64,000 bases of DNA, from assembly GCA_000091205.1 (NCBI GenBank), contig AP006497.2, one strand, 5' to 3'. The stretch comes from Cyanidioschyzon merolae (lineage: Eukaryota). The notes beneath the pieces were generated by a model. It was not told where the DNA came from. It saw nothing but the letters and a program-made list of their open reading frames with translations, and made no database searches. This document shows, one piece after another, positions 1 through 64,000 of the stretch; the first letter of the stretch is position 1, and every line of letters starts with the position of its first letter. Made by a program: the position numbers and the translations under genes.

Positions 1-1299
1 TTTGTGGATCGGTCTGGAGCACTTGAGAAAGTATATCTTGTCGGTGTTGGGCGGTCGTATTCTCGGAGCATCGGTCGAGAACGCGGGAACCTATGCAAGG
101 AAGGAATCCTTAGAATGTCGATTGCGGCAGATGACGTGCTGACGTTGGCGGCCGATGCTATCGATGCGCTTGTGCGTTCCAAAGAGGTGTCGCAACGAGC
201 GCGTTGATCGCTGCAGATCATCGAAGTTCATTGGGTCGCTCACGGCCTCGCAGCGGCGGACATCGTACCCCACGCTAGATGAACCGCGATGCATCTTGCG
301 CTATGACAATATCGAGAAGCGAACTCCCCCGAGCCAGGCGGACTTTCTTTCCGAATGCGAGCGCCCGAGCCGCTTCCACCGGCAATGACATGTGGTACCC
401 GAACGGGAGCTAGAGGCCGAGTATATCATCGTTGACGCATGGATAGCGTATGGTCTCCTTAATGGGCTATGGCTGGTCTCTGCGACCAACATTGCAGCAT
501 TCGAACAGCTTCGCGAAGAGCATCGGCCGCGCTTGTTCAAGATTTCCCGTTTACCGGAAAGAGAGACACAGAAGCATACATAGACGAGTGAGAGCAGCAG
601 ACGATCCTTCTGCATGTGCTATGTTAGACTCAGTGCTGAGTCGAATAACGGGGCTCGTTTTCAAATGCTCCAGGTAGCTTTTACAGACACTGCGTGGCGG
701 GCGTAGATTCCTGGTTGATGGGCGTCGTGGCGGTCGCAGTACCGCCAGACCAAGGTGACAGAGCCAAGAGACCCGTACGCAAAGCAAGTGAAGCTGCCCG
801 ACTTGCCCAGTGCCCAGGATCGTCGAGTCGGGCATGATATACGCCCGGGTGCATACGAACGAGCGGCATGACTGCTTCATGGACCATGGCAACGCCCTGA
901 GCATCGTATCGCGCAGAAGGAAATGCTTTGTACACTACGGTATGTGCGCTAATGAGCGTCCACACGGCTGTTGTGGACGATTTCTGGCCTCGGTACATAA
1001 GCCATCACGGAGATCGCCAACGTTTATTGATGGACGAATGCGAGAAGCGTACGTCTGCGAGCTTGTTCCATGAACAGGGAAGGTAGATGACCGATTACGC
1101 GCGTCATTTAGCGGCGGTGGGAGCCCCTGCCGCAGGACGCGTTGTCGAGCGAAATAGCTACGCTCCTCCTCTCTCGAACAGAGTGTACAGCGGGTGCAGG
1201 AATCGATTCTATAAGATTTCTGTCGATGCTTTCAGGATGACATTCGCGCGTCACGAGCACATGTGCTCGCTCCAAAACGTTTAGAAGCGGGAAGCGAAT

Positions 1300-1750
1300 C
1301 AGAGACGGACGCACGACATGGTGCCTCGCGTACGGACGGCATATTAGGTAGCGAGGCAATCGAAGGGAAACGACTTGCGGGGGTGTGATTCCACCAGCAA
1401 GCGTTCGCGCAAGCACTCGCTGCACCGTCACTTGAGCGTCTCGGTGAGCACTGGGAAATCTGTAGGAGTTCAGGAGTGTCCAGCGGCTTGGAGTTGTGCG
1501 AGCGTTAACGGAATCAATTTGTACACAGTGCATGGGTATTGTAGTGAATCGCAGGGGGCCTCGCGATGAAAACGATCATTAGTCACGAACGTGCGCATTG
1601 GACTCTCGCATGGTGCAACGCAAGGAAATGGTGCGGTTCAGCGATCCACTGAGACTGGAACGCCCTGCATACACACCAGAAATGGTTTACATTGCCATGC
1701 GGTAAACGACAATGGTGTTCCGTTGATTGCTATTTTTCTGAGTGCAAGTC
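1300..1750 (+). repeat. Copy A of a ~451-bp dispersed direct repeat, about 99% identical to 6933-7383
   Basis: Direct reading: the sequence starting 'cagagacggacgcacgacatggtgcctcgcgtacggacggcatattaggtagcgaggcaatcgaagg' and running through 'gattgctatttttctgagt[g/a]caagt' occurs twice with only a few substitutions. Flanks diverge immediately outside. Identical ORFs in the track (1375-1569 = 7008-7202; 1108-1533 shares 78 aa with 6423-7166) confirm this. Confidence 0.9.
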
Positions 1751-1883
1751 TGAAAATTAGCAAGTACCTTAGATCTGTACCAGGATGTCACCTTTTATTA
1801 GAATGCATGTGGCGAAGAAGGCAGCGCAACAGATTGAACGCTGCACTGCTGAATTGCGTTTCCTCCTCAAAACTGATCGAGTC

Positions 1884-2137
1884 CTTCGAAGCTCACCCAG
1901 CATCGGCATGATAGTTTTCAATCTCGACCGAGCATGTGCAATTGAATCGGGAACTGAGCCTCGCCTGGAATGGATTTGCGGCTGTACAGGATCTCGAATG
2001 CGGGAAAGGGCTTCGAAGCTCACCCAGCATCGGCATGATAGTTTTCAATCTCGACCGAGCATGTGCAATTGAATCGGGAACTGAGCCTCGCCTGGAATGG
2101 ATTTGCGGCTATACAGGATCTTGAATGCGGGAATAGA
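1884..2137 (+). repeat. Tandem duplication, 2 x ~127 bp
   Basis: The unit 'cttcgaagctcacccagcatcggcatgatagttttcaatctcgaccgagcatgtgcaattgaatcgggaactgagcctcgcctggaatggatttgcggct[g/a]tacaggatct[c/t]gaatgcggga' is present twice back-to-back (about 1884-2010 and 2011-2137), giving near-identical ORF fragments in the track. Confidence 0.9.
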
Positions 2138-3181
2138 GATACTGATCTAAAGCGCTGTGCAACAGAGTGTGCGCAGTCGCAAGGGGCTCCCCGCTTTCGT
2201 ATCATATAATCGGGGCTGCAGCGCGGCGCACAAAGAACGCTGTTTCGATCGTGGCTAGTGCGGGTGTTTCGCGCCCGCCGGTTACAGGTGTAGGGACAAG
2301 TACAAGGTCAGTCGACAGCTCGATACTAGCTCGCGAGCACGTATTTGAGCTACTGCTCTTTGCGGCCGAAACGAGAAAACTTGCATGCACAGCGATCCCT
2401 CGTCCTACAACCTGGCTGGCTCGGAGCGCCACACTCGATCTCTGCAAATGAATACGGTGTCGCTGCTCAGAGAGTTCCACAAAAGTAATGCTCCACGTGC
2501 AGCGATAGGCGCGCATGGCGTTGCGCGAACATAACCAAGATGCTTCGCGAGACGGGATACGCAGGCACCTACTTGCACACTCTGGCAACGTTCCGACACG
2601 TATCCCCGCTCGGAAAAGACCCCGTCGCGCCGCATCATCCCGAGTACGCGTCTGCGTGGAGAGAAGCCTATCTCTGCCCGCAGCCGATACCGCGATATCG
2701 AGAGAGCTGAGTCCTGAGCATGCAGCGTTCGAGTCCAAGCTACACAGCATCACGCCCATAGGAAACGCGATAAGCATTGTTGTGACGAAACGTTGGCCAT
2801 GCGAATTGTCTTGATTCGGCATGCACACAATCCATGCAGCCGGACCTTGACCTATCGAGTGCAATCGATGCGCGTACCAAGCGTTCGCTAGTGCACAATC
2901 GTCATCAGCGTCTTGAGATGCAGCCTCTGGGCTACGAAAATCCCAAGATGTTTTCGCATCGCCTACCAGCGATGCATCTGCAGAGCCCCGACTATGCACA
3001 CGCACACACCGGATCGAGTGCGTGCGTGCGCGCGTAAAATTCTCCCGCGATCACCGCAGGACACGCATCGCTGGCGGGGCGCCACTTTTTCCCTCCGATG
3101 CGTTTCCCGCGGAGACGGATAGCATCGCCCTACCGCTCCATTCATATCTAATTAACTCATGTATTCTTTCTGCTTTAGCCT

Positions 3182-3967
3182 ATGGCCTGTAGAATAAACG
3201 CGGAGAAGGACTTCGAGGCAGAGCCCGAGTCTTCCACGAGCGGTACAGGTAGCCGGGCGGAGCGCAACCGCGTTTTGCCTGAAAGAGCAGGCAGAGCAGC
3301 AGAGTCCATCGTATCCTGGGGTCCTGAAGTGTACGACGCTGCCGCTGCTTTGTCGCAGTTGCGCGAGAACACGCACTGCGGGCCGCCAACACAAACGAAG
3401 CGTCGTGGACGGCCAAAGAGAACTTTCCGTTCTCCGACACCTTTCGGGCCTACCGGACCGAACCGCCGCTGGAAGCGATTCGAGGCAGGTCCAGGGCTGC
3501 GTTTAGAACTGACGCGGACGGAACTCGAAAATAACGCGTCCACGCAAGTGGAGTGCCCTCAGCCGAGCTGTGGTCGTGTCTTTGGATCGCGGCAGGCGTT
3601 GGCCGCACACTTGCGGCATTTTCCATCTCATCGTTCTTTCTATAACGAAAACGTAGGTCATCGGTATGGTAACTCTCGCGTACGTATTCGCTACATCGCA
3701 GCAGAGGAGTCGCACCAGGCTGCTTGCGGATCGGAGATGGCGCCTTCTTCGGCGCCCTTGGCGACTGCCCGAATGGAGGTCCCAGTGGATCACGCATCCA
3801 GGGATCAGGCTGAGTCGAGGGAGCGTTTCGCCAAACGAAACCTTGTTGGCGGTCGTGTGCTGGGCAATCTCACCAATATCGCTGCCCAGATCAATGAACA
3901 AGGCGTTTCTGTGTGTGACGATGTGGCACGAACTCCGGGCGCCTTGGAATCGAAGCGCGTGTCGTAA
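3182..3967 (+). CDS. Putative DNA-binding protein with a single C2H2-like finger and an AT-hook-like KRRGRPKR. Weak call.
   Basis: The ORF contains 'CPQPSCGRVFGSRQALAAHLRHFPSH' (C-x4-C-x12-H-x2/6-H) and 'KRRGRPKR'. It lies inside the repeat-bounded segment and is overlapped by antisense ORFs of similar length, so it may be spurious. Confidence 0.25.
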   Translation: MACRINAEKDFEAEPESSTSGTGSRAERNRVLPERAGRAAESIVSWGPEVYDAAAALSQLRENTHCGPPTQTKRRGRPKRTFRSPTPFGPTGPNRRWKRFEAGPGLRLELTRTELENNASTQVECPQPSCGRVFGSRQALAAHLRHFPSHRSFYNENVGHRYGNSRVRIRYIAAEESHQAACGSEMAPSSAPLATARMEVPVDHASRDQAESRERFAKRNLVGGRVLGNLTNIAAQINEQGVSVCDDVARTPGALESKRVS

Positions 3968-4875
3968 GCCAGCTGGCACCGAAGACTCCGCAAGCCTACT
4001 TTCGCCTTCCAGGTGCGCGACTGGTGCGGTTACCAGAGGCGCACAGAAAGCGCCATCGAGTCGCACCAGCGTCACGGGGTCGTATACGTTTGCTGCTGCA
4101 ACCGCCCTGCTGTTGTTTCCTCCTGTTCATGATTGGTGCCAACGCTCCGATTCTTTCTGCGAAATGGTGACGGCAACGTAGCAATCACGCAGACAGCGCA
4201 ACCAGAACATGCGAATCACTGGATATCGTCTGGTTTGCCACACATCGCGAACCCATCTCTCAAATATGGTACCTGCACATGCTCCGGGTTCGAGTGCAGG
4301 CCACAGCGGTGCGCGTCTCTCAGAAATGGCATCGGCAGGAGCTTCCAGTTCGAGTGTAAGGCGCACCTCCTTGAACGCCGTGCAACGCGATGGTGCGATT
4401 CCTGATTGTCGGCGAGCTCGCAGGCTGCACGACCGGGGCATCGAGTGGATCATCCGAATAGAGGGAGCGCGTTGACGACCTCAGCGCCGAATGCATCCGC
4501 AAGAGATACGACTTTCGCATCCTTTACGCAGATCGTCTAAAGCAAGATTGATGATGGACACAAGCTCGACGAAGCGCCTTTGCTAGTGCGTGTGCATGAT
4601 CGCGAGGCATTCTGATACCGCAGTTTTCGAGGCCAGCCACGCCGCCCTTTTGCTGCGAAATACCCGCTCCATACGAGCGTCACTCGCTGTATCTCAATCG
4701 ACGACGTTGAAGCGATTGTGCAGACAGGAAAACATGAGGTTCTTAGGCAGGGTCAAAGCGGTTCTGGGCTCCAAGCTATGCGCAAACGCTGCCTTTGCCA
4801 AAAGGCCAAGCAGCTTGCATTCAGAATTCGAGGTGAGGCTCCGACGGAGGCTCAGCACGTCGGCAGTCTGTAACC

Positions 4876-6360
4876 CTAACGATTCATTTCGCTGGCGGGA
4901 GCGTCGTCCGAGACGGCCTGCAAACGGTAAATTAATTGAGCATGCGCAGCGATCAGGGATTCCCCTCTGGAGCCGAACACACAGCTCCCCATCTGATGAC
5001 GTAAGCGAGGAACCACAACAGATGCCACCCTAAGAGCGTCTTCCAGACGGTACACGTGGATTACACCGGCATCCGTTGCAACGCATACCAGGCCGGGATC
5101 AACGGCAGTCCCGATGTGGTCCTCATCGAGCGCGACATCGATAGCGCCGCATCCTCCTCCGCTGCCGCGCAGTCCAATGACCCTCTCGCCCCGCCCGGAC
5201 TGATTCCAGATATCTGTACCCTTCTCATAATCAAGGTAGCGTAACGAATCAGATGTTTTCACGACGAGACCGCGCGGGCCACAGCGCACGACTTCGACAG
5301 TACTCGCAACTGCTGCAAGGAGGCGACCACCGTCGAGTTCAGCCAGTCGACCCTGCAACACTTTGCTTTCCGCACCGGGTGCCTCGGCCGGCCCCGTCCA
5401 AGTGCTCTCCTCAAATCTGAGTTGCCACACTCGGATTTCGGACGGCTTCGTACGCGCTACGAAAAGCGCATCCTCCGGAGAGAGCGCGAGCGCTGTCGGC
5501 CGTTCCAGATGGACTCGCCCGATGAGCTGCACATGACGATGACCGCCCAGAAGCTGCCATACACAAACCCCATTCCCTGAGGCAGATGCGAAGACACCCT
5601 CGCGGCTGGGGTGGGCGCCCACCGCGCGAATGCCGAGTGCATCAGCAACCGCATGCAGATCGACTGCGGTACAGGCCTCTGCTGCGGAGAGCGGTTTTCC
5701 AGCTTCATGCGATATGATGAGGATTTCCGAGGCTTCCGCGATGCTGAGAACCCGCAGCCGACCAGAACGGCAGCCGATGACGACCAGCGTCTCCAGGGTT
5801 GCTTTGCCTCGTTCACTTGCTGGCACCCATCGCTCTAGCCAGGAGCGCTGCTCCCTCGTCGTGACCGGCAGTACGAAACAGCAACAGGTGAACTCGTCTC
5901 CATCCGAAGACCGAAAGGCAACACACAAGTCCAAGTTCGGACCCAGGTGCTCGTTATCATAAACAAAGCAATACTCGGAAGAAAGAGAGGCGATTAAGTT
6001 GTGTGCAGTTGCTTGCACTGTGTTGCGCTCGAGTGCGCGAATATCTTCGTTGTGCGGTTCACGAATGATTCGCTTAAGCTCCAGTTTCTTCAAGTTCGTT
6101 TCCCATACTGACATGAAGCGGAAAGTCCAAACGTCCTTAACTGACTTGTGCGCTACCCAGGTGAGTACGCACCAAAAGCGGTAGAAAAAAGATACGGAGA
6201 GAGCGCGGGCACGGGAGACGCGCGCCTTCCCGCGCCCTGGCCAGCACGACAGCTGCGCCATCGAATGTGTCGCAGCTGCGGATACGGGCTGGTGTGCGCT
6301 CGCAACCACTCGACGCAGTATCGACCATAGTGGATTCTCGGGGAAAAGCCTGATTTTCAA
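4876..6360 (-). CDS. WD40-like beta-propeller protein. The true start is probably an internal Met.
   Basis: The C-terminal two-thirds of the 494-aa ORF show repeated blade-ending motifs typical of WD repeats: 'SGNGVCVWQL', 'KPSEIRVWQL', 'TDAGVIHVYRL', 'GRLRVLSI'. No named family is recognised. Confidence 0.45.
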   Translation of the reverse strand: MKIRLFPENPLWSILRRVVASAHQPVSAAATHSMAQLSCWPGRGKARVSRARALSVSFFYRFWCVLTWVAHKSVKDVWTFRFMSVWETNLKKLELKRIIREPHNEDIRALERNTVQATAHNLIASLSSEYCFVYDNEHLGPNLDLCVAFRSSDGDEFTCCCFVLPVTTREQRSWLERWVPASERGKATLETLVVIGCRSGRLRVLSIAEASEILIISHEAGKPLSAAEACTAVDLHAVADALGIRAVGAHPSREGVFASASGNGVCVWQLLGGHRHVQLIGRVHLERPTALALSPEDALFVARTKPSEIRVWQLRFEESTWTGPAEAPGAESKVLQGRLAELDGGRLLAAVASTVEVVRCGPRGLVVKTSDSLRYLDYEKGTDIWNQSGRGERVIGLRGSGGGCGAIDVALDEDHIGTAVDPGLVCVATDAGVIHVYRLEDALRVASVVVPRLRHQMGSCVFGSRGESLIAAHAQLIYRLQAVSDDAPASEMNR

Positions 6361-6932
6361 TTAGACGTATGCGCGATGGTTGGTTGAAGCTCCATTCCAT
6401 GTTTGAAATGATGCATGCTTGCCTAGAAGACGATATTCGGTGCGCACTGGGGATATCTGGTTTGTCCCGACGATCCAATACGAAATATATCCATCGTTAG
6501 GCAGTGGCGGCGTCGTGCACTTGGACCTCCACGGTGCACGCCGCTCGTATCATGACAGTAAGGCAACGATGCCTGTATGTGGATGTGTGCTGGATACGGA
6601 ACGTCAGGAACGTGGGCCTGCGCGAGAACGTGGCAAGGCCATCCAGAGGGCACAGACAGCGTCGAACGGGCCCGTGAATCGGAATCGTGGGGTATCGGAG
6701 AGCGCCGCACTGGGGCAGCGGATAACCGTCGTATTCGTAAGGCGGATGTGGTCAGGGGCATTCCCCAGTTACCATGCGCTAAGTATTCGATGGTCCAGGT
6801 GAGGCCTTCGAACGATCTCGCTATTGATTGGGCTGTCTGTGGGCGGCCTATACAGAAGGTTTGTCGAATCAGGAAATCGTGTACGTGTGACCGTTGACAC
6901 ATCGGGAGTGAACCAGATTTCTCCGTAAAACC

Positions 6933-7383
6933 CAGAGACGGACGCACGACATGGTGCCTCGCGTACGGACGGCATATTAGGTAGCGAGGCAATCGAAGGG
7001 AAACGACTTGCGGTGGTGTGATTCCACCAGCAAGCGTTCGCGCAAGCACTCGCTGCACCGTCACTTGAGCGTCTCGGTGAGCACTGGGAAATCTGTAGGA
7101 GTTCAGGAGTGTCCAGCAGCTTGGAGTTGTGCGAGCGTTAACGGAATCAATTTGTACACAGTGCATGGGTATTGTAGTGAATCGCAGGGGGCCTCGCGAT
7201 GAAAACGATCATTAGTCACGAACGTGCGCATTGGACTCTCGCATGGTGCAACGCAAGGAAATGGTGCGGTTCAGCGATCCACTGAGACTGGAACGCCCTG
7301 CATACACACCAGAAATGGTTTACATTGCCATGCGGTAAACGACAATGGTGTTCCGTTGATTGCTATTTTTCTGAGTACAAGTT
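6933..7383 (+). repeat. Copy B of the ~451-bp dispersed direct repeat
   Basis: Same sequence as 1300-1750 in the same orientation, 5.18 kb downstream. No TG...CA termini and no obvious target-site duplication. Confidence 0.9.
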
Positions 7384-7493
7384 TACCAACCCCAGTACGA
7401 TGGAGCGCGTGACACAGCTTTCCGGTACGCATACCTGGTATTCCAACAACCCAGTGGACGTGCAAACACGAGCACAACCCCTTTGAACTGAAG

Positions 7494-8435
7494 TTGAAGG
7501 AAAGGTACATCGTGCAACGCTTTCCCAGTCCGGGATCATCGCGTTCATCTGTGCGACGCGGTGCTCTGGGATCGATTCGCATTCCGCGTGGAGCTTTGGT
7601 GCATGGAAACCGAATGTTTGTTGGAACGGGTACCGCAAGGTTTTTCGCCACAAAAGCCCAAAAGGCAGCAAATGCAGGACAGCAGCACGGCCGTTTTACT
7701 GGCTATGACCACGTCGTGCTCGTGAACCGAGTGAATGCGCCGCGACGACCTCGCGGTAACACGCGAAACGCTTCCAGTGCCTTGCGCATTCAGCAGCCTC
7801 TATCACTTTCAGCGAACTTGTTCCGGAACGAAAAGAAAAATGATTGGCCACGCTGTTTCCCGCAGGTGCTCTGTGGGCTTCTAGTGGCGTTGCAGCTCCA
7901 GTCGAGCGATTGCACGGTGTTCGCGAGCGCGAACCCCACCGAGAACGCTGGTACGGCACCGCTCGAAGCAGAGCCATACCTGAAACAAGGGCGACCCGTC
8001 CCAGCGACGACTGAGCCACTGACTCTGGGTCATGCCGCGGATGTTGAGCACCGCGTCACGCGCGACGCTACAGGCACCCTGATTCCCCTCGACATTGTGC
8101 AGCTGCGGGCACCGCGCGACGTTCGCTCGCCGCCAGTTCGGTCACGAGATGCCGTGCTTGTCCGGTACGTCGCGTTCCTTGAAGATGGAACTGTGATCGA
8201 AGACAAGAGAAACGGCAAAACTCCGGTTTTCTTCCGGGCGGGCACTGCAACCCTGCCGGCGGCTGTCGACTTGGGGGTGGAGGGTATGCGGGTCGGCGAG
8301 CAGCGACGTGTTCGCGTCCGAGCGGTGGACAACTTTCACGGAGTGAATCTGCGGCTAGGCGCTGCTGCTGTGGTACCACGTGAGAGTACCCTTTATTATG
8401 ACATAGAGCTGGTCGGGATCAATCCGTATTCGTAA
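7494..8435 (+). CDS. FKBP-type peptidyl-prolyl cis-trans isomerase, with the FKBP domain in the C-terminal ~120 aa
   Basis: The C-terminus 'VLVRYVAFLEDGTVIEDKRNGKTPVFFRAGTATLPAAVDLGVEGMRVGEQRRVRVRAVDNFHG...AAVVPRESTLYYDIELVGI' matches the FKBP consensus (hY.G.LeDGt.fD.s....P..F.lG...vI.G...Gv.gM.vGE.r.l.Ip...aYG....IP.....L.FdvELl). An internal hydrophobic stretch 'VLCGLLVALQL' could be a signal peptide if the start is downstream. Confidence 0.6.
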   Translation: MKERYIVQRFPSPGSSRSSVRRGALGSIRIPRGALVHGNRMFVGTGTARFFATKAQKAANAGQQHGRFTGYDHVVLVNRVNAPRRPRGNTRNASSALRIQQPLSLSANLFRNEKKNDWPRCFPQVLCGLLVALQLQSSDCTVFASANPTENAGTAPLEAEPYLKQGRPVPATTEPLTLGHAADVEHRVTRDATGTLIPLDIVQLRAPRDVRSPPVRSRDAVLVRYVAFLEDGTVIEDKRNGKTPVFFRAGTATLPAAVDLGVEGMRVGEQRRVRVRAVDNFHGVNLRLGAAAVVPRESTLYYDIELVGINPYS

Positions 8436-10179
8436 GCGGTAGATCCGGATCACGCGGGGCATCACATGGACGATTTCAGTTCGCGCTTCATGGGTATGAT
8501 CAAAAAAACTGGTGTGTGCACCTCTGCCCTGAATGATCGTAGTGCTTGCTGACGACCCAGGACGTGTTATTTGCACAAGCAATCGAGAATAGCTGCCAAT
8601 GACGCGTAACAAAACTGACCGAGCTGAAACCGTGACGAAATGTCGACGACTAGGTACCCGCGAGATGGAGTTCGGCCACGAGTCGTTGGCGCTCGTGCTT
8701 ATCACCGTGTACGCAACGACGACGCCAAAGTCAGCGTGAAATGGAACGGGTGTACACGCTCACGTTTGAGTCTCTTCCCATCGTTATCAATGCCAGCGTT
8801 TGCGCGCTTTTTCTGTGACTGTTTCCTTTTCATCTGTGCGAATACGGGTATTCTATAGGCCGGCTTCTGTTCTCGCTCCAGCGCCATTTTCAACGGTTGA
8901 GGGATGTTGATGGCAGCGTTAAAGTCGCGATTCCGTAGCTTGCTCCTGTTATCGAAGCGATTCATGCGTAAGCAAAAGTCACGAACAAAGCTTCACTTGT
9001 CGTTCTCATCTCCGTTGCGTCCAGCCTCGATACGCTTTTCGTGGCGCTGACACATGCTTGTTACGGGGGTGCTCCTGGGCGTCCGCCGCACTTGATCCTC
9101 CGAGAATCGCCCTGGGGCGCGTTCAGGTGTGCGTCATCGCGCTTTACATACCCTGGACGGATACAGAGGTGTCTCCCCGGTTCCATCATCCGTTTCCGCG
9201 TCCAGTTTATTACCCTACGATCACGACTTTCGTACGAGCGATCCGCTCGTCGAGTATCCTGCTCGCTGCGCGCGTACACTGTTCTTTTCGATAGAGAATT
9301 TGTGAAACACGGTGTTGCCCGTAATGGCACGAGAATCGGAAGGGACATAACGGCTGGAGAACGAGTCGTAGCATGTCCTTACGTCAACGCTGGCTTTGCC
9401 AAAACCGGTGATCGATGTTCCGCTGGAACCAATCGCTGCGAAGTCGCAAGTCCGAGTCCAAGACTCTATTCCATAATATAGAAGAGACGGCAGTCTCTAT
9501 GAACATGTCCCGTGGGCGGTAAAATGAGGATCTAGTGTTCGGTTCCGTCGATCTCCATGCGAAAATTTTTCTTTCCGATGGAGACGATTATCTAACATGG
9601 CAAGTTCAAGGAGCGCTTCGCTTGCGCCTATGAAGCGTTACTCAACGAACCATGCCGACGCTTTTTAGGCGGCGATCTAGCGACGCGAACTTTCTGCGCC
9701 CACGCGTTACTCTGAAACAGGAAGATCGAAAGCTTCAAAAAGACTAGAGTAGAGAAGCAGGATACATGTCAGCAAACTCGAAAAGCGGAGACGTGTGTAT
9801 ACGAATTGGAAGGCGATCTCGGTTGCTTTTACGAACCCAAGTGCGAGGGCGTCGTGAATCATCTTGACTTCAGCTACGAAATGCATCCCAGCGACAGAGA
9901 GTTGATGAACCCATTCTGAAAAGAGGACCGAGAACCCCAAATCTACATATGAATCTTTCAGCCCCGATCTCTACCCGAGAAATGTTGATGCTGTACATGT
10001 ACAAAAAAAAGAATCGAAAGACCGAACATGCAGGATAGGAACGACTCGTCCAGGGTTCCATTTTTAAGCGAAACGGACCTCGGCGCAAAAGCAAAAGCTT
10101 CCAACCAGTACAGATTTGAAACTTATCGACCAGCTCTCCGCTCTGGCCGACCGCCTCCCTCTCTCTCACCAGAACAGCA

Positions 10180-12414
10180 TCACGCGGTAAATGCTTGTAC
10201 CCATAATGCGTTCCACTGAGCGAGTGCGGACAGCCAGTCGTGACGGATGCTCGGCTGGTCGACCTCATGATCATTCGCTGCGGCGCCGTGCCTGCTGGCA
10301 TCATCCATGCGAGACTCTGGTGCGACACATGCGGAGGCCTCGCTCGAGGACTCAGTCACTGAAGCGCTTGTATGAACATCAGTCGACATCCATAAGCAGG
10401 TATCGAACAACGCGTACGTGATCTCATGTCCAGGGGATACGTTTCGAGCCGCACACTGCGGCAAGATGTGTTGAATGACGATTTCGAGCAGCTGGCGACG
10501 TAAGCACGCTGGCAAGTCCGTCGAGGAAAACATGCGGCTTGCTCGCTGCAGCATCTCCAAAATTTGTTCATCAGAGAGGAATATTCCGCGAAGTTTGCAT
10601 AGGATAAGCTCGTAAAACTGAGCATAGTCCGGCAAAAACGCAAGCGCTGCTAAAATTTGCCGCCGCTGTTGACCCACGGAAGCAGGAGCCGGGCGATCCT
10701 GCAGCGCAGCCTCAAACGCGTCCAATAAACTCTGCTTCTGTGCAAGAAACCACATCATGTCCGGCAACCGCACGGAATCACCGATTTCCAGGCGGCGCAT
10801 CTGTGCAGTGCAACATCGCAAAGCCTTTTCTTTTTGCCCCAGAAGGACCCATTCGTAGAAGGCAGCAGGCCATATTGCGTTTGCTTCCAGCAGGCGCGCA
10901 CGAGCAGCGTGCAGCGCATCGCCCAAGGCCTCGCGCTCTAAAGTGGCGACTCCCGCACGGTGCATCATGCGTATTGCTTCGGCCTCGAACAGCCGTTGCT
11001 CCCGAAGAGAATGCAGACTGGATGGGATCAAGGCCAAAAGCATTCCTGACACGGCATTGGCCGCGGCAAACGACGTCCGGTAACGTAGAGTCATGCGCCA
11101 ATAGTCGGTAAATTCAGTGCGCTCCATGAGTGTGTCAGCGTATCGCTGCATAAGCGGGCCTGCGATGGACGTCATACCGCTCGGAGGAGAACATGTGTCC
11201 GCCATGTGAACGGCGTGCCAGATCCCAAAGGGAAAAAGTGTCAGTGCCACTATGGCTTCTTCAAAGTGGCCCATAGCTATCGCGTTGGATATCCAGTACA
11301 GCACTGCAGCGGGTTCCAGACTGCCTTCTCGTATCGTATCGAGGTACTCGGCAGGGGACGCGAGCGGAAACCTCAGACAAGCGCTTTTCGCTGCTTTCGA
11401 GGAGAGCGCTGCGAATGAGCGCTCGTCCTCATAGCTTCCGCGTCCGTACAACACATGGGCTATGAAATCATCCGCCCAGTTCCTTACAACGTCTAGGGAA
11501 AATTCCTCCTCACCACTGAGGCATTTTAGGAGTTGATTCGCCTCATGGAGCCCGTCTATGTTGCGTCCATTAGCTCCTAGCTGTGAAAGCGTCTCTGCGG
11601 CAACAGCGCACGCTTCCTGCCATTGTCTCCAGTTCGGGGCAGTGAGTGTTTCGGGAGCCTCGTGCAGCGCTGCCGCCACCAGCTCAAGAACCGATGTCGC
11701 GTCTAGCAGTTGTGTGTCGCCACCCGCTCGATCGTTCCTGCTTTTGGACAGCGCAGCGCCCAGCAGCTCCAGCGCAGCAGAAGGTCGACCCTGGGCGCAG
11801 GCGCGATGAACGGCCCGCCAGTCCAGGGTGCCGGAGCGTTCAGAAGGTGCGCTTTCCGGGTGCTCGGGTTCTGCGGTACTCACGCCAGCATACCACTGGT
11901 GCAGACACTCGTCGATGGACAAAACATTTTCAAGCGGCTCGTCGCAAAAAAGCAGCGCCTGGGCAAGCCGCCAAATGCCCCCGAGCGCGGGTAAACTCGC
12001 CAGCACCCGCGCCTCTTCTGAACTGCCACAGTCGCTCGCTTCAAGACCGTGTGCCGAAGTTGACTGCGCACTCACCTGCTCTACCAGGTCGACATAGGAT
12101 TTCCAGGCAACATGGCGCTCACGCGAGCTTCGCACACCAGGCTGATCGCGAAAGCAGCGCCATATTGCATAACCACCACAAACGAGCTGTGCTGTGGGCG
12201 TTAAAGAGCCGTTCTGGAACACTTGCATGACCCGATCGGGACGCCTCGTCCACCAGTCGAGTGCAGGGACGCTGCCTGCCACTTCCAGTGCGATCAAGTT
12301 CCGAACCCAGAGATAGACTCTGGGTACACGTGGAGAACGGAGCTGGTGCAGGCCCTGAAGGATGCATTCTTCTCTAGCTGCAGTGCGCCGGTGCGCGAGC
12401 GCAGGTCCGAACAT
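10180..12414 (-). CDS. NUP85: Nucleoporin Nup85 (Nup75)-like alpha-solenoid protein
   Basis: The 744-aa ORF has several segments I can align from memory to human NUP85. 'GIWRLAQALLFCDE' resembles 'ELIWNLCEILFIE'. 'DWRAVHRACAQGRPSAALELLGAALSK' resembles '[23 protein letters not shown]'. 'NWRQWQEAC' resembles 'KWQHWHEECE'. 'VRNWADDFIAHVLY' resembles 'LSNWYHFLVTRLLY'. 'WHAVHMADT' resembles 'WFVAHLTDL'. This is a memory-based alignment, not a search. Confidence 0.6.
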   Translation of the reverse strand: MFGPALAHRRTAAREECILQGLHQLRSPRVPRVYLWVRNLIALEVAGSVPALDWWTRRPDRVMQVFQNGSLTPTAQLVCGGYAIWRCFRDQPGVRSSRERHVAWKSYVDLVEQVSAQSTSAHGLEASDCGSSEEARVLASLPALGGIWRLAQALLFCDEPLENVLSIDECLHQWYAGVSTAEPEHPESAPSERSGTLDWRAVHRACAQGRPSAALELLGAALSKSRNDRAGGDTQLLDATSVLELVAAALHEAPETLTAPNWRQWQEACAVAAETLSQLGANGRNIDGLHEANQLLKCLSGEEEFSLDVVRNWADDFIAHVLYGRGSYEDERSFAALSSKAAKSACLRFPLASPAEYLDTIREGSLEPAAVLYWISNAIAMGHFEEAIVALTLFPFGIWHAVHMADTCSPPSGMTSIAGPLMQRYADTLMERTEFTDYWRMTLRYRTSFAAANAVSGMLLALIPSSLHSLREQRLFEAEAIRMMHRAGVATLEREALGDALHAARARLLEANAIWPAAFYEWVLLGQKEKALRCCTAQMRRLEIGDSVRLPDMMWFLAQKQSLLDAFEAALQDRPAPASVGQQRRQILAALAFLPDYAQFYELILCKLRGIFLSDEQILEMLQRASRMFSSTDLPACLRRQLLEIVIQHILPQCAARNVSPGHEITYALFDTCLWMSTDVHTSASVTESSSEASACVAPESRMDDASRHGAAANDHEVDQPSIRHDWLSALAQWNALWVQAFTA

Positions 12415-12642
12415 TCCACTGGGGGCTCGCTTTCACAGCCCGACGTTCACGACTGTTGGCTTGCACTGCGTCTAACCGACACGAGCAGCAGCAAGCCTGC
12501 CTTTTATTTCTCAGTGTGACACTTTAACATACGATAAAAGGGTGCTCGCTTCAAATCAATTGAAGCTATCACGGGCCGGTTGCGCAGAGGAAGCACAGGC
12601 TACTGGTGAGGAAGAGGCCTCCGGTTTCCAGCGAAGCTACCC
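12415..12642. promoter_or_regulatory. 228-bp head-to-head bidirectional promoter region between the Nup85-like (-) and lysyl-tRNA synthetase (+) genes
   Basis: The start codons of the two divergent ORFs are 228 bp apart. The spacer is AT-richer than its flanks and contains 'ctcgcttcaaatcaattgaagc' with a 'caattg' core. The function is inferred from arrangement only. Confidence 0.4.
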
Positions 12643-14469
12643 ATGCGACCGAGACTGCTCTTCTTGTCGTCGCTACCCCAGCGCTACTGGGGCAGGTTCA
12701 CCAACCCAAGTTTCTGTCTGCACGAAGCGAGCGTTCGATCGTTGCGCAGACACGGCGGTAAGCAGGGTCACTCGCCGAGCTTGGAGCTGCTTGCCTCGGA
12801 CGCGGCCCCTGAGCACTCGGCGAAGGTTCAGGCCGCAACGGCGTCCTCGGCGGCTGCGTCGCCAGCACCGAAGAATGCTCGGGGCCGCCAAAACCCCAAT
12901 ATCGCTAGCCCCGAGTCGGGTGCAACTGCAAACAACCTTCGCGTACTGCGGAGCGCCCGCCTCGAGAAAGTTCACGCCATGCGTCAGGCTGGAGTCGAGC
13001 CCTACGCGTACCGTTTCGAGGTGAGCCACTCGACACAGGATCTTCACCAGTTGTTTGGGGACGTCGAACCAGGCACGATCCGGGATGATGTTCATGTTTC
13101 GATCGCAGGCCGCATCATGAATCGTCGCATCTTTGGGAAACTGGCCTTTTTCACACTCCAGGACTCGAGCGGTACGATCCAGCTTTATTTGGACAAACAA
13201 CGCATCACCGAGCACATGCAAAATCGAATACCTGAATCTTTTTCGCGGTTGAAACAGTGGATCGACGCAGGTGATATCATTGGGGTCACTGGCTCGATCC
13301 GAAGAACTGAAAAAGGCGAACTTTCTGTCTACGTTAAGGAATGGACGATGCTTACCAAGTCCCTGCGTCCTTTACCGGACAAGTGGCACGGCCTCACGGA
13401 CATTGAGAAGCGCTATCGCCAACGCCACATGGATCTCATCGTGAACCCCGCTGTACGTGATGTGTTCCGCAAGCGGGCTCAGATCACTGCCGCGATTCGA
13501 CGCTTTCTCGATACGCACGGCTTTTTGGAAATCGAGACACCTGCGCTGCACCAACAGGCTGGTGGAGCCGAGGCACGTCCCTTCGTGACGCATCACAATG
13601 CCCTGGACATGGATTTGTATCTGCGAATCGCCACGGAACTGCATCTAAAGCGACTGGTGGTGGGCGGCTTCGATCGCGTCTACGAAATGGGCCGCATCTT
13701 TCGAAACGAGGGCATTAGTACGCGGCATAATCCCGAGTTTACCAGTATTGAGATTTATCAGGCGTATGCGGACTATGGGGATATGATGCGTCTCATGGAG
13801 GATCTGGTGGTGCAGGTCCTGCGGGATGTGCATCAGGGTGTGTTGCAGGTTCGCTATCAAGATACAGAGTTGGACTTTAGTCCACCGTGGCGGCGCGTTT
13901 CCCTCTTTCAGATGCTTCAGGAGCGCACCGGAATGGACTGGCGCTCCACTGCTTTGAGTCTGGAGGAGGCGCGAGCGCTCGCTCACAAGCACGGCTGCCC
14001 GGCTGGCGATGCACGTAGTATAGCCGAAGTCGCGGTAGCGGTGTTTGAATCGCTTTGCGAGTCGGATCTCGTGCAACCGACGTTTGTTGTCGACCATCCG
14101 AGGGAGACGAGTCCGCTTGCGAAGCCGCACCGCTCCGAATCGGGCCTTGTGGAGCGTTTTGAAGTTTATTGCGCGGGTCGAGAGCTCGCGAACGCGTTCT
14201 CGGAACTGACGGATCCTGTGGATCAACGGGAGCGTTTCGTAGAGCAGTCTGCCCGTAAAGCGGCCGGGGACCTTGAAGCGTGCGACGTTGACGAGTCGTT
14301 TCTGGCGGCCCTGGAGACTGGTATGCCGCCAACAGGAGGTCTCGGAATCGGAATCGACCGTCTCGTGATGCTGTTGACGAATGCGCCCAGTATTCGGGAT
14401 GTCATCGCTTTTCCGCTGCTGCGGCCGACGTTGGAGTACCCGAACGACGGGTCAGATGATGCAGAATAG
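12643..14469 (+). CDS. KARS: Lysyl-tRNA synthetase (class II) with an N-terminal extension of about 110 aa
   Basis: The 608-aa ORF has a canonical LysRS core. '[27 protein letters not shown]' is the anticodon-binding OB fold. '[10 protein letters not shown]...[72 protein letters not shown]' carries class II motifs 1 and 2. '[15 protein letters not shown]' is motif 3. The N-terminal '[19 protein letters not shown]...RSLRRHGG' is R/S/L-rich. Confidence 0.9.
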
Positions 14470-15623
14470 CGGTGTTTGGAATGAGAATGGCAGCTCGTGA
14501 CCGGGCCTGATCGAAATGCTGTTAGAGATGCTTGATCTTTTGTATGGCAGGGGATATGCTCGTTAGATACGGCGAGCGTTGACTATCCGCGACTGCGTGC
14601 TTCATGTGCTGGAAAAACCACATCCTGATGACGCACTGTTGCTGCACAAGCAATGGCAATGCTGAAAAACACCAGGGAGAATCGGATGAACTTACACCAT
14701 TTAGTATGTCCTTGGATCGACTCATTTGTATTCCGTCGAGTTCAGGTGTAGCAACGACGATCAAGAGGGCGCAGCAGGGGTCGTCATGCTTTGGGGCAAG
14801 TGCACCGGCCACGTTGGTGAGCGTCGACTTGCACGGAAACCATGTTCGCCTCGATTGACTCCAGCTGCTTGTACAGAGGCGAGCCATACCCGGATTACCA
14901 CTGGCAGGCACGGAATTATTGGGAGACGAGAGCGCGTACGTGTCGGTGTGTTTTTGTGGGGCTACAGATGCGATGCCTCAAGACGAAGAACGCTGGTCTT
15001 CGGCGCCGGACATGCGGAAATGCATTCTGTCACAACATTACCGTGAAAAGTGGTGTGTTCATGTGCATGGGCGTGCGTGACCTCCCAGACGAATTCGGAC
15101 GCTACTGAATGAGTATACTATTGGGAAGCGTGGTGGACAAATGGATCGTCGGCTTATTGCCATCAAAGCTGGCATCTTCGTGTGTGAATCATTTAGATGA
15201 GTTCGAAAGCAACTGAATGTGTACATTGGCAGGGATCGCAAGTGCCTTGCTCGCGAGCATCGCAAAAACCGCAAACGTACCAGCGTCCACAGACGACGCA
15301 CGCTGACCGAGGTATGTCATCGGATGGATACGCTTGATGCTGATGCTGCCGGATAGCAAACACCATGCTCAGCAAGCGCGTTGGCCCTCAGCATGTCGGA
15401 CAAGGGCTTGCGTTCCATAGGAAACATTCCATGCTCCGTTGGGGCCCAGCCCTGCGGGACGAATTCCATGGGTCAAATCTTCGACAAGGCAAGGTCTACC
15501 AGTTACAAGACATGTAGTAGTCTTTTACCGCGAGTCGTCGGTGCTTGTTCGCGACTCGAGTACTTCAAGTTCCCAAAGAATTCTTGTCATGCTGCCACGA
15601 AACACGCGTTCCGCACCCACATG

Positions 15624-17204
15624 CTATGTCCGTGGCTTGCGTAGCGTTCGGAGGTAGCTGCGCAGCATGTTCAGTACCGTGAATACCATTCGTAGCATAT
15701 GCAGAAACCATAGACGCATTCGGTATCTAATCAGCCGGCTGAGGCCAATGATGCCCATGGTGGAGGTCGCACGGCCCCCAGCCTCTGCAGGGTCGACGAA
15801 TGCAGCGCGATCGCTGGTACGCTCCGTTGGAGACGCCCCCCATGCGACCGTGTTTTCGTCCATAGATATTTCTGGGCAGCTCAGATTTTCCAGGTCCTCG
15901 GCAGAGATTTCCACATCTGCTGTAGTTGCTCCGTCTTCGGATTCGCTTTTGCCGGGACGCCAGCCACGGCGGATGGCGTAAAGAATGTCTAACCTTTGTC
16001 GCCCTAGTTCAACCGAGGTCACTTTTGCAGGTTCCGAGGGAGCGCGTTTCGTCGTCGACTGGCCTGTTGGGACGCGAAAGACATCCGATATCCTGCGAGG
16101 CCTGCCCAGCGGTCGACGCGGCATCCTTTCCAGAGTCCCAGGCTCTTGAGCGTGCGCATTCGCAAGCTCGTCTCGGGTTGGCTCGTGTTCGGTGCTCTCT
16201 TTCGCGTCGGAATCGGTCGCCATGCTCCCGAGTGTTTGATGCTCAATAGCAGAGGCGTGCTCTGATTCGGTTTCATCATGCGGCATTGCTTCGAGCGAAT
16301 GATTCGAGTCATCGGGCGCGAGCTCTGTCTCCGAGGCAGCTTCGGCGGCAGTAGACGGTCCATTCAGCACAACGTCTGAATCAGCCAGTCCATCCACGGG
16401 CTGCACCAGATCTTGATCACGCTCTGTGTTCGTTTCGTCAAAAGGATGAGTAAGTACTAGATCTGCTGTTTTTTCTGCCGAGGTTCCATCCGTGTGTGCG
16501 TTCGTTTCCTCTTGCGCTAATGAATTGCCTGTGATCTCCTCCAGACAGCGCTGCATCGGCGCAGTTGCACCATCAAAAAGAGTACCCATTCCGAAAGGCT
16601 CGTCTGGTAGCGCTGATGAAGATAAAAGAGGCGATTCCTTCATCCTATCACTGTTCAAGTCATCGACAATGCCTTCCGGCGCTTTCGAGTTCGAGGGCTC
16701 TTTCTTATGCAGCAACCGTGCCTCTTCGGCTCCAGGAACCGTTGCCTCCGTTCGGGGTGAAGCTTTTGCCTGGTGTTCCTCACAACGCAGCGGTGTCGCA
16801 CCACGTATAATCTCCGATCGGCCGGCTCGTGAGCTCTCTCCACCGACACGTACAGAGTGATCAATAGGTACCTCTTCCCGCGCTTGCGCCGCGGGATAAG
16901 ATGTCTGGTCTGCAGTGCGGAGATGATCACTTTCCGTATGGCAAGACTGGGTCGCCGCAGATTTGCTTGAATACTTCCGCCGCCTCCCGAGGTCGTTTAT
17001 CTTTACCTGAAACCAAAAGCGCCGTTGGTGGAGAGCGTCCATAAGCAAGCGCGCAGACGGCGCCTTGCCGCCATAGAGGTGTCGCTCCATGCAGCTTCTG
17101 TCCAACCCATAGTGGACACGACAAGTGGGTTTCTCCAGACCGCGACTACGGTGATACGCAGCATGCATACCCGAAGGCGTTGTGTAACAAAACATAGGCC
17201 TCAT
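15624..17204 (-). CDS. Hypothetical acidic, low-complexity protein with a C-terminal hydrophobic segment
   Basis: The 526-aa ORF is uninterrupted, D/E/S/T-rich and predicted disordered. Its C-terminus 'MGIIGLSRLIRYRMRLWFLHMLRMVFTVLNML' is hydrophobic. No family is recognised and the coding status is uncertain. Confidence 0.35.
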   Translation of the reverse strand: MRPMFCYTTPSGMHAAYHRSRGLEKPTCRVHYGLDRSCMERHLYGGKAPSARLLMDALHQRRFWFQVKINDLGRRRKYSSKSAATQSCHTESDHLRTADQTSYPAAQAREEVPIDHSVRVGGESSRAGRSEIIRGATPLRCEEHQAKASPRTEATVPGAEEARLLHKKEPSNSKAPEGIVDDLNSDRMKESPLLSSSALPDEPFGMGTLFDGATAPMQRCLEEITGNSLAQEETNAHTDGTSAEKTADLVLTHPFDETNTERDQDLVQPVDGLADSDVVLNGPSTAAEAASETELAPDDSNHSLEAMPHDETESEHASAIEHQTLGSMATDSDAKESTEHEPTRDELANAHAQEPGTLERMPRRPLGRPRRISDVFRVPTGQSTTKRAPSEPAKVTSVELGRQRLDILYAIRRGWRPGKSESEDGATTADVEISAEDLENLSCPEISMDENTVAWGASPTERTSDRAAFVDPAEAGGRATSTMGIIGLSRLIRYRMRLWFLHMLRMVFTVLNMLRSYLRTLRKPRT

Positions 17205-19666
17205 TATTTAAGAATGATGACTCGAGCTCTGAGAAGAGCGGAACGCTATCGCCGAAAACCGGGAAAGCCATCCATGCAGCGGGATCGCGAGGTCGAGTGA
17301 GTCGCTCCCGGGCCGCTCGCAGCGCCCCCGCCAATTTCGTGGTCGCAATCGGAGTTTCGATTTTCGGGAAATTGACGGCTGCTGCTCGGCTGGAGAACCG
17401 GTGGTGAGTCAGTTCTTGTAGGCGTGGAGAATTCCGGAACACCTGTACCAGAATACCCCTTTCGTTTCAGTATATTTCTGTCATAGAGAATCAACGAAAA
17501 AATGTATCATGCAGGTTGGGGGAAGCTTGCGGACAAAAGGGATGATGTCGCTGCTGCCTTGTGACAAACGGCCTTGCTTCTGCCCGCTAGTCATTCCAAG
17601 GCCAGCACGTGGATGAACCGCTCTTGTTCTAGTCCTAACACGGAACGTTGTCCACGTAAATCAGAAATCAAACGCTATGTACACGATTGTCTACGTGCTA
17701 CTCTAGTCCACTGGAAAGTTTCCCCGTTGAATGCTATCAAACGAGGTACTGGATTTCAAGTTTCAGTATCGTTGATACGAACGATGATAAATAAATAGGC
17801 TTGGGAAAAGAATGAAGCACGGTTCTATGGGAAACCGTTGCGCATTGAAAACCATGCTCTCGGTTTCGCACTGAAACATGCACGCTTATTATGAAAGCGA
17901 CGGATGTTCACGTCACTCCATGAGACTGCAATCGGGAGCATTGTCAGATCCATGCATATGTGCACTGAACAAATGGGCAACTGCTGTCCATAAAGAACAT
18001 ACAAGCGTGTATGACGAGAACATCAGTCGAAATGGCGATTCGGTTGTGTATTCGGTAGCCTGTTCAACGCGCTGGAAGCAAAAGTCACCAATTCGCGGTG
18101 TCGTTGGGTTGTGGTAGCCACTATGACGGTGGGCGCAGTACAGCGCGCAAAGGCTGCCATCCCGCCCCCTTGGCAAGCGCGTATGGTGTGCACAGGGTTC
18201 GATGCTATACGAGTCCCACGGATATGTTCAGGACCGAATACACGTGCGAGGGTCACAGATGCGCGCTGAACCAGGCGGAGAAACAGTATTCAAGCAGAGA
18301 CAGACGCACAAGGTGGTGTGCGGTAAGCTGATCGATTGTCGGCTACCAGGGCAATAATTGGTGAGAGTCTTGCTGTGGTGCACGTGCGCCAGCGATGGTG
18401 TGCCGAAGCGTTTCCTGTTCCGTACCCTAAACGGCTCGATAAACAGCAAGGAATGTCTTGTGCTCCTGGAAAGACCGGCGGATTAACTTCGAGAGAAGGT
18501 TCGGAGACATCGTTTGGTAGTTGGTATGGGTATGATAATGAAACGCTGAAGACTTGTGATACAAAAAAATCAGTGGCCAGAGAGACGGCATTGGAGTCTC
18601 GGATGGAGCAAGGCAACGACATGATACAGATCAACAATCGAGCCAGTCTACAGCGTTGCGTATAGGTGGATAGGGAACGGTTTTCTTGAGCAAGTGGTCA
18701 TCGACGCTGGCGCTCTGTTATTTGACATTATCGTATAAATCGATTCGATGAGTTAAACAAATTCATCTTGGGTACGGGAATCAGCCTGCAGATATCAAGG
18801 AGACAATCGAGTCACTGCGCGCACTTCAACGCTCGGGAAACTCGAGAATTACCTCTATTCCGTGCAGAGAGGTTCAGTAAATTCAGCAATTTTCTGGATG
18901 TCACTTATCCCGGAGACTGGATTTTGCTGGGGCGCCTCCTGCCGGCGATGGCGCGCACTCATGCTTTTTCGCATCCAGAGGAAAAGTACGCTCCAAGAAG
19001 ACCAGGAGGTCGAGGCAAACAGTTTTCGCTGCACCGCGACCTGCGAAGCAAATTTCATCACTTGCGTCATCCAGTAGGCACACGAGACCCAGTCCAGATG
19101 CGATGCACGCAACAGTGGCGAATTTCCGCGTTTCGCTACGTGCTTCCCCCAGGAACACCAGTTCTCATAGAAGGTTGCTATCGTTTTTGCGGGAGATCAC
19201 CATGAGCTGACCTCCGGTTCTCAGCGACTTTCGGACCCATTCATACCAGTCCTATCGCACTGATGAACTAGCGTCGACGTTTTGCGGATATCGCTAGAAC
19301 GCATGCGTCCATGTTTCTTGCATCGTACTTGCTCGGACACGGACACCAAGGCTAGATTCACTGACATGGCGGCCTCCCAGAGTTTTCTCACGTGTCCATG
19401 CATTTGAAAGAGACGTGATCGGAATCCCGCTGCCCCAACGTAGTATCCATTGAATCTGAAAACTTTATGAAGTAGCCTTTGCAGATCGCTGGTGCATCGT
19501 ATCTGATTCATTGTTTGTAGCAAACAAAAGCGTCATGTCTCTAACGTTTGCTAACACGTATAGGGGGAAGAACGGCATGGCTAGAGTTATTTGTGTACCA
19601 CGTGCAAGGCTACCTGCAATATATCCATGGAGCCCCTGCTGCGACGAACTTATGAGGAAAGGCGGG

Positions 19667-19771
19667 CCGCTCTTCTGCGAACAGGTGAGCTGAAACGATC
19701 AACTCTTTTGCGAACAGATGAGCTGAAACGATCCGCTCTTTTGCGAACAGGTGAGCTGAAACGATCCGCTC
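19667..19771 (+). repeat. Minisatellite, 33-bp unit x3 ('ctcttttgcgaacag[g/a]tgagctgaaacgatc[c/a][g/a]')
   Basis: Three tandem near-identical units are read directly, about 310-415 bp upstream of the TRRAP-like start codon. Confidence 0.85.
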
Positions 19772-19812
19772 GAGCGTTCCCTGGCGATTTACCCCGCCGC
19801 CGCTTGCCGCCC

Positions 19813-19910
19813 TGCGCACGCATTCCCCCCATTTCCCCCCATTTCCCCCCATTTCCTCAGTGCGCACGCATTCCCCCCGGCGCACGCATGCCGCCATGCG
19901 CACGCATGCA
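19813..19910 (+). repeat. Cluster of short direct repeats: 'ccccccattt' x3 and 'gcgcacgcat' x4
   Basis: Direct reading of 19813-19910. It lies in the divergent intergenic region upstream of the TRRAP-like gene. Confidence 0.8.
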
Positions 19911-20082
19911 GTGAGACACGTAGGAGCGGTGCTCGTAACCTGCGCACGTACACCAACAGCTTCTGCTTCATAGTTCAGTTGCATTTGTTTCAGCCTCCTC
20001 AGCGGCACTTTTTCAGGCACGAGAGCCGTATCGCTGAGGGCAAGTCGAACTGGTGCTGCAGGTGAGGCTCTAGCCTGAACAG

Positions 20083-23000
20083 ATGCCGTCGTCCCCGACA
20101 CCGGGGGAGCTGCGCGCTCGACTGGAGGATCCTCAGCTCACCTCTGCAGAGCGTCTCAAGTTGCTTATCGAATTACGGGAAAACATTGAGTGGTTTCAAT
20201 CTACAGATTACCAGCAGTTTCTGGACCAATTAATCCCGTGCTTTGAGCAGATTCTCACAACGTTAACGAGACCGCAACTTGAAGAGAATGCTGAACAGGC
20301 TCTGCGACGAACCGTTCTCGAGGTGCTGAGTCGTTTGCCGCACGGGGAGGCGTTGCGGCCGCACGCACGACGACTCCTGCAAATGTGCCAGTATGTGCTC
20401 GACGTTGATGATGCGGAGCCGAACGCGGTTCTGGCGCTGCAGATCATGTTTGAGTGCCACAAAGCGTACCGTCCGCAACTTGCAGCGGCGATACCACCCT
20501 TTTTGGACTTTGTTTTGCGCATTTACGGCGTTTTTGAGTGGCGTGAATCAGATGATGATTCCCTGGTTGCTGAAGACACCGGACAACAGGATACATACCT
20601 TGAGCCGGGTTTGGAACAGGATGGCAGCGTCGAGGCAGCGTCGCGCAACCGACCGACGAATGTGCGGTATGCCCCGGCCTTGCGCTCTTATCGGACGGTT
20701 CGCGAATGCCCTCCGTTGTTTATGTATTTGTCGCAACACTATCCTGCTCTGATCGAGCCGCGACTCGATGAGCTTCTCGCAGTGATGGTGCGCGCTATCG
20801 AGATCCAGGTACCGCCGACGTCACCGGCTCGAGCTCTGCCGATCTACCACGACTTCATTACAGCGCAGATGAAAACCGTATCGTTTATTTCGTTCTTGCT
20901 GCGGCAGTTTGAGTCGCGAATGCTGCAGTACGCGGAGCGCGTTCCGCGCTCCGTCGTGAATCTACTACTCAACTGCCCAGACAGTGCGGTCTCGATTCGG
21001 AAGGAGCTGCTTATTGCCAGTCGGCATTTGTTAGCAACTGAGTTTCGCAGGGGTTTTTTCCTGCAAACAGACCTCCTTCTGGATGAGAAAGTCCTCATTG
21101 GAACCAGTCGAGCTGCTTACGAGACGTTGCGACCTCTGGCCTACTCGTTCCTCGCAGAGTTAGTTCATTTTGTGCGTTTAGAAGTGACGCTACCTCAACT
21201 GAGTCGCATCATTTATCTCTTTTCGACGAACGTTCACGATGCATCCCTTAGTTTCTCTATGCAAGCAACATCCATTCGTTTGTTGCTCAATCTCATTGAG
21301 GGTATCATGCACCGTCGCGAAGACCTCAACACCCGCGGACGCCAGCTTCTAGAACGTATTTTCGAAACGATTGTAACCAAGCTGATGGAAGTCGCCGAGG
21401 TGGTGCCGTCGTTGCTCGTGAGCACCGGCGCCGCCGACGGCAATGACGCCGAGGATAAGGCGAATGGGTCTGCGTCGAGCCAGCGCGCCTCTTCACCCAT
21501 ACCTGAGCCTTCTGCGAGCACAGAGACAGGTGCGATGCGCCCATCTGCAGTCCCGGATGAAAAGTCTCAAGAGGAGCGTTCCAAAGAGGTGCAGGAGTGC
21601 CGCCAACTCGTTAGAACCCTCGTTCTAGGTCTGAAGACCATTGTATGGAGCATGAGCAACGCTTTCGGAGACTCACGCACCCGGGGTCTGACTGAATGGG
21701 AATGCATTCTTGTCAGCCGGATGCTGCCGGCAGCGCGAACCTGTTTCCAGCTCTACAAATTCGGAGAGCCGGCGGAACAAAAAGAGATTTTGGACCAATT
21801 CGCTCAGGTGTTCACGGTAATGACTCCGCGCAACTTTCAAGACATCATCGGTGGACGCCTGCCCCAGCTGCTGGCGTTCATGGTCGAGCACCAGACTGCG
21901 CTCTCCATCCCGCAACATTTTTTGGCGAATACGAGCACCTCACGGTTCTTTGCGGATATCCTGATCACTTTTCTGACGGAGCATTTGGAGCAGGTGGTAA
22001 GCGACGATGCTGCGCGAGCGTCGGTGCTGTTGCGGTTATTCAAAATCATGTTCGCTTCGGTAACCCTATTCGCCGATAATGAGCCGGTGCTGAAGCCTCA
22101 CCTCGGTACCATCGTTCGAAGGTGCCTGGAGCTCGCTGCCACTGCAGAGAATCCTACGAATGCACTGCAGGTGCTTCGGGCACTCTTCAAGTCTCTTGCA
22201 GGGGGTCGCTTTGAGCTGCTTTATCGCGAATTCGTACCTATGCTCTATTACCTGCTTCATAGCCTGGAACGACTCATGCAAGGGCCTCTAGGCGAATCGC
22301 ATGGTCTCCTGCTCATCGAGCTGTGCCTAACTGCACCGGCTCGCCCATCCACTATTTTCCCGTACTTGCGTATGCACATGCGACCATTGGTGCGCGGCCT
22401 AGATTCCGAATCGGAGCTAACTTCCTTAAGTTTCCGAACGTTTGAATTTTGGATCGATACGCTCCACCCCGAGGTACTTGAGCGATTGATGCAGGCGGTG
22501 CAACCAGAACTGGAACGAGCGCTCTGGCGATACTTGTCGCCGACAAGCCCATTTTCAGCACAAGCAGTGCGCATTCTAGGCAAGCTGGGTGGTTTGAATC
22601 GCAAGACACCTCGAGAACTGACACCCTTGCCATGGCAGCAGCCTGTTCAAGCCATACATGCCGCGTTGGCCTGGTGTGATCGCGCCGAGCCGCTCACGGT
22701 AGCGCTCGATGAAGTGATCAATGCTGCAGTCGACGCAGTGCTATTCCAGGCCTCGTACAAAGTCGCCGCATACACTCTCTTGCAGCAGGTGATGATTGCC
22801 GCGCTCTCCAGCGCGTTGCCGCCACAGATCAAAGGGTGCCCTGCGGACCTCTTGCCCGCAAGCGTGTACACGATGACGAGTGCTTTCCCCCGGTTGCAGG
22901 TGTCCAAGACGATTTACACCAGAATGCTTACCGCGCTGTTCTTTGCCAGCGGTGATGACGCTCTGCAGCAGACTCGAAACGCTGTGGAATTTGCGCGACA

Positions 23001-26000
23001 ACTCTGTGATTATTTTTGTCGCATATGGATGGCACCTGTTCTTATGGAGAAAAGCACGTTGTCGGCACTCGAAGCAGCAGCGCTTAATGCCCATCGCACT
23101 CCCCCGGAAAACATCACCGAATGGACTCGATTTCCAGCCGCAGTGACCATCGACTGTTTCCTGGATGCACTGGTGGAGGCTGCTGTGCTTCAGCAAAAGA
23201 CCCTCGATCTGGCTGCTGCAGCGAAGGATCTTAACCTGTTCGCGCTGAGCCGCTGTGTCGAATTATTCAAAGGTGACTTTAGAGGCCCGCAACGCCCTGT
23301 GGTACCTGCGAGCGACGCAGCCGAGGTCGCGGCGCCTGACTCGAAACCGCTGACAGCTGCAGCCAAAGGTGCCCGCGCGACGGAGGCACCGAGTGCTGAG
23401 ACAGCGGCAACCACTGCAGTAGACGCTCCCGAGCACGAAAGCGTAGACCGTCTGCGCGACGACCACCGAGGCGCAGATACAGCGACTTGCGTGGACGAAG
23501 AGATCGCGCCACCGCTGCATAGTGTCGCGGGGGCCTCGCGCCTGACCGAGCAACTTGCGCTGCTGGTAGAGCGCATCTCCCATTTGGGTTATCGGGAGCG
23601 ATGGCAGGATCGCCTCAGCTGTGCAATGCTGCTGGCCGGCATCATCGAGCAACTGCCAACGGTGGTATTCCTGGATCGCTCTTATTGTCTTTACGAAGCG
23701 CGACTTGTTCGGGTTCTGCTGCAGGTTCTCAAAGGCTGCGCGCAAGAGGGCATGGCCAGCCGCAAACCTGCCCCACTAGTTCGACAGACATTGGAGACCC
23801 TACTGCGGCGTTGCCACGAGCCCACTAGTCCCGCGTGGGCGCTCGAGGACGTCACGTCGTCGACAATCCCGGAGACCGATCGACCCAGCAAGACCAATGC
23901 ATCGACACCTCGTGCGCGCTGTGGAGATGTGGTCGCCTGCCTTGTCTTTGATTTGGCCTCAGAGCACCAAGCTGTGCGCGAGACTGTGCACGCGTCGCTG
24001 GCACAACTGCTGCGCTACGGCGTTGGCCAGAACATGGCCGAGGTGCTCGCGCTGGCCCAGACACAGATCCTGCGGCCGTTACTCTCTCGTCGTGTTCGCA
24101 CGCTGCACTATTCCAGTCAGGTTGGGCATGTGGATTGTCTGCATTACTGCCTCGAAAACGGCATTATCCGGCCTTTCATTGATCAAGAGACGTCGCTGTT
24201 GCGCACCTCGTTGGTTGCAGCGATGGAGATATTTGAGGATCCGATTAATACGAGGCTCGGAGAAGCGGATGCGCTCATGCTGAACCGCCTGCTCGAAAAT
24301 CGTTTCGTCGACCAGGAGACCATCACGGCTATTGTGATGCTGCGGGAGAAGGTGCTGCAATTTTTGGCGCTTTGTCTGCGGCAGATCGACCAATTGGTAC
24401 ACACGCCGAACGAGGATATACGCTCGCTGTACGCACGCCTCGTTGCTTGTTTCTTCCGCGGTGTCGAGAGTCGGCATGAGGCCGTCACCAGGGCGGCGAA
24501 GCATGGACTGCGCGTTTTCACAGAACGTTCGCGTCAACTGCCCCGTGGGATTCTGTCGAGTAATCTGCGCCCGATTCTCCAAAATCTCTCCGACACGAAC
24601 AAGCTCTCGCTGCCGTATGCGCAGACGTTGGCAAATGTGCTGGAAGTGCTCTCAAACTGGTTCAATGTGCAACTCGGAGAGCGACTCGTGGAGCATTTGA
24701 TGAACTTGCGCGCTGGAAACCCACGCAATCCGTCGTTGCTAGCAGCGCGCATCATTGACTTGTTCCATCTATTGCCACCGGCTGCTTCGCGCTTTCTCGA
24801 TCGGCTCATCGCCATTGTGCTGTCCTTCGAGGATGAAATGGGGCCAGCGGATACCGGAGCTGGTCATCACGGTCTGCAAAGTCGCTGGGCAGGCTCCATG
24901 TCGCCGTATCGTGCTCCACTGTTGCGTTACCTGGAGAAGCACGCCAATCTGGCGATTGGCTACTTTTTAGAACGCATTCGCTTTGCGAACTACGCCTTGT
25001 TGTTTCAGTCATTGCTGCGAGCGCACAATGCGGAAAACCTGCGTCGCGAACTGGCGAACGACGTTTCGCGCTTTATTGCGGCAACCTTTGATCGTGGTCA
25101 TCTGTTGCAGGGTCTGCTCATTGTGGATGCACTCGAATCGTTCCAAGCAGGCTGGATCGCCACCCAGCGCCCAATATACAACATCGCCTTGCAGATCTGG
25201 CAGTCGGCAGAGCGACTGGAGCGCCTCCGCCGCGAGGAGACGCTCCCCGTTGACCAGCTGGCCGAGTCGTCACTGTTGGCACACGTGATCCTAGCGTACT
25301 GTGCTGTACACCATGGCGAAGTCGACGGTCTGTATGCGTTGCTCTCGATATTCTCTTTACGCACATTACGCGACTTTAGTTTCGTTCGACGCTTTCTTAC
25401 CGAGACGGTAGCCCAAAGCTATCCTATTCTGTATCGCAAGAAGATTGTGGAGCGATTTCTGGAGCGTTACCTGGATCCTGAGCTTTCGGACGAAGTGAAA
25501 ATGTATGCGCTGCTCTATCTCGTGATTCCAATTTTGCGACAGGCGTTTCGTGCCGGTGAAGGGCTCGCGATTCTCGATGCCGTGACGCTCGAGGTGCTGG
25601 TGAAGCGTCTCTTCACGAGCACACCACCAGCATCGGAAGCGCTAACAGACGCCAGTGCGGATGGCGGCGGCGGCGGCGATACGGCGCCAATGCTCGCGTC
25701 TCCTGCGGAGAGCGACGTGCTTGGAGAAGCGCTGCTGCAACTTTCGACGCTGCTGATTGAGGAGATGCCCATCGAGCTGGTGCAATATCGCCGCGAAATC
25801 ATCCGCTTTGGATGGAATTATCTGAAGCGAGATGATTCGATCGCCAAGCCGTGGGCATTCCTCAATGTGGCACGCTTCTTTGAGGCCTACCAAGCCCCGG
25901 AAAAGATTGTGCTGCAGGTTTTTGTGGCGCTTCTGCGAGCAAGTCAAAGCGAACAGCGCGCACTCGTACGCCAGGCGCTTCGTATTGTGACGAGCATCTT

Positions 26001-29000
26001 GCCATCACGTCTTCCCGCGACGCTGGGTAAGGCGCGCCATGCGCCCTGGATTCGTTTCACCAAGAAGATCTTAGTGGAAGAGAGTTATTCAGCGCTGCAC
26101 TTGGCGCATATTTGGTCGTTAGTCATTGATAAGCAGGAGCTTTTCTTTCCAGGCTACGCGTCGCTGATGCCGCACATGGTGAACTCGTTGCCGCGTCTGG
26201 TCTCGGGCAGCGTTTCAGCTCGAGAGCACCGACGCCTTGCGTTGGAACTTGCGGGTCTCGTGGTCGCGTGGCAGCAGCGCTTGCTGCAAGTCGGGAACAA
26301 CGCCTCCATTTCATCTAACGCACCATCAGAAAATGGGGAAAGCGCAAACGCTAGTCCGCAGACGGGCTCAGCGCCGATGGCATCGCCAGATGTCGCTCGC
26401 CGTCTGGAGGATCTCTCCGCAGTTACCGAAGTGGTGCTGCAGTTTCTGATTCGCCTGCCGTTCCTGGTTTCGGAGCCAGGAGAGCACACAGAGCTTTTCA
26501 CGCGAGCGCGATCGCTACTCGTCAAAGCGCAACGCGTTTGGAACCACCTGGGCAGTGAGCGCTCACCGATTGCTCAAATGTCCTGTCTCGACAAGCTGCT
26601 GGATAATCTGGCGGCTACGGCTGCTGCGTCGCCAACGACAGCCACGGGGCAAACATCGGCTAGCGGTACAAATACCGCCGCGATGCCTGGCGCGCCGGCA
26701 CCCGCGCAGAGCCACAGTACGACGAGCACTATCTCGACATCGACAACGAGCGCAGGCGCGGCGAGCGCTGCACATCATCGCACAGCGAATGCCGGTACCG
26801 CGTCTGCGACTGTAGCACCGCCGAATAACCCGCGAGATGCGCCAGCGAGCCGAGCACGGGAAGCACTCGCGCGTTCCCGACGTCTCGTGCTGGAGCACAT
26901 CGTGGAGCTGTGCGAGTTGTTTCTCGATTGGCAGGGCATTCGCTGGATTCTCGCGAACAGTAACTCACTGCGCAAACTCGTGCGTCCGGTGCTCGCAGCG
27001 GGCATGCTACCGCTTGCCTACCGATTCGCACTGCTGTTGTGCAAACTCTGGCTCCAGATAGGGGACGCCCTGCGTACACCCGAGTCAACAGAGGATCAGA
27101 GAGCAAATCTGGAAACGGTGCGACGAGACTTGGAACAAGCGCTGTTCGAGGCACTCGATATCCATTCGGACACGGCGACGTTGCATCGCTCGTTGCTCCT
27201 GGCCCAGACGCTTGATCCAGAACGTTTCACGACGAAGCATGTGGAGCTGATTGTGCGCATTTTGCAAATCCTCATGCGAGAGTGCCTCGCAGGTATCCAG
27301 ACAAATCGTCGCATGGTGCTGATACCGGCACCAGCGTCCGGGGACCGACCCCAAGCATCTTCGAGCCGAGCGCAACTCGGCACTTCAGCCGGGCGTTCGT
27401 CGCATCCGCCTGAAGCTTCTGTTACTGGTTCTGGTACCGGAGCTTCCTGGCCAGCCGCTACAGGTACGGTTACGAAGACTGGTACTTTTTCGACCATGAC
27501 GCGTCTCGCACAGGTTGCAGGTGAATCAGCACCGTTAGGGTCTGTAGCGGACCCAACCGCCAGTGTCAAAGAGACCAAGTCCGCGCATGTGGCATCCGGC
27601 GATGAGCACTTGCCAGCCAAGGGCGGGTTCGAGTATCCAGGGGTCGCGAACCCGCTCCTTGTGTGTCTGGAGATTCTTGAGCGGCTCTTCCATGGTCTCG
27701 CGGATTATCGCCGGTCGTTTTTGCAGATGCTCTGGGTGCTCTTGGACAAGTGCTGTTACAGCGAGGTACTGATGCACGTGGTGCGCGTCCTGAGTCAGTG
27801 GATTCTCATGGATGCCGATGATCCTGGCGCATTCCTTCAGCCCAAAGAGAAAGTGCATTTTCTTGTGAAAATGACCGTGTTTGAACGTATTACCGGTGCG
27901 GAGGCGCACCTGGAAGCTTTCCTGCCGCTCGTACTGCGCCTCTTGGCGGAACCGTGCCATGCACTGCCTCGAGACTGGCTACCTCGACTCGAACGGCCGT
28001 TTATGATCGGATTGCGCGCGAGTAATCCGCAATTGCGTCAAGCGTTCTTCCAGCTTTTGGATGAATCCATCATTCGTAACCCAGTGGATCGACTCTACTA
28101 CATTTTTGAGTATCAGAGCTGGGAATCGCTTGCCGACTCGTTGTGGATTCGACAGGCAACCGCCTTGCTTCTGGCACTGGTGCAAGTCCCCGGCTCACGG
28201 ATTGAACTGACCCCGGACTGCGTTCGCCTTGGCTGTGTATCGTATCGTAGCGGCACCGCTGCGGATGACGCCATGACCTGGGAGGTCTCGCGGCCGGGCG
28301 CTGACGCTCCTACTGACGCTGCTGATGCCCCCCGTGAGACATTGACAAAGGGCGCTCAACGATCACCTACGGACGATGCGTATGTAGAAGCGTTTGCCGG
28401 TGCCTGGACGGCGCTCGACGGGCACGTCGATACAAATGCATTCTTCGAGGCGCTCCATGAACTCTTGCATCACGATGTGAGTACGCTACAAAGTCTCTGG
28501 ACCCAGCTGTTCGGAGCGGTGTGGTCGCTCCTGAGCGATCGCGAAGAACGCCTGGCCATGCAAGACGCACTGATCGCACTGCTCTGTCGCGATTATCTGC
28601 TGACACAGTGCAGGTGGCGAGTCAATGTCGTGCAGATCATTCTGGATGCGGCGACCAAGTGCGCACCGCAAGTTGTGATTCCGCCTCAGCTCGCATTGCA
28701 TCTTGCGACGCACTGGAACGCCTGGCATATTGCACTGACCTATTTGGAGCGACGTTCGCGCTCGTCGACTTTGGGTGTGGCGCGGCATTCGGATTTCGTG
28801 TTCGATTCGCTGCCTGATGGTCATGAATTTGCTGGGATTCTGGACGCGAAGGCAGAGCTCTATCGGCAGCTGAACGAGTACGATCTGTACATTGGCCTAT
28901 GGAAGCGGCGCGCGATGGACTCGCGAACGCTCTTGGCGCTGTCTCTGGAGCAACAAGGCCACTTGCCGGCAGCTCAGAACCTCTACTATGATGCGATGAC

Positions 29001-32000
29001 GAATACAGAGAGCCGAGTTGCTGTCACCGAGGCCGAAGCCGCACTCTGGGAAGATCGATGGCTGCACTGCGCCGAAGAATTGAACCAGTGGGATGCACTC
29101 ACCGAGTTTTCGCGCACAGTGATGCACCCAACGCTTCTACACGAAGCACTGTGGCGGTTGCCGGACTGGGCGGCGCTCAAAGAGCTGCTCATGAAGATGC
29201 CGCCCGAGGATAGTCCACGCCTCAAGATTCTCCAGTCGTTTGTGCAGTTACAGGAGAATCGACTGGATCAGGTGGAGCCTTTCATCTCTTCGGGAATTCG
29301 ACGCGCCCTCGAGGAGTGGCAAGGCCTCCCCGAGAACTCCAGTATTACGGCTTTTGAGCCATCGCTGGTGCTTTTCCAGCAATTTGTCGAGCTGAGTGAG
29401 AGTGCCTCGATTCTACAGGAGCTTAATAACGCGCTCCAGAACCCGACGCTGCTGGAGACGCACGCGGAGAACATTCGACTGGTGCTGGCGATGTGGCGCG
29501 ATCGTCAGGCCAATCACTGGGATCGGCTCAGCGATTGGAATCGCTTGATCTGCTGGCGTAATCACGTGCTGACTGCGGTAGTGCATACGCTGCAGGGGTT
29601 GCGTAATCGCTCGCGGGTGGATATCCCACAGCCGCTACTCTGCATGGGAATCAACGAGACTGCCTGGAATGTGAACTGCTACGCGCGAGCGGCGCGGAAA
29701 CAGCGTTTGTCTGAAGTGTGTATGCAGGCCCTGCAACGCATGTATCCTTACTCGACAATGGATGTGCAGGATTTTTTCATGAAGACCAAGGAACAGGCCA
29801 AGGCACATTTGCTGTTGCCTTCGAATGATGACGTCGCCCTGCGCGCCGGCCTCGTTCAACTACAACATACGAATCGGGAGTATTTCAATACACGCCAAAA
29901 GGCATACCTCAGTGCCTTGGAGGGCGAGTTCTACCACCGATTGGGCGAGTTTGGGGCAGCGAATCAGGCGTTTGCGTCCAGCGTCCGTGAATACGGCGAG
30001 CACGGCGGCGTCTGGCTCCGTTGGGCCCGCTACTGCGATCAACGTGGTCGTTTGGCGAGCGCCGTTCACTGCTACCTGCAAGGCATTCGCTTTGGATCTA
30101 GACAAGCGCGCGAGCATCTCGTGTCTGTGTTCCGCATCGTTTTTGCACTGGACGGGGCGTCGTCGAATGCCGTCGCTGACTCGAGTAGCCTCGAGGCGAT
30201 GCAGACAGAGCAGGCAGCAGCGACGACGACGACGACGACGACGACGACCGGCACGGCAGACGCTGCTGCTCCCGCCTCGCCGCTTACAACGACATCGGCG
30301 CCTGTTGCCGTGTCGTCGAGCAGCGCGGCGGTGTCTGCGGGCGCTTCCGCTGAGGTGCACGCCTCACAGACGCCTTCGGAGGGTCTCGGCGAGTCGCGCA
30401 CCGACGCCTGTGATGTGTGTGAATCCTTCGTCGGGGTACTCCCGGTCTGGATCTGGGTACCCTGGAGCCACGAGCTCATTTCGTTATTGTCCTTGGGACG
30501 CGAGCTCAAATTGTTGCGGCATATTTTGCTCCGCGTTGCCGGCTACTATCCAGAGGCACTCTTTTTCCAACTGCGGACGTTCATCGAGGAGCGACGGCTG
30601 CTCGATCGCCCTACCCGGATGCTCTGTCCGCGGGTGGATCAGATCCAACTTCCAGTGATGCATCCGCTGCGTTCCCAAGTCGCCAGCGGGATACCTCCCT
30701 CGAGCAGCAGCAGTAGCAGCACATCGAGCGCGAAGAGGAACGACCCCACAACAATAACCGCAGCAGCTGCAGCTGCTGCTACTACTGCCGGTGCGGATCG
30801 GTCCCGCAAACCGGAGTCGACGACGACGACGACGACGACGACGCTCTCTGCTGCCGGAAATGAACCATCGAGCGTTGCTGCTTCAGCCGGGAACACTGCC
30901 GGGAACAGCGCCCAAAAAGATGCGGAAAACGCAAGTGCCAGCGGTGCGAACGCGGCTTCAACGGGAGCGACGCCCGCACCAAACCAGCCACGCGGCTCAG
31001 GCACGAGTGCGCTCCCGAGTGTCGAGCAGAATATTCTCAGCATGTTGCAGTTGCCACTCGGAGATACACCATTCGAAATCGCCGACACTGTGCTGGCGTT
31101 CATGGTGAAGCAACACCCCCAGCTTCTCGTTGAGTTGGAGACCATTGCTCGTGAACTTAGTTTGCGCATGAAACCAAGCGCTGAAGAACAGGTGCTGCAC
31201 GTGCTGAATGCACTGCTGCATCGATGCTGGAGCCTGCCACCGCTGATGCATCGTGAGGTGAGCTCGGGCATGCGCAGCGCCCTCGAGGAGGTCAGCAAGA
31301 TGTGTTTCGGGACCGGGTTGGCCGCGGACGAGTTCCACGTACCACCGACGTTGGCAGATCTCCGTGAGGCCTTTGAGGCAGAACTTGCACCGCAGACCGC
31401 CAAAAACTTTCCAAAAACGATAGAGCCGTTTGTTGCTCTGCTGAGAAAGTGGCGGGGAATCTTCAGCCGGCGCGTTCAAGCCATGCCTGAAACGCTGCGC
31501 CTAGAGCGAGTCTCCCGCAAATTGGTCGACGTTCGTGATTCCCAGCTGCACGTGTTCGGTCAACTCATTCAACTGGCCCAGGAGGATGGCGAGCCTCTGC
31601 CCGATCTCCTGGTCCATATCCAGAGTTTTAGCGTCGACGTGCAAGTTGTCCACCATTGTGGGAGTTCCGCACGCGGCATCGCGGTAACCGGATCCGACGG
31701 CCGTCAGTACCGGTTCCTCGTGGAGACAGCACTTGGGGCGTCGCTCCAACGCAGTGAAGATCGCGTTGGACACGTTTGTCGCTTCATGAACGCACTCTTC
31801 CAACGGGACAGCGAAGCTCGCCGTCGTCGGTTGGTAGCTCTGGTGCCGTTCTCGCTGCCGCTGAGTCCGCAGGCACGACTCGTTGCGTATCAGGAAAACA
31901 CCCTGCGCATCCAGCACGCGTTGCAGGCATTCTGTGAGTGTCACGGATTTGACATGGATGATACGCTGGTGGCTTTCCGCGATACCTGTGCACTGCGATT

Positions 32001-32922
32001 GGAAAGTTTGGGAAATGTTGCTTCGCGTGAGCTGGCGCTCGAGTACCGCCTCGATGCGTTCAAGCGTGCGTGCCTGTCGCTACCGGACTCGGTGCTGGCG
32101 CACTGGGCTGCAGCCTCGCTGCCGGATGCGAATTCGCTTTTCATGGTGCGTAAGCGATTTGCGCTGAGTCTGGGAACCTCGTCGTTGCTCCTGTATCTCT
32201 TGGGGGTGGGTTCACGGACACCAATGCATATTGGGATTCATGGAAGCACTGGTGATGTGGTGCATCTGGAGACGCACCCCATTGTGGTGAGTCGCGGTCA
32301 GCAGGTTTACATTGGATTTGATGAAGCGGTTCCGTTCCGATTGACGAGGAATATTCGGAGTCTCATTCGCCTGACGGGAGTTGAGGGCCCCTTTGCTGGC
32401 TCGATTGCGGCGACGTTGAATGTTGTGTATCGTAACTGGGCGCTTCTGCGGGACCTCATGGGCATCGTTTACACAATGGAGCTCTTTGAGAGAACCAGTC
32501 GAGAGACGCTCCGTGTTGAGGATCTGGCGCAGGCGGTGGAAGAGAGCCTTGTGCGGAGCTGGGCCCGAGTCGAGCCGCTGCCGTTCTCGGCAGCACCGCT
32601 GGTTCAGTCACCAACAGCACCAGCGTACGCTGCGGCAACGGCAACGGCAACGGCAAACGGGAAACGCGTACCACACCCAGAGTCCAGCCACGGTGGTGAT
32701 CATGATCATGATCATGATCATGATCACGAGGTGACGCAGACCCTACCACCGCCTGTGAATACAAAAGCGAATGGCCTCGAATTCGCGGAGCGTTGCGGGC
32801 CGGCGACCTCGGTTCGCGACGAGCCCGAGGGTGTCGCTCGCCGCGTCGCTGAACTCATTGCGAACGCTGGTGACCCTGCGCACTTGTCGCAGATGGAGCC
32901 GCTGTGGTATCCATGGTTCTAA
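20083..32922 (+). CDS. TRA1: TRRAP/Tra1-family PIKK pseudokinase (transformation/transcription domain-associated protein), a SAGA/NuA4 scaffold, read as a single 4279-aa ORF
   Basis: This is a 12.8-kb uninterrupted ORF with long HEAT/FAT-type helical repeats. The C-terminal PI3K-like domain lacks the catalytic DRH/DFG signature ('GVGSRTPMHIGIHGSTGDVVHLETHPIVV'), as expected for TRRAP. It ends in the FATC motif '...DPAHLSQMEPLWYPWF*'. Low-complexity inserts are encoded by (ACG)n poly-Thr at ~30219-30248 and ~30818-30843, poly-Ser near 30700, and (GATCAT)n 'HDHDHDHDHDHE' at 32698-32727. Confidence 0.9.
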   Translation: MPSSPTPGELRARLEDPQLTSAERLKLLIELRENIEWFQSTDYQQFLDQLIPCFEQILTTLTRPQLEENAEQALRRTVLEVLSRLPHGEALRPHARRLLQMCQYVLDVDDAEPNAVLALQIMFECHKAYRPQLAAAIPPFLDFVLRIYGVFEWRESDDDSLVAEDTGQQDTYLEPGLEQDGSVEAASRNRPTNVRYAPALRSYRTVRECPPLFMYLSQHYPALIEPRLDELLAVMVRAIEIQVPPTSPARALPIYHDFITAQMKTVSFISFLLRQFESRMLQYAERVPRSVVNLLLNCPDSAVSIRKELLIASRHLLATEFRRGFFLQTDLLLDEKVLIGTSRAAYETLRPLAYSFLAELVHFVRLEVTLPQLSRIIYLFSTNVHDASLSFSMQATSIRLLLNLIEGIMHRREDLNTRGRQLLERIFETIVTKLMEVAEVVPSLLVSTGAADGNDAEDKANGSASSQRASSPIPEPSASTETGAMRPSAVPDEKSQEERSKEVQECRQLVRTLVLGLKTIVWSMSNAFGDSRTRGLTEWECILVSRMLPAARTCFQLYKFGEPAEQKEILDQFAQVFTVMTPRNFQDIIGGRLPQLLAFMVEHQTALSIPQHFLANTSTSRFFADILITFLTEHLEQVVSDDAARASVLLRLFKIMFASVTLFADNEPVLKPHLGTIVRRCLELAATAENPTNALQVLRALFKSLAGGRFELLYREFVPMLYYLLHSLERLMQGPLGESHGLLLIELCLTAPARPSTIFPYLRMHMRPLVRGLDSESELTSLSFRTFEFWIDTLHPEVLERLMQAVQPELERALWRYLSPTSPFSAQAVRILGKLGGLNRKTPRELTPLPWQQPVQAIHAALAWCDRAEPLTVALDEVINAAVDAVLFQASYKVAAYTLLQQVMIAALSSALPPQIKGCPADLLPASVYTMTSAFPRLQVSKTIYTRMLTALFFASGDDALQQTRNAVEFARQLCDYFCRIWMAPVLMEKSTLSALEAAALNAHRTPPENITEWTRFPAAVTIDCFLDALVEAAVLQQKTLDLAAAAKDLNLFALSRCVELFKGDFRGPQRPVVPASDAAEVAAPDSKPLTAAAKGARATEAPSAETAATTAVDAPEHESVDRLRDDHRGADTATCVDEEIAPPLHSVAGASRLTEQLALLVERISHLGYRERWQDRLSCAMLLAGIIEQLPTVVFLDRSYCLYEARLVRVLLQVLKGCAQEGMASRKPAPLVRQTLETLLRRCHEPTSPAWALEDVTSSTIPETDRPSKTNASTPRARCGDVVACLVFDLASEHQAVRETVHASLAQLLRYGVGQNMAEVLALAQTQILRPLLSRRVRTLHYSSQVGHVDCLHYCLENGIIRPFIDQETSLLRTSLVAAMEIFEDPINTRLGEADALMLNRLLENRFVDQETITAIVMLREKVLQFLALCLRQIDQLVHTPNEDIRSLYARLVACFFRGVESRHEAVTRAAKHGLRVFTERSRQLPRGILSSNLRPILQNLSDTNKLSLPYAQTLANVLEVLSNWFNVQLGERLVEHLMNLRAGNPRNPSLLAARIIDLFHLLPPAASRFLDRLIAIVLSFEDEMGPADTGAGHHGLQSRWAGSMSPYRAPLLRYLEKHANLAIGYFLERIRFANYALLFQSLLRAHNAENLRRELANDVSRFIAATFDRGHLLQGLLIVDALESFQAGWIATQRPIYNIALQIWQSAERLERLRREETLPVDQLAESSLLAHVILAYCAVHHGEVDGLYALLSIFSLRTLRDFSFVRRFLTETVAQSYPILYRKKIVERFLERYLDPELSDEVKMYALLYLVIPILRQAFRAGEGLAILDAVTLEVLVKRLFTSTPPASEALTDASADGGGGGDTAPMLASPAESDVLGEALLQLSTLLIEEMPIELVQYRREIIRFGWNYLKRDDSIAKPWAFLNVARFFEAYQAPEKIVLQVFVALLRASQSEQRALVRQALRIVTSILPSRLPATLGKARHAPWIRFTKKILVEESYSALHLAHIWSLVIDKQELFFPGYASLMPHMVNSLPRLVSGSVSAREHRRLALELAGLVVAWQQRLLQVGNNASISSNAPSENGESANASPQTGSAPMASPDVARRLEDLSAVTEVVLQFLIRLPFLVSEPGEHTELFTRARSLLVKAQRVWNHLGSERSPIAQMSCLDKLLDNLAATAAASPTTATGQTSASGTNTAAMPGAPAPAQSHSTTSTISTSTTSAGAASAAHHRTANAGTASATVAPPNNPRDAPASRAREALARSRRLVLEHIVELCELFLDWQGIRWILANSNSLRKLVRPVLAAGMLPLAYRFALLLCKLWLQIGDALRTPESTEDQRANLETVRRDLEQALFEALDIHSDTATLHRSLLLAQTLDPERFTTKHVELIVRILQILMRECLAGIQTNRRMVLIPAPASGDRPQASSSRAQLGTSAGRSSHPPEASVTGSGTGASWPAATGTVTKTGTFSTMTRLAQVAGESAPLGSVADPTASVKETKSAHVASGDEHLPAKGGFEYPGVANPLLVCLEILERLFHGLADYRRSFLQMLWVLLDKCCYSEVLMHVVRVLSQWILMDADDPGAFLQPKEKVHFLVKMTVFERITGAEAHLEAFLPLVLRLLAEPCHALPRDWLPRLERPFMIGLRASNPQLRQAFFQLLDESIIRNPVDRLYYIFEYQSWESLADSLWIRQATALLLALVQVPGSRIELTPDCVRLGCVSYRSGTAADDAMTWEVSRPGADAPTDAADAPRETLTKGAQRSPTDDAYVEAFAGAWTALDGHVDTNAFFEALHELLHHDVSTLQSLWTQLFGAVWSLLSDREERLAMQDALIALLCRDYLLTQCRWRVNVVQIILDAATKCAPQVVIPPQLALHLATHWNAWHIALTYLERRSRSSTLGVARHSDFVFDSLPDGHEFAGILDAKAELYRQLNEYDLYIGLWKRRAMDSRTLLALSLEQQGHLPAAQNLYYDAMTNTESRVAVTEAEAALWEDRWLHCAEELNQWDALTEFSRTVMHPTLLHEALWRLPDWAALKELLMKMPPEDSPRLKILQSFVQLQENRLDQVEPFISSGIRRALEEWQGLPENSSITAFEPSLVLFQQFVELSESASILQELNNALQNPTLLETHAENIRLVLAMWRDRQANHWDRLSDWNRLICWRNHVLTAVVHTLQGLRNRSRVDIPQPLLCMGINETAWNVNCYARAARKQRLSEVCMQALQRMYPYSTMDVQDFFMKTKEQAKAHLLLPSNDDVALRAGLVQLQHTNREYFNTRQKAYLSALEGEFYHRLGEFGAANQAFASSVREYGEHGGVWLRWARYCDQRGRLASAVHCYLQGIRFGSRQAREHLVSVFRIVFALDGASSNAVADSSSLEAMQTEQAAATTTTTTTTTGTADAAAPASPLTTTSAPVAVSSSSAAVSAGASAEVHASQTPSEGLGESRTDACDVCESFVGVLPVWIWVPWSHELISLLSLGRELKLLRHILLRVAGYYPEALFFQLRTFIEERRLLDRPTRMLCPRVDQIQLPVMHPLRSQVASGIPPSSSSSSSTSSAKRNDPTTITAAAAAAATTAGADRSRKPESTTTTTTTTLSAAGNEPSSVAASAGNTAGNSAQKDAENASASGANAASTGATPAPNQPRGSGTSALPSVEQNILSMLQLPLGDTPFEIADTVLAFMVKQHPQLLVELETIARELSLRMKPSAEEQVLHVLNALLHRCWSLPPLMHREVSSGMRSALEEVSKMCFGTGLAADEFHVPPTLADLREAFEAELAPQTAKNFPKTIEPFVALLRKWRGIFSRRVQAMPETLRLERVSRKLVDVRDSQLHVFGQLIQLAQEDGEPLPDLLVHIQSFSVDVQVVHHCGSSARGIAVTGSDGRQYRFLVETALGASLQRSEDRVGHVCRFMNALFQRDSEARRRRLVALVPFSLPLSPQARLVAYQENTLRIQHALQAFCECHGFDMDDTLVAFRDTCALRLESLGNVASRELALEYRLDAFKRACLSLPDSVLAHWAAASLPDANSLFMVRKRFALSLGTSSLLLYLLGVGSRTPMHIGIHGSTGDVVHLETHPIVVSRGQQVYIGFDEAVPFRLTRNIRSLIRLTGVEGPFAGSIAATLNVVYRNWALLRDLMGIVYTMELFERTSRETLRVEDLAQAVEESLVRSWARVEPLPFSAAPLVQSPTAPAYAAATATATANGKRVPHPESSHGGDHDHDHDHDHEVTQTLPPPVNTKANGLEFAERCGPATSVRDEPEGVARRVAELIANAGDPAHLSQMEPLWYPWF
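32698..32727 (+). repeat. (GATCAT)5 hexanucleotide microsatellite inside the TRRAP-like CDS, translated as an His-Asp repeat. Adjacent (GCAACG)3 at ~32635-32656 is translated as ATATATA.
   Basis: Direct reading: 'gatcatgatcatgatcatgatcatgatcac'. It is in frame and lies between the PI3K-like and FATC regions. Confidence 0.9.
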
Positions 32923-33424
32923 CGCATCGACAGCTGCAGTGGGGATGCAGGATACGCGCGACGGCGAGCTAGTTCGTTCACGAACGTTTCGTGATCGGAG
33001 CACGAGTAGCGCGCTCGCTGGAAACAAGGTTGAAGAGCGCACGAGTTGTTTCGGGGGATACACGAACAAGCGTTCCCGAGTCGATTCTGGATCGAGGCAC
33101 AGCTGCTTCGGGAAAGCAACGGATCAGTGAGCGCGATGTCAATGTCAATGACGACAACAAGAACAACAACGACGAGGTCCGGGCGTCTTGTTGTTCATAT
33201 GCGGCTGCAGGGTATCTTTAGTCGTATTGAATCATAGAACAGTATGATCGTGTATCCGTGTTCGGGGTAAATCTTACGCTGTGAATATAAACGGCGCGAA
33301 AGTGTTACTGGATCGTTGAACGACACTCTACAGGTGCGTTGCTCTAGGCGAGCCTCCGATGTCCTTTGCTGCTGACCACGAAGTTTTTTCCCATCGCACG
33401 TCATCAGCGTTCCAATACAATACC

Positions 33425-33636
33425 CACACACACACACAGACAGAGAACTCAATGGAACCTCGAAAGTTCGCTCAGTACAAGGCCGCTAGACGCTGCAGAA
33501 GCACGAGACATCTCCGGATGTTGATCGAGGCGTTCAACTGTGTGTCTACAGAGAAGGAAACGTCAGCGCATGTGGTTGTTCGCGGGAACACACACACACA
33601 CACACACACACAGACAGACACAGACAGACACACACG
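33425..33636 (+). repeat. Two AC-rich microsatellites, (AC)n(AGAC)n, at ~33425-33445 and ~33588-33636, flanking ~140 bp
   Basis: Direct reading: 'cccacacacacacacagacagaga' and 'aacacacacacacacacacacacagacagacacagacagacacacacgcc'. Confidence 0.9.
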
Positions 33637-36600
33637 CCACTGCAAACCTGTCAGGTTCGATTGCCTCGTCATCTGTGGTCCGGTCTGCCTAAAGTACACC
33701 ATTTCGTGGATCGCTCTCCGTTTTATGCTGTGCTTTTGTACCGGTTTCAGGGTGTAACCGGGCTTTTGATGCGTATCTTTCGTCGTGGACGCCTCCATGG
33801 GAATGGTACAGGGTGCGCTTCCTGCACTCGTTGGATGCTCTCGTCTGCGACACGCGATTACAGCCTTTGAGCGCTGCAGGATGCCCAGTGGTGCAGAATG
33901 GAACAAAACCACGCGACTCGATGGTCATTTGCTTTTCCAATTCATTGAAAAAGTTGGTGCATACATGCTCTCTGCCTCTGTACAACAGAGACCGTTCGCA
34001 ATTCTAGATCGATCCCGTGGAAACCGTCCAAGTATCGCCACATGCCCTTTATGGACGCGCGTATCCTCTCTAAACCGTAAAATTTCCTATACCAGTCAGT
34101 AGGTTTTTTCTGGAAGAGTGAAGTGAACGTACAATGCGAACAGAAGAGGGCGTACATCGTGACGCGCTCGAGAGTGCTCCGCATAGGGTTCGCATTTCAA
34201 GGTTGGTTTTGAGTTTTTTTGGTACCGCAGCTGGCGATATTCCAGGTGTCGACTCGATGCGGCGACCTGTAAAGTTAAGTTGGGAATCAAGTGTTCCATT
34301 CCCTGGACTTTTGCTCAGGTCGCACGGCGCATCCTGCCCCGCGCGCCAGCTGGGTTGTCGTGCGTAGCTTTCATCGACAAGTTCTGGATGAATGTGGATT
34401 GTTGGTTGTCCTGCGTCCGGACTCCTACGTACCGTTGCTTATCGACGTGCATCGAGAGAGTAGAGGCGACCGCTACTCGAATAAGAAGCCATACAATTGC
34501 TAATGGAGTACGGTCTTTCACTTTTCAGAGGAATCTCCCCGGTAATCGGTTATAGGAAGGAGGGGTTTAGAAGGGTTTCCGGCTGATCTTTCCACCCTGG
34601 CACTCTTCTCATTACTGTTCTTGCTTGTACTCTGTTCGGAAGGATGCTTCTCTTCATTGTCGGGCGGTTTGCGCGTTATATCCTTGGCTCGTCGGGGCGT
34701 CATCCATGAGGTCGCTGTACCCTGTATGCATTTTTCCACGCGATTCACATGTGTGGAGTTATCTGTCGGCCAGAGGCTGGTCTCGTCCATCCATGAATCT
34801 ACGAATCCTCGAGTACCTTTTCGTAGTTTTCTCTGTCGAAAGCACGCTCCAGGACCGGAGCGCATATATGCGCTCCGTGCTGCACTCAAACTGAAGAGCG
34901 ATAGTGCAGAACGGGGGCTCGTGAAGGTAGAGACCGACTTGTCGGAGAACAGAGCCACGGATGCGAACGCCGCATCGAGTGATTGAAGGTCGTATAAAAG
35001 GTGTTTGAGAAGAGATAGTTCGCCTTCGACTTAGTGAAACAGGGACAGAAAGCGGGTACGAAGTGCAGCTCAACGCTAGTCGCAGGCGCGTACTCCCTGA
35101 CCGCTGTTGCGTAATGTAAATCGACGTTGTCAAGAATCGTTACGAAAGATTTCCGGAAGCACAAGTCAGAGGGTGTTTCGGCGAAGGATTCGTTACTGAA
35201 CGCTCCTGAAGGTTAGGCGATTTGTAGTGTTCAAAGAACTAGATCGCTGCTGGGGCTCACGTTGTCGTCAAGCCAGGTTGTCTCGTCTTGATGGGCAGCA
35301 GTCCAGCGCTTCTTGAGTGCGCTTACACAAGTCGACTAATACTGCCGAGTAAATTCTGCTCGAATGAGACGGATACTTTTGACCCTTGTACGAAGAGCTC
35401 GAATTTCTCCTTGAAATTGATAGAATCTTGATCAGCGTGCGACGTTGTACCACGGAAACATGCGTGTTTCTTAGTCCTTCCGATTGTCTTCCTTGCGTAT
35501 GGAATCTCAAGTACGGAAACGTCGTATCTCGTGGCAGCTGCGGTAGTATTTTTCCGAACACGTATGGATTGGAACGGGTTCCCCGGGAGATGATTGTATA
35601 GATGAATTCTTGAAAGTTCTGAGTTCGGTGCATGATTCACAGAATCGGGACTGGATCAAGTGTGCTTCACACGCCTGCAGACAGCAGACGCCTGGTTTGC
35701 TCGTATTTTTGCGACCACGCGCTAGTTCACAAGAGTCTCATCTTCGCTTGACTGCGTGTGAGAAAACGGATAAAAACAGAAAACGCGTGCCGATGACCAT
35801 ATTCTAGAATTCAATGCGCTGCGAATGACCTGGGCATGTCGTGTGCAAGTCAGCCGATAGCGTTCTAAGTGCAGCATCGGCTGAGTGGACCGTATCACTT
35901 GGGTCAGCACAGAATGGGACACCGAACTGCTCGCGCTGTGTGTGCCTTGCGATTTTCGTCGCAACTTGGGCTTAGATATCTAGCTTCGACGTTCGGCATT
36001 GTAGCGGTATGAGGTTACGGGTTGATGGGAAGTTTCATCGCGCTCAGCAGTTCTTCAGGGGTGAATTTTCCGACTGTTCGACGCCTCTAGATCTTGTATA
36101 CAAGCCTCGACTCTGCTGTTTTCCTTAAGCGTACCATGTTCAAATCACGCATTCCTCAAGTTTTCGATCGTTCTGTTCCAAGGGAACTCGTGGGTGCAGC
36201 TGCTCGTGCGGCTGGACTCGCGAAGAGAGAAACTCGATGCTGCACCTAGGAAACTCCTTCAGATGTTCATGCCAAACGCCCAGTAATTGCCCTAAAAATG
36301 ATCGGTACCGTTCGAAAGACAAACCCACCACGCTTTACGTTCATCGACGAAAGAGCGTTCCATAGATGCGTGACATATGTAATGGGATATGCCTCCAGAG
36401 ACTCTATTTTCATCTGTTTATATGTCGTATTGTCTTGGACTCGAAGCTCGGTCACCGCGACATCGCGTGCAATGGAGCATCCGTTACCTCTTTGCACCAG
36501 GAGATCGAAGGTTATAGTCGGATGAAAAGTTTTCTCGACATCATCTCCTGCCTGAATGATCTCGTCGATACTTGCTTCATCATGGATCACATCGCATTCC

Positions 36601-37286
36601 ACAATTCTTCTTCTGATTGAGACAGCGTGCACTTGCGTGTTCAACGGATAAAGTACTCGCCGAGTGCATTCCCCGCAAAAGCCCCTGACCGTTGGGCACG
36701 ACATCGGTTTCGAACGCGGGAGCGGGCATCCAGCCCAGCCCTCTGTACACGTCAAGGGCTTCTACCGAGCGATGATGAAAGTCTCCACGCGCTACAGGTC
36801 AGCTCTTGGAGGAAAACGTGCGGTGGACATCTGGGAACACCTGATCGCAGCCAAGCTTCAATTTTACGAATGGCGAACCAGCGCTGTATGCAGAGAAGAA
36901 GAGCTTGGCAATCGACACGTAGATTCAACCGCGTAGCTGTACATGACATAAAAAAGCAGAATAGCCAGAGGTCGCGAAATGAAAAGGCGAGCGCTGCCGT
37001 CAACATCCTCTGACTGTTGACAAAGGAGCCAGAGATGCAAGAGAGATCGGCGTATTGAAAGACGACGATAACAAGAGAAAAGGAAGCAATCGCAGAAGAA
37101 GCCCACAAAAATTAGAATTCACGATCGTTGAAAGATATGCAAGCTTGATCGTATGCTTTCGAGTTTGCGCACTGCACGCACTCCATTTCATGCTCGTACG
37201 AGTCTAGCGCACGGGGTTGCGATGGATCCATCGAGACCCTGCAGCGCGCATCTTTCTCCAATGTCAAATTAATTCCAATAAATACA

Positions 37287-37919
37287 TTGAAATACAGTGT
37301 TGTATCGAAATGTGCTGGACATCATGGAGACGCGGCATGCGCGCAGTCGTCAGCATTCCAGCGAGCGTCTTGCAGGGCATCCAGCATACATAACTGCTTC
37401 GAAACGCGGTTGCGGTCCGTTCGACCGGCACCATCGCGTGCGCTCGTGTGTGCAGCGGTGGTGCTGGCCCTGCAGCAAGTGAGCTGGCGCTTGATGCATA
37501 CCTTGCACCTCGCAACGAAACAGCCGTTCGGCGTGCACTGTGTTGCAGTGTCGCCTAGGGGGCGCCGACGGCAGCAGCAGCAGCAGCAGCAGCAATATCC
37601 CCAAAAACGCACTGCAGGCGTGCCTCTCGCGTTTGGCGGCGGCTGGGAAGTCACCCTGGGATCGTTGCTTTCTACACTACTCGCCCTGGGGCTGGTGCTC
37701 TGGGCAGAACGAAGATCTTGCTCGGCTTGTCAGGGCACAGGCATGGCCCCGTGTCCATCCTGCAGGGGAACGGGCTGGGCGCCCGGCGCTCGTGCACAAG
37801 TCTGCGGACGTTGCGACGGCGTCGCACGCGTGCCTTGTCCGCGGTGTGCCGGGCGCCGGCCTCGTCAGCGGCAATCAAGCCGGCGATCGACAACATTCAC
37901 AACTCGAGGCGACAAGTGA
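37287..37919 (+). CDS. Small polyQ protein with a predicted TM helix and a DnaJ-type CxxCxGxG zinc-finger domain (BSD2/LQY1-like architecture)
   Basis: The 210-aa ORF contains 'RRRQQQQQQQQYPQ' from (CAG)8 at 37571-37594. A hydrophobic 'VTLGSLLSTLLALGLVLWA' follows. Then comes 'CSACQGTGMAPCPSCRGTGWAPGARAQVCGRCDGVARVPCPRCAG', four CxxC pairs with the CxxCxGxG spacing of the DnaJ cysteine-rich domain. The C-terminal tail is basic. Confidence 0.45.
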   Translation: MKYSVVSKCAGHHGDAACAQSSAFQRASCRASSIHNCFETRLRSVRPAPSRALVCAAVVLALQQVSWRLMHTLHLATKQPFGVHCVAVSPRGRRRQQQQQQQQYPQKRTAGVPLAFGGGWEVTLGSLLSTLLALGLVLWAERRSCSACQGTGMAPCPSCRGTGWAPGARAQVCGRCDGVARVPCPRCAGRRPRQRQSSRRSTTFTTRGDK

Positions 37920-38237
37920 AGAGGCACGGGAAATCGTCAACCGCTGTCGCAGAAAACGCCTTGGGGTCTGCGTAGATCGTAGTCATGGCGTTACAGAGCG
38001 CGGACGCTTCACCAGCACCGGGAATAGAAACCGCACTCGAGGGAGGCATGACGCCAGCGCCGCGAGCGCGTTACTCCTTCACGCGTCTCGGTAGCAACGA
38101 TGCTGCTAGTGATCCTGGTAGTCATGGTTTACGGACTGCGCTCGGTCCGATGCGCTAGCGTACTTATGACGACAGTGCCTGCTTATCATGGATTTCAGGA
38201 ATTGGGCTGAAGTACGGTGGGAGTCTCTCGAGACCGC

Positions 38238-41042
38238 TCAGTGCACTGACCACAGATCAGACGCTCGTGCGGCGCACTTGCGCAGTGCTGGAGCCAGCTC
38301 CACTCGCCCGCGGTGCTTCAGCATCAATGAGGCAGCGGCACGGGCATCCAAAATCTCGCTGAGTGCATCGTACGCAACCTTCGCAACGGACGAGATGCCT
38401 AAACCGGGTCGTTTGAAGATTGCAGGCAGACTCTCCAGGGCTTGGGTGAGGAAGGGTTCGTCTGCCAGGGCCGACACCGTCGCAAACGCGAGGACGCACT
38501 CGCGGCGAACATCCAGCAATGTGCTGTTCAGGGCCGCCTCCCATAGGCCGCGCAGCAACTTGCTCATTGAAACGGAGAAGAGACGTCTCTGGTCCTGGTC
38601 GTCAGGTCGATCTCGAGCGGCAATGAACAGCAACTCGACACCAAAGCGGCGACTGAAGGCCGCCGCAGCCAGCGCCAACCACGCCTCGGGGCTGCGCAGA
38701 CACCGCAGCAGCGAAGCGTGGACATCGCGTGCTGCTGACGGGGTCTCCATGCACAGAAGCCAACCGTTTCGTAACCAGCTTACAATCAGGGGACTGGATG
38801 CATATTTGGAAGCGAGTTGCTCACAAAATTGGATATGCAAACGGGCCAGCTGCGGTGAAGTTTTTGCATAGCCAAACGCGCCCTCGCGGAGAAAGAAGAT
38901 GGCATCACGAGGCGCACACGATAACAGAAACGGCTGCAGGTGCTCCGCCAGTTCGGAATACCGGTACGGCCTCTCTTCCAACTGGCTCAACTGGCCAGTA
39001 TCTTCGATATGAAACATGTAAATAAACGCAATTGCAGCAGCAACGCGTACAGCTGCTGAACGATCGCCATTCATAGCGATTACGATGCGTTCTCGCAGCG
39101 CTCCGTACACGGGTCGTTCGCGAATCCATTCCATGGCTGCTGGGGTTGCGTTCGCCACCGAGCGGAGAACTTGGAGCCACAGCGTGAGCGCTGCGAGTCG
39201 TCGAACAGATTCAGCGCTCGCCAGAGCGTAGAGCGCCCGTCGCATGGCCGTGTCTGCGAGCGGGCGTCGAGCCTTGTGCGCATTGTCGCCGTTGGGCTGT
39301 GACCTGCGCTGCAGCTGCGCAGAGCCGCTGTCAGAGGGTGCTTCGGTTGTGTGTTCGGCATCCGAGCGCTCGTCCTGTCCGCCCGAGAGAAGATCGTCCA
39401 GCTCGAGTAGGACGTTCGATGATGCTGTATCGCGCGTAGGATCGGCGGAAGCCGCCTCGTCTACTTGGCGTTGCGTAGACAGTAGTGCTGCCTCGTTGGT
39501 AAACGGCCAAGAGGGATCGTTAGCCTCCAGGAACATCCATTTCTCCCAGGGTAACGATCGGGAAAGCATGGCGAGCATTTCCAAAATGCTACGATTACCG
39601 GTGGAGTAGTCACAGAGCTCCTGAACATACGTGAGAATCTCCTTGTCACTGAATTCTTCCGACTCGATATGATCGCCTGTATCGACACTCAGTGACTTGT
39701 TTCGTGCCATTTCAGCTTTGACTCGCGCTGCCAGGAGACGGCGATTCGTCATGGCCATTCGCTCTGACGACAGTTCCTGGGCGGTAGACAGCATGCTGAG
39801 GCGCATTTGCGCCAGCGAGATGTACTGTGCCCCCGAACGCTTCACGTCTGTCGTATTCAACTGATGAATATGAACCAAGCATTGTAGAATCTTCACTAAG
39901 TAGACCTGGGTGGCCGGATCCGCAGCCAGCCTCGCCAGCAACACTCGATTACAGAATGCTCGACGGATCAGACCGCGCATTCGAGTTGGCAGGTTGAACT
40001 CCCCGCTGGTCCGCCGACAAAGCTGGGTATATTGCAACACCAGAGCCACACCATGACGACGCACTGCCGCTGAGCGCGCATTCCAGGCTAGTTCAATAAA
40101 ATGTACGGGAATGGGGTAGGGTTTCTGGGCTAGTTTTTCCAGTCTAAGTGCCTGGAGCTCGCGCCAGCCTAGCAGCAGCGCTTCCAGGAACGCGTCGCTT
40201 TCCCGCGGCGACGAATGCAACTTCAGCGGTCCAGCGGTGGCGGCAGCATCGTCAGTTGCGGTACCACTGGTGTACAGCGCATTCGAGCGTGGACGGAAAT
40301 CAGCTGTCCAACCGCTGTCTGCGAGGGAGCAACGACCCAGTTGGACCTCTTCATCTGTTTCCCAGACGTTCACCAATGCGCTGCATGATGCTATATCCAA
40401 GTCAAGTGTGACAGAGGCTTGCTCAAGTTCTGAGTAGGGAGCCCCGACTACGCTACATGAACCGCGTAGCAAAAGAGTCGCCAGCTGATCAACGATACCC
40501 GATGAAGGCAACGCCACCGCCAGCGCAACGGCAGTCTGCAGTGCACCAACCTCTCTTGCGTGGTGCCGTTTCTCGAACTGCAGAGACCACTTGCGAAAAG
40601 CTTCGGCGATCTCAGAGGTGTGCTGAGAGAGCTGCGTGGCGAGTTCGTTCTCATCGTTGCTTCCAGTGGTCACGACGGCCACAGCTCGAGCGCAACGGCG
40701 TATAAGCAGACGCGCCGCCCCGGCGACCCGCGAGCCATAACCTCCAAAAGTGAGTTGGAGTAGCTGTGGGAAAAGATCGAGGGGTGACTCATCAGTTACA
40801 AGAAGTAAGCGTAGTGCTGCCAGGAGCCGACTTTCGCTGCGAAGCGCCTTGTCGTTCTGCAGCTCCTCTTGGAGGGCGATTCGGCCGATTGTTCGGTACG
40901 AGTCCTCCGAGCGTTTAACACTCTCAGAAACTGCTGTGGTTACCCTTGACTCGCAAACCCTACCGACTCCGTATTTTTCTATACACTGAACGAGGTACTG
41001 TCCTGGGAAAAACCACATGAAACTACACGTGTGCGAAGCCAC
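38238..41042 (-). CDS. Large alpha-helical (HEAT/ARM-like) protein of unknown family
   Basis: The 934-aa ORF is uninterrupted and Leu/Ala-rich throughout, with an acidic/Ser-rich disordered insert near residue 480. I recognise no catalytic motifs. The overlapping + strand ORF 38188-38871 is judged an antisense artefact. Confidence 0.55.
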   Translation of the reverse strand: MASHTCSFMWFFPGQYLVQCIEKYGVGRVCESRVTTAVSESVKRSEDSYRTIGRIALQEELQNDKALRSESRLLAALRLLLVTDESPLDLFPQLLQLTFGGYGSRVAGAARLLIRRCARAVAVVTTGSNDENELATQLSQHTSEIAEAFRKWSLQFEKRHHAREVGALQTAVALAVALPSSGIVDQLATLLLRGSCSVVGAPYSELEQASVTLDLDIASCSALVNVWETDEEVQLGRCSLADSGWTADFRPRSNALYTSGTATDDAAATAGPLKLHSSPRESDAFLEALLLGWRELQALRLEKLAQKPYPIPVHFIELAWNARSAAVRRHGVALVLQYTQLCRRTSGEFNLPTRMRGLIRRAFCNRVLLARLAADPATQVYLVKILQCLVHIHQLNTTDVKRSGAQYISLAQMRLSMLSTAQELSSERMAMTNRRLLAARVKAEMARNKSLSVDTGDHIESEEFSDKEILTYVQELCDYSTGNRSILEMLAMLSRSLPWEKWMFLEANDPSWPFTNEAALLSTQRQVDEAASADPTRDTASSNVLLELDDLLSGGQDERSDAEHTTEAPSDSGSAQLQRRSQPNGDNAHKARRPLADTAMRRALYALASAESVRRLAALTLWLQVLRSVANATPAAMEWIRERPVYGALRERIVIAMNGDRSAAVRVAAAIAFIYMFHIEDTGQLSQLEERPYRYSELAEHLQPFLLSCAPRDAIFFLREGAFGYAKTSPQLARLHIQFCEQLASKYASSPLIVSWLRNGWLLCMETPSAARDVHASLLRCLRSPEAWLALAAAAFSRRFGVELLFIAARDRPDDQDQRRLFSVSMSKLLRGLWEAALNSTLLDVRRECVLAFATVSALADEPFLTQALESLPAIFKRPGLGISSVAKVAYDALSEILDARAAASLMLKHRGRVELAPALRKCAARASDLWSVH

Positions 41043-43089
41043 TCGGATGACGAGAAACGAAGCGCATTCGTTGAGTGAGTCAGTGCGGCCTGTCTGGACA
41101 GGTTATACCACGAGTCCAGAAATGGGAGGATTCGGACTACCACATAGGCACAACTTCATAACGTCGGATTCGCTTTCAACTCGGGGGTGACATTCTCCGC
41201 AGCAACGAAAAGGTCTTTTGAATCTTCGAGTTTATCTACCAGATTAGCTGTGGGAGGTGTGTTTTATCGGACTGAGAAAAAAATTGACTCTGGTGGGATC
41301 AGTTTAACATAACCTCTGGCGTGCTGGACCAGTGTGCTGCGGGACGCTTGCGGGGAGAGAAAGGACGACGAGCAGACACAAGTGACCGCAGGCAACGTTG
41401 GCTTTGTCAAGATGAGGCTGAACGCTCTTCTCCAAGAAAGCTGCCGCGAACGGATATAGTCCTCGGTCCCAATTATTAAGCCAGCCGTGGCAACTGGTTC
41501 GAAGGGGAAGCATATGCCCTCGAGAACTTACACATTCTGACGATTTTCTCCAGCGACACCTGACCCAGCTCAACATATTGCTCATTTCGCTTCTTACAGA
41601 TAACGAACAGATATAGGTGCAAGATGGTCAAAAAATGGACGGGCGGAGAGGCCACAAACGCGCTCCCGCTCCTCGATGGGAACTTTTTCGCTCTTGCATG
41701 ATTGCTTGTATCGAGAGAAGCATGTACAACTTCGAGAGAACCATCGGCTCGAGTGTCACTTCGATCGTCTCTGACCCAGACGCACGGGAGGACAACCCGA
41801 AAGGGAAGAACAGTGAGCGTGCGCGACAGTGGATTTCCTCGGAATGACTCAAACGCTTGCGGAGCTTAGCCATCAAGGTGGCGACAACAGAAACGAATCA
41901 CATGCAGATGAACGTCGAGTCAAACGTCGCCCATTACTGAAAGCCCAAGCACGGAAACAAAATCAAGGAAGACGCTAGAAAGAGAGGGAGGGAAACATTG
42001 TCTGTGTTGTCACCATTCGATCGTTCGTATGCCTCGACGCGTCACCCGCCTCCCGAATGATCGAGAAATGAAAACGAACGTGACACTGGCGGCTGCGATC
42101 ACGGAAGACGTGATGAGATGCATTCGCGAAGGCTTGTTTGTGAAGCACTCGTTCATGATGCGAGGGGTCCTTTTATCTGGCCAGCAAATAGTTGAAAGAG
42201 TGTGTGAACGTTTCGAATACCTGACGGGAGTAGGACGCAGCACGCAGAACAAGTGAACGTCACCCAAAGACGTTCGCTCTCCTGTCTACGGAGCGTGGCT
42301 TCACTATAGGTTACGTTGCTTTCAGTTACTTGAACATCGTGGGCGTGCTGCGATGTCGTGGCATCGAGAAAATGAGAGGAAACGAAAGGAAATCCTGTGA
42401 GGAAATAAAGAGGACGGTTTACCAGGAAAACCTCAATATCAAGAGTGCCGAAACGAAAAACAGTCCATTCGATTTCCGGATACTCGGACATGGGCACGGT
42501 GTCAGCCATGCACTGATAGCATCGCCGAATATTTCGGGGCGAAGGGGAAACGATGGAAGCCTGCCGCCTCAGCATGATAATCAGAGCCTCGTGGGCATCG
42601 ATCCGGGTTTTCCAGACCTGGTTTTTTGTGCACCCGAGTCCAGGGTCAGAATAGCGTCATTATAGCAACAGAACAAACGCCCACGAGGCGAGGTTCGTCT
42701 ACAGCGCAACCAAGAGACAAAAAATACAACTTACAGCCGGAGGGTGTGACTGCTCGTCTCATCTTTTGCGGAACGATGCATTCTACTGACAATACTTATC
42801 TGCGTAGGTAACTGAGCGTTCTCCTTGAATGACTGGAAAACAGAGCTGGTTCTCGATACCAGCGCTAGCGGTTCCTCCGTCACGTGTTTGAACACTAAAC
42901 AGTCCAGGGGATCTGCGACCCGCCTCTGGTGCGGTGTGGCAAAGAGGCAATCCTCGTGTTCCGGAACTGGGATGCCGAGGTCAAGCATCCGATCTCCCGT
43001 CGGGCGTGCGGCGCATTCGAAGCGACCAAACAGAAGTTTCGGGAAATACCGGATTTTTTTCATTGACAAAACGTTTACTTGGGCCAGCG

Positions 43090-43146
43090 TACTCCGATTA
43101 TGCGCTTTTTTCTTTTCTTTCTTTTTTTGTGCTTTTTTTTTTCTGT
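43090..43146 (+). repeat. Poly-pyrimidine (T/CT-rich) tract
   Basis: Direct reading: 'tgcgcttttttcttttctttctttttttgtgctttttttttctgtgcg', within a 4.3-kb AT-richer gene-poor interval. Confidence 0.85.
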
Positions 43147-45384
43147 GCGCGTTGAGGGAAATGCCGGATGTGCGCATGGTGGACATCGATGAATGCCGGA
43201 CGTCGATTAAGTATTCTTGTCACGCAAGTCGCCTCACGAATTTGAAAGGGATGATGACGAGAGCTATCAAAAACAAAGAAACGAAATCAAAAGAAAGGAG
43301 GTCGTATATTTCTCGGATCCGCAAAGTGCTGCCCTGCAAGCGTGTACGAGGCAGGGGCGAGAGGTAATTCTCCCAGCCGAGGCACCACATGGAACCGTGA
43401 CGACAACGGATGCCACAGCATTCCGCAGCTGCTACAGATCAGAGTGAGTAGCGTTTAACAACCTGCACCGTTGCAGCGCTCGACAGAAAATGAAAATCAT
43501 AGCCCAGAGGCCAAAAAGACTTGGCAATCTTACAGACCAAATGTCTCGAGGCGAGAGAAAGGTTACGGTACCCCGAGTCTCGTATGTGACGAGCATTTTA
43601 CACTGATACAGGCATGCAGGAGAGCGTGCGATGCAAAGACTGTCCTACAATGTTGGAGCATGCTCGTACACTATCATAGAAGCAAGCAAGCAAGAACGCG
43701 CGCGCACACGCACACCTTCGTATTCATACATGAATGTGCGCAAGCACTTGTATAGAGGCAAGTATTTTTTCATGGCTTCATATCGATGGATCTGTGTAGA
43801 TTCCGCTGGGTACTCGCCGAGTGCCGGTCATCAAACAAGAGACTGACGGGACCGTAGCGACCGCACGCAAGAATCCGAAGGGCAATGCAGTGAACATCCC
43901 CAGTTCAAGGCACCGAGTCCACATGGCGGCATCGATCCGGGGATACGCACCAGGTTGCGACTCGTCTCCAAATCGTTGATCTGGTCGGTTATTCGAGATC
44001 TCGGGTGCGCTTGTAATGCATTTTCGATATGGGCAAATGACCGACGCAGAGCTTTTCTGGTCGTCCAAGTCGAACGACAGCGAACATGTTATAGCCGGGC
44101 GTCCATGGAACGAGAAGGCGCCTACGACATCCGCATCCTATCGCGTTCGTTCAACCGAGTTTATGGTACGCAGGAGAAGACCGCCGCAGCAACGTACAAT
44201 GCGCTGTCGTTGGTTCTCAGTTTCAGTGCGCGCTTCACGGGTATTTGCAGGCGTTGTCGTGTCCGGCGCGTTGACCAGAACCTGCCTCTCTTCCAAAACT
44301 TGGACCTGTGGACTTGGTTACCTCCGGAGACACCGAACCTGCCAAGTTTTCCGGATTACCGTTGATCCGTCTGGAAAGCGCTCATTCGCTGAAAGCTGCT
44401 TGTGCCGAGAAAGCAGCACGCATCGCCAGCAGGTTCACGGACTAGCACTAGAACACGCGAGTGCAAGGCCTCATCTCCGGAGCAGTTCTATGTATCATGT
44501 TCGTACTCGATCTCCTTTCCTGATACATTGTAAACGAGCTGCTAAGAGCGCTCTTCAGAACTGCTCGGGTTCGCAGGCGCTGACCAGAAGTCGCATTCGA
44601 TAGAGGCATCTTCCAAGCCGTCGACATTCCAGGAGCCGCCATGTGGTCCATAGCGTAAACGCGTGGGATTCGGCAGACTCGATGGCCACAGGTATTCGCC
44701 CGAGTCGAGTCCAATGCATGCCAAGCTGGATTCAGAGCAGTTGGGACTTTGATATCTCGCCTAGTTGCTAGTCGTATATTGGCTCAAGAATGTTTTCCAG
44801 GAACTGATGGGCGTCTGCACACGTTGCCAAACTCATGATCTGAACGCCGTTATTGCTCAAGCCTGACGCACATTGCCGCGTCGAGCCCATTTCGCCGGAA
44901 TCTTCATATCCAGATGCTCTACGAGCCCGTGCCCGCACATGTTCTTGGGGCGCACAAGCCATGTCGGCATAGTGCACTCCCGTTTGCCCTGGGTTCAATA
45001 AAAATCCCACAACGCCAGCATGCAGCACTGAGCTTACCGAAATCACCCGCAGTAGCTGACTCGTACAAAGAAGACTGCTGGTCGGCCCCGTTGCCGAAGC
45101 GAATACGTGGTTCAAAGCTGCTTGCAGAGTCGGCACTGTCGAGGATGGCTCCGTCAGGGCTTCAAGTACCAAAGCATCCTTGCAGACATAAATCCGCTGG
45201 GCAAACACGACTTCGAATAAGGTTCATACAAACCCCGCCCGCTACGTCCACGCACAATCGTTCTCGAGAGATAACGCTCGATGCGAACGCACCCTTCTTC
45301 GTCAAGATCATGGAAATCACCTCGTGTGCAGTGTGTTGTTACACTTGCTCGCTGAGCCTCTTCCCATGTACTTGCTATCCAGTT

Positions 45385-46434
45385 TTACATGTGATGTCGC
45401 TCTTCAACTGGTGGCCGCGACCCTCCATGCGGAAAGCGGACCCCATGCAACTGCCGCCGATGATGACCATTGGGGTCAACTAGGTCAGCACAGAGTCGCT
45501 CGAGTAGCTGAGCGATCCCCGCCATGCTCGGTCGTGCGTCCGGCTGTTCTCGCCAGCACAGATGCATCAGTCGAGGGATACGCAGGTCCACGAAGCGGTG
45601 CGGTATCTGCGGACGCGCCCTCTGCAACGAAACCTTGAGCTGGATCTGTAGAGGGGTACACCCCGGGTACGGTTCGATCTGATGTGTCATCAATTGCCAC
45701 AGTACGATGCCGAAACCGTAAACATCGGCCTTTTCGCTGTAGGCCTCACATCGAATAACCTCAGGTGCACTGTACGCAATCGTTCCACATGGCGTCATCT
45801 TCTCACCGAGCGACGCCATCACCCGGCTGAGACCGAAATCAGAGAGCTTTAATACAAGACCATTATCCCGGTCGGCGAGAAGGAAATTGTCACTCTTCAC
45901 ATCGCGGTGGATGATTGGTGGTTTCTGGGCGTGTAGAAATGCAAGAGCACGTGCAGCGTCTCTCGCAAACGCCAGGTCTTGCTGCAGGTGCGGTTCCGCC
46001 TTCCGAATCCAGTTTGTGAGCGTTCCTCGGTTCAAGTACTCGCAGATGAAATATGGTGGAAGAACGGATACGTCAGAAACGCCCAGAAAACGGACAATAT
46101 TTGGATGGTGCAACGTCGAGAGCAGTCGCACTTCCTTCTGAAACTGCTTTAGCAGGTGCTCGCGTTCAGCCTTCGATTTACCAGAAACGTGGAGTACCTT
46201 AACCGCAACGATATGAACGTCTTGCCAGCGAGCTTTAAAGACCTCACCAAAGCTCCCCTTCCCGATCCTCGCCAAAACCTTGAGCTCGGCTGGCTTCACG
46301 ACGATGAGCGGAGGCGGGTGCCCAGCTGCGGGTTCAGTCGCAGTTTCCCGCCCTGTCTTCCAAAAGAACATATAATGGTGCGACAAAAACCAGAGACTAT
46401 CTGCAGTGTTTGCTAGGAAACAAAAAACAAGCAA
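45385..46434 (-). CDS. Ser/Thr (TKL-like, dual-specificity-type) protein kinase with an N-terminal hydrophobic segment
   Basis: The 349-aa ORF has 'IGKGSFGEVFKARW...VAVKVL' (Gly-loop and VAVK Lys), 'HRDVKSDNFLL' (catalytic loop), 'DFGLS' and 'YSAPEV'. The 'CWREQPDARPS' end is typical of TKL/Tyr-like kinases. The N-terminus 'MLVFCFLANTADSLWFLSHHYMFFW' is hydrophobic. Confidence 0.85.
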   Translation of the reverse strand: MLVFCFLANTADSLWFLSHHYMFFWKTGRETATEPAAGHPPPLIVVKPAELKVLARIGKGSFGEVFKARWQDVHIVAVKVLHVSGKSKAEREHLLKQFQKEVRLLSTLHHPNIVRFLGVSDVSVLPPYFICEYLNRGTLTNWIRKAEPHLQQDLAFARDAARALAFLHAQKPPIIHRDVKSDNFLLADRDNGLVLKLSDFGLSRVMASLGEKMTPCGTIAYSAPEVIRCEAYSEKADVYGFGIVLWQLMTHQIEPYPGCTPLQIQLKVSLQRARPQIPHRFVDLRIPRLMHLCWREQPDARPSMAGIAQLLERLCADLVDPNGHHRRQLHGVRFPHGGSRPPVEERHHM

Positions 46435-47208
46435 AGAAGCACAGAGCCGAACCAGAGCCCAAAAAGTCCAGCGCGAAAACGCGTTTTCCCTTGTATTCGT
46501 ACTGGATGCAGTGCGACTGTGGCATCGGCGCGTGGGCGTTTGAAAGCGCTCCGCTGGCGGCTTTGACTAGGGGCGCTCATGCTGCTCTGGCGTTGCCGTT
46601 TCGCCTACGGATATCTGAGGGTGTCATCGATGCCTCGATATACAGAGGCTCTCGCGGGCACCAACGCTGGTGCTGTCCGGAGCAGCCCGAGGTCTAGAAC
46701 AAGCGTTCCCCGTACCTATTCGTTCCGCAGCATTGTTTCGTTGTAGCGTATAGGTGCCGGTAAGCGGCACCTTGGGATTTTGTATGCGCGTTTTTATAAC
46801 GTAGGATCGATGAATCAAACGTACGTTCCACAGAAGAGCAAGCTGTCTACTCATTTCCATGGAAGAGGCACCATCTCATCTACGAAAGCTTGTGTACTAA
46901 ACCAGCTTCTGCAAAAAGAAAGTCCCGTCGGCACTTGCGATTTTATAGAGAGAGCGTGTAGACGTAGTGTCCAAAGCAGGGACTCTATATACAAGTGGAC
47001 GGCGTTTTGGACGCCTTCAACGATGCCGACATCCCTATGCCATAGAGCACACACACTTTTCAGAATGATGCATCGATCTCGCACGTTCACGGCGTATCGT
47101 CTCGGGTGACGGCAGTAAACACCGGTTCGTGTCCAGGTCGAATCGATCGCAGCTGCAATCAACGCAAGCGCAAGACTGTCTGTGAACGGCGCTTTGCCAG
47201 AATAGCGA

Positions 47209-47718
47209 GTGTTCAGGCCTATAACGAATACGAGTTATGAACGAATGGCAGCAAAACAGCCACCAGACGGTAATGGGCAGCGACCATCAACGTCCTCCGG
47301 CCGTGTCTGTTATCGCTGGAGTATAGTCTCGAGACCCGCAGAGAGTCAACTGGCCAAGCACGACCTGTGGTCGTCGCGAACACCAGAGGTGAGCTTCATG
47401 CCCGACGTGCCCGGTGAGTACGTTTTGTGCTTTAAACAGTTTTATCAGGGCAAAGTCTTTACGGATCAAGTGCGCATCTGGGTAGAGAAATCGAATCGAG
47501 TGGATCAAAAGCAGAAAGCGTCTGCGGCTGACGCAAACAGCTCGCCCAGAGAGACAACGGCCGTCGGATCAGGGACTCCAGAGGCAGCGAATCCGGCCTC
47601 TGCTGGAACCGACGACACTGGCGCTCTGATATCAGAGGGGCAGCAACAGCAGCACCAGCTCCCTCGTCCACCGGTCGACGCGGAGCTCTGTGTTCACATC
47701 AAACTCCCAAGTTCGTAG
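47209..47718 (+). CDS. Small ORF with a PKD/Ig-like beta-sandwich motif. Weak call.
   Basis: 'RVCYRWSIVSRPAESQLAKHDLWSSRTPEVSFMPDVPGEYVLCFKQFYQGKVFTDQVRIWV' follows the PKD-type pattern Y.W.....P..S.a......S..p.F.pD.pG.Y.f.l.v.......d.v.V.V. No signal peptide is seen. It lies in the intergenic space between the kinase and the TPS gene. Confidence 0.3.
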   Translation: MFRPITNTSYERMAAKQPPDGNGQRPSTSSGRVCYRWSIVSRPAESQLAKHDLWSSRTPEVSFMPDVPGEYVLCFKQFYQGKVFTDQVRIWVEKSNRVDQKQKASAADANSSPRETTAVGSGTPEAANPASAGTDDTGALISEGQQQQHQLPRPPVDAELCVHIKLPSS

Positions 47719-48447
47719 AGGCGCCGGACACTGAGGTCTATGCTGGATACTCGTTACCGGTTGCGAGCAAGGAAAAACAAATCGACCTGCACGCCCCGGA
47801 AGACGCAGGCGAAGCAACAACGGTTGTTGGCATCGCCTTTCAGAAGCACTTTAAAGGCGACTGGGAAGCATGTCGCATACGCTGGCGGTCACGATTATCC
47901 ATGGGATAGGAAACAGCGCCCGGGGTTCGGTTGCGGACGGTGCCCATTAGGGCTCCGAGGGATCACGGAGCGGTTCGGGCTTCATATTCAGCGCAAATAC
48001 AACAAGCACATCGCTAACGATGAACCAGAAGCATACGCGATGCCTTGCCATCGCCACCCATTGATCCGAACGACGATGCGGTGCTGGAGGGGTCGGCTCG
48101 TCCGCTAGAGCGACGACTTTGCCGTCGTTCCCGATCATGCTACCGCATGCGTACTAGATGCATGGGTATATCAAGTCGGTTGCCAACCCGCGTCCTTTAC
48201 GATGAAAGAGGCGTCTGCTTGCGTTTCCACATGCACCCACGCACACCTTCCGGGACGTTCAAGCAGCGTACAGGTGCCACAGGATACTTGTCATGATCTG
48301 TGTGCACCCGGCGATCGGTGCAGGTGCCGGCTTTTCGCTCCCAGCAAGCTCGATGTGATTCCGAAACGATTCCCCTGTATCAGTCGCTTTCCTGGACGGC
48401 GATCAGATGTGTTCAAGATGATTGGCGCTCGCCTTCCGGGAACATGC

Positions 48448-51400
48448 TCAGTCGGCAGCAAGGATTTGGGTGCCACTGCCTGAACGCCTCCGTCGTTCGG
48501 TTTCGCGAGAGCGACTCTTACTTGAGGTCACTGTTAAGCCGACAATCTCGCGGAGGACATGTCTGGCGTGTCCAATGTCGGGTAGGAAGAACTCGGCGCT
48601 GGTGGGCGCGGAGCTCCCCGCAGTCACCACCCCGGATCCGACGCTACACGTCCACGCGATACGATCGCCAGTGTCGCGTCGATAACCGCGAAGCAGCGTG
48701 TACACTTCGTTATCATCCCGTGTATCAGCGGCCAAGCAGAAAACGAGATGCCACGAGGATCCGAGATCCTGCAGAACTCGGGCTACGGCAGCAGCCCGGC
48801 TACCGCCGCTGGCTCGAAAGTCAATGCGCTTGGCGCTGCCACCCTGGTGAATGACCTCCATCGGCATGGTGGTACAGTAGTCCACGAGATGGGCTTGCAA
48901 TTCACGGGCCTGCCAGACTCCGTAATCGGGATCAGCATCGCGATAGTGCCAGGATATAGAGCGCTCTTTGATCTCGAGAAAGCTTCCCGGTGTTCGTTCG
49001 GTGTAATAGTTCAAAATAGGCAAGATTTCGTGTTTCCATTTGAGCTCGGTCTCGCTCGCATTTGCTTCGGTTGCACTCGTGGTGACTTTCCATTCAGTTA
49101 GCCGCCCAGGGTGTCGATAAAACTGTCCATCCTCTGCGATCAGGCCCATGGATAGGAGCGTGGCGTTCGCAGAGCGCTCTCCACCGGCCCGGACTTCCTC
49201 AAACCAGCTCATGAGATGGCTGCGATCCCTAGAGCTCATCAAATAGACTCGATTATTTCCGTCCGAACAGAGACGCATCAGCAAGCGCCAGAGCATTTGC
49301 GATGGCGCCGCCAGCTCAGGGACACTTTGTTGTTCTTGGATGCTTCCCTCGTAACCGAGAATGAACAAGCGATGCTGAGCACGAGCCACTTGTTGCATGA
49401 ACTCCGGAACAGTCAGCAGCTGCTGGCTATCTGGCTGCTGTTGTTGCTGCTGCGTGCTGCGCAGCTGCTGCAACTCGGAGACAAACGACTGCGCCCAGTA
49501 CGACGCTGTGTGCGTGGTAACATACCGATAGAGCTTCCAGTGCTTCATTTCACGCTCGCGATCACTCATGGTGAGTGCCTCATGCATCGCGGCTGCAAGC
49601 TCCTCGATATTCCATGGATTCACCCGAATCGCACCGGAAAGCGACTGTGCCGAGCCGGCAAACTCGCTCAGAATCAGAACACCACATTTCTCTCTCTGGC
49701 ACATAACATACTCATAGGAAACTAAGTTCATGCCGTCGCGAATCGACGTGATAACGGCAACATCAGCGACGTGATACAGGGCGCACAGCTCCTCAAAAGG
49801 AATGCTCTGATTGATAAACATGATGGGTGCATACTCCACGGAGCCGAACCTGCCGTTAATCCGTCCCACAAGCTCGTTCGTGTACGCGATCAGCTTGCGG
49901 TACTCTTCGACCTCAATTCGAGACGGGACAGCGATCTGGGCCAGTACCACTTTCTCGTGCCATTCGGGGTACTTTTTGAGCAGGGTTTCAAAAGCGAGCA
50001 GCTTGTGCGGTACCCCCTTAATGTAGTCCAAGCGATCAACCCCGATGAGAATTTTTTGCCCTCGAAATCGATTGCGCAGTTCCTCGATCCGGGCTTTGAC
50101 CAGCGCCAGCTCCATCGTTCGCAAAAACAGGTTCGGATCAATGCCGATGGGGAAAATGCCGACCCGCGCAAAATGACCGTGGAAGGCGACGCCCTTGTGT
50201 GACGACTCCAGTCCGAGGATCCTCGTACATACTGAGAGGAAATGGCGCGCATAGTCGAAGGTGTGAAAGCCAATGAGATCCGCCGCAAGGACGCCCTCGA
50301 GAATCTCCCGCCGGACAGGTAGAATCCGGTAGACCTCGCTCGAGGGAAACGGCGTGTGCAAAAAGAAACCAATTCGAGTTGAGTGACGCAGTTTTCGTCG
50401 GAGCAGTGCTGGGAGCAGCATCAAGTGATAGTCCTGAACCCAGACTGAGTCGCCCCGTCGATACACCGACATGATTGCTTCGGCAAAGCGCTGGTTGGCT
50501 GTCGTGTACGCGGCCCAATACTTGTAATCGAACTTGCGCTCTCCGTCCTGGGAAACAACCTGCAATGGAACGTAGTGGAATAGAGGCCACAGCACATCGT
50601 TGCAGAATCCATTATAGTACAGTTCGTGAAGCTCTGCGCTCAAAAATACAGGCACCAGACCGTACCTATGAAGCAGCTCCGTGGATACCTGCGTCTCGTC
50701 TGCGGGATCGACTTCGCCTCCGGGCCAACCAACCCAAATGAATGGGAGCTCACGCGGGTCCAGCGCACCCTCCAGTGCCGATACGAGGCCCCCAGAGCTC
50801 ATGGTATAGTCGTACTGCCCATCATTGCGACGCTTCATCGTAATCGGTAAGCGATTCGACACGATGATCAACTTCGGCTTACTCTCATCCTCTGATTGCA
50901 TTTCAGAGTGCATATCGGTGCGTGTGTTTCGCGGTAACGAAGCCGCACGTCGACTAACGCGCCAGGAACCAGTGTGCTCCGTGGAGGCGCGAGCCTGGGT
51001 GCCGGCTGCGTCCAGTGCCGCTGCCGTGCCGTCGCTTCCTCCAAACGCCTGGATAGCACTCGATTCGGTATCTGCTGGACTACCAGAGGCTTGCGAAAAC
51101 TGACTGGGGCCCTCAGCGATCGTTTCCCTGACGGTCTGTGTTGCTGCCGATGCGGGAAGCGATATCGTTCTGCTCAACGCAGCGGAGGCGGCGTCATCGG
51201 AACCGGTGACACCAGTCTGTTGCAGCTCACCAGCGACGGGTGTACTCTCCGCTGGTGTCCCCAAATTCAGCGGCGTTCGGTTTGTGCCACTCGGTGGATT
51301 CCCCGACTCCCGAAGGTCCATGAGCTGGAACTGGAGCTCCTGAATGCGCGACAGAAGCTCATCTTCGGTTACATGATTCGGGGATACTGACGCTCCAGCT

Positions 51401-51906
51401 AAAGGCGAGCTCTGTTCAACAGCATGCGATCGTGCATGCGATCTTCTGTACGCAGCGCCAGTCGATCGGTAGGGGTTTTCACCCCCGATCTGCCGGCCGT
51501 ACAGCGCGGCCGTGACGTCTGTGTAACTGCCCGCTCCCGACTGACCTGCACTAGAGTCTTCAAGTTCAAAGTCTGTCGAAGAGAAATCAACCACTTCTTC
51601 AACATCTTCAACGGAATCGGAACTTTGATTGTTGGCATTCATCGGCCCAGGAAAGGTCACGAGGAAAAACTCCAACGAAATCCTCTGCACTTGTTCCGCA
51701 GAAGCGAAACTGCTGCAATTTGAACGAGAAGACGCCCCGTCACGCAGTCTGATTTTCGTACAGAAGCTCCAGTTTAGCACTTGAACCGCCAATACTATAC
51801 AGAGCTGGTAGAGAGCCCGCGCTTTTTTAACAGTACGCGCGCTCCAGGTTGCAACGACCAGGGCAAGCACCAATAGCCTCACGAGTACGAAGCGATACAA
51901 TCGCAT
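48448..51906 (-). CDS. Trehalose-6-phosphate synthase (GT20) fused to a trehalose-phosphatase-like HAD domain, with a ~340-aa N-terminal extension
   Basis: The 1152-aa ORF has the GT20 core 'LIIVSNRLPI...GGLVSALEG...WVGWPG...NDVLWPLFHY...IGFFLHTPFPSSEVYR...GVDRLDYIKG'. The C-terminal TPP-like domain has HAD motif I replaced, with 'LFILGYEGSI' (~49343-49372) where 'LDYDGT' is expected, and GDD replaced by 'ADTRDD'. The N-terminus has two hydrophobic segments ('LVRLLVLALVVATW', 'LCIVLAVQVL') followed by ~280 aa of S/T/A-rich disorder. An in-frame QQQQQQ is encoded near 49430-49470. Confidence 0.9.
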   Translation of the reverse strand: MRLYRFVLVRLLVLALVVATWSARTVKKARALYQLCIVLAVQVLNWSFCTKIRLRDGASSRSNCSSFASAEQVQRISLEFFLVTFPGPMNANNQSSDSVEDVEEVVDFSSTDFELEDSSAGQSGAGSYTDVTAALYGRQIGGENPYRSTGAAYRRSHARSHAVEQSSPLAGASVSPNHVTEDELLSRIQELQFQLMDLRESGNPPSGTNRTPLNLGTPAESTPVAGELQQTGVTGSDDAASAALSRTISLPASAATQTVRETIAEGPSQFSQASGSPADTESSAIQAFGGSDGTAAALDAAGTQARASTEHTGSWRVSRRAASLPRNTRTDMHSEMQSEDESKPKLIIVSNRLPITMKRRNDGQYDYTMSSGGLVSALEGALDPRELPFIWVGWPGGEVDPADETQVSTELLHRYGLVPVFLSAELHELYYNGFCNDVLWPLFHYVPLQVVSQDGERKFDYKYWAAYTTANQRFAEAIMSVYRRGDSVWVQDYHLMLLPALLRRKLRHSTRIGFFLHTPFPSSEVYRILPVRREILEGVLAADLIGFHTFDYARHFLSVCTRILGLESSHKGVAFHGHFARVGIFPIGIDPNLFLRTMELALVKARIEELRNRFRGQKILIGVDRLDYIKGVPHKLLAFETLLKKYPEWHEKVVLAQIAVPSRIEVEEYRKLIAYTNELVGRINGRFGSVEYAPIMFINQSIPFEELCALYHVADVAVITSIRDGMNLVSYEYVMCQREKCGVLILSEFAGSAQSLSGAIRVNPWNIEELAAAMHEALTMSDREREMKHWKLYRYVTTHTASYWAQSFVSELQQLRSTQQQQQQPDSQQLLTVPEFMQQVARAQHRLFILGYEGSIQEQQSVPELAAPSQMLWRLLMRLCSDGNNRVYLMSSRDRSHLMSWFEEVRAGGERSANATLLSMGLIAEDGQFYRHPGRLTEWKVTTSATEANASETELKWKHEILPILNYYTERTPGSFLEIKERSISWHYRDADPDYGVWQARELQAHLVDYCTTMPMEVIHQGGSAKRIDFRASGGSRAAAVARVLQDLGSSWHLVFCLAADTRDDNEVYTLLRGYRRDTGDRIAWTCSVGSGVVTAGSSAPTSAEFFLPDIGHARHVLREIVGLTVTSSKSRSRETERRRRSGSGTQILAAD

Positions 51907-51974
51907 CGATACGGTTCTGGGCGCGTAGGCTCAGCGCCGATCGTCTTCTCGCACCCGTACGTTGATTGTCGCCC

Positions 51975-51991
51975 TGTGTGTGTGTGTGTGT
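51975..51991 (+). repeat. (TG)8 microsatellite
   Basis: Direct reading: 'ctgtgtgtgtgtgtgtgtag', about 70 bp upstream of the TPS start codon on the opposite strand. Confidence 0.9.
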
Positions 51992-53674
51992 AGGATCGGC
52001 ATGCGAACATCGAAACGCTTTGATCTTTTACGGTTTCATCGTAGGTCGGTTTGTTCGGATACAATATTCGGATTATGAATGCTGTATTCAAGCAGAGGAC
52101 AAGACGAAGAAGGAGCCGGTGTTTAGGAGCAAGGATGAAGTACTCGAGCAACGTCGCGAGATGCGTTGCCGCAGCTCTATCAAGGTGTCTCGTACGCTGC
52201 AAGGAAATGGAAATCAATGCACAACGACGATGGAGACAGGCGGAATCCCATTTTGCATGCAATTTGCGAAACCGTTGCTTGATCCAGCCAACGAGGCTCA
52301 GGTTCGGCAGTTCAAGGTAGACGAAGAGAAAGATCTGGTGATGAGCGTGCATCTAGGATTGAAGAATATCGTGTTTGGTGGCTCAAAACCAAACCAAGAG
52401 GCCAGCGCCAAAGAGCGGAACGGAAAACGGATTAGGCTGGTTAAATTTTCCAGGGCGCGCTCGTCAACGAGAAACGCGCGCTATAAACGCCACGAGATAC
52501 ACCGACAAATGGAGTGGCAGCCTCAGTGCTCATCCAGACGCTCTGAGCACTCTTTCGAGCAGAGAACGATGCTTCACACACTTCATGACGTGGTTGTATA
52601 AGCGTTACAATGGCTCTCGAAGAGGATTTTTTCACTCGAGTACATGAGACCGTGCTGGGGCCGCAAACGCGGCTGCGGTTGTACCAAGACGGATCGGGCA
52701 CGTTACCCAATTTGTTCAATGCGATGGAAGAGGAATTGGAAATAAACGTCGTGTCGTTTGGTGGTCGCCTAAGCTGCTGAACGCGCTGTAGCGCACAAAG
52801 GGTACCATTCTGCTCCTTCGACGAGAGCGTACAGCTTGTGCAGGAATTGATTTATCCACATTCCCATCGATGAGTACAGAGTGACATGAACAGATGACGA
52901 GCACGGTTTTACGCTGTCACAAATAGAGAAGAAATGCGAAAAACAGACCCGAATCAACGAAATGGTGTACGGTACGCTGAACAGCCGTTCAAGATCTAGA
53001 CAATCGACGTTGAGACGCGTGCGATAATGTGATTCCACACGAGCAGCCAGGTGCGCAAACCCTTTCTGCACCCAGACTACAGCGCCTCGATTAACTTCAG
53101 GAGATCTTTGGTACCCTCGGAGCATCCGGATGATTTGTCTAGAGCATATATTCGAGACAATCGTTTGGTACTCAGGGTGGGTATTGTGATGGAAAAAAAG
53201 TCGTTGATCAGCAGAAAGAGAGAGCGTGTGTGCACTCTGTATTCCTGCCCGATCGCGAGCCCATGGTATGGTACGGTTCAGCGGAATCCAGGTACATCGG
53301 AGCGCCATATACGTACATATACCGAGAATAAATTTTCTGGGCAATTCTTCAACGATAACTGTTGTGCATGATACGATATTTCTGCGTATTCGTTATCCAG
53401 AGGCGGCGTACGGGAACTCCTAGGAAACGTGGAAATACATGGACAAACCTGTCTAAACTACAGCCGAAGCCGCATTCGTCACTCCAGATGGTGGACACGC
53501 GCGCTTCCCTTCCTTCCCTGACGTCGTTTCTTTTTCTGTGCTGCCGCCTGACGCAGACTACACAGATTGCGCACTGGAGGCTAGCTTTCTGAATAGTGTA
53601 CTAGGCTCTTCGCTAATGATCATACATACCTGAGGAGCAAGTCACTTTGAGCGTTTGCGGTCCGAATCTCACAC

Positions 53675-54649
53675 ATGAAGGCGGCAGCACAAAACTTCAC
53701 GCCGAACGGTGCGAACGGGGGCCGCACCTCGCTCTTCCGCGCTGTCCTTGCAATGGCCTACTACATCACAGCAGCTTCGGGCTTGACAATATTGAACAAA
53801 AGTATTTTTTCCAGTTTTGGCTTCCGGTACCCGCTGGTGCTTGTTGAAGCACAACTCTTGTGTACACTCGGGCTCTTCGAGTTGTTGACGCGGTGTCATG
53901 CGCTCCAGCGGCCGACCTGGAGCTTCGCCAGCGCATCGAAAATGCTGCCCCTTGTTGGCTCTTACCTCGTCATGCTATTGAGCGGCATGTTTGGACTCCA
54001 GAACACGACGCTGGTCATCTATAATACGTTACGGCGTACCACTGTGGCTTTTGTTCTCGTCCTCGAGTACTTTATTTTGAACGTGTTCCCGACCCTGCCA
54101 ACGCTCTGCTGCGTCCTCGCTATGACGTTAGGTGCCACGTGGGCTGGTCTCGTGGACAGCACCTTCGATCTATACGGATACGTGATGATTTTCGTTGCGA
54201 ATGTCTCTTCAGCGTTATATGTTGTGTATGCGCGACAAGTCAAACAAACATCAGCATGGAGCAACACCGACATCCTGTACTTGAATAGCTTATTCTCCGC
54301 ACCGCTGGTGTTAGGGTTTGTGCTCTGGCGTGGTGAGTTGACACAACTCTATCGTATGGGAATCGGAGCATATCCATGGAGTTTTTATTTGATTTTTGCA
54401 TTGGCCTGTTTGATGGGCTTTATTATCAACCATTCAATCTTCTACAACACGAACACAAATTCGCCACTGACGCAGACCATCTCTGCGCAGGTCAAAGATG
54501 TGATTTTGCTCGTTGCAAGTGCACCGTTCGATGGAACCAAGGCCATCAGCGAGAATTTGGTAGGTATCTTGATCAGCCTGCTTGGCAGTGTAGCGTACTC
54601 GATCATCAAATACAGGGAGCACAGGGCGCTAACAGAGGAGCGTCACTAG
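53675..54649 (+). CDS. Nucleotide-sugar / triose-phosphate transporter family (SLC35, TPT/DMT superfamily) membrane protein
   Basis: The 324-aa ORF has about 8-10 hydrophobic helices. The N-terminal 'YYITAASGLTILNKSIFSSFGFRYPLVLVEAQLL' and C-terminal 'LLVASAPFDGTKAISENLVGILISLLGSVAYS' are typical of SLC35 family members. Length and architecture fit a Golgi/ER nucleotide-sugar transporter. Confidence 0.7.
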   Translation: MKAAAQNFTPNGANGGRTSLFRAVLAMAYYITAASGLTILNKSIFSSFGFRYPLVLVEAQLLCTLGLFELLTRCHALQRPTWSFASASKMLPLVGSYLVMLLSGMFGLQNTTLVIYNTLRRTTVAFVLVLEYFILNVFPTLPTLCCVLAMTLGATWAGLVDSTFDLYGYVMIFVANVSSALYVVYARQVKQTSAWSNTDILYLNSLFSAPLVLGFVLWRGELTQLYRMGIGAYPWSFYLIFALACLMGFIINHSIFYNTNTNSPLTQTISAQVKDVILLVASAPFDGTKAISENLVGILISLLGSVAYSIIKYREHRALTEERH

Positions 54650-55427
54650 CGCTCCCACGTTCCATGCACCTCATTGAAGTAGCCTGCGGAGATGATTTTC
54701 CTCGAAGAACGTCTCCAACGAGAGCCATTGGCTACGCGCGAGAAACCGGATGCGCTTCCAGACGCCAGTGTCGCTGCCAGGCAACCTCGCTTTGTTTTGC
54801 TGATCGCGAATGGCTACTCCGTCTACGCTGTGGACCGCTGAGATACATGTTGTGGTATTCTCAGGGGGGCGTGTCGCGTGGAAGCGGACGCAAGTTTAGA
54901 CGAGTACGTAGAGGCATGGCAGTCGTGACTGATAAGAGACGCTGACGTCCCAGCTGCGTACCGGCAATATCGACAGGCCATGAACGCCAACTGCACGGAT
55001 GCAACAAAGCGAGTCGGCTTTCCGGTGCACGCGTTTATAGCTGCCGACGGATGATGGACACTGCTGTTGTATCGCTCCTGGAGCAGAGCGCCCGCTTCTT
55101 GCGACAGTCTCCAAAATGCTGGGGATCCGCGTGGTTGCATGCCCACAAGCTCGACTGATGGGCGTGCGTTGCTCCGACGTTTGCACGCTTGCCACGTGCA
55201 TGAAACTGGTGGAACCTGAAGCGCGCTGGTCCGTTCACCATCGAACTCGAAGCAGTGCAGCGTGTCGAGTCGAGTGCATTTCAGAGCGTGTATCAAGGCG
55301 CGTCGCATGAGGCATCTGTCACGTAATTTGGCAAGAGAACCGGGGTATTCACGATGAGCGCTGTCTCGCTTCATGGAAACCGATGTTCATCGATCATTCC
55401 GCGTACGAGCTAGGATTTCGCGGCCCA

Positions 55428-58106
55428 TCAGCTGAACAGGACCCCAAACGCCCAGGTGGCAGTCTCTCGAGTCGACTTTCGACGGCCACTGATACATAGT
55501 TTTTCTACAATGGGGCGCAGCCAACCGAGCTCACGGAGTGCGGACACCGCGGCCGGGCCAAAGGTCTGTCCGATATCACCCATGACACCCACAACTGCGC
55601 GCAGCATATCCTCATCGTCCACAACCTCTTGGCTGACCTGCTCGCAGAACCGGATGACCCACTCAACTTGCTGGCGATCGATAAGAAGCCCGGCTTTCTG
55701 AGCAGCATTCAATCCGTTGATAATCCCCGTGTAAGCGTCCAGAATACACTGCCGCATTTCCAGGATCCAATCATTGGTCTCATCGTCAAGCACGGGTGTT
55801 TGCAACGTCGACCAGGCTGCGTGTTGCAAAGCGGCAATGCAGGGGTCCAGGTAAGGCTCGAAAGCTCCCTCCAGGGCCAGCGCAATATCCCCAATACAAC
55901 AGAGGATTGGAGGCTTCACTGTCCGGTTCAGGAGAGTGTTCTCGAGCGCCGCAAGCAGCACTTGGACGGTTTCAGCTGCGAAGGGCTCGAAGCGCTTCTC
56001 CAGCGCCCTACAGATATCGCTTATTGTGCCAATTGCAACCGCGCAAACATGGTAGGCCTCCCAATTGCGCACACTTGCGAGGACAAATGGCATAGCGCGA
56101 GCTGCATACGACGCAAATGCGTGTTCCACTGCGGAGGCAATCGAACCAAGGGCCATCAAGGCATCCTCGTGCACTGCAACGGAACGATTTCGATTGAGCA
56201 CTTGCAGAATCATCTCCACTAGGCGAGAGGTAGTACCCTCCAGTAGCGGTGGATCAAGATGCTGGACGAATACCTGAATGAGTCCGCATAAGAGGCCTTG
56301 AATTTCTATCTGGAACGCTGGCTGATTTGCAGACGCTGCAAGCATCGCATCAGATTCCTGTAACGCCCTTTCCAGGCTGTGCATGGTGAGCGGTAAATAC
56401 TCTCGGGCTAGTGACCTGGCATTTTCAGGTGAGCTCTGCTGCACCAAAGCAATCAGCGTTTCGTACGACGATGCCAACAAGTTCCATTCATCCGCATCAT
56501 CGCGTTGCGCCGTCTGCCACAAGGCGTTCGCCAGCGTCAACGTAGCCGCCGAAATACTTGCCAGCGCTTCCGCCGACTCGTGTTGTGTTTCTATCAAGGA
56601 GGTGAGGGCGTAACAGGCACTTCGTGCAACCCGAGGAGTATCCGCAAGCGCTCTCATCAGTGCGGTCAGTGCCGCTTCTATGACATTCGCATTGAGGTGC
56701 GTTACCAGATGGGCAATCAAGCGACCGAGGCTCCATGCTGCTGTATCGCGGACTGCCTCGTTCTGCGCGGTTTCCAGCATCCGCAGGGGAAGCGCGAAAA
56801 CTTCCAGTGTGGTCTGCTCGTCGTTGGCGCTCGTAAACGTCACTGCGATGGAGCCGACAGCGACCAGTGCCGCCTCGTGGGATCGCCAATCCCGTTGAAC
56901 ATCCAGATGCTCTCGAATAAATGGCACAGCAGCCTCCAGTGTTGCTTTCGGAGCGACCTGCGCAAACAGAGAAACGCATGCACTTGCAGCTAGGACTCGA
57001 TTCCAGTTCTCGCCTTCGACGTCCTCGTCCTCGTCGCGCCGGATCAGACACTGAGTGAGGAGCGGAATTAGCGCTGGCGCTGCCTGCTCCACGATCCCCA
57101 AGTACGCTGTCTCTAGCGTGCCATTCTGTAAGAGTTGATGCTCTTCCAGACGCTTGATCTCGACATCGGCCACGGATGACCAGAACTCTATCGCTTGCAC
57201 CGCAACATCCTCCTGATCGTACTGAATCGCATGACATGTGAGCTGAAAAGCCATCTCGATAAAAGTGAGTGGTGGATTAGAGGGGCTCGGACAGGCAAGT
57301 TTCTCATAATACTGGCTCGCTATACCAACCAGGCACTCGTAGGCGCTGCGTCGGAGCTCGGCATCGGCAGGCTCAGCCGCCGCCATCATCACGGTGCGCA
57401 TGATCATATCGCGCTCGACTTCGTTCTCCATATTCTGTGCGACGAAAGCCAAGGCGTTGAAGAGCGCAGTCGTTGCAGCCCGTCGAACGAGCGTATTCTC
57501 CTTCGGAACGGGCGGCTCGGTGGGCGTGGTCTCATGATCGCCGCGCATGCCTTGAACCAGCGCCGTTAGGATCAGGTTCGACTGGTGGGCGATAACCCCC
57601 GCGACGGACGGTTCCTCGCAAATGTAGCCCAGTGCCTCGACACAGCCGTGTTTCAGAGCATCGCTAGAACCAGCCTGGGTCAGCGGTTGGACCAGCTGCT
57701 CGATCAGTTGGGGCCACTGGCCGTGCGGAAGCTCCACCACCGCAACCTGAGCGAGCGCTTGCGCAGCCTGTCGTCGGACTGAGGCTCCCCCCTGTACAGT
57801 ACCCAGCGCCTGAATAAGCACACAGTGTACTTGCTTTCGCTCTGCAGCACCAATCTGAGCAAGCCAGCGCTCTGTAGCGCCCTCTTTTGCGGAGCCAAAA
57901 CGCCCACTGAGCGAGTTTTTGAGCAGGATACCCGCCAACTGTCGCGCTTGAATCGGCGCCGTCCCATCGGCCAACAGCCCAACTAGATCAAGCACGAATC
58001 GTACGTATTCATCGTTTTCCAGACGAAATAACTCTGCTTCGGCGGCCTCTCGAGCTTGATGATCTGGTGATTGCGCCTGTAACAGCAGAGGCGCGAGCTG
58101 ACTCAT
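55428..58106 (-). CDS. KPNB1: Importin subunit beta-1 (karyopherin beta / Kap95)
   Basis: The 892-aa ORF is all HEAT repeats. The N-terminal importin-N region 'LLQAQSPDHQAREAAEAELFRLENDEY..FVLDLVGLLADGTAPIQARQLAGILLKNSL' parallels human KPNB1 '[60 protein letters not shown]'. The length also matches. Confidence 0.9.
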   Translation of the reverse strand: MSQLAPLLLQAQSPDHQAREAAEAELFRLENDEYVRFVLDLVGLLADGTAPIQARQLAGILLKNSLSGRFGSAKEGATERWLAQIGAAERKQVHCVLIQALGTVQGGASVRRQAAQALAQVAVVELPHGQWPQLIEQLVQPLTQAGSSDALKHGCVEALGYICEEPSVAGVIAHQSNLILTALVQGMRGDHETTPTEPPVPKENTLVRRAATTALFNALAFVAQNMENEVERDMIMRTVMMAAAEPADAELRRSAYECLVGIASQYYEKLACPSPSNPPLTFIEMAFQLTCHAIQYDQEDVAVQAIEFWSSVADVEIKRLEEHQLLQNGTLETAYLGIVEQAAPALIPLLTQCLIRRDEDEDVEGENWNRVLAASACVSLFAQVAPKATLEAAVPFIREHLDVQRDWRSHEAALVAVGSIAVTFTSANDEQTTLEVFALPLRMLETAQNEAVRDTAAWSLGRLIAHLVTHLNANVIEAALTALMRALADTPRVARSACYALTSLIETQHESAEALASISAATLTLANALWQTAQRDDADEWNLLASSYETLIALVQQSSPENARSLAREYLPLTMHSLERALQESDAMLAASANQPAFQIEIQGLLCGLIQVFVQHLDPPLLEGTTSRLVEMILQVLNRNRSVAVHEDALMALGSIASAVEHAFASYAARAMPFVLASVRNWEAYHVCAVAIGTISDICRALEKRFEPFAAETVQVLLAALENTLLNRTVKPPILCCIGDIALALEGAFEPYLDPCIAALQHAAWSTLQTPVLDDETNDWILEMRQCILDAYTGIINGLNAAQKAGLLIDRQQVEWVIRFCEQVSQEVVDDEDMLRAVVGVMGDIGQTFGPAAVSALRELGWLRPIVEKLCISGRRKSTRETATWAFGVLFS

Positions 58107-61100
58107 GAAAACGGCGCGTTACCTGGCGTTCGGGCTAAGAGGTTCACGCGATCTGTCCACGGATGAATCAGGTTCAGAGCCTCAGCTTTGCTACACCGCT
58201 GAGAACCTGCCAATGGATCTCACCCTTTCTGCAAGAAAGCGCCTCGCAGAGCGGCGTCTAACCTCTTCCAAACAACACCCCGGGCTAACTGCGACGCTGC
58301 CCAGAGCACGAGTGCACAGCAGCGCGGCTTCGACGTCTGCGTTGTGCCGCTGCCGCCGAACTGGCAGCCGCGCCGACGTCCATCCACAGGCGCGATCGCG
58401 TAGGCGGACACGAGCGCCGTGCAGCATGCGTCTATCGGCTGTCAACTCAAGTGTGTTTCATCCGCGGGTGCGTTGCAACGAATGCTTTTTCGCAGGGTAT
58501 AACAGGGGATGGAATTCACGATACAATGTACCGTATCGATCGTAGATCAGTTGGATGTCGGATATGGATTCTTTACTGAACAGGGCAAAGAGGACTGCAT
58601 TCCGCCTTCGGGTCTCTCATAGGGTCGTACTCAAATGGCTGAGGAATATTGAAAGAAACGTGCAGATGTACTCCGTACCAAAAACTGGTATTCTCTAATA
58701 CTGCTTGCGGTCTATGGTAGAAAACGACCAGTTGATCGCCTTTTGCGGAAGGTAAAAGCGATAATAATAGACACCAGCGGCGTCTCTGTTTCTCAACAGG
58801 TGGTTCATGTGGACGTGAAATCTCTGGGATCCAATCGCAGAAAAAGTACGAGTTCACGCACAGCCATCTTCCACGGAAATCGCAACTACGGAATTCCTGG
58901 AACGTCAAGATCGGTATGAAGTAGACGAACGTCAATTTGTTTCTGCAGAAGATGTGAGTTCCTTCTGAGGAAACGATCGGAACGTCTATCGGTACGCGCG
59001 GAGCAGGGCACCAGTTTTGTGTACGATTGAATTCGAAGAGAACGGCGACATCATCTGCTCTAGGCGCAGTGGATTCATTTGGCAGCCTCAGCGTCGCTCC
59101 TCGAGAAGGCGCTTACCAAAGCACCCACTTGGTTGAACCATTGAAGATCTTCCCGAATGTCTGGCGAAGGCCTTCCATTGGACAACATACCCTTTCACCA
59201 TTCCACATGCGTTCGAGCTTTTCTTCGATTCTATCGGGGCAGAGCTGCTTTTCATTCCTCCATACCCTCAGAGATTCATCCCCATGAAACAAGTGTTTGC
59301 CATCGTGAAGCGTAATGATCCCTCCACTGCACGAATCCATGAATCGTTCTGCTCACGGTGACTCACAGGGACATATTTCGCCGTCCTTCCGCAAATCTAT
59401 CTCGCTCCTGCAAGGTCCTCAGCTAGGGACATAAAGAAGTGCTTTCATTTTGAAGAAAAAATGTTCAAGGCATGAGCTGAGTTGTAACCTTCAGCAGGTC
59501 GAGCTCGAAACAAGGCAGCCGAGCGCTTCTGCGATAGAAAAGTACGGAAAGCTGATAGACCACCAAATGGTAATGAGGGCACGGCCTCGAGGACTCCTTG
59601 CGCTGGTAAGTTCCACTAGCGGTAGAGCATGCAAGGAGGTCGCGAACCGAGACTGCAACGTCGCCACCAAGATCAGATGATATGCGGTGCCAAAGACGAG
59701 ACTCCCGGAGCTGACGCGATCCAACTTTCTGGGGCAGCCTCTCAGGCTCGAAGGGTGTTCGGATAAAAAATGAAACCTTTAGCAGGAAGCCGGTCAAAAA
59801 ATGCTGAAAGGCCTCTGCCGATGGATATCCATTTCCCCTACAGGGCCGTCGGACATTTTGTTTCACTGACGACGTTTGTATACGCGCAGGTTTTCAGACA
59901 TTCGAGGTATACTTGTTTGTGTACGTGTTCATGTATGTGTTTGGTTGTACGCGTGCTTATGTGCAGCGCATCCGAGACCTCCAGAAGAAACGTGATGATC
60001 TGGATGCGAATACTAGGGACGCGTGACGGCGTTGTCTGTAACGTGCTCCAGTTGTCCGGAAAGCAGTAGAGTGTTCGGGGCAGTAGTTTTCCAGTGCTCG
60101 AGTTAGTATTCGTGTCTGGTTGGCGACATCGCAATCTGGTTGTATCCATGATGGCAGCGCCGCTTCGAACTGGCACGGCCTGCAGCTACCCGAGCGTACG
60201 TGCATATCTCATGGTGCTGGTAATTTTGATTTCGCAGAAGTTTTCGGCGACAAGCGTATAAATGCGTGTAATCTACACGGAGACGTCAGACGTTCGCGGC
60301 TGGTGCGGCGAATGATGGCGCTAGTGTGCGACGCTGCTTTCAAACGATGCCCAGTAACGTTGGATGCACCCGTCTGTAAACATGACCAGGGAATCGATCG
60401 TGTCTTGCAATCGAGACACTACACAGTGCGGAAGGTCGACGGCGCCGCAGAGCGCACCTCACGTGTACGCCTCCAAGCGAGACTGCACTGGATGTATTGA
60501 TGAACGGAACAGGGGTGCGATTCCCTGGTCTAGTGCCCAGCACCGTTCCCTATGACCGCAATCTGCACATGTTCAGATTGGTGATACGGAAGAGTTGCTG
60601 CGCACGCTGCGGAAAAAGGAGACCGTTGCGGTATTGCAGCATATCAGCGACGGACATAGTGCAGCACGCGTTTTTCTCGCTGTACAGCTGGTGCCAGGCA
60701 CGCGCTTTGGTAGCAGAGATGCATATGCTTGGCTTCGTGTCTGGACCGTATTCGGCAAATACTGAATGATGATGTAGAATGGCAGATTGTGATCTTGCGC
60801 CCTTCAGAGGAAACGAGCCGCAAACTCGAGTTTTTTTCCAGCAGCGAAGTTTATAGTGCTGGCTCGTTGAATGCAAGTCCACGTGCACTCGTGTCACGCT
60901 CGCTCCAGCGCATGGCTTCATGGCGGAAATCACATGACGTCTCACAGATATGCAGCGTACGATACGTTTCGATGAGCGCTCGGATGCGCTGCAGCGACGA
61001 ATGGCGTCGAGTCTCTGCTCTAGTAGAGCTGTCGCTCAGGGCGTTCAGCACACGCAACCTAGAACAGAGGCGGCTACTTGGTCTGGAGCGGTGCCTTTGA

Positions 61101-61176
61101 GCTGCCCAAGAGTGGCTCACACGAAGCCGCGGGCGGCATTTCATTCGACTGCAACGCCGCTAATGGTGCATAGTGC

Positions 61177-63126
61177 GTGGCGTCGGGCGCCCAGCATAGA
61201 GGTGGAACGCAGCGGCACCAGTTGTCGACGAAAGCGGCACCTGCCGAGCTCACCCTGCCGCTGCCGCACGCAGGTTGGTGTCTGCAGAACCTCCGGGTAA
61301 AAAACTCGAGCTCGACACCCATGTCGATGCAGGCGGATTCTACTTCAGAACGTTTTGCGCGACAGTTGCCCATCTGGGGCGACTACGCCCAGCGCCTGCT
61401 ACAGCGAGCGCGTGTTGTTGTCATCGGTGGAACAAGCTCCGCAGCGGAGGCGATCAAGTGCTTGGTACTAGGCGGGGTCGGCTCGATTCTTCTGGCAGAT
61501 AGTGCTCGGATCACGCCCGCAGACACGGAGGGCAACTTTTTCTTACCACCTTGGACGGTGGGCGAGTGGCGTGCGACTGCTCTGTTGCGATCTTTGGTGA
61601 AGCTGAGCCCGACGACGCGGTTCACGGCACGACTGGGCACTGCTCAAACTCTAGTGAACGAGTGGACGACACTCCAGCCTCTTTCCATGGTTATTCTGAC
61701 GGAGGGTACCACCGCAGAGAAGCAACAGCTTGCAAAATTTTGTTGGTATTCAGCGATACCTCTATTCATTGTCAGCGTTCACGGTTTCGGTGGCTCCTTG
61801 ATACCCCAGTTCCCAGAGCGTGTCTTTTTCCGGTCGACAGGATTGCGCCCGGCGGTGCACACAATAGAATATTTGCAAGCCATTCGTGTGATGAATCCTT
61901 TCAATGCCCTAGCGGAGTGGTGTACGAAACGTTTCTGGCCTCTGCAGCAATGGAGTCCATCGCAGCTCGCAGCTATCCCCTGGCCGGTGCTCGTGGTTTT
62001 AGCGCTGCAACAGGCCAATCGTAGTATGCGGCCGGAAAACCGCGATCCCAGGCAATCCACAAACACCGACCGTGCAACTACAAGTGATGGATGTCGGTGC
62101 ACGGAAGCAGAGGAGCGCGAACACCGTCACGAGCCGACCGAAGCCGGTGGGGCGCTAACCCAGGCCGCACTGCCGCGTGAACGTCAGAGTCGGGGCGCGG
62201 GCGCGCTCCTGGTACCCGGCTGTTTTTCCGCAGTATCTGGAGGTTCCGCGTCCGAAGCCGTATCTAGTCGAATCGAACGGGCATTGATATTGCTGCGAAA
62301 ATGGGAACCAAGCGAGCTGACGTCAGCGAACTGGAATATGGCGGTCGCGGCTCTGCAGAAATTGCGTACTGCGAGCACAGATCCGGATCCGAGGATCATT
62401 CGAGAATCCTGCTCCTTGCGTAATCGTCAGCTTACGCGAATACTGGAGGCGACCAGAGCCTTTGCCACCCAGCACGGTTGGCCGGTATTTAGCGATCTTG
62501 GCGAACTCCACGGCGATCCAGAGAGCGTCCACGAATTACGACGCCTCTATTGGGAGCAGGCGGAACACGACATCGAGACTATCTGGCGGCTCGTGCGGGC
62601 AGACCCGATGGAGGCCGAAGCGCCGGACTCTATTTCGAAGGAGCTTGTTCGAGAGGTTTGCTCGAACTTGTTTTTCATGAAGACATGGCGCACGCAACCG
62701 TTTTACTGCCTATATGAAGACGCGGCGGTGGAGAAACCGCAGCTGGCTCCACCAACGACAGCAGCACAACGCAGAGCAGCATCGTTGTTTCTCGCCCTGA
62801 TTGCTCATGAGTGCTGCCAAGAGCTGGACCGGACCCAGCAGCTTGTGCGACGTCACGGTGCGGATGCTGTGCTGCTCGAGGAAGCCCAGCGAATTGCCAG
62901 GCTCTGGAGCTGGCCGCCCGACCTGATTGATTCCGTGCGTCTGCGTCATCTCGCGGAGCTGTTTGCCGAGGAGGAGCATCCCTCCGTGCCCATAATGCTC
63001 GGCTCATTTGCGGCACAGGAGGCCATCAAACTCGTCATTCAATTATTCGAACCCTTGACGACGATACTGGTGTATGACGGTCTCGCCGACAAAGCCGATC
63101 TCCTGCACCCCGCGGTTGCATCATAG
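61177..63126 (+). CDS. NAE1: NEDD8-activating enzyme E1 regulatory subunit (ULA1/APPBP1/AXR1-like, ThiF fold). The likely true start is the Met at ~61321.
   Basis: 'RFARQLPIWGDYAQRLLQRARVVVIGGTSSAAEAIKCLVLGGVGSILLADSARITPADTEGNFFLPP' parallels human NAE1 '[67 protein letters not shown]'. A low-complexity basic/acidic insert (residues ~290-350) is absent from animal homologues. Confidence 0.8.
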   Translation: MASGAQHRGGTQRHQLSTKAAPAELTLPLPHAGWCLQNLRVKNSSSTPMSMQADSTSERFARQLPIWGDYAQRLLQRARVVVIGGTSSAAEAIKCLVLGGVGSILLADSARITPADTEGNFFLPPWTVGEWRATALLRSLVKLSPTTRFTARLGTAQTLVNEWTTLQPLSMVILTEGTTAEKQQLAKFCWYSAIPLFIVSVHGFGGSLIPQFPERVFFRSTGLRPAVHTIEYLQAIRVMNPFNALAEWCTKRFWPLQQWSPSQLAAIPWPVLVVLALQQANRSMRPENRDPRQSTNTDRATTSDGCRCTEAEEREHRHEPTEAGGALTQAALPRERQSRGAGALLVPGCFSAVSGGSASEAVSSRIERALILLRKWEPSELTSANWNMAVAALQKLRTASTDPDPRIIRESCSLRNRQLTRILEATRAFATQHGWPVFSDLGELHGDPESVHELRRLYWEQAEHDIETIWRLVRADPMEAEAPDSISKELVREVCSNLFFMKTWRTQPFYCLYEDAAVEKPQLAPPTTAAQRRAASLFLALIAHECCQELDRTQQLVRRHGADAVLLEEAQRIARLWSWPPDLIDSVRLRHLAELFAEEEHPSVPIMLGSFAAQEAIKLVIQLFEPLTTILVYDGLADKADLLHPAVAS

Positions 63127-63579
63127 CGCTAACAGGGAATTTTTGTTTCCTGGTGTCACATCGATGCTGCGAACCAGTACCCTGCCAGGTGGACGACTGC
63201 GGCCGACAAAACGGGAAAACGACCAACAGCGCACTCGCTCGTGTGACATCATCGCTGCACCGTCCTCGAGCGGACGCCCTTCGACACGCCACCGTACCGT
63301 CCTGTCCCTGCAAAGCGACCGCAGCAGCGCATCTCGCGTCACAGCAGGCACGCACGCGACGCCCTACCCAGCACGCAACAATCGTCGGATTCCTGTAACC
63401 AAAGGATCTCACCAGGTCTGACCTCGCGTCGGTTCAACCTAGCGACATGTTTGTGGGGTTGTAAAAGTGACCACACGTCTGTTGGTGGCAGCTGCTCTGC
63501 TTGTTGCCATCCATCAAAACACATCTGGCGGAGGATCCCAATGCGATGCACGCATCGATCCCAGGCGAAATTGCCGCTG

Positions 63580-63603
63580 CGCACGCACGCACGCACGCAC
63601 GCA
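63580..63603 (+). repeat. (CACG)5-6 tetranucleotide microsatellite
   Basis: Direct reading: 'gcgcacgcacgcacgcacgcacgcag'. Confidence 0.9.
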
Positions 63604-64000
63604 GCAGCTCCTGACGTGTCCCGCGATGCGGTGCCTTGCTGGCCGGCCGCCAGCATCGATCACGAACGGCACACAGGTGCGCGCCTGCCTACCGCTCGGC
63701 GATCGCTACGCCACGAGAGAGCGTCCGGGTGCATGCACTGACCGCCTGCATGGATGGTGTCGCTTGACGCACGCTGTCCAAAACGCATAGGCTTAACGCT
63801 TGACGTATTCTGGCCCAAGCATCCCAAAGCATGCGTTCTCAAGACGCAGTGTAGGCAGATTCGAACATCCTGGGTGTTGTCATCGGTATTGGGCATGGTT
63901 CTGTTCGCGTATATGGCGGAAGAGCGCGTTCCTCGAAGTGAATAACTCGCTGCACGTCTGGCACTTGTACGCGGCAGGAGCACCAGCGGCAGCAGCGCCT

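Follow-up and report, generated by a model that had tools for sequence, protein, structure and literature searches.

CMO047C of Cyanidioschyzon merolae: a conserved cyanidialean gene predicted to encode a membrane-anchored zinc-finger protein without a J domain

The locus at positions 37287-37919 of the window (the whole 64,000-nucleotide stretch of Cyanidioschyzon merolae DNA analyzed here) raises the question of whether a short open reading frame with a glutamine tract, a hydrophobic segment, and a run of CxxC pairs is a gene at all and, if it is, which class of protein it encodes and in which compartment that protein would act. A first-pass annotation, made from the sequence alone, had described it as a membrane-anchored polyQ protein with a DnaJ-type zinc finger resembling BSD2 and LQY1.

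Gene model and conservation

The proteins encoded in the window are exact matches to the C. merolae 10D chromosome 15 entries BAM81433-81441, and the translated sequence of 37494-37916 is identical to that of CYME_CMO047C (BAM81436.1, XP_005537472.1, and UniProt M1UUB6). The gene and its features are as follows.

37494..37919, + strand: coding sequence of CYME_CMO047C, 141 amino acids plus a TGA stop codon, "hypothetical protein" in the C. merolae 10D annotation
37494..37628, + strand: N-terminal region, M1-L45, basic (+7), with no acidic residues and a sequence that is not conserved
37572..37595, + strand: Q8 tract, (CAG)7CAA, a polymorphic microsatellite within the N-terminal region
37629..37715, + strand: AFGGGW motif, single hydrophobic (transmembrane) helix, and juxtamembrane ERR, A46-R74 (from Kyte-Doolittle and AlphaFold)
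37719..37856, + strand: DnaJ-type cysteine-rich zinc-finger domain, C76-R121
37857..37916, + strand: Arg/Gln-rich basic C-terminal tail, R122-K141, net charge +6

The frame and the stop codon of the span 37287-37919 were called correctly, with the + strand open frame closing in TGA at 37917-37919, but the start was not, since 37287 marks a TTG that was taken mechanically as the ORF start and the annotated start is the ATG at 37494, giving a coding sequence of 37494..37919. This ATG appears to be the best-supported start in sequence comparisons, because near-identical contigs differ from the window by a 2-bp indel at 37202-37203 that puts the longer upstream reading (253 amino acids, as used by metagenome gene-callers) out of frame and because the orthologs have a comparable in-frame ATG 32 amino acids ahead of the conserved block. 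An upstream extension or spliced exon, as in the 210-amino-acid ORF or the 253-amino-acid metagenome calls, was rejected in view of the same indel between near-identical genomes, the lack of upstream conservation, and a stop codon that lies three codons upstream of the ortholog's ATG in lineage L004. Within the species, the coding sequence differs by one synonymous single-nucleotide polymorphism and an in-frame repeat indel, and the frameshifting indel sits 5' of the ATG. The 141-amino-acid gene model is supported over the longer metagenomic calls. In the 4.5-kb gap upstream of CMO047C, no genes were found with Pfam and no RNAs with Rfam and tRNA scans, and a repeat scan returned short (AC)n/(ACAG)n microsatellites only.

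The gene order, in which Tra1 is followed by CMO047C, a gene of approximately 940 amino acids on the minus strand, and a protein kinase, is kept around CMO047C in three other cyanidialean lineages (L004/L005, L006, and L012). The four syntenic orthologs share the same frame and all eight cysteines. In the 76-codon core, pN is 0.08 to 0.14 against a pS of ~0.74, and 45 to 48 of roughly 70 differences fall at third codon positions; the resulting dN/dS is ~0.02 to 0.04, with synonymous sites saturated. The cluster of four CxxC pairs is the sole run of four CxxC within 50 amino acids in all six frames of the whole window, and no such run occurred in 30 shuffles. These data bear on the reading of CMO047C as a spurious ORF or annotation artifact in GC-rich DNA, with the cysteine pattern and the polyQ tract as by-products of repeats. 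Such a reading could appeal to the bare annotation as a hypothetical protein, to scores under the Pfam thresholds, and to the lack of expression data for CMO047C in the literature searched: CMO047C, M1UUB6, and XP_005537472 are not mentioned in the published literature searched, and the CMO047C identifier is absent from the examined supplements of the C. merolae transcriptome, translatome, and long-read papers. However, four syntenic in-frame orthologs with eight invariant cysteines under strong purifying selection, a cysteine cluster unique within the window and absent in shuffles, and a confidently predicted BSD2-like fold all speak against an artifact, which is extremely improbable and, because of the conservation data, effectively refuted. 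The first-pass annotation had left the reality of the gene conditional and had named a zinc-finger region falling out of frame in orthologous loci as evidence against it; the frame is kept in the orthologs, and the comparative data show that CMO047C is a real, conserved nuclear gene.

As far as could be detected in sequence searches, CMO047C appears to be confined to Cyanidioschyzon-like red algae (Cyanidiophyceae). A scan of metagenome DNA yielded further C. merolae-like copies only and no new lineages, and a word-indexed homology search with alignments returned the ortholog P0002 alone. A second word-indexed search added one distant relative derived from an EST (P0230) and two weak matches.

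Membrane helix, zinc finger, and family membership

The layout of a transmembrane helix followed by CxxC pairs, proposed from the sequence, was confirmed. The hydrophobic 19-mer VTLGSLLSTLLALGLVLWA has a Kyte-Doolittle mean of 1.98, AlphaFold places a helix over E52-R74, and four CxxC pairs follow it. The helix holds a small-xxx-small pattern (G..S...S...A.G). Among the close lineages, three in number, the A46-R74 segment shows identity at 24 of 25 residues, and 14 to 18 of these 25 codons carry synonymous differences only. The highly conserved helix would anchor the finger and would probably also dock it to a partner. The idea that the helix is invariant in all orthologs had to be qualified, since in the distant syntenic one it has diverged yet is still hydrophobic.

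The cysteines of the finger domain lie at residues 76/79, 87/90, 104/107, and 115/118, with the spacing C-x2-C-x7-C-x2-C-x13-C-x2-C-x7-C-x2-C. The four pairs, starting at 37719, read CSACQGTG, CPSCRGTG, CGRCDGVA, and CPRCAGRR. The first-pass count of four pairs is thus right, but not all of them have the CxxCxGxG spacing claimed for them, the canonical form being present in two of the four in C. merolae and relaxed at the last Gly in the other two. Two orthologs have a full CxxCxGxG at motif 3; at motif 4, the three close lineages read CxxCxGR and the distant ortholog CPQCDAKR. The eight cysteines align column for column with those of 50 other family members. They would hold two Zn(II) ions, presumably with motifs 1 and 4 forming one site and motifs 2 and 3 forming the other.

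The search with PF00684 (DnaJ_CXXCXGXG) suggested as a check gave 16.9 bits for CMO047C, below the gathering cutoff of 32.7. The best Pfam match, BSD2_CRD, reached 18.7 bits against a cutoff of 27, and zf-AtTam37 was also a weak match; the scores quoted are the highest and come from the near-full-length form with the ATG start (residues 2-141). Since the single protein lies below every Pfam gathering score, it was assigned to the family from profile and fold evidence. A profile built from the orthologs recovered 128 further proteins at an E value of ≤1e-3 among 1.84 billion, and a Pfam scan of 132 proteins found DnaJ_CXXCXGXG in 117 and BSD2_CRD in 106. The ortholog profile matched 1exk, the cysteine-rich domain of Escherichia coli DnaJ, with an E value of 0.0026, and a 51-sequence family profile matched it at 3e-10 and BSD2 at 4e-6. 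The AlphaFold model built from the 51-sequence domain alignment has a mean pLDDT of 79.9, with the finger at about 90 to 95 and low confidence over the tail R122-K141; an earlier alignment of four sequences had given a pLDDT of 50. The modeled domain is a zinc-knuckle hairpin whose fold matches are BSD2, the DnaJ cysteine-rich domain, and anti-TRAP. As the first-pass annotation had proposed, the domain of CMO047C is a member of the DnaJ cysteine-rich/BSD2 fold class.

The module of four CxxC pairs occurs in proteins that differ greatly in length and architecture, and its carriers include proteins encoded beside bacterial-type neighbor genes and others from the fungus Allomyces. The zinc finger had been offered as a taxonomic clue favoring an algal over an oomycete origin. 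The algal origin is correct on the strength of the matches to C. merolae 10D proteins, but the finger by itself was dropped as a taxonomic marker because the module is found in such varied hits.

In the three close lineages, the net charge is +4 to +6 for the finger and +5 to +6 for the tail. This basic character would suit a membrane-tethered nucleic acid-binding finger, in which the basic finger and the Arg/Gln tail would act on organellar RNA or DNA, for example, by holding nucleoids or polysomes at a membrane, instead of acting on protein clients. However, the basic character is lost in the distant ortholog, whose C-terminal part has a net charge of -2, and the fold matches (BSD2, the DnaJ cysteine-rich domain, and anti-TRAP) are protein-binding modules, which makes a nucleic acid-binding role very unlikely.

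Relationship to known zinc-finger chaperones and predicted localization

Type I DnaJ/Hsp40 proteins (1exk, DNAJA2/3, and Ydj1) share with CMO047C the class of motif and its 1-2/3-4 arrangement. In contrast, the whole of CMO047C is only 141 amino acids long and thus lacks a J domain, a G/F region, and the C-terminal substrate-binding domains; a Pfam scan at an E value of ≤10 found no J-domain family in it, and it has no HPD motif. Its motifs 2 and 3 are separated by a short, BSD2-like loop of 13 amino acids, whereas the hairpin of DnaJ is extended. BSD2 (BUNDLE SHEATH DEFECTIVE 2; Arabidopsis structure 6ekb), a Rubisco assembly chaperone of the chloroplast, is, like CMO047C, a compact four-motif DnaJ-type cysteine-rich hairpin without a J domain. 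Red algae have the red-type (form ID) Rubisco, and we know of no report that this form requires BSD2. BSD2 and CMO047C share only about 28% sequence identity. Because BSD2 is soluble and without a transmembrane domain (PMC7865324), whereas CMO047C has the conserved helix E52-R74, CMO047C is not a BSD2 ortholog. The label "BSD2/LQY1-like" holds for the LQY1/ZnJ6-type layout of basic N terminus, transmembrane helix, and finger and for the BSD2-like fold, but not for orthology with BSD2.

LQY1, ZnJ6, and HCF222, families described from the green lineage, resemble CMO047C in combining an N-terminal targeting region (predicted from composition in CMO047C), a hydrophobic anchor, and a J-less CxxCxGxG finger, and the likeness would extend to their action as ATP-independent holdases or oxidoreductases at a membrane. 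The comparison with LQY1 and HCF222 is drawn from their descriptions rather than from their sequences. ZnJ6, located in the thylakoid, has a transmembrane domain and two Zn sites made up of four motifs (PMC7865324). FIP (FtsH5-interacting protein, At5g02160), a thylakoid protein with a transit peptide, a transmembrane segment, and a zinc finger, is reported only from mosses and higher plants (PMC5915565) and has only two CxxCxGxG repeats, compared with the four CxxC pairs of CMO047C. No green-lineage protein scored as an ortholog of CMO047C in profile and homology searches, and the best matches outside the cyanidialean set, at an E value of 1e-10 or weaker, cover the finger only; therefore, function is not transferable by orthology from LQY1, BSD2, or PSA2.

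The N-terminal region M1-L45 is a candidate cleavable organellar presequence, as judged from its sequence. In alignments of three and four lineages, only scattered arginines are conserved within it, together with an R-[TA]-A directly ahead of the conserved block. Its length is 32 to 45 amino acids, reaching about 70 or more in L012, and the net charge is +7 to +8 with 0 to 1 acidic residues and few Ser/Thr (1 among 32 residues in L004). The basic, acid-free, and fast-evolving stretch of 32 to 45 residues would be removed as a presequence.

The N-terminal Q8 was confirmed at the residue level, but its codons are (CAG)7CAA rather than the (CAG)8 first reported; TRF detected a perfect 24-nt GCA/CAG repeat, (GCA)8, at 37571-37594. 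The length of the tract, which the first-pass annotation had proposed to check for variation, does vary: Q7, Q8, and Q9 alleles were observed among C. merolae-like metagenome contigs and cluster members. The tract is not present in the orthologs P0002 and P0003, and the distant ortholog P0017 has a P7 tract in the pre-transmembrane region in its place. The polyQ tract, which the first-pass annotation had noted in combination with the finger architecture, is a polymorphic, nonconserved microsatellite and would be a neutral, length-variable element inside a presequence-like region rather than a functional module.

We consider it probable that CMO047C is an organellar, membrane-anchored J-less zinc-finger holdase or oxidoreductase, most likely of the plastid. 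It would act as a membrane-tethered holdase or assembly factor and/or as a thiol-disulfide oxidoreductase on clients beside an organellar membrane, and, by analogy with BSD2, LQY1, PSA2, ZnJ6, HCF222, FIP, and AtTam37, it would do so without ATP. Among J-less proteins with a cysteine-rich domain, FIP, ZnJ6, and AtTam37 are chloroplast proteins (PMC5915565, PMC7865324, and PMC12895209), AtTam37 being located in the chloroplast intermembrane space (PMC12895209). Rhodophyte plastid presequences normally have F or another aromatic residue at the very N terminus (PMC7038456). The N termini of the three close lineages (MHTLHL, MIPLIAL, and MGWDRA) contain such an aromatic motif in one case only (W3 in L006). 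The plastid-type membership that the first-pass annotation had raised is favored by the analogy, while the inconsistent aromatic motif, present in one of three lineages, counts against it.

In support of a plastid location, the leaders, as read by eye, of two distant relatives that combine a transmembrane segment with the zinc finger (P0092 and P0230) are of the signal peptide/"SFAF" type. Leaders of this type are those of algae with red-derived complex plastids.

The Arg-rich, Ser/Thr-poor composition would suit a mitochondrial presequence equally well, and CMO047C could be a mitochondrial member of the same protein class, a chaperone or redox finger in the matrix or the intermembrane space. 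Cleavage by MPP would then occur at R-[TA]-A, and the helix would serve as a stop-transfer or inner-membrane anchor. Besides the charge and composition of the N-terminal regions, the conserved R-[TA]-A, which in our reading is compatible with an R-2-type site, and the absence of the rhodophyte plastid aromatic residue (PMC7038456) from two of the three close lineages favor such a location. Against it, the J-less families to which the weak Pfam matches point (BSD2_CRD and zf-AtTam37) are plastid proteins, and CMO047C has so far been found in photosynthetic cyanidialean algae only; we regard a mitochondrial location as unlikely.

The topology of CMO047C is ambiguous, the C-terminal domain being strongly basic in three lineages and at a net charge of -2 in the fourth. 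With one hydrophobic segment only, preceded by about 45 nonconserved residues, the protein could also be a type II signal anchor of the endoplasmic reticulum/secretory pathway, with a cytosolic N terminus and a lumenal cysteine-rich domain bonded by disulfides rather than zinc. In the distant ortholog, the N-terminal side is at +13 and the C-terminal side is at -2, so that, if the protein is uncleaved, the positive-inside rule favors a cytosolic N terminus. However, in the three close lineages both flanks of the helix are strongly basic, the domain corresponds to the DnaJ/BSD2 fold, which binds zinc, and has the Gly-rich turns usual for Zn knuckles, and the N-terminal region, although extremely variable in sequence and length, remains Arg-rich and presequence-like. 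A secretory location is therefore highly unlikely.

For the preferred plastid reading, a more specific form, which we offer tentatively and consider rather doubtful, is that CMO047C is a red-algal analog of LQY1, FIP, and HCF222 of independent origin, whose helix docks into one plastid membrane complex. Candidate docking partners may be a photosystem, FtsH, or the import machinery.

Significance

CMO047C is uncharacterized, and the class of protein to which it belongs is already known. To our knowledge, J-less zinc-finger chaperones as assembly or repair factors of photosynthetic complexes are almost entirely known from the green lineage. Because C. merolae, a minimal model alga of about 4,800 genes, has a single plastid and a single mitochondrion and recombines efficiently by homology, CMO047C would be easy to test. 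A red-lineage example would tell whether the J-less zinc-finger solution is ancient or was reinvented. CMO047C could also lead to a client complex with a particular need for care at 40 to 56°C and low external pH. If the docking of its helix into a plastid membrane complex is true, CMO047C would be a lineage-specific biogenesis or repair factor of the thermo-acidophilic photosynthetic apparatus.

Gene model, orthologues and selection

The open frame on the plus strand that ends in the TGA at 37917-37919 is 210 codons long when read mechanically from a TTG at 37287. The first-pass annotation had used this span (37287-37919), and its frame and stop hold, but the start lies at the first in-frame ATG, 37494. 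The resulting 141-amino-acid product, MHTLHLATKQPFGVHCVAVSPRGRRRQQQQQQQQYPQKRTAGVPLAFGGGWEVTLGSLLSTLLALGLVLWAERRSCSACQGTGMAPCPSCRGTGWAPGARAQVCGRCDGVARVPCPRCAGRRPRQRQSSRRSTTFTTRGDK, is identical in an exact-sequence look-up to BAM81436.1, XP_005537472.1 and UniProt M1UUB6, "hypothetical protein CYME_CMO047C." Upstream-extended versions of 253 to 254 amino acids were called by metagenome gene-callers. Against them stand a 2-bp indel at 37202-37203 between the window and near-identical metagenome contigs, which shifts the frame of the extension, and, in L004, a close syntenic cyanidialean locus, a stop codon that precedes the corresponding ATG by three codons. Within the 141-amino-acid coding sequence, a synonymous SNP at 37718 and a 3-bp indel in the repeat are the only differences between these contigs and the window. 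In L004 and in L006, the other close locus, the conserved AFGGGW begins 32 residues after the nearest in-frame ATG. Because of the upstream indel, the L004 stop, and the ATG position in L004 and L006, the annotated 141-amino-acid model is the best supported.

A homology search recovered only P0001 (99% identity), P0002 (68%), and P0003 (73%) as close relatives. P0002 was recovered from fumarole sediment at Los Azufres (PMC9583776), and P0003 comes from SRR7903764, an accession of a metagenome study that covered two thermal pools at Kunashir. A single Cyanidiaceae red alga dominates one of these pools, Faust Lake (pH 2) (PMC8468003). The gene order on the relatives' contigs is that of the window, with Tra1 followed by the CMO047C homolog, an approximately 950-amino-acid gene on the opposite strand, and a protein kinase. 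P0017, a fourth and far more distant relative (35% identity), is a positional ortholog, flanked by Tra1, a 941-amino-acid gene, and the kinase on a contig with a GC content of 67.6%. In P0017 (L012, 6001-6903), motif 1 of the zinc finger has degenerated to CAVCRGQH and motif 4 to CPQCDAKR, with all eight cysteines still present.

Selection was estimated over a 76-codon core (AFGGGW...CAGR) in the three close lineages. The pS value is approximately 0.74 (saturated) versus a pN of 0.08 to 0.14, giving a dN/dS of approximately 0.02 to 0.04 with synonymous sites saturated, and third codon positions hold 45 to 48 of the approximately 70 differences. The eight cysteines are invariant in all four lineages. 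On these estimates, CMO047C is under strong purifying selection. The first-pass annotation had treated the gene as real only provisionally and had named a zinc finger lying in a different frame at orthologous loci as evidence against it; since the orthologous loci keep the same frame and the eight cysteines, no such shift was found. Synteny, the kept frame, the low dN/dS, and the invariant cysteines show a real, conserved gene, previously annotated though only as a hypothetical protein. No mention of CMO047C was found in the searched literature, and its identifier is absent from the supplementary data of four published C. merolae omics studies.

Zinc finger and membrane helix

The earlier structural description, a transmembrane (TM) helix, then a Cys-rich finger, with an N-terminal Q8 tract, was essentially right. 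Four CxxC pairs (C76/79, C87/90, C104/107, and C115/118) follow the hydrophobic segment, of which only two carry the full CxxCxGxG previously assigned to all four. Four CxxC within 50 residues occur once in the six frames of the 64-kb window and in 0 of 30 shuffles. CMO047C alone falls below the Pfam cutoffs, with best scores of 18.7 versus 27 bits for BSD2_CRD and 16.9 versus 32.7 bits for DnaJ_CXXCXGXG, and the PF00684 search proposed as a check is thus below threshold for the single protein. A three-orthologue profile searched against 1.84 billion representative proteins gave 128 further proteins at an E value of ≤1e-3, nearly all matching over the finger alone, and a Pfam scan of 132 proteins found PF00684 in 117 and BSD2_CRD in 106. 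In an alignment of 50 profile matches with the C. merolae domain, all eight Cys columns are undisturbed, with the spacing C-x2-C-x-G-x-G-x3-C-x2-C-x-G-x-G-x(8-11)-C-x2-C-x-G-x-G-x3-C-x2-C. Among PDB sequences, the orthologue profile matched the Cys-rich domain of Escherichia coli DnaJ (1exk; E = 0.0026), and the 51-sequence profile matched 1exk (3e-10), DNAJA3 (7e-8), and BSD2 (4e-6). The AlphaFold model built from the 51-sequence alignment has a mean pLDDT of 79.9, with 89 to 95 in the finger and a long helix from E52 to R74; Foldseek ranked BSD2 first (probability, 1.00; target TM-score, 0.63), followed by DNAJA2, anti-TRAP, and the DnaJ CR domain. No J domain was found in CMO047C by the Pfam scan. 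Given the profile matches, the fold matches, and the missing J domain, the finger is a J-less, compact, BSD2-type DnaJ Cys-rich domain. By analogy with DnaJ and BSD2 structures, it would bind two zinc ions, through motifs 1 and 4 and motifs 2 and 3.

The most hydrophobic 19-mer is VTLGSLLSTLLALGLVLWA (Kyte-Doolittle mean, 1.98). The 25-residue block AFGGGW-x-VTLGSLLSTLLALGLVLW shows a single substitution across the three close lineages, with synonymous differences at 14 to 18 of its 25 codons, whereas the finger shows 9 to 13 substitutions per 50 residues. This constraint exceeds the needs of a generic anchor, and together with the small-residue pattern G..S...S...A.G it suggests specific packing of the helix. 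We limit this inference to the close lineages because the helix segment of P0017, although hydrophobic and rich in small residues, has not kept the sequence.

Polyglutamine tract and genomic neighborhood

A perfect (GCA)8 was detected by TRF at 37571-37594; in frame it reads (CAG)7CAA, so that the Q8 is confirmed and its (CAG)8 coding is not. The tract lies in the nonconserved N-terminal region and is missing from P0002 and P0003; P0017 has instead a P7 run within a much longer Arg-rich pre-TM region. Whether polyQ length varies had been posed as a check, and it does: C. merolae-like contigs and cluster members carry Q7, Q8, and Q9 alleles, (CAG)6-8 CAA. We read the polyQ as a microsatellite that is polymorphic and lineage specific, lies in a segment under weak constraint, and is incidental to CMO047C rather than a designed module; homopolymers seem to expand readily in the pre-TM regions of different lineages. 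In the window Tra1/TRRAP (20083-32922, plus strand), Thr, Ser, and Ala form long homopolymers and an (HD)n run lies close to the C terminus, which shows low-complexity tracts to be common among the proteins of this genome and not peculiar to CMO047C. The Tra1 orthologs in L004 and L012 have Tra1_central, Tra1_ring, FAT, and PI3_PI4_kinase domains.

The finger had been offered as a clue to an algal versus oomycete origin. The source is a red alga, Cyanidioschyzon merolae strain 10D, as exact protein matches of the neighboring genes, not the finger, establish. In keeping with this, the window has a GC content of 55% and giant uninterrupted open reading frames (ORFs), such as the single 4,279-amino-acid ORF of Tra1. 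It contains the following.

Lys-tRNA ligase, window ORF, exact match to BAM81433
CMO045C, window ORF, exact match to BAM81434
Trehalose-phosphate synthase, window ORF, exact match to BAM81439
UDP-sugar transporter, window ORF, exact match to BAM81440
Importin beta, window ORF, exact match to BAM81441
37985-38158, plus strand, 57-amino-acid ORF called by metagenome gene-callers in the 318-bp gap between two convergent stops
38238-41042, minus strand, convergent syntenic neighbor of approximately 934 amino acids, conserved in four cyanidialean lineages

Nothing was found to support the 57-amino-acid ORF as a gene, and it is probably a prokaryotic-style overcall on eukaryotic DNA. The approximately 934-amino-acid neighbor, 65% identical to its counterparts in L004 and L006 and 39.5% identical to that in L012, has no Pfam domain at an E value of ≤10 and is a further conserved protein of unknown function. 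Between the Tra1 stop and the CMO047C start (32923-37493) lie approximately 4.5 kb with no ORF of >162 amino acids and no Pfam or Rfam matches, with reduced GC (0.50 at 34 to 36 kb) and (AC)n/(ACAG)n microsatellites (33419-33634); consecutive GenBank protein accessions suggest that it holds no annotated gene. The corresponding distance in L004, L006, and L012 is only approximately 0.2 to 0.65 kb. In a genome that is otherwise compact, the interval may represent either an insertion specific to this species or a decayed element.

Compartment, family and function

In every orthologue, the pre-helix region is charged +7 to +13 and nearly free of acidic residues; its sequence is unconserved and its length variable, the only shared elements being an RRR cluster and R-[TA]-A immediately ahead of the conserved block. 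Judged by composition alone, it has the features expected of a cleavable organellar presequence. We place the plastid ahead of the mitochondrion, though not by a large margin, because the cited papers assign the J-less CxxCxGxG proteins that they describe to the chloroplast. Two are thylakoid proteins, namely FIP, which combines its finger with a transit peptide and an anchor (PMC5915565), and ZnJ6, with four motifs and a TM segment (PMC7865324), and AtTam37 occupies the intermembrane space of the chloroplast (PMC12895209); these papers also cite BSD2, LQY1, and PSA2. The plastid is also favored because the leaders of P0092 and P0230, distant relatives with a TM segment and a finger, look by eye like bipartite complex-plastid signals (...SLG|F..., ...SFAFTP...) of red-derived complex plastids. 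These two proteins (marine metagenome, EST derived) form a small family of their own, marked by a TM helix, a four-motif finger, juxtamembrane RRRSQC/KKRSQC, and a conserved acidic C terminus, RDPESE.(D/E)D.GM, and they may represent a red-lineage plastid TM-zinc-finger family only distantly related to CMO047C. A mitochondrial location, ranked second, is suited equally well by the Arg-rich, Ser/Thr-poor N-terminal composition. Rhodophyte plastid presequences are reported to have F or another aromatic residue at the very N terminus (PMC7038456), which fits L006 (MGW...) only and neither C. merolae (MHTLHL) nor L004 (MIPLIAL), a point against the favored plastid location.

The BSD2/LQY1-like label of the first-pass annotation holds for fold and layout, but family membership is not established. 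BSD2 is nearest in fold, but its defining architecture is soluble and without a TM helix, while CMO047C has one and misses the BSD2 Pfam cutoff. In architecture, the LQY1, ZnJ6, and HCF222 type is nearest; FIP, found in land plants alone, has a similar layout but just two motifs. Orthology of CMO047C to a green-lineage family was not demonstrated, and beyond the four cyanidialean lineages similarity is restricted to the generic finger. For these reasons, we assign CMO047C to the J-less DnaJ-type zinc-finger ("DnaJE") class, of which it is a new and lineage-restricted member. By analogy, its most likely role would be that of a holdase, an assembly factor, or a thiol oxidoreductase tethered to a membrane.

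Follow-up and report, generated by a model that had tools for sequence, protein, structure and literature searches.

This locus raises two questions, namely which halves of a protein joining a trehalose-6-phosphate synthase (TPS) domain to a trehalose-6-phosphate phosphatase (TPP)-like domain are likely to be active, and where that protein begins. The window, a stretch of 64 000 nucleotides from Cyanidioschyzon merolae contig AP006497.2 (GenBank assembly GCA_000091205.1), includes an ORF of 1152 aa with an ATG start at 48448..51906 on the minus strand. C. merolae is nearly intronless and can be modified by homologous recombination. [quoted passage not shown] Four TPS genes, including XP_005537475.1, and one TPP have been listed for C. 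merolae (PMC8703398 supplement). [quoted passage not shown]

We consider it very probable that BAM81439.1 is an ordinary red-algal class I TPS with a dead TPP-like half, a start at Met89, an 88-codon leader and an N-terminal extension of about 255 aa. Little of this is new, as the gene is annotated and already included in published phylogenies, and a dead phosphatase is a textbook trait of class I TPS. The first-pass annotation had recognised a fusion with a plausible synthase and a phosphatase domain lacking its catalytic aspartates. That observation is confirmed and both functional predictions stand, but the classes of protein with which the fusion was compared need to be changed.

The synthase half matches the Pfam Glyco_transf_20 profile (PF00982) with an E value of 1.6e-186 and 621 bits (cut-off 32.5), and its score of 589.2 against the NCBIfam OtsA equivalog TIGR02400 exceeds the cut-off of 564.85. 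Active-site residues were compared with those of an OtsA reference sequence that is 100 % identical to 2wtx. The Glc6P-binding residues of OtsA (R9, Y76, W85 and R300) correspond to R352, Y431, W440 and R663, and the UDP-Glc/catalytic residues (G21, G22, D130, H154, R262, K267, D361 and E369) to G372, G373, D492, H517, R625, K630, D724 and E732. The query keeps every residue checked, each of which is shared by at least 116 of the 120 homologues, and both Trp of the OtsA WFGW motif are present (W391 and W394). Because the active site is fully conserved, the GT20 domain plausibly has trehalose-6-phosphate synthase activity, as had been proposed from its conserved signature. The AlphaFold pLDDT is mostly >85 over residues 345-815, and the modelled GT-B fold is superimposable on solved Tps1/OtsA structures. 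Foldseek comparison with fungal Tps1 structures gave target-normalised TM-scores of 0.87-0.91 (5HVL, 0.91; 6JBR, 0.87), at 49-55 % identity, and the domain is 52 % identical to the Arabidopsis TPS1 cluster. The closest solved GT20 structures, those of Tps1 from Candida albicans, Aspergillus fumigatus and Cryptococcus neoformans (5HUT, 5HVM, 8FHW), have the same active-site residues. However, in the PDB the chains of fungal Tps1 consist of GT20 only (446-469 residues in Candida/Aspergillus) and lack a TPP-like domain.

The C-terminal half matches Pfam Trehalose_PPase (PF02358, E 9.3e-35) and scores 53.6 against the T6PP equivalog TIGR00685, below the cut-off of 68.05. At motif I, FMFDYDGTL of the Tps2 phosphatase domains (A. 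fumigatus, C. neoformans and C. albicans) aligns with FILGYEGSI, placing Gly851 at the Asp nucleophile and Glu853 at the acid/base Asp two residues on (GYEGS, residues 851-855). This register is confirmed by PDB 5DX9, the nucleophile mutant D24N (PMC11997177), whose N falls precisely in the column of the query's G, and the replacement of DYDGT by GYEGS described in the first-pass annotation is thus correct. The motif II Ser (Ser891 in MSSRD) is kept and does not vary in alignment A2. Motif III has Arg in place of the Lys (GGSRA versus VNKG or VDKS in active domains). At motif IV, the reported change from GDD to ADT agrees with the family MAFFT alignment, but pairwise HMMER gives AAD, one residue apart. 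One Asp of the acidic pair is kept, in a register uncertain by one residue, and the sequence AGDT of Cyanidiococcus in the family alignment favours ADT. With Asp replaced by Gly851, the acid/base Asp by Glu853 and the motif III Lys by Arg, an aspartyl-phosphate intermediate would be impossible, and the domain should be catalytically dead, as originally suggested.

Judged from the alignments, the loss of phosphatase motif I is ancient in the red-algal clade. The nucleophile is missing from all 54 homologues in this clade, the ones nearest to the query, with xYE at motif I in 53 and NHE in Porphyridium, and DYDGTL, the Lys and GDG are retained in most fungal and stramenopile TPS-TPP fusions. The TPP-like domain is 71 % identical to that of Cyanidiococcus and 39 % identical to that of Chondrus, AlphaFold predicts its fold with confidence, and it is therefore under purifying selection. 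Its closest solved relatives are the phosphatase domains of fungal Tps2 (5DXL, 5DX9 and 5DXI; E 1e-28 to 4e-22), and the cap-domain signature YYTERTPGSFLE.K..S.SWHYRDADP.YG.WQA.EL is common to the query and these active phosphatases. As the cap signature is retained, the domain is most likely a non-catalytic module. We take it to be the remnant of a HAD-fold trehalose-6-phosphate phosphatase, most likely with a structural, regulatory or ligand-binding role, as proposed for AtTPS1. Phosphate removal would then pass to another protein. A search for a stand-alone TPP elsewhere in the genome had been recommended, and the literature lists a single one for C. merolae, XP_005538088.1 (PMC8703398 supplement).

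With intact TPS residues and a full-length TPP-like domain that lacks the first phosphatase motif, BAM81439.1 has, at the sequence level, the pattern of a plant-type class I TPS, which published descriptions set apart from class II. In plants, class I TPS (AtTPS1) combine a working synthase with phosphatase boxes that are inactive and with an N-terminal extension, whereas those of class II keep the phosphatase boxes and have lost the UDP-Glc/Glc6P-binding residues (PMC3995065; PMC4203130; PMC9569751). Both classes have been reported in red algae (PMC2935371), and a red-algal cluster has been placed with plant class I TPS (PMC6642608). However, the query differs from the plant class I proteins in several respects. 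Motif I is LGYEGSI rather than LGFNATL (AtTPS1 type) or LGYNATL (Auxenochlorella), with E instead of N at the Asp+2 position, and the extension is about 255 aa rather than about 90 aa. The plant proteins carry the autoinhibitory motif RxERLLRERELR and the query instead carries a helix that is kept among red algae, for which hhalign detected no homology to the plant autoinhibitory (L27) motif in 60 plant TPS1 N-termini (probability 0.3 %). A role in Tre6P signalling is, unlike in plants, not established in red algae.

The first-pass annotation had likened the protein to class-II-like TPS and to yeast Tsl1/Tps3, which in the yeast complex are regulatory subunits without a synthetic role (PMC11997177). 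These proteins do resemble the query in joining a TPS to a TPP domain, at least one of the two being silent, and a catalytically silent regulatory subunit of this kind would be in keeping with the dead phosphatase-like domain and with a weak match (E 0.056) to the C. albicans trehalose synthase regulatory protein 5hus. However, class II proteins are substituted in the synthase active site, which is fully intact here, and retain the phosphatase boxes, of which the query has lost box 1; the query thus follows the class I pattern. Its TPP-like domain also matches the phosphatase domains of active Tps2 (E 1e-28) much better than it matches 5hus, and we regard a silent subunit as extremely unlikely. 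Fungal Tps2 itself, an active specific phosphatase with an inactive synthase-like domain (PMC11997177), has DxD, Lys and GDD and is the reverse of the query, as its inactive half is the synthase. It is also highly improbable that the protein is bifunctional, with residual phosphatase activity supplied by a non-canonical nucleophile such as Glu853. The score of 707.7 for the bifunctional TPS/TPP model PRK14501 (NCBIfam; cut-off 634) and the retention of the motif II Ser and one motif IV acidic residue favour this, but that score comes mainly from the GT20 half. The Gly at the nucleophile site, the Lys to Arg change and the TIGR00685 score below cut-off argue against it, and plant class I proteins that share these losses show no significant TPP activity (PMC6642608; PMC9569751).

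For the synthase half, the alternative to TPS is that the GT20 domain is a floridoside/isofloridoside phosphate synthase, using UDP-galactose and glycerol-3-phosphate. Trehalose is seldom detected in red algae (PMC6642608, PMC13306765). The TPS domain of Pyropia haitanensis PhTPS1, which clusters close to plant class I and retains every UDP-Glc and Glc6P site, formed floridoside and isofloridoside from these substrates in vitro, and trehalose-6-phosphate synthase functionality was reported for none of the four PhTPS proteins (PMC6642608). The query and PhTPS1 are probably members of one clade, because P0015, from the clade of the query, matches PhTPS1 in length (1153 aa versus the 1154 reported) and in the position of the SNR-Arg (136). 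For two TPS-like genes of Galdieria, (iso)floridoside-phosphate synthase/phosphatase function is described as proven (Pade et al. 2015, as cited in PMC6642608). Galdieria Gasu_10960 and Gasu_26940 and Pyropia PhTPS1/3/4 are red-algal TPS-TPP fusions like the query. However, the reported PhTPS1 activities were very low (0.26-0.5 umol per h per mg; PMC6642608), and the Galdieria enzymes are, on the same cited account, active in both halves, whereas the phosphatase of the query has no nucleophile. The four Glc6P residues and all UDP-sugar residues of the query are identical to those of OtsA, and the OtsA equivalog cut-off is exceeded. Moreover, it is a separate C. merolae protein, the CBM20-TPS-TPP fusion BAM80147.1, that groups with the isofloridoside enzyme clade, which is marked by an N-terminal CBM20 and GT20-site substitutions (PMC6642608). 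The query has neither, as a Pfam domain search found no CBM20 and the acceptor residues are unchanged. We therefore consider this alternative improbable and retain the TPS assignment.

The region upstream of the GT20 core had been described as about 340 aa with two hydrophobic helices and a long S/T-rich linker, representing either a membrane tether or a translated 5' leader. The long ORF does have 344 aa here, and the S/T-rich linker is present (S 15 %, A 13 % and T 9 % in residues 89-343). However, a Kyte-Doolittle value of 1.6 is exceeded in a single segment, with its centre at residues 10-17, and the second 'helix' is weaker. Translation of strain 10D from the first ATG (51906) would give a 1152-aa isoform with a membrane anchor or a signal/transit function in residues 1-50. 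Consistent with this, the ORF is open from that ATG in 10D and in four metagenome variants (P0121, P0124, P0131 and P0132), no frame contains a further ATG between this one and that of codon 89, and residues 2-21 and 26-49 are predicted to be helical, with the 10-17 segment strongly hydrophobic. Against this, codon 33 is changed from TAC to TAA in three environmental contigs (L001-L003) from three samples, representing near-identical strains in which the rest of the gene is intact, and the substitutions L16Q and W21R fall inside the putative helix. Variant sites are 12-fold denser in codons 1-88 (8 in 264 nt) than in the remaining gene (8 in 3192 nt; odds ratio 12.4, p=7.8e-6). In Cyanidiococcus, the orthologue (P0002) begins at the position equivalent to Met89, has an in-frame stop 47 codons upstream and has no hydrophobic stretch. 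No counterpart of codons 1-88 was found in Cyanidiococcus, in an ENA cyanidialean protein (P0004) or in 49 other red-algal N-extensions, none of which reached KD19 > 1.6.

Translation from the first ATG is thus unlikely, though a strain-specific membrane-tethered isoform might be made in 10D. The TAA variants, the variant density and the absence of the segment from orthologues indicate that codons 1-88 are probably an untranslated 5' leader wrongly included in the gene model, and that translation most likely begins at Met89. The leader is favoured over the tether for these codons, but the start does not lie as far downstream as the Met just upstream of KLIIVSNRLP, the position that the first-pass annotation had considered would overturn its reading. 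The BAM81439.1 / XP_005537475.1 model probably has 88 spurious N-terminal residues, by which localisation predictions would be misled.

On conservation and modelling, residues 89-344 are a genuine extension, predicted to be mostly disordered apart from one helix. The extension is 45 % identical to that of Cyanidiococcus over 234 aligned positions, and pLDDT is <50 for residues 45-176 and 203-338. AlphaFold places the helix at residues 181-201 (pLDDT ~80, flanks <50), and its motif T/S-E-x-E-I/L-L-x-x-I-Q/H-x-L-x-x-x-L-x-x-L/V-R, or a close variant, is found in nearly all aligned red-algal homologues and in EukProt SAG11 (P0119). This helix is probably a regulatory or interaction element. At the opposite end, the C-terminal tails include ERRRRSSSG, ERRRRSNSG and ERRRRLPS, with KPRRRS in Galdieria, and the basic tail kept in Cyanidiales may be a phospho-regulatory site. 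Coordinates are listed in Table 1.

Table 1. Features of the class I-type TPS gene, in window coordinates
Feature	Position	Strand	Basis
Most likely true CDS, class I-type TPS, Met89-Asp1152, 1064 aa	48451..51642	-	Cyanidiococcus P0002 start; upstream in-frame stop in L001-L003
Stop codon TGA	48448-48450	-	End of ORF
Codons 1-88 of long ORF/BAM81439.1, hydrophobic 'anchor', probably untranslated 5' leader	51643..51906	-	TAA variants, variant density, absent in orthologues
Met89, most likely start codon	51640-51642	-	Orthologue start and upstream stop
Genuine N-terminal extension, residues 89-344	50875..51642	-	Cyanidiococcus identity, pLDDT, composition
Conserved amphipathic helix TEDELLSRIQELQFQLMDLRE, residues 180-200	51307..51369	-	Red-algal motif and AlphaFold
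Predicted GT20 trehalose-6-phosphate synthase domain, residues 345-813	49468..50874	-	Pfam PF00982, TIGR02400, structure match, active-site residues
TPP-like HAD-fold domain without catalytic residues, residues 850-1084	48655..49359	-	Pfam PF02358, TIGR00685, motif survey
Degenerate HAD motif I LGYEGSI (for xDYDGTL), residues 850-856	49339..49359	-	Alignments
HAD motif III region IDFRASGGSRA, Lys to Arg, residues 1028-1038	48793..48825	-	Motif survey
Degenerate HAD motif IV CLAADTRDDNE (for CLGDDxTDED), residues 1057-1067	48706..48738	-	Alignments
C-terminal basic Ser-containing tail RSRETERRRRSGSG, residues 1132-1145	48472..48513	-	Kept in Cyanidiales

Because the dead TPP-like domain retains the cap (sugar-binding) signature, it is a candidate Tre6P/trehalose sensor for control of the neighbouring synthase, and the 180-200 helix would then serve in autoinhibition or oligomerisation; we regard this proposal as doubtful but conceivable. 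For studies of Tre6P signalling beyond green plants, this helix, common to red-algal class I TPS, offers a candidate regulatory element. If the sensor proposal is true, the hardware of class I Tre6P signalling would be older than the split between the red and green lineages.

The ORF in question encodes 1152 aa, and its product is 100 % identical to BAM81439.1/XP_005537475.1 of C. merolae 10D, annotated as an alpha,alpha-trehalose-phosphate synthase (TPS). The order of accessions and the chromosome length of 902,900 bp make CMO053C the probable locus. Coordinates are listed in the table, with residues numbered from the first ATG of the ORF. The window has a G+C content of 50–60 %, long intron-free ORFs and a eukaryotic character. 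A domain search of the window found the TPS gene flanked by ordinary housekeeping genes, namely those for Tra1/TRRAP, a class II aminoacyl-tRNA synthetase, Nup85, a protein kinase (TKL-type), a TPT-family transporter (divergent from TPS), importin-beta and a ThiF/E1-like enzyme. C. merolae shares with Cyanidiococcus yangmingshanensis the arrangement importin-beta, TPT, TPS, kinase. Three long ORFs had no Pfam match at E ≤ 1e-4.

Features of the window, with the TPS gene and its parts listed before its surroundings
Feature	Position (nt)	Strand	Residues	Details
TPS ORF	48448-51906	-	1-1152	intact frame from first ATG
Codons 1-88	51643-51906	-	1-88	carry hydrophobic stretch
Met89 ATG	51640-51642	-	89	most likely translation start
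Glyco_transf_20 (GT20)		-	345-813	Pfam, E 1.6e-186
Interdomain linker	about 49438-49455	-	818-823	QQQQQQ within Gln-rich STQQQQQQPDSQQ, GT20 to TPP-like domain
Trehalose_PPase (TPP-like)		-	850-1084	Pfam, E 9.3e-35
C-terminal tail	48472-48513	-	1132-1145	RSRETERRRRSGSG, Arg-rich motif with Ser
(AC)8 microsatellite	51976-51991	minus-strand reading		about 70 nt upstream of first ATG
Tra1/TRRAP-type ORF	20083-32922	+	4279 aa	intron-free pseudokinase scaffold; Tra1 central and ring regions, FAT, PI3/PI4-kinase
ORF without Pfam match	38238-41042	-	934 aa	
ORF without Pfam match	15624-17204	-	526 aa	
ORF without Pfam match	4876-6360	-	494 aa	
Compared block	53675-58106			compared with Cyanidiococcus contig L005
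Compared block	45385-46434			compared with Cyanidiococcus contig L005

The GT20 domain scores 589.2 against TIGR02400 (OtsA equivalog, cut-off 564.85) and aligns over its full length with fungal Tps1 proteins of known structure (49–55 % identity). The active site was checked against the E. coli OtsA sequence (474/474 identical to PDB 2wtx). OtsA R9, G21, G22, Y76, W85, D130, H154, R262, K267, R300, D361 and E369 correspond to R352, G372, G373, Y431, W440, D492, H517, R625, K630, R663, D724 and E732, all kept, as are both Trp of the WFGW motif (W391 and W394). AlphaFold models this region with confidence, and the model superposes on fungal Tps1 structures with TM-scores of 0.87–0.91. Synthase activity, which the first-pass annotation had thought plausible, is by these sequence and model comparisons very plausible.

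The other half has lost phosphatase motifs. When aligned to three solved fungal Tps2 phosphatase domains, 'FILGYEGSI' falls on 'FMFDYDGTL', in agreement with the earlier reading of GYEGS for DYDGT in motif I. C. neoformans 5DX9 is a D24N nucleophile mutant (PMC11997177), and its Asn sits exactly at the column of the query Gly, which fixes the register. The nucleophile Asp of active TPPs is thus replaced by Gly851, and the Asp at +2 by Glu853; the Ser/Thr of motif II is kept (Ser891), and the Lys of motif III is Arg. For GDD in motif IV, the family alignment gives ADT, as first read, and the pairwise alignment gives AAD, with one Asp left. The score against TIGR00685 (T6PP equivalog) is 53.6, under the cut-off of 68.05. 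The motif states and this score together confirm the loss.

In plants, class I TPSs have an active TPS, a complete TPP domain with inactive phosphatase boxes and an N-terminal autoinhibitory extension, whereas class II TPSs have lost the TPS substrate-binding residues and conserve the phosphatase boxes (PMC4203130, PMC3995065, PMC9569751). Both classes are reported from red algae (PMC2935371), and in PMC6642608 a cluster of red-algal sequences falls with plant class I. The C. merolae protein, with its active-type synthase site, inactive phosphatase boxes and N-terminal extension, shows the class I pattern, as judged from motifs and published definitions. The earlier comparison to class II and to Tsl1/Tps3 was therefore the wrong way round.

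Among the best 120 database homologues, the DxD is missing in 54/54 members of the red-algal clade, which include Cyanidiococcus, Galdieria, Chondrus, Gracilariopsis, Hildenbrandia, Compsopogon, Porphyridium and many metagenome sequences. Motif I is x-Y-E in 53 of these and N-H-E in Porphyridium (P0053), and in most members the motif III Lys is Arg or another residue and the first motif IV Asp is Ser or another residue. Among the lower-ranked fungal and stramenopile TPS-TPP fusions, most retain DYDGTL, Lys and GDG/GDD. Five homologues of the red-algal clade (P0020, P0026, P0028, P0034 and P0038) have LDYEGTL in motif I, with the nucleophile Asp present, Glu at +2 and Arg for Lys, which would make them an intermediate state or else a reversion. 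Auxenochlorella 'TPS1' has LGYNATL, and in plant TPS1 proteins motif I is of the LGFNATL type, for example in AtTPS1, whose sequence shares 98 % identity with P0135, the representative of the Arabidopsis cluster. Judged from these motifs, the loss is clade-wide and ancient. The TPP-like domain is 71 % identical to that of Cyanidiococcus and 39 % to that of Chondrus, is predicted by AlphaFold to fold confidently, and has the cap signature YYTERTPGSFLE.K..S.SWHYRDADP.YG.WQA.EL in common with active fungal phosphatases, all of which indicates that selection maintains it for a non-catalytic role. Cyanidiococcus lacks the Gln-rich interdomain run. The C-terminal motif is kept in Cyanidiococcus (ERRRRSSSG) and homologue P0004 (ERRRRLPS), is reduced in Galdieria (KPRRRS), and looks like a candidate basophilic-kinase or 14-3-3-type site.

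Yu et al. 2021 list four C. merolae TPS genes, XP_005537475.1 among them, and one stand-alone TPP, XP_005538088.1 (PMC8703398 supplement), so the question of a separate TPP raised in the first-pass annotation is answered at the level of the literature. Neither the paralogues nor this TPP are in the 64-kb window. The only match in a literature search for CMO053C was a 2026 proteomics study, in which the CMO053C and CMP219C TPS proteins were detected, both about 2-fold up after TOR inhibition (PMC13306765). The main rival to a trehalose-phosphate synthase is that the GT20 domain makes (iso)floridoside phosphate, as reported for some red-algal TPS-like proteins. Pyropia PhTPS1, probably of the same clade, has weak (iso)floridoside activity in vitro; however, the Glc6P site of the C. 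merolae protein is intact, its OtsA equivalog score is over the cut-off, and the proven Galdieria enzymes have an active phosphatase half, which it lacks. We consider this rival quite improbable.

Two hydrophobic helices had been proposed upstream of the GT20 core. The first stands as a hydrophobic stretch, with a Kyte-Doolittle (KD, 19-residue) maximum of 2.02 centred on residues 10–17; as this is the sole segment above 1.6, a second transmembrane helix was rejected. Codons 1-88 most likely lie outside the functional protein. Codon 33 is TAA instead of TAC in three near-identical gene copies on metagenome contigs from three JGI samples, with everything from Met89 on intact. Across four strain contigs, 8 variant sites fall in codons 1-88 and 8 in the other 1064 codons (odds ratio 12.4, Fisher p = 7.8e-6); of the former, 1 is nonsense, 2 are synonymous and 5 are missense, among them L16Q and W21R in the putative helix. 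The Cyanidiococcus orthologue begins at the position equivalent to Met89, with no hydrophobic segment upstream and an in-frame stop 47 codons before its start, and 0/49 other N-extensions in the red-algal clade reach KD 1.6. On these observations, translation most likely begins at Met89, and the GenBank model probably reaches too far upstream. Strain 10D has an open frame upstream, with no ATG in any frame between the first ATG and Met89, so a long isoform, though improbable, may be made there. Variants of 1140 aa start at the edge of a contig (gene at position 2 of L004) and are therefore uninformative on the start.

Of the earlier alternatives, a membrane tether or a translated 5' leader, the second is favoured for codons 1-88; residues 89-344 are a genuine extension, 45 % identical to Cyanidiococcus. 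The extension is rich in Ser, Ala and Thr and predicted by AlphaFold to be disordered (pLDDT below 50), except for a helix at 181-201 (pLDDT about 80). Within the extension, this helix (TEDELLSRIQELQFQLMDLRE) alone is conserved across Rhodophyta, and it is also present in EukProt protein P0119. From the 3-4 spacing of its hydrophobic residues, it may be an amphipathic interaction helix. Homology to the plant TPS1 autoinhibitory motif was rejected (hhalign probability 0.3 %, 13 red-algal segments against 60 plant N-termini), so a regulatory role would be only an analogy.

The four strain contigs (L001-L004; JGI metagenomes 3300050354, 3300050356, 3300050386 and 3300050389) are about 99.5 % identical to 10D at this locus and have the same neighbouring genes; in L001 and L002 the microsatellite is one repeat unit longer. 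As the gene is already annotated and its architecture is that of a known class I TPS, the new points are confined to the probable mis-annotation of the start codon and the conserved helix within the extension, and the four contigs provide natural-variation data for the C. merolae genome.
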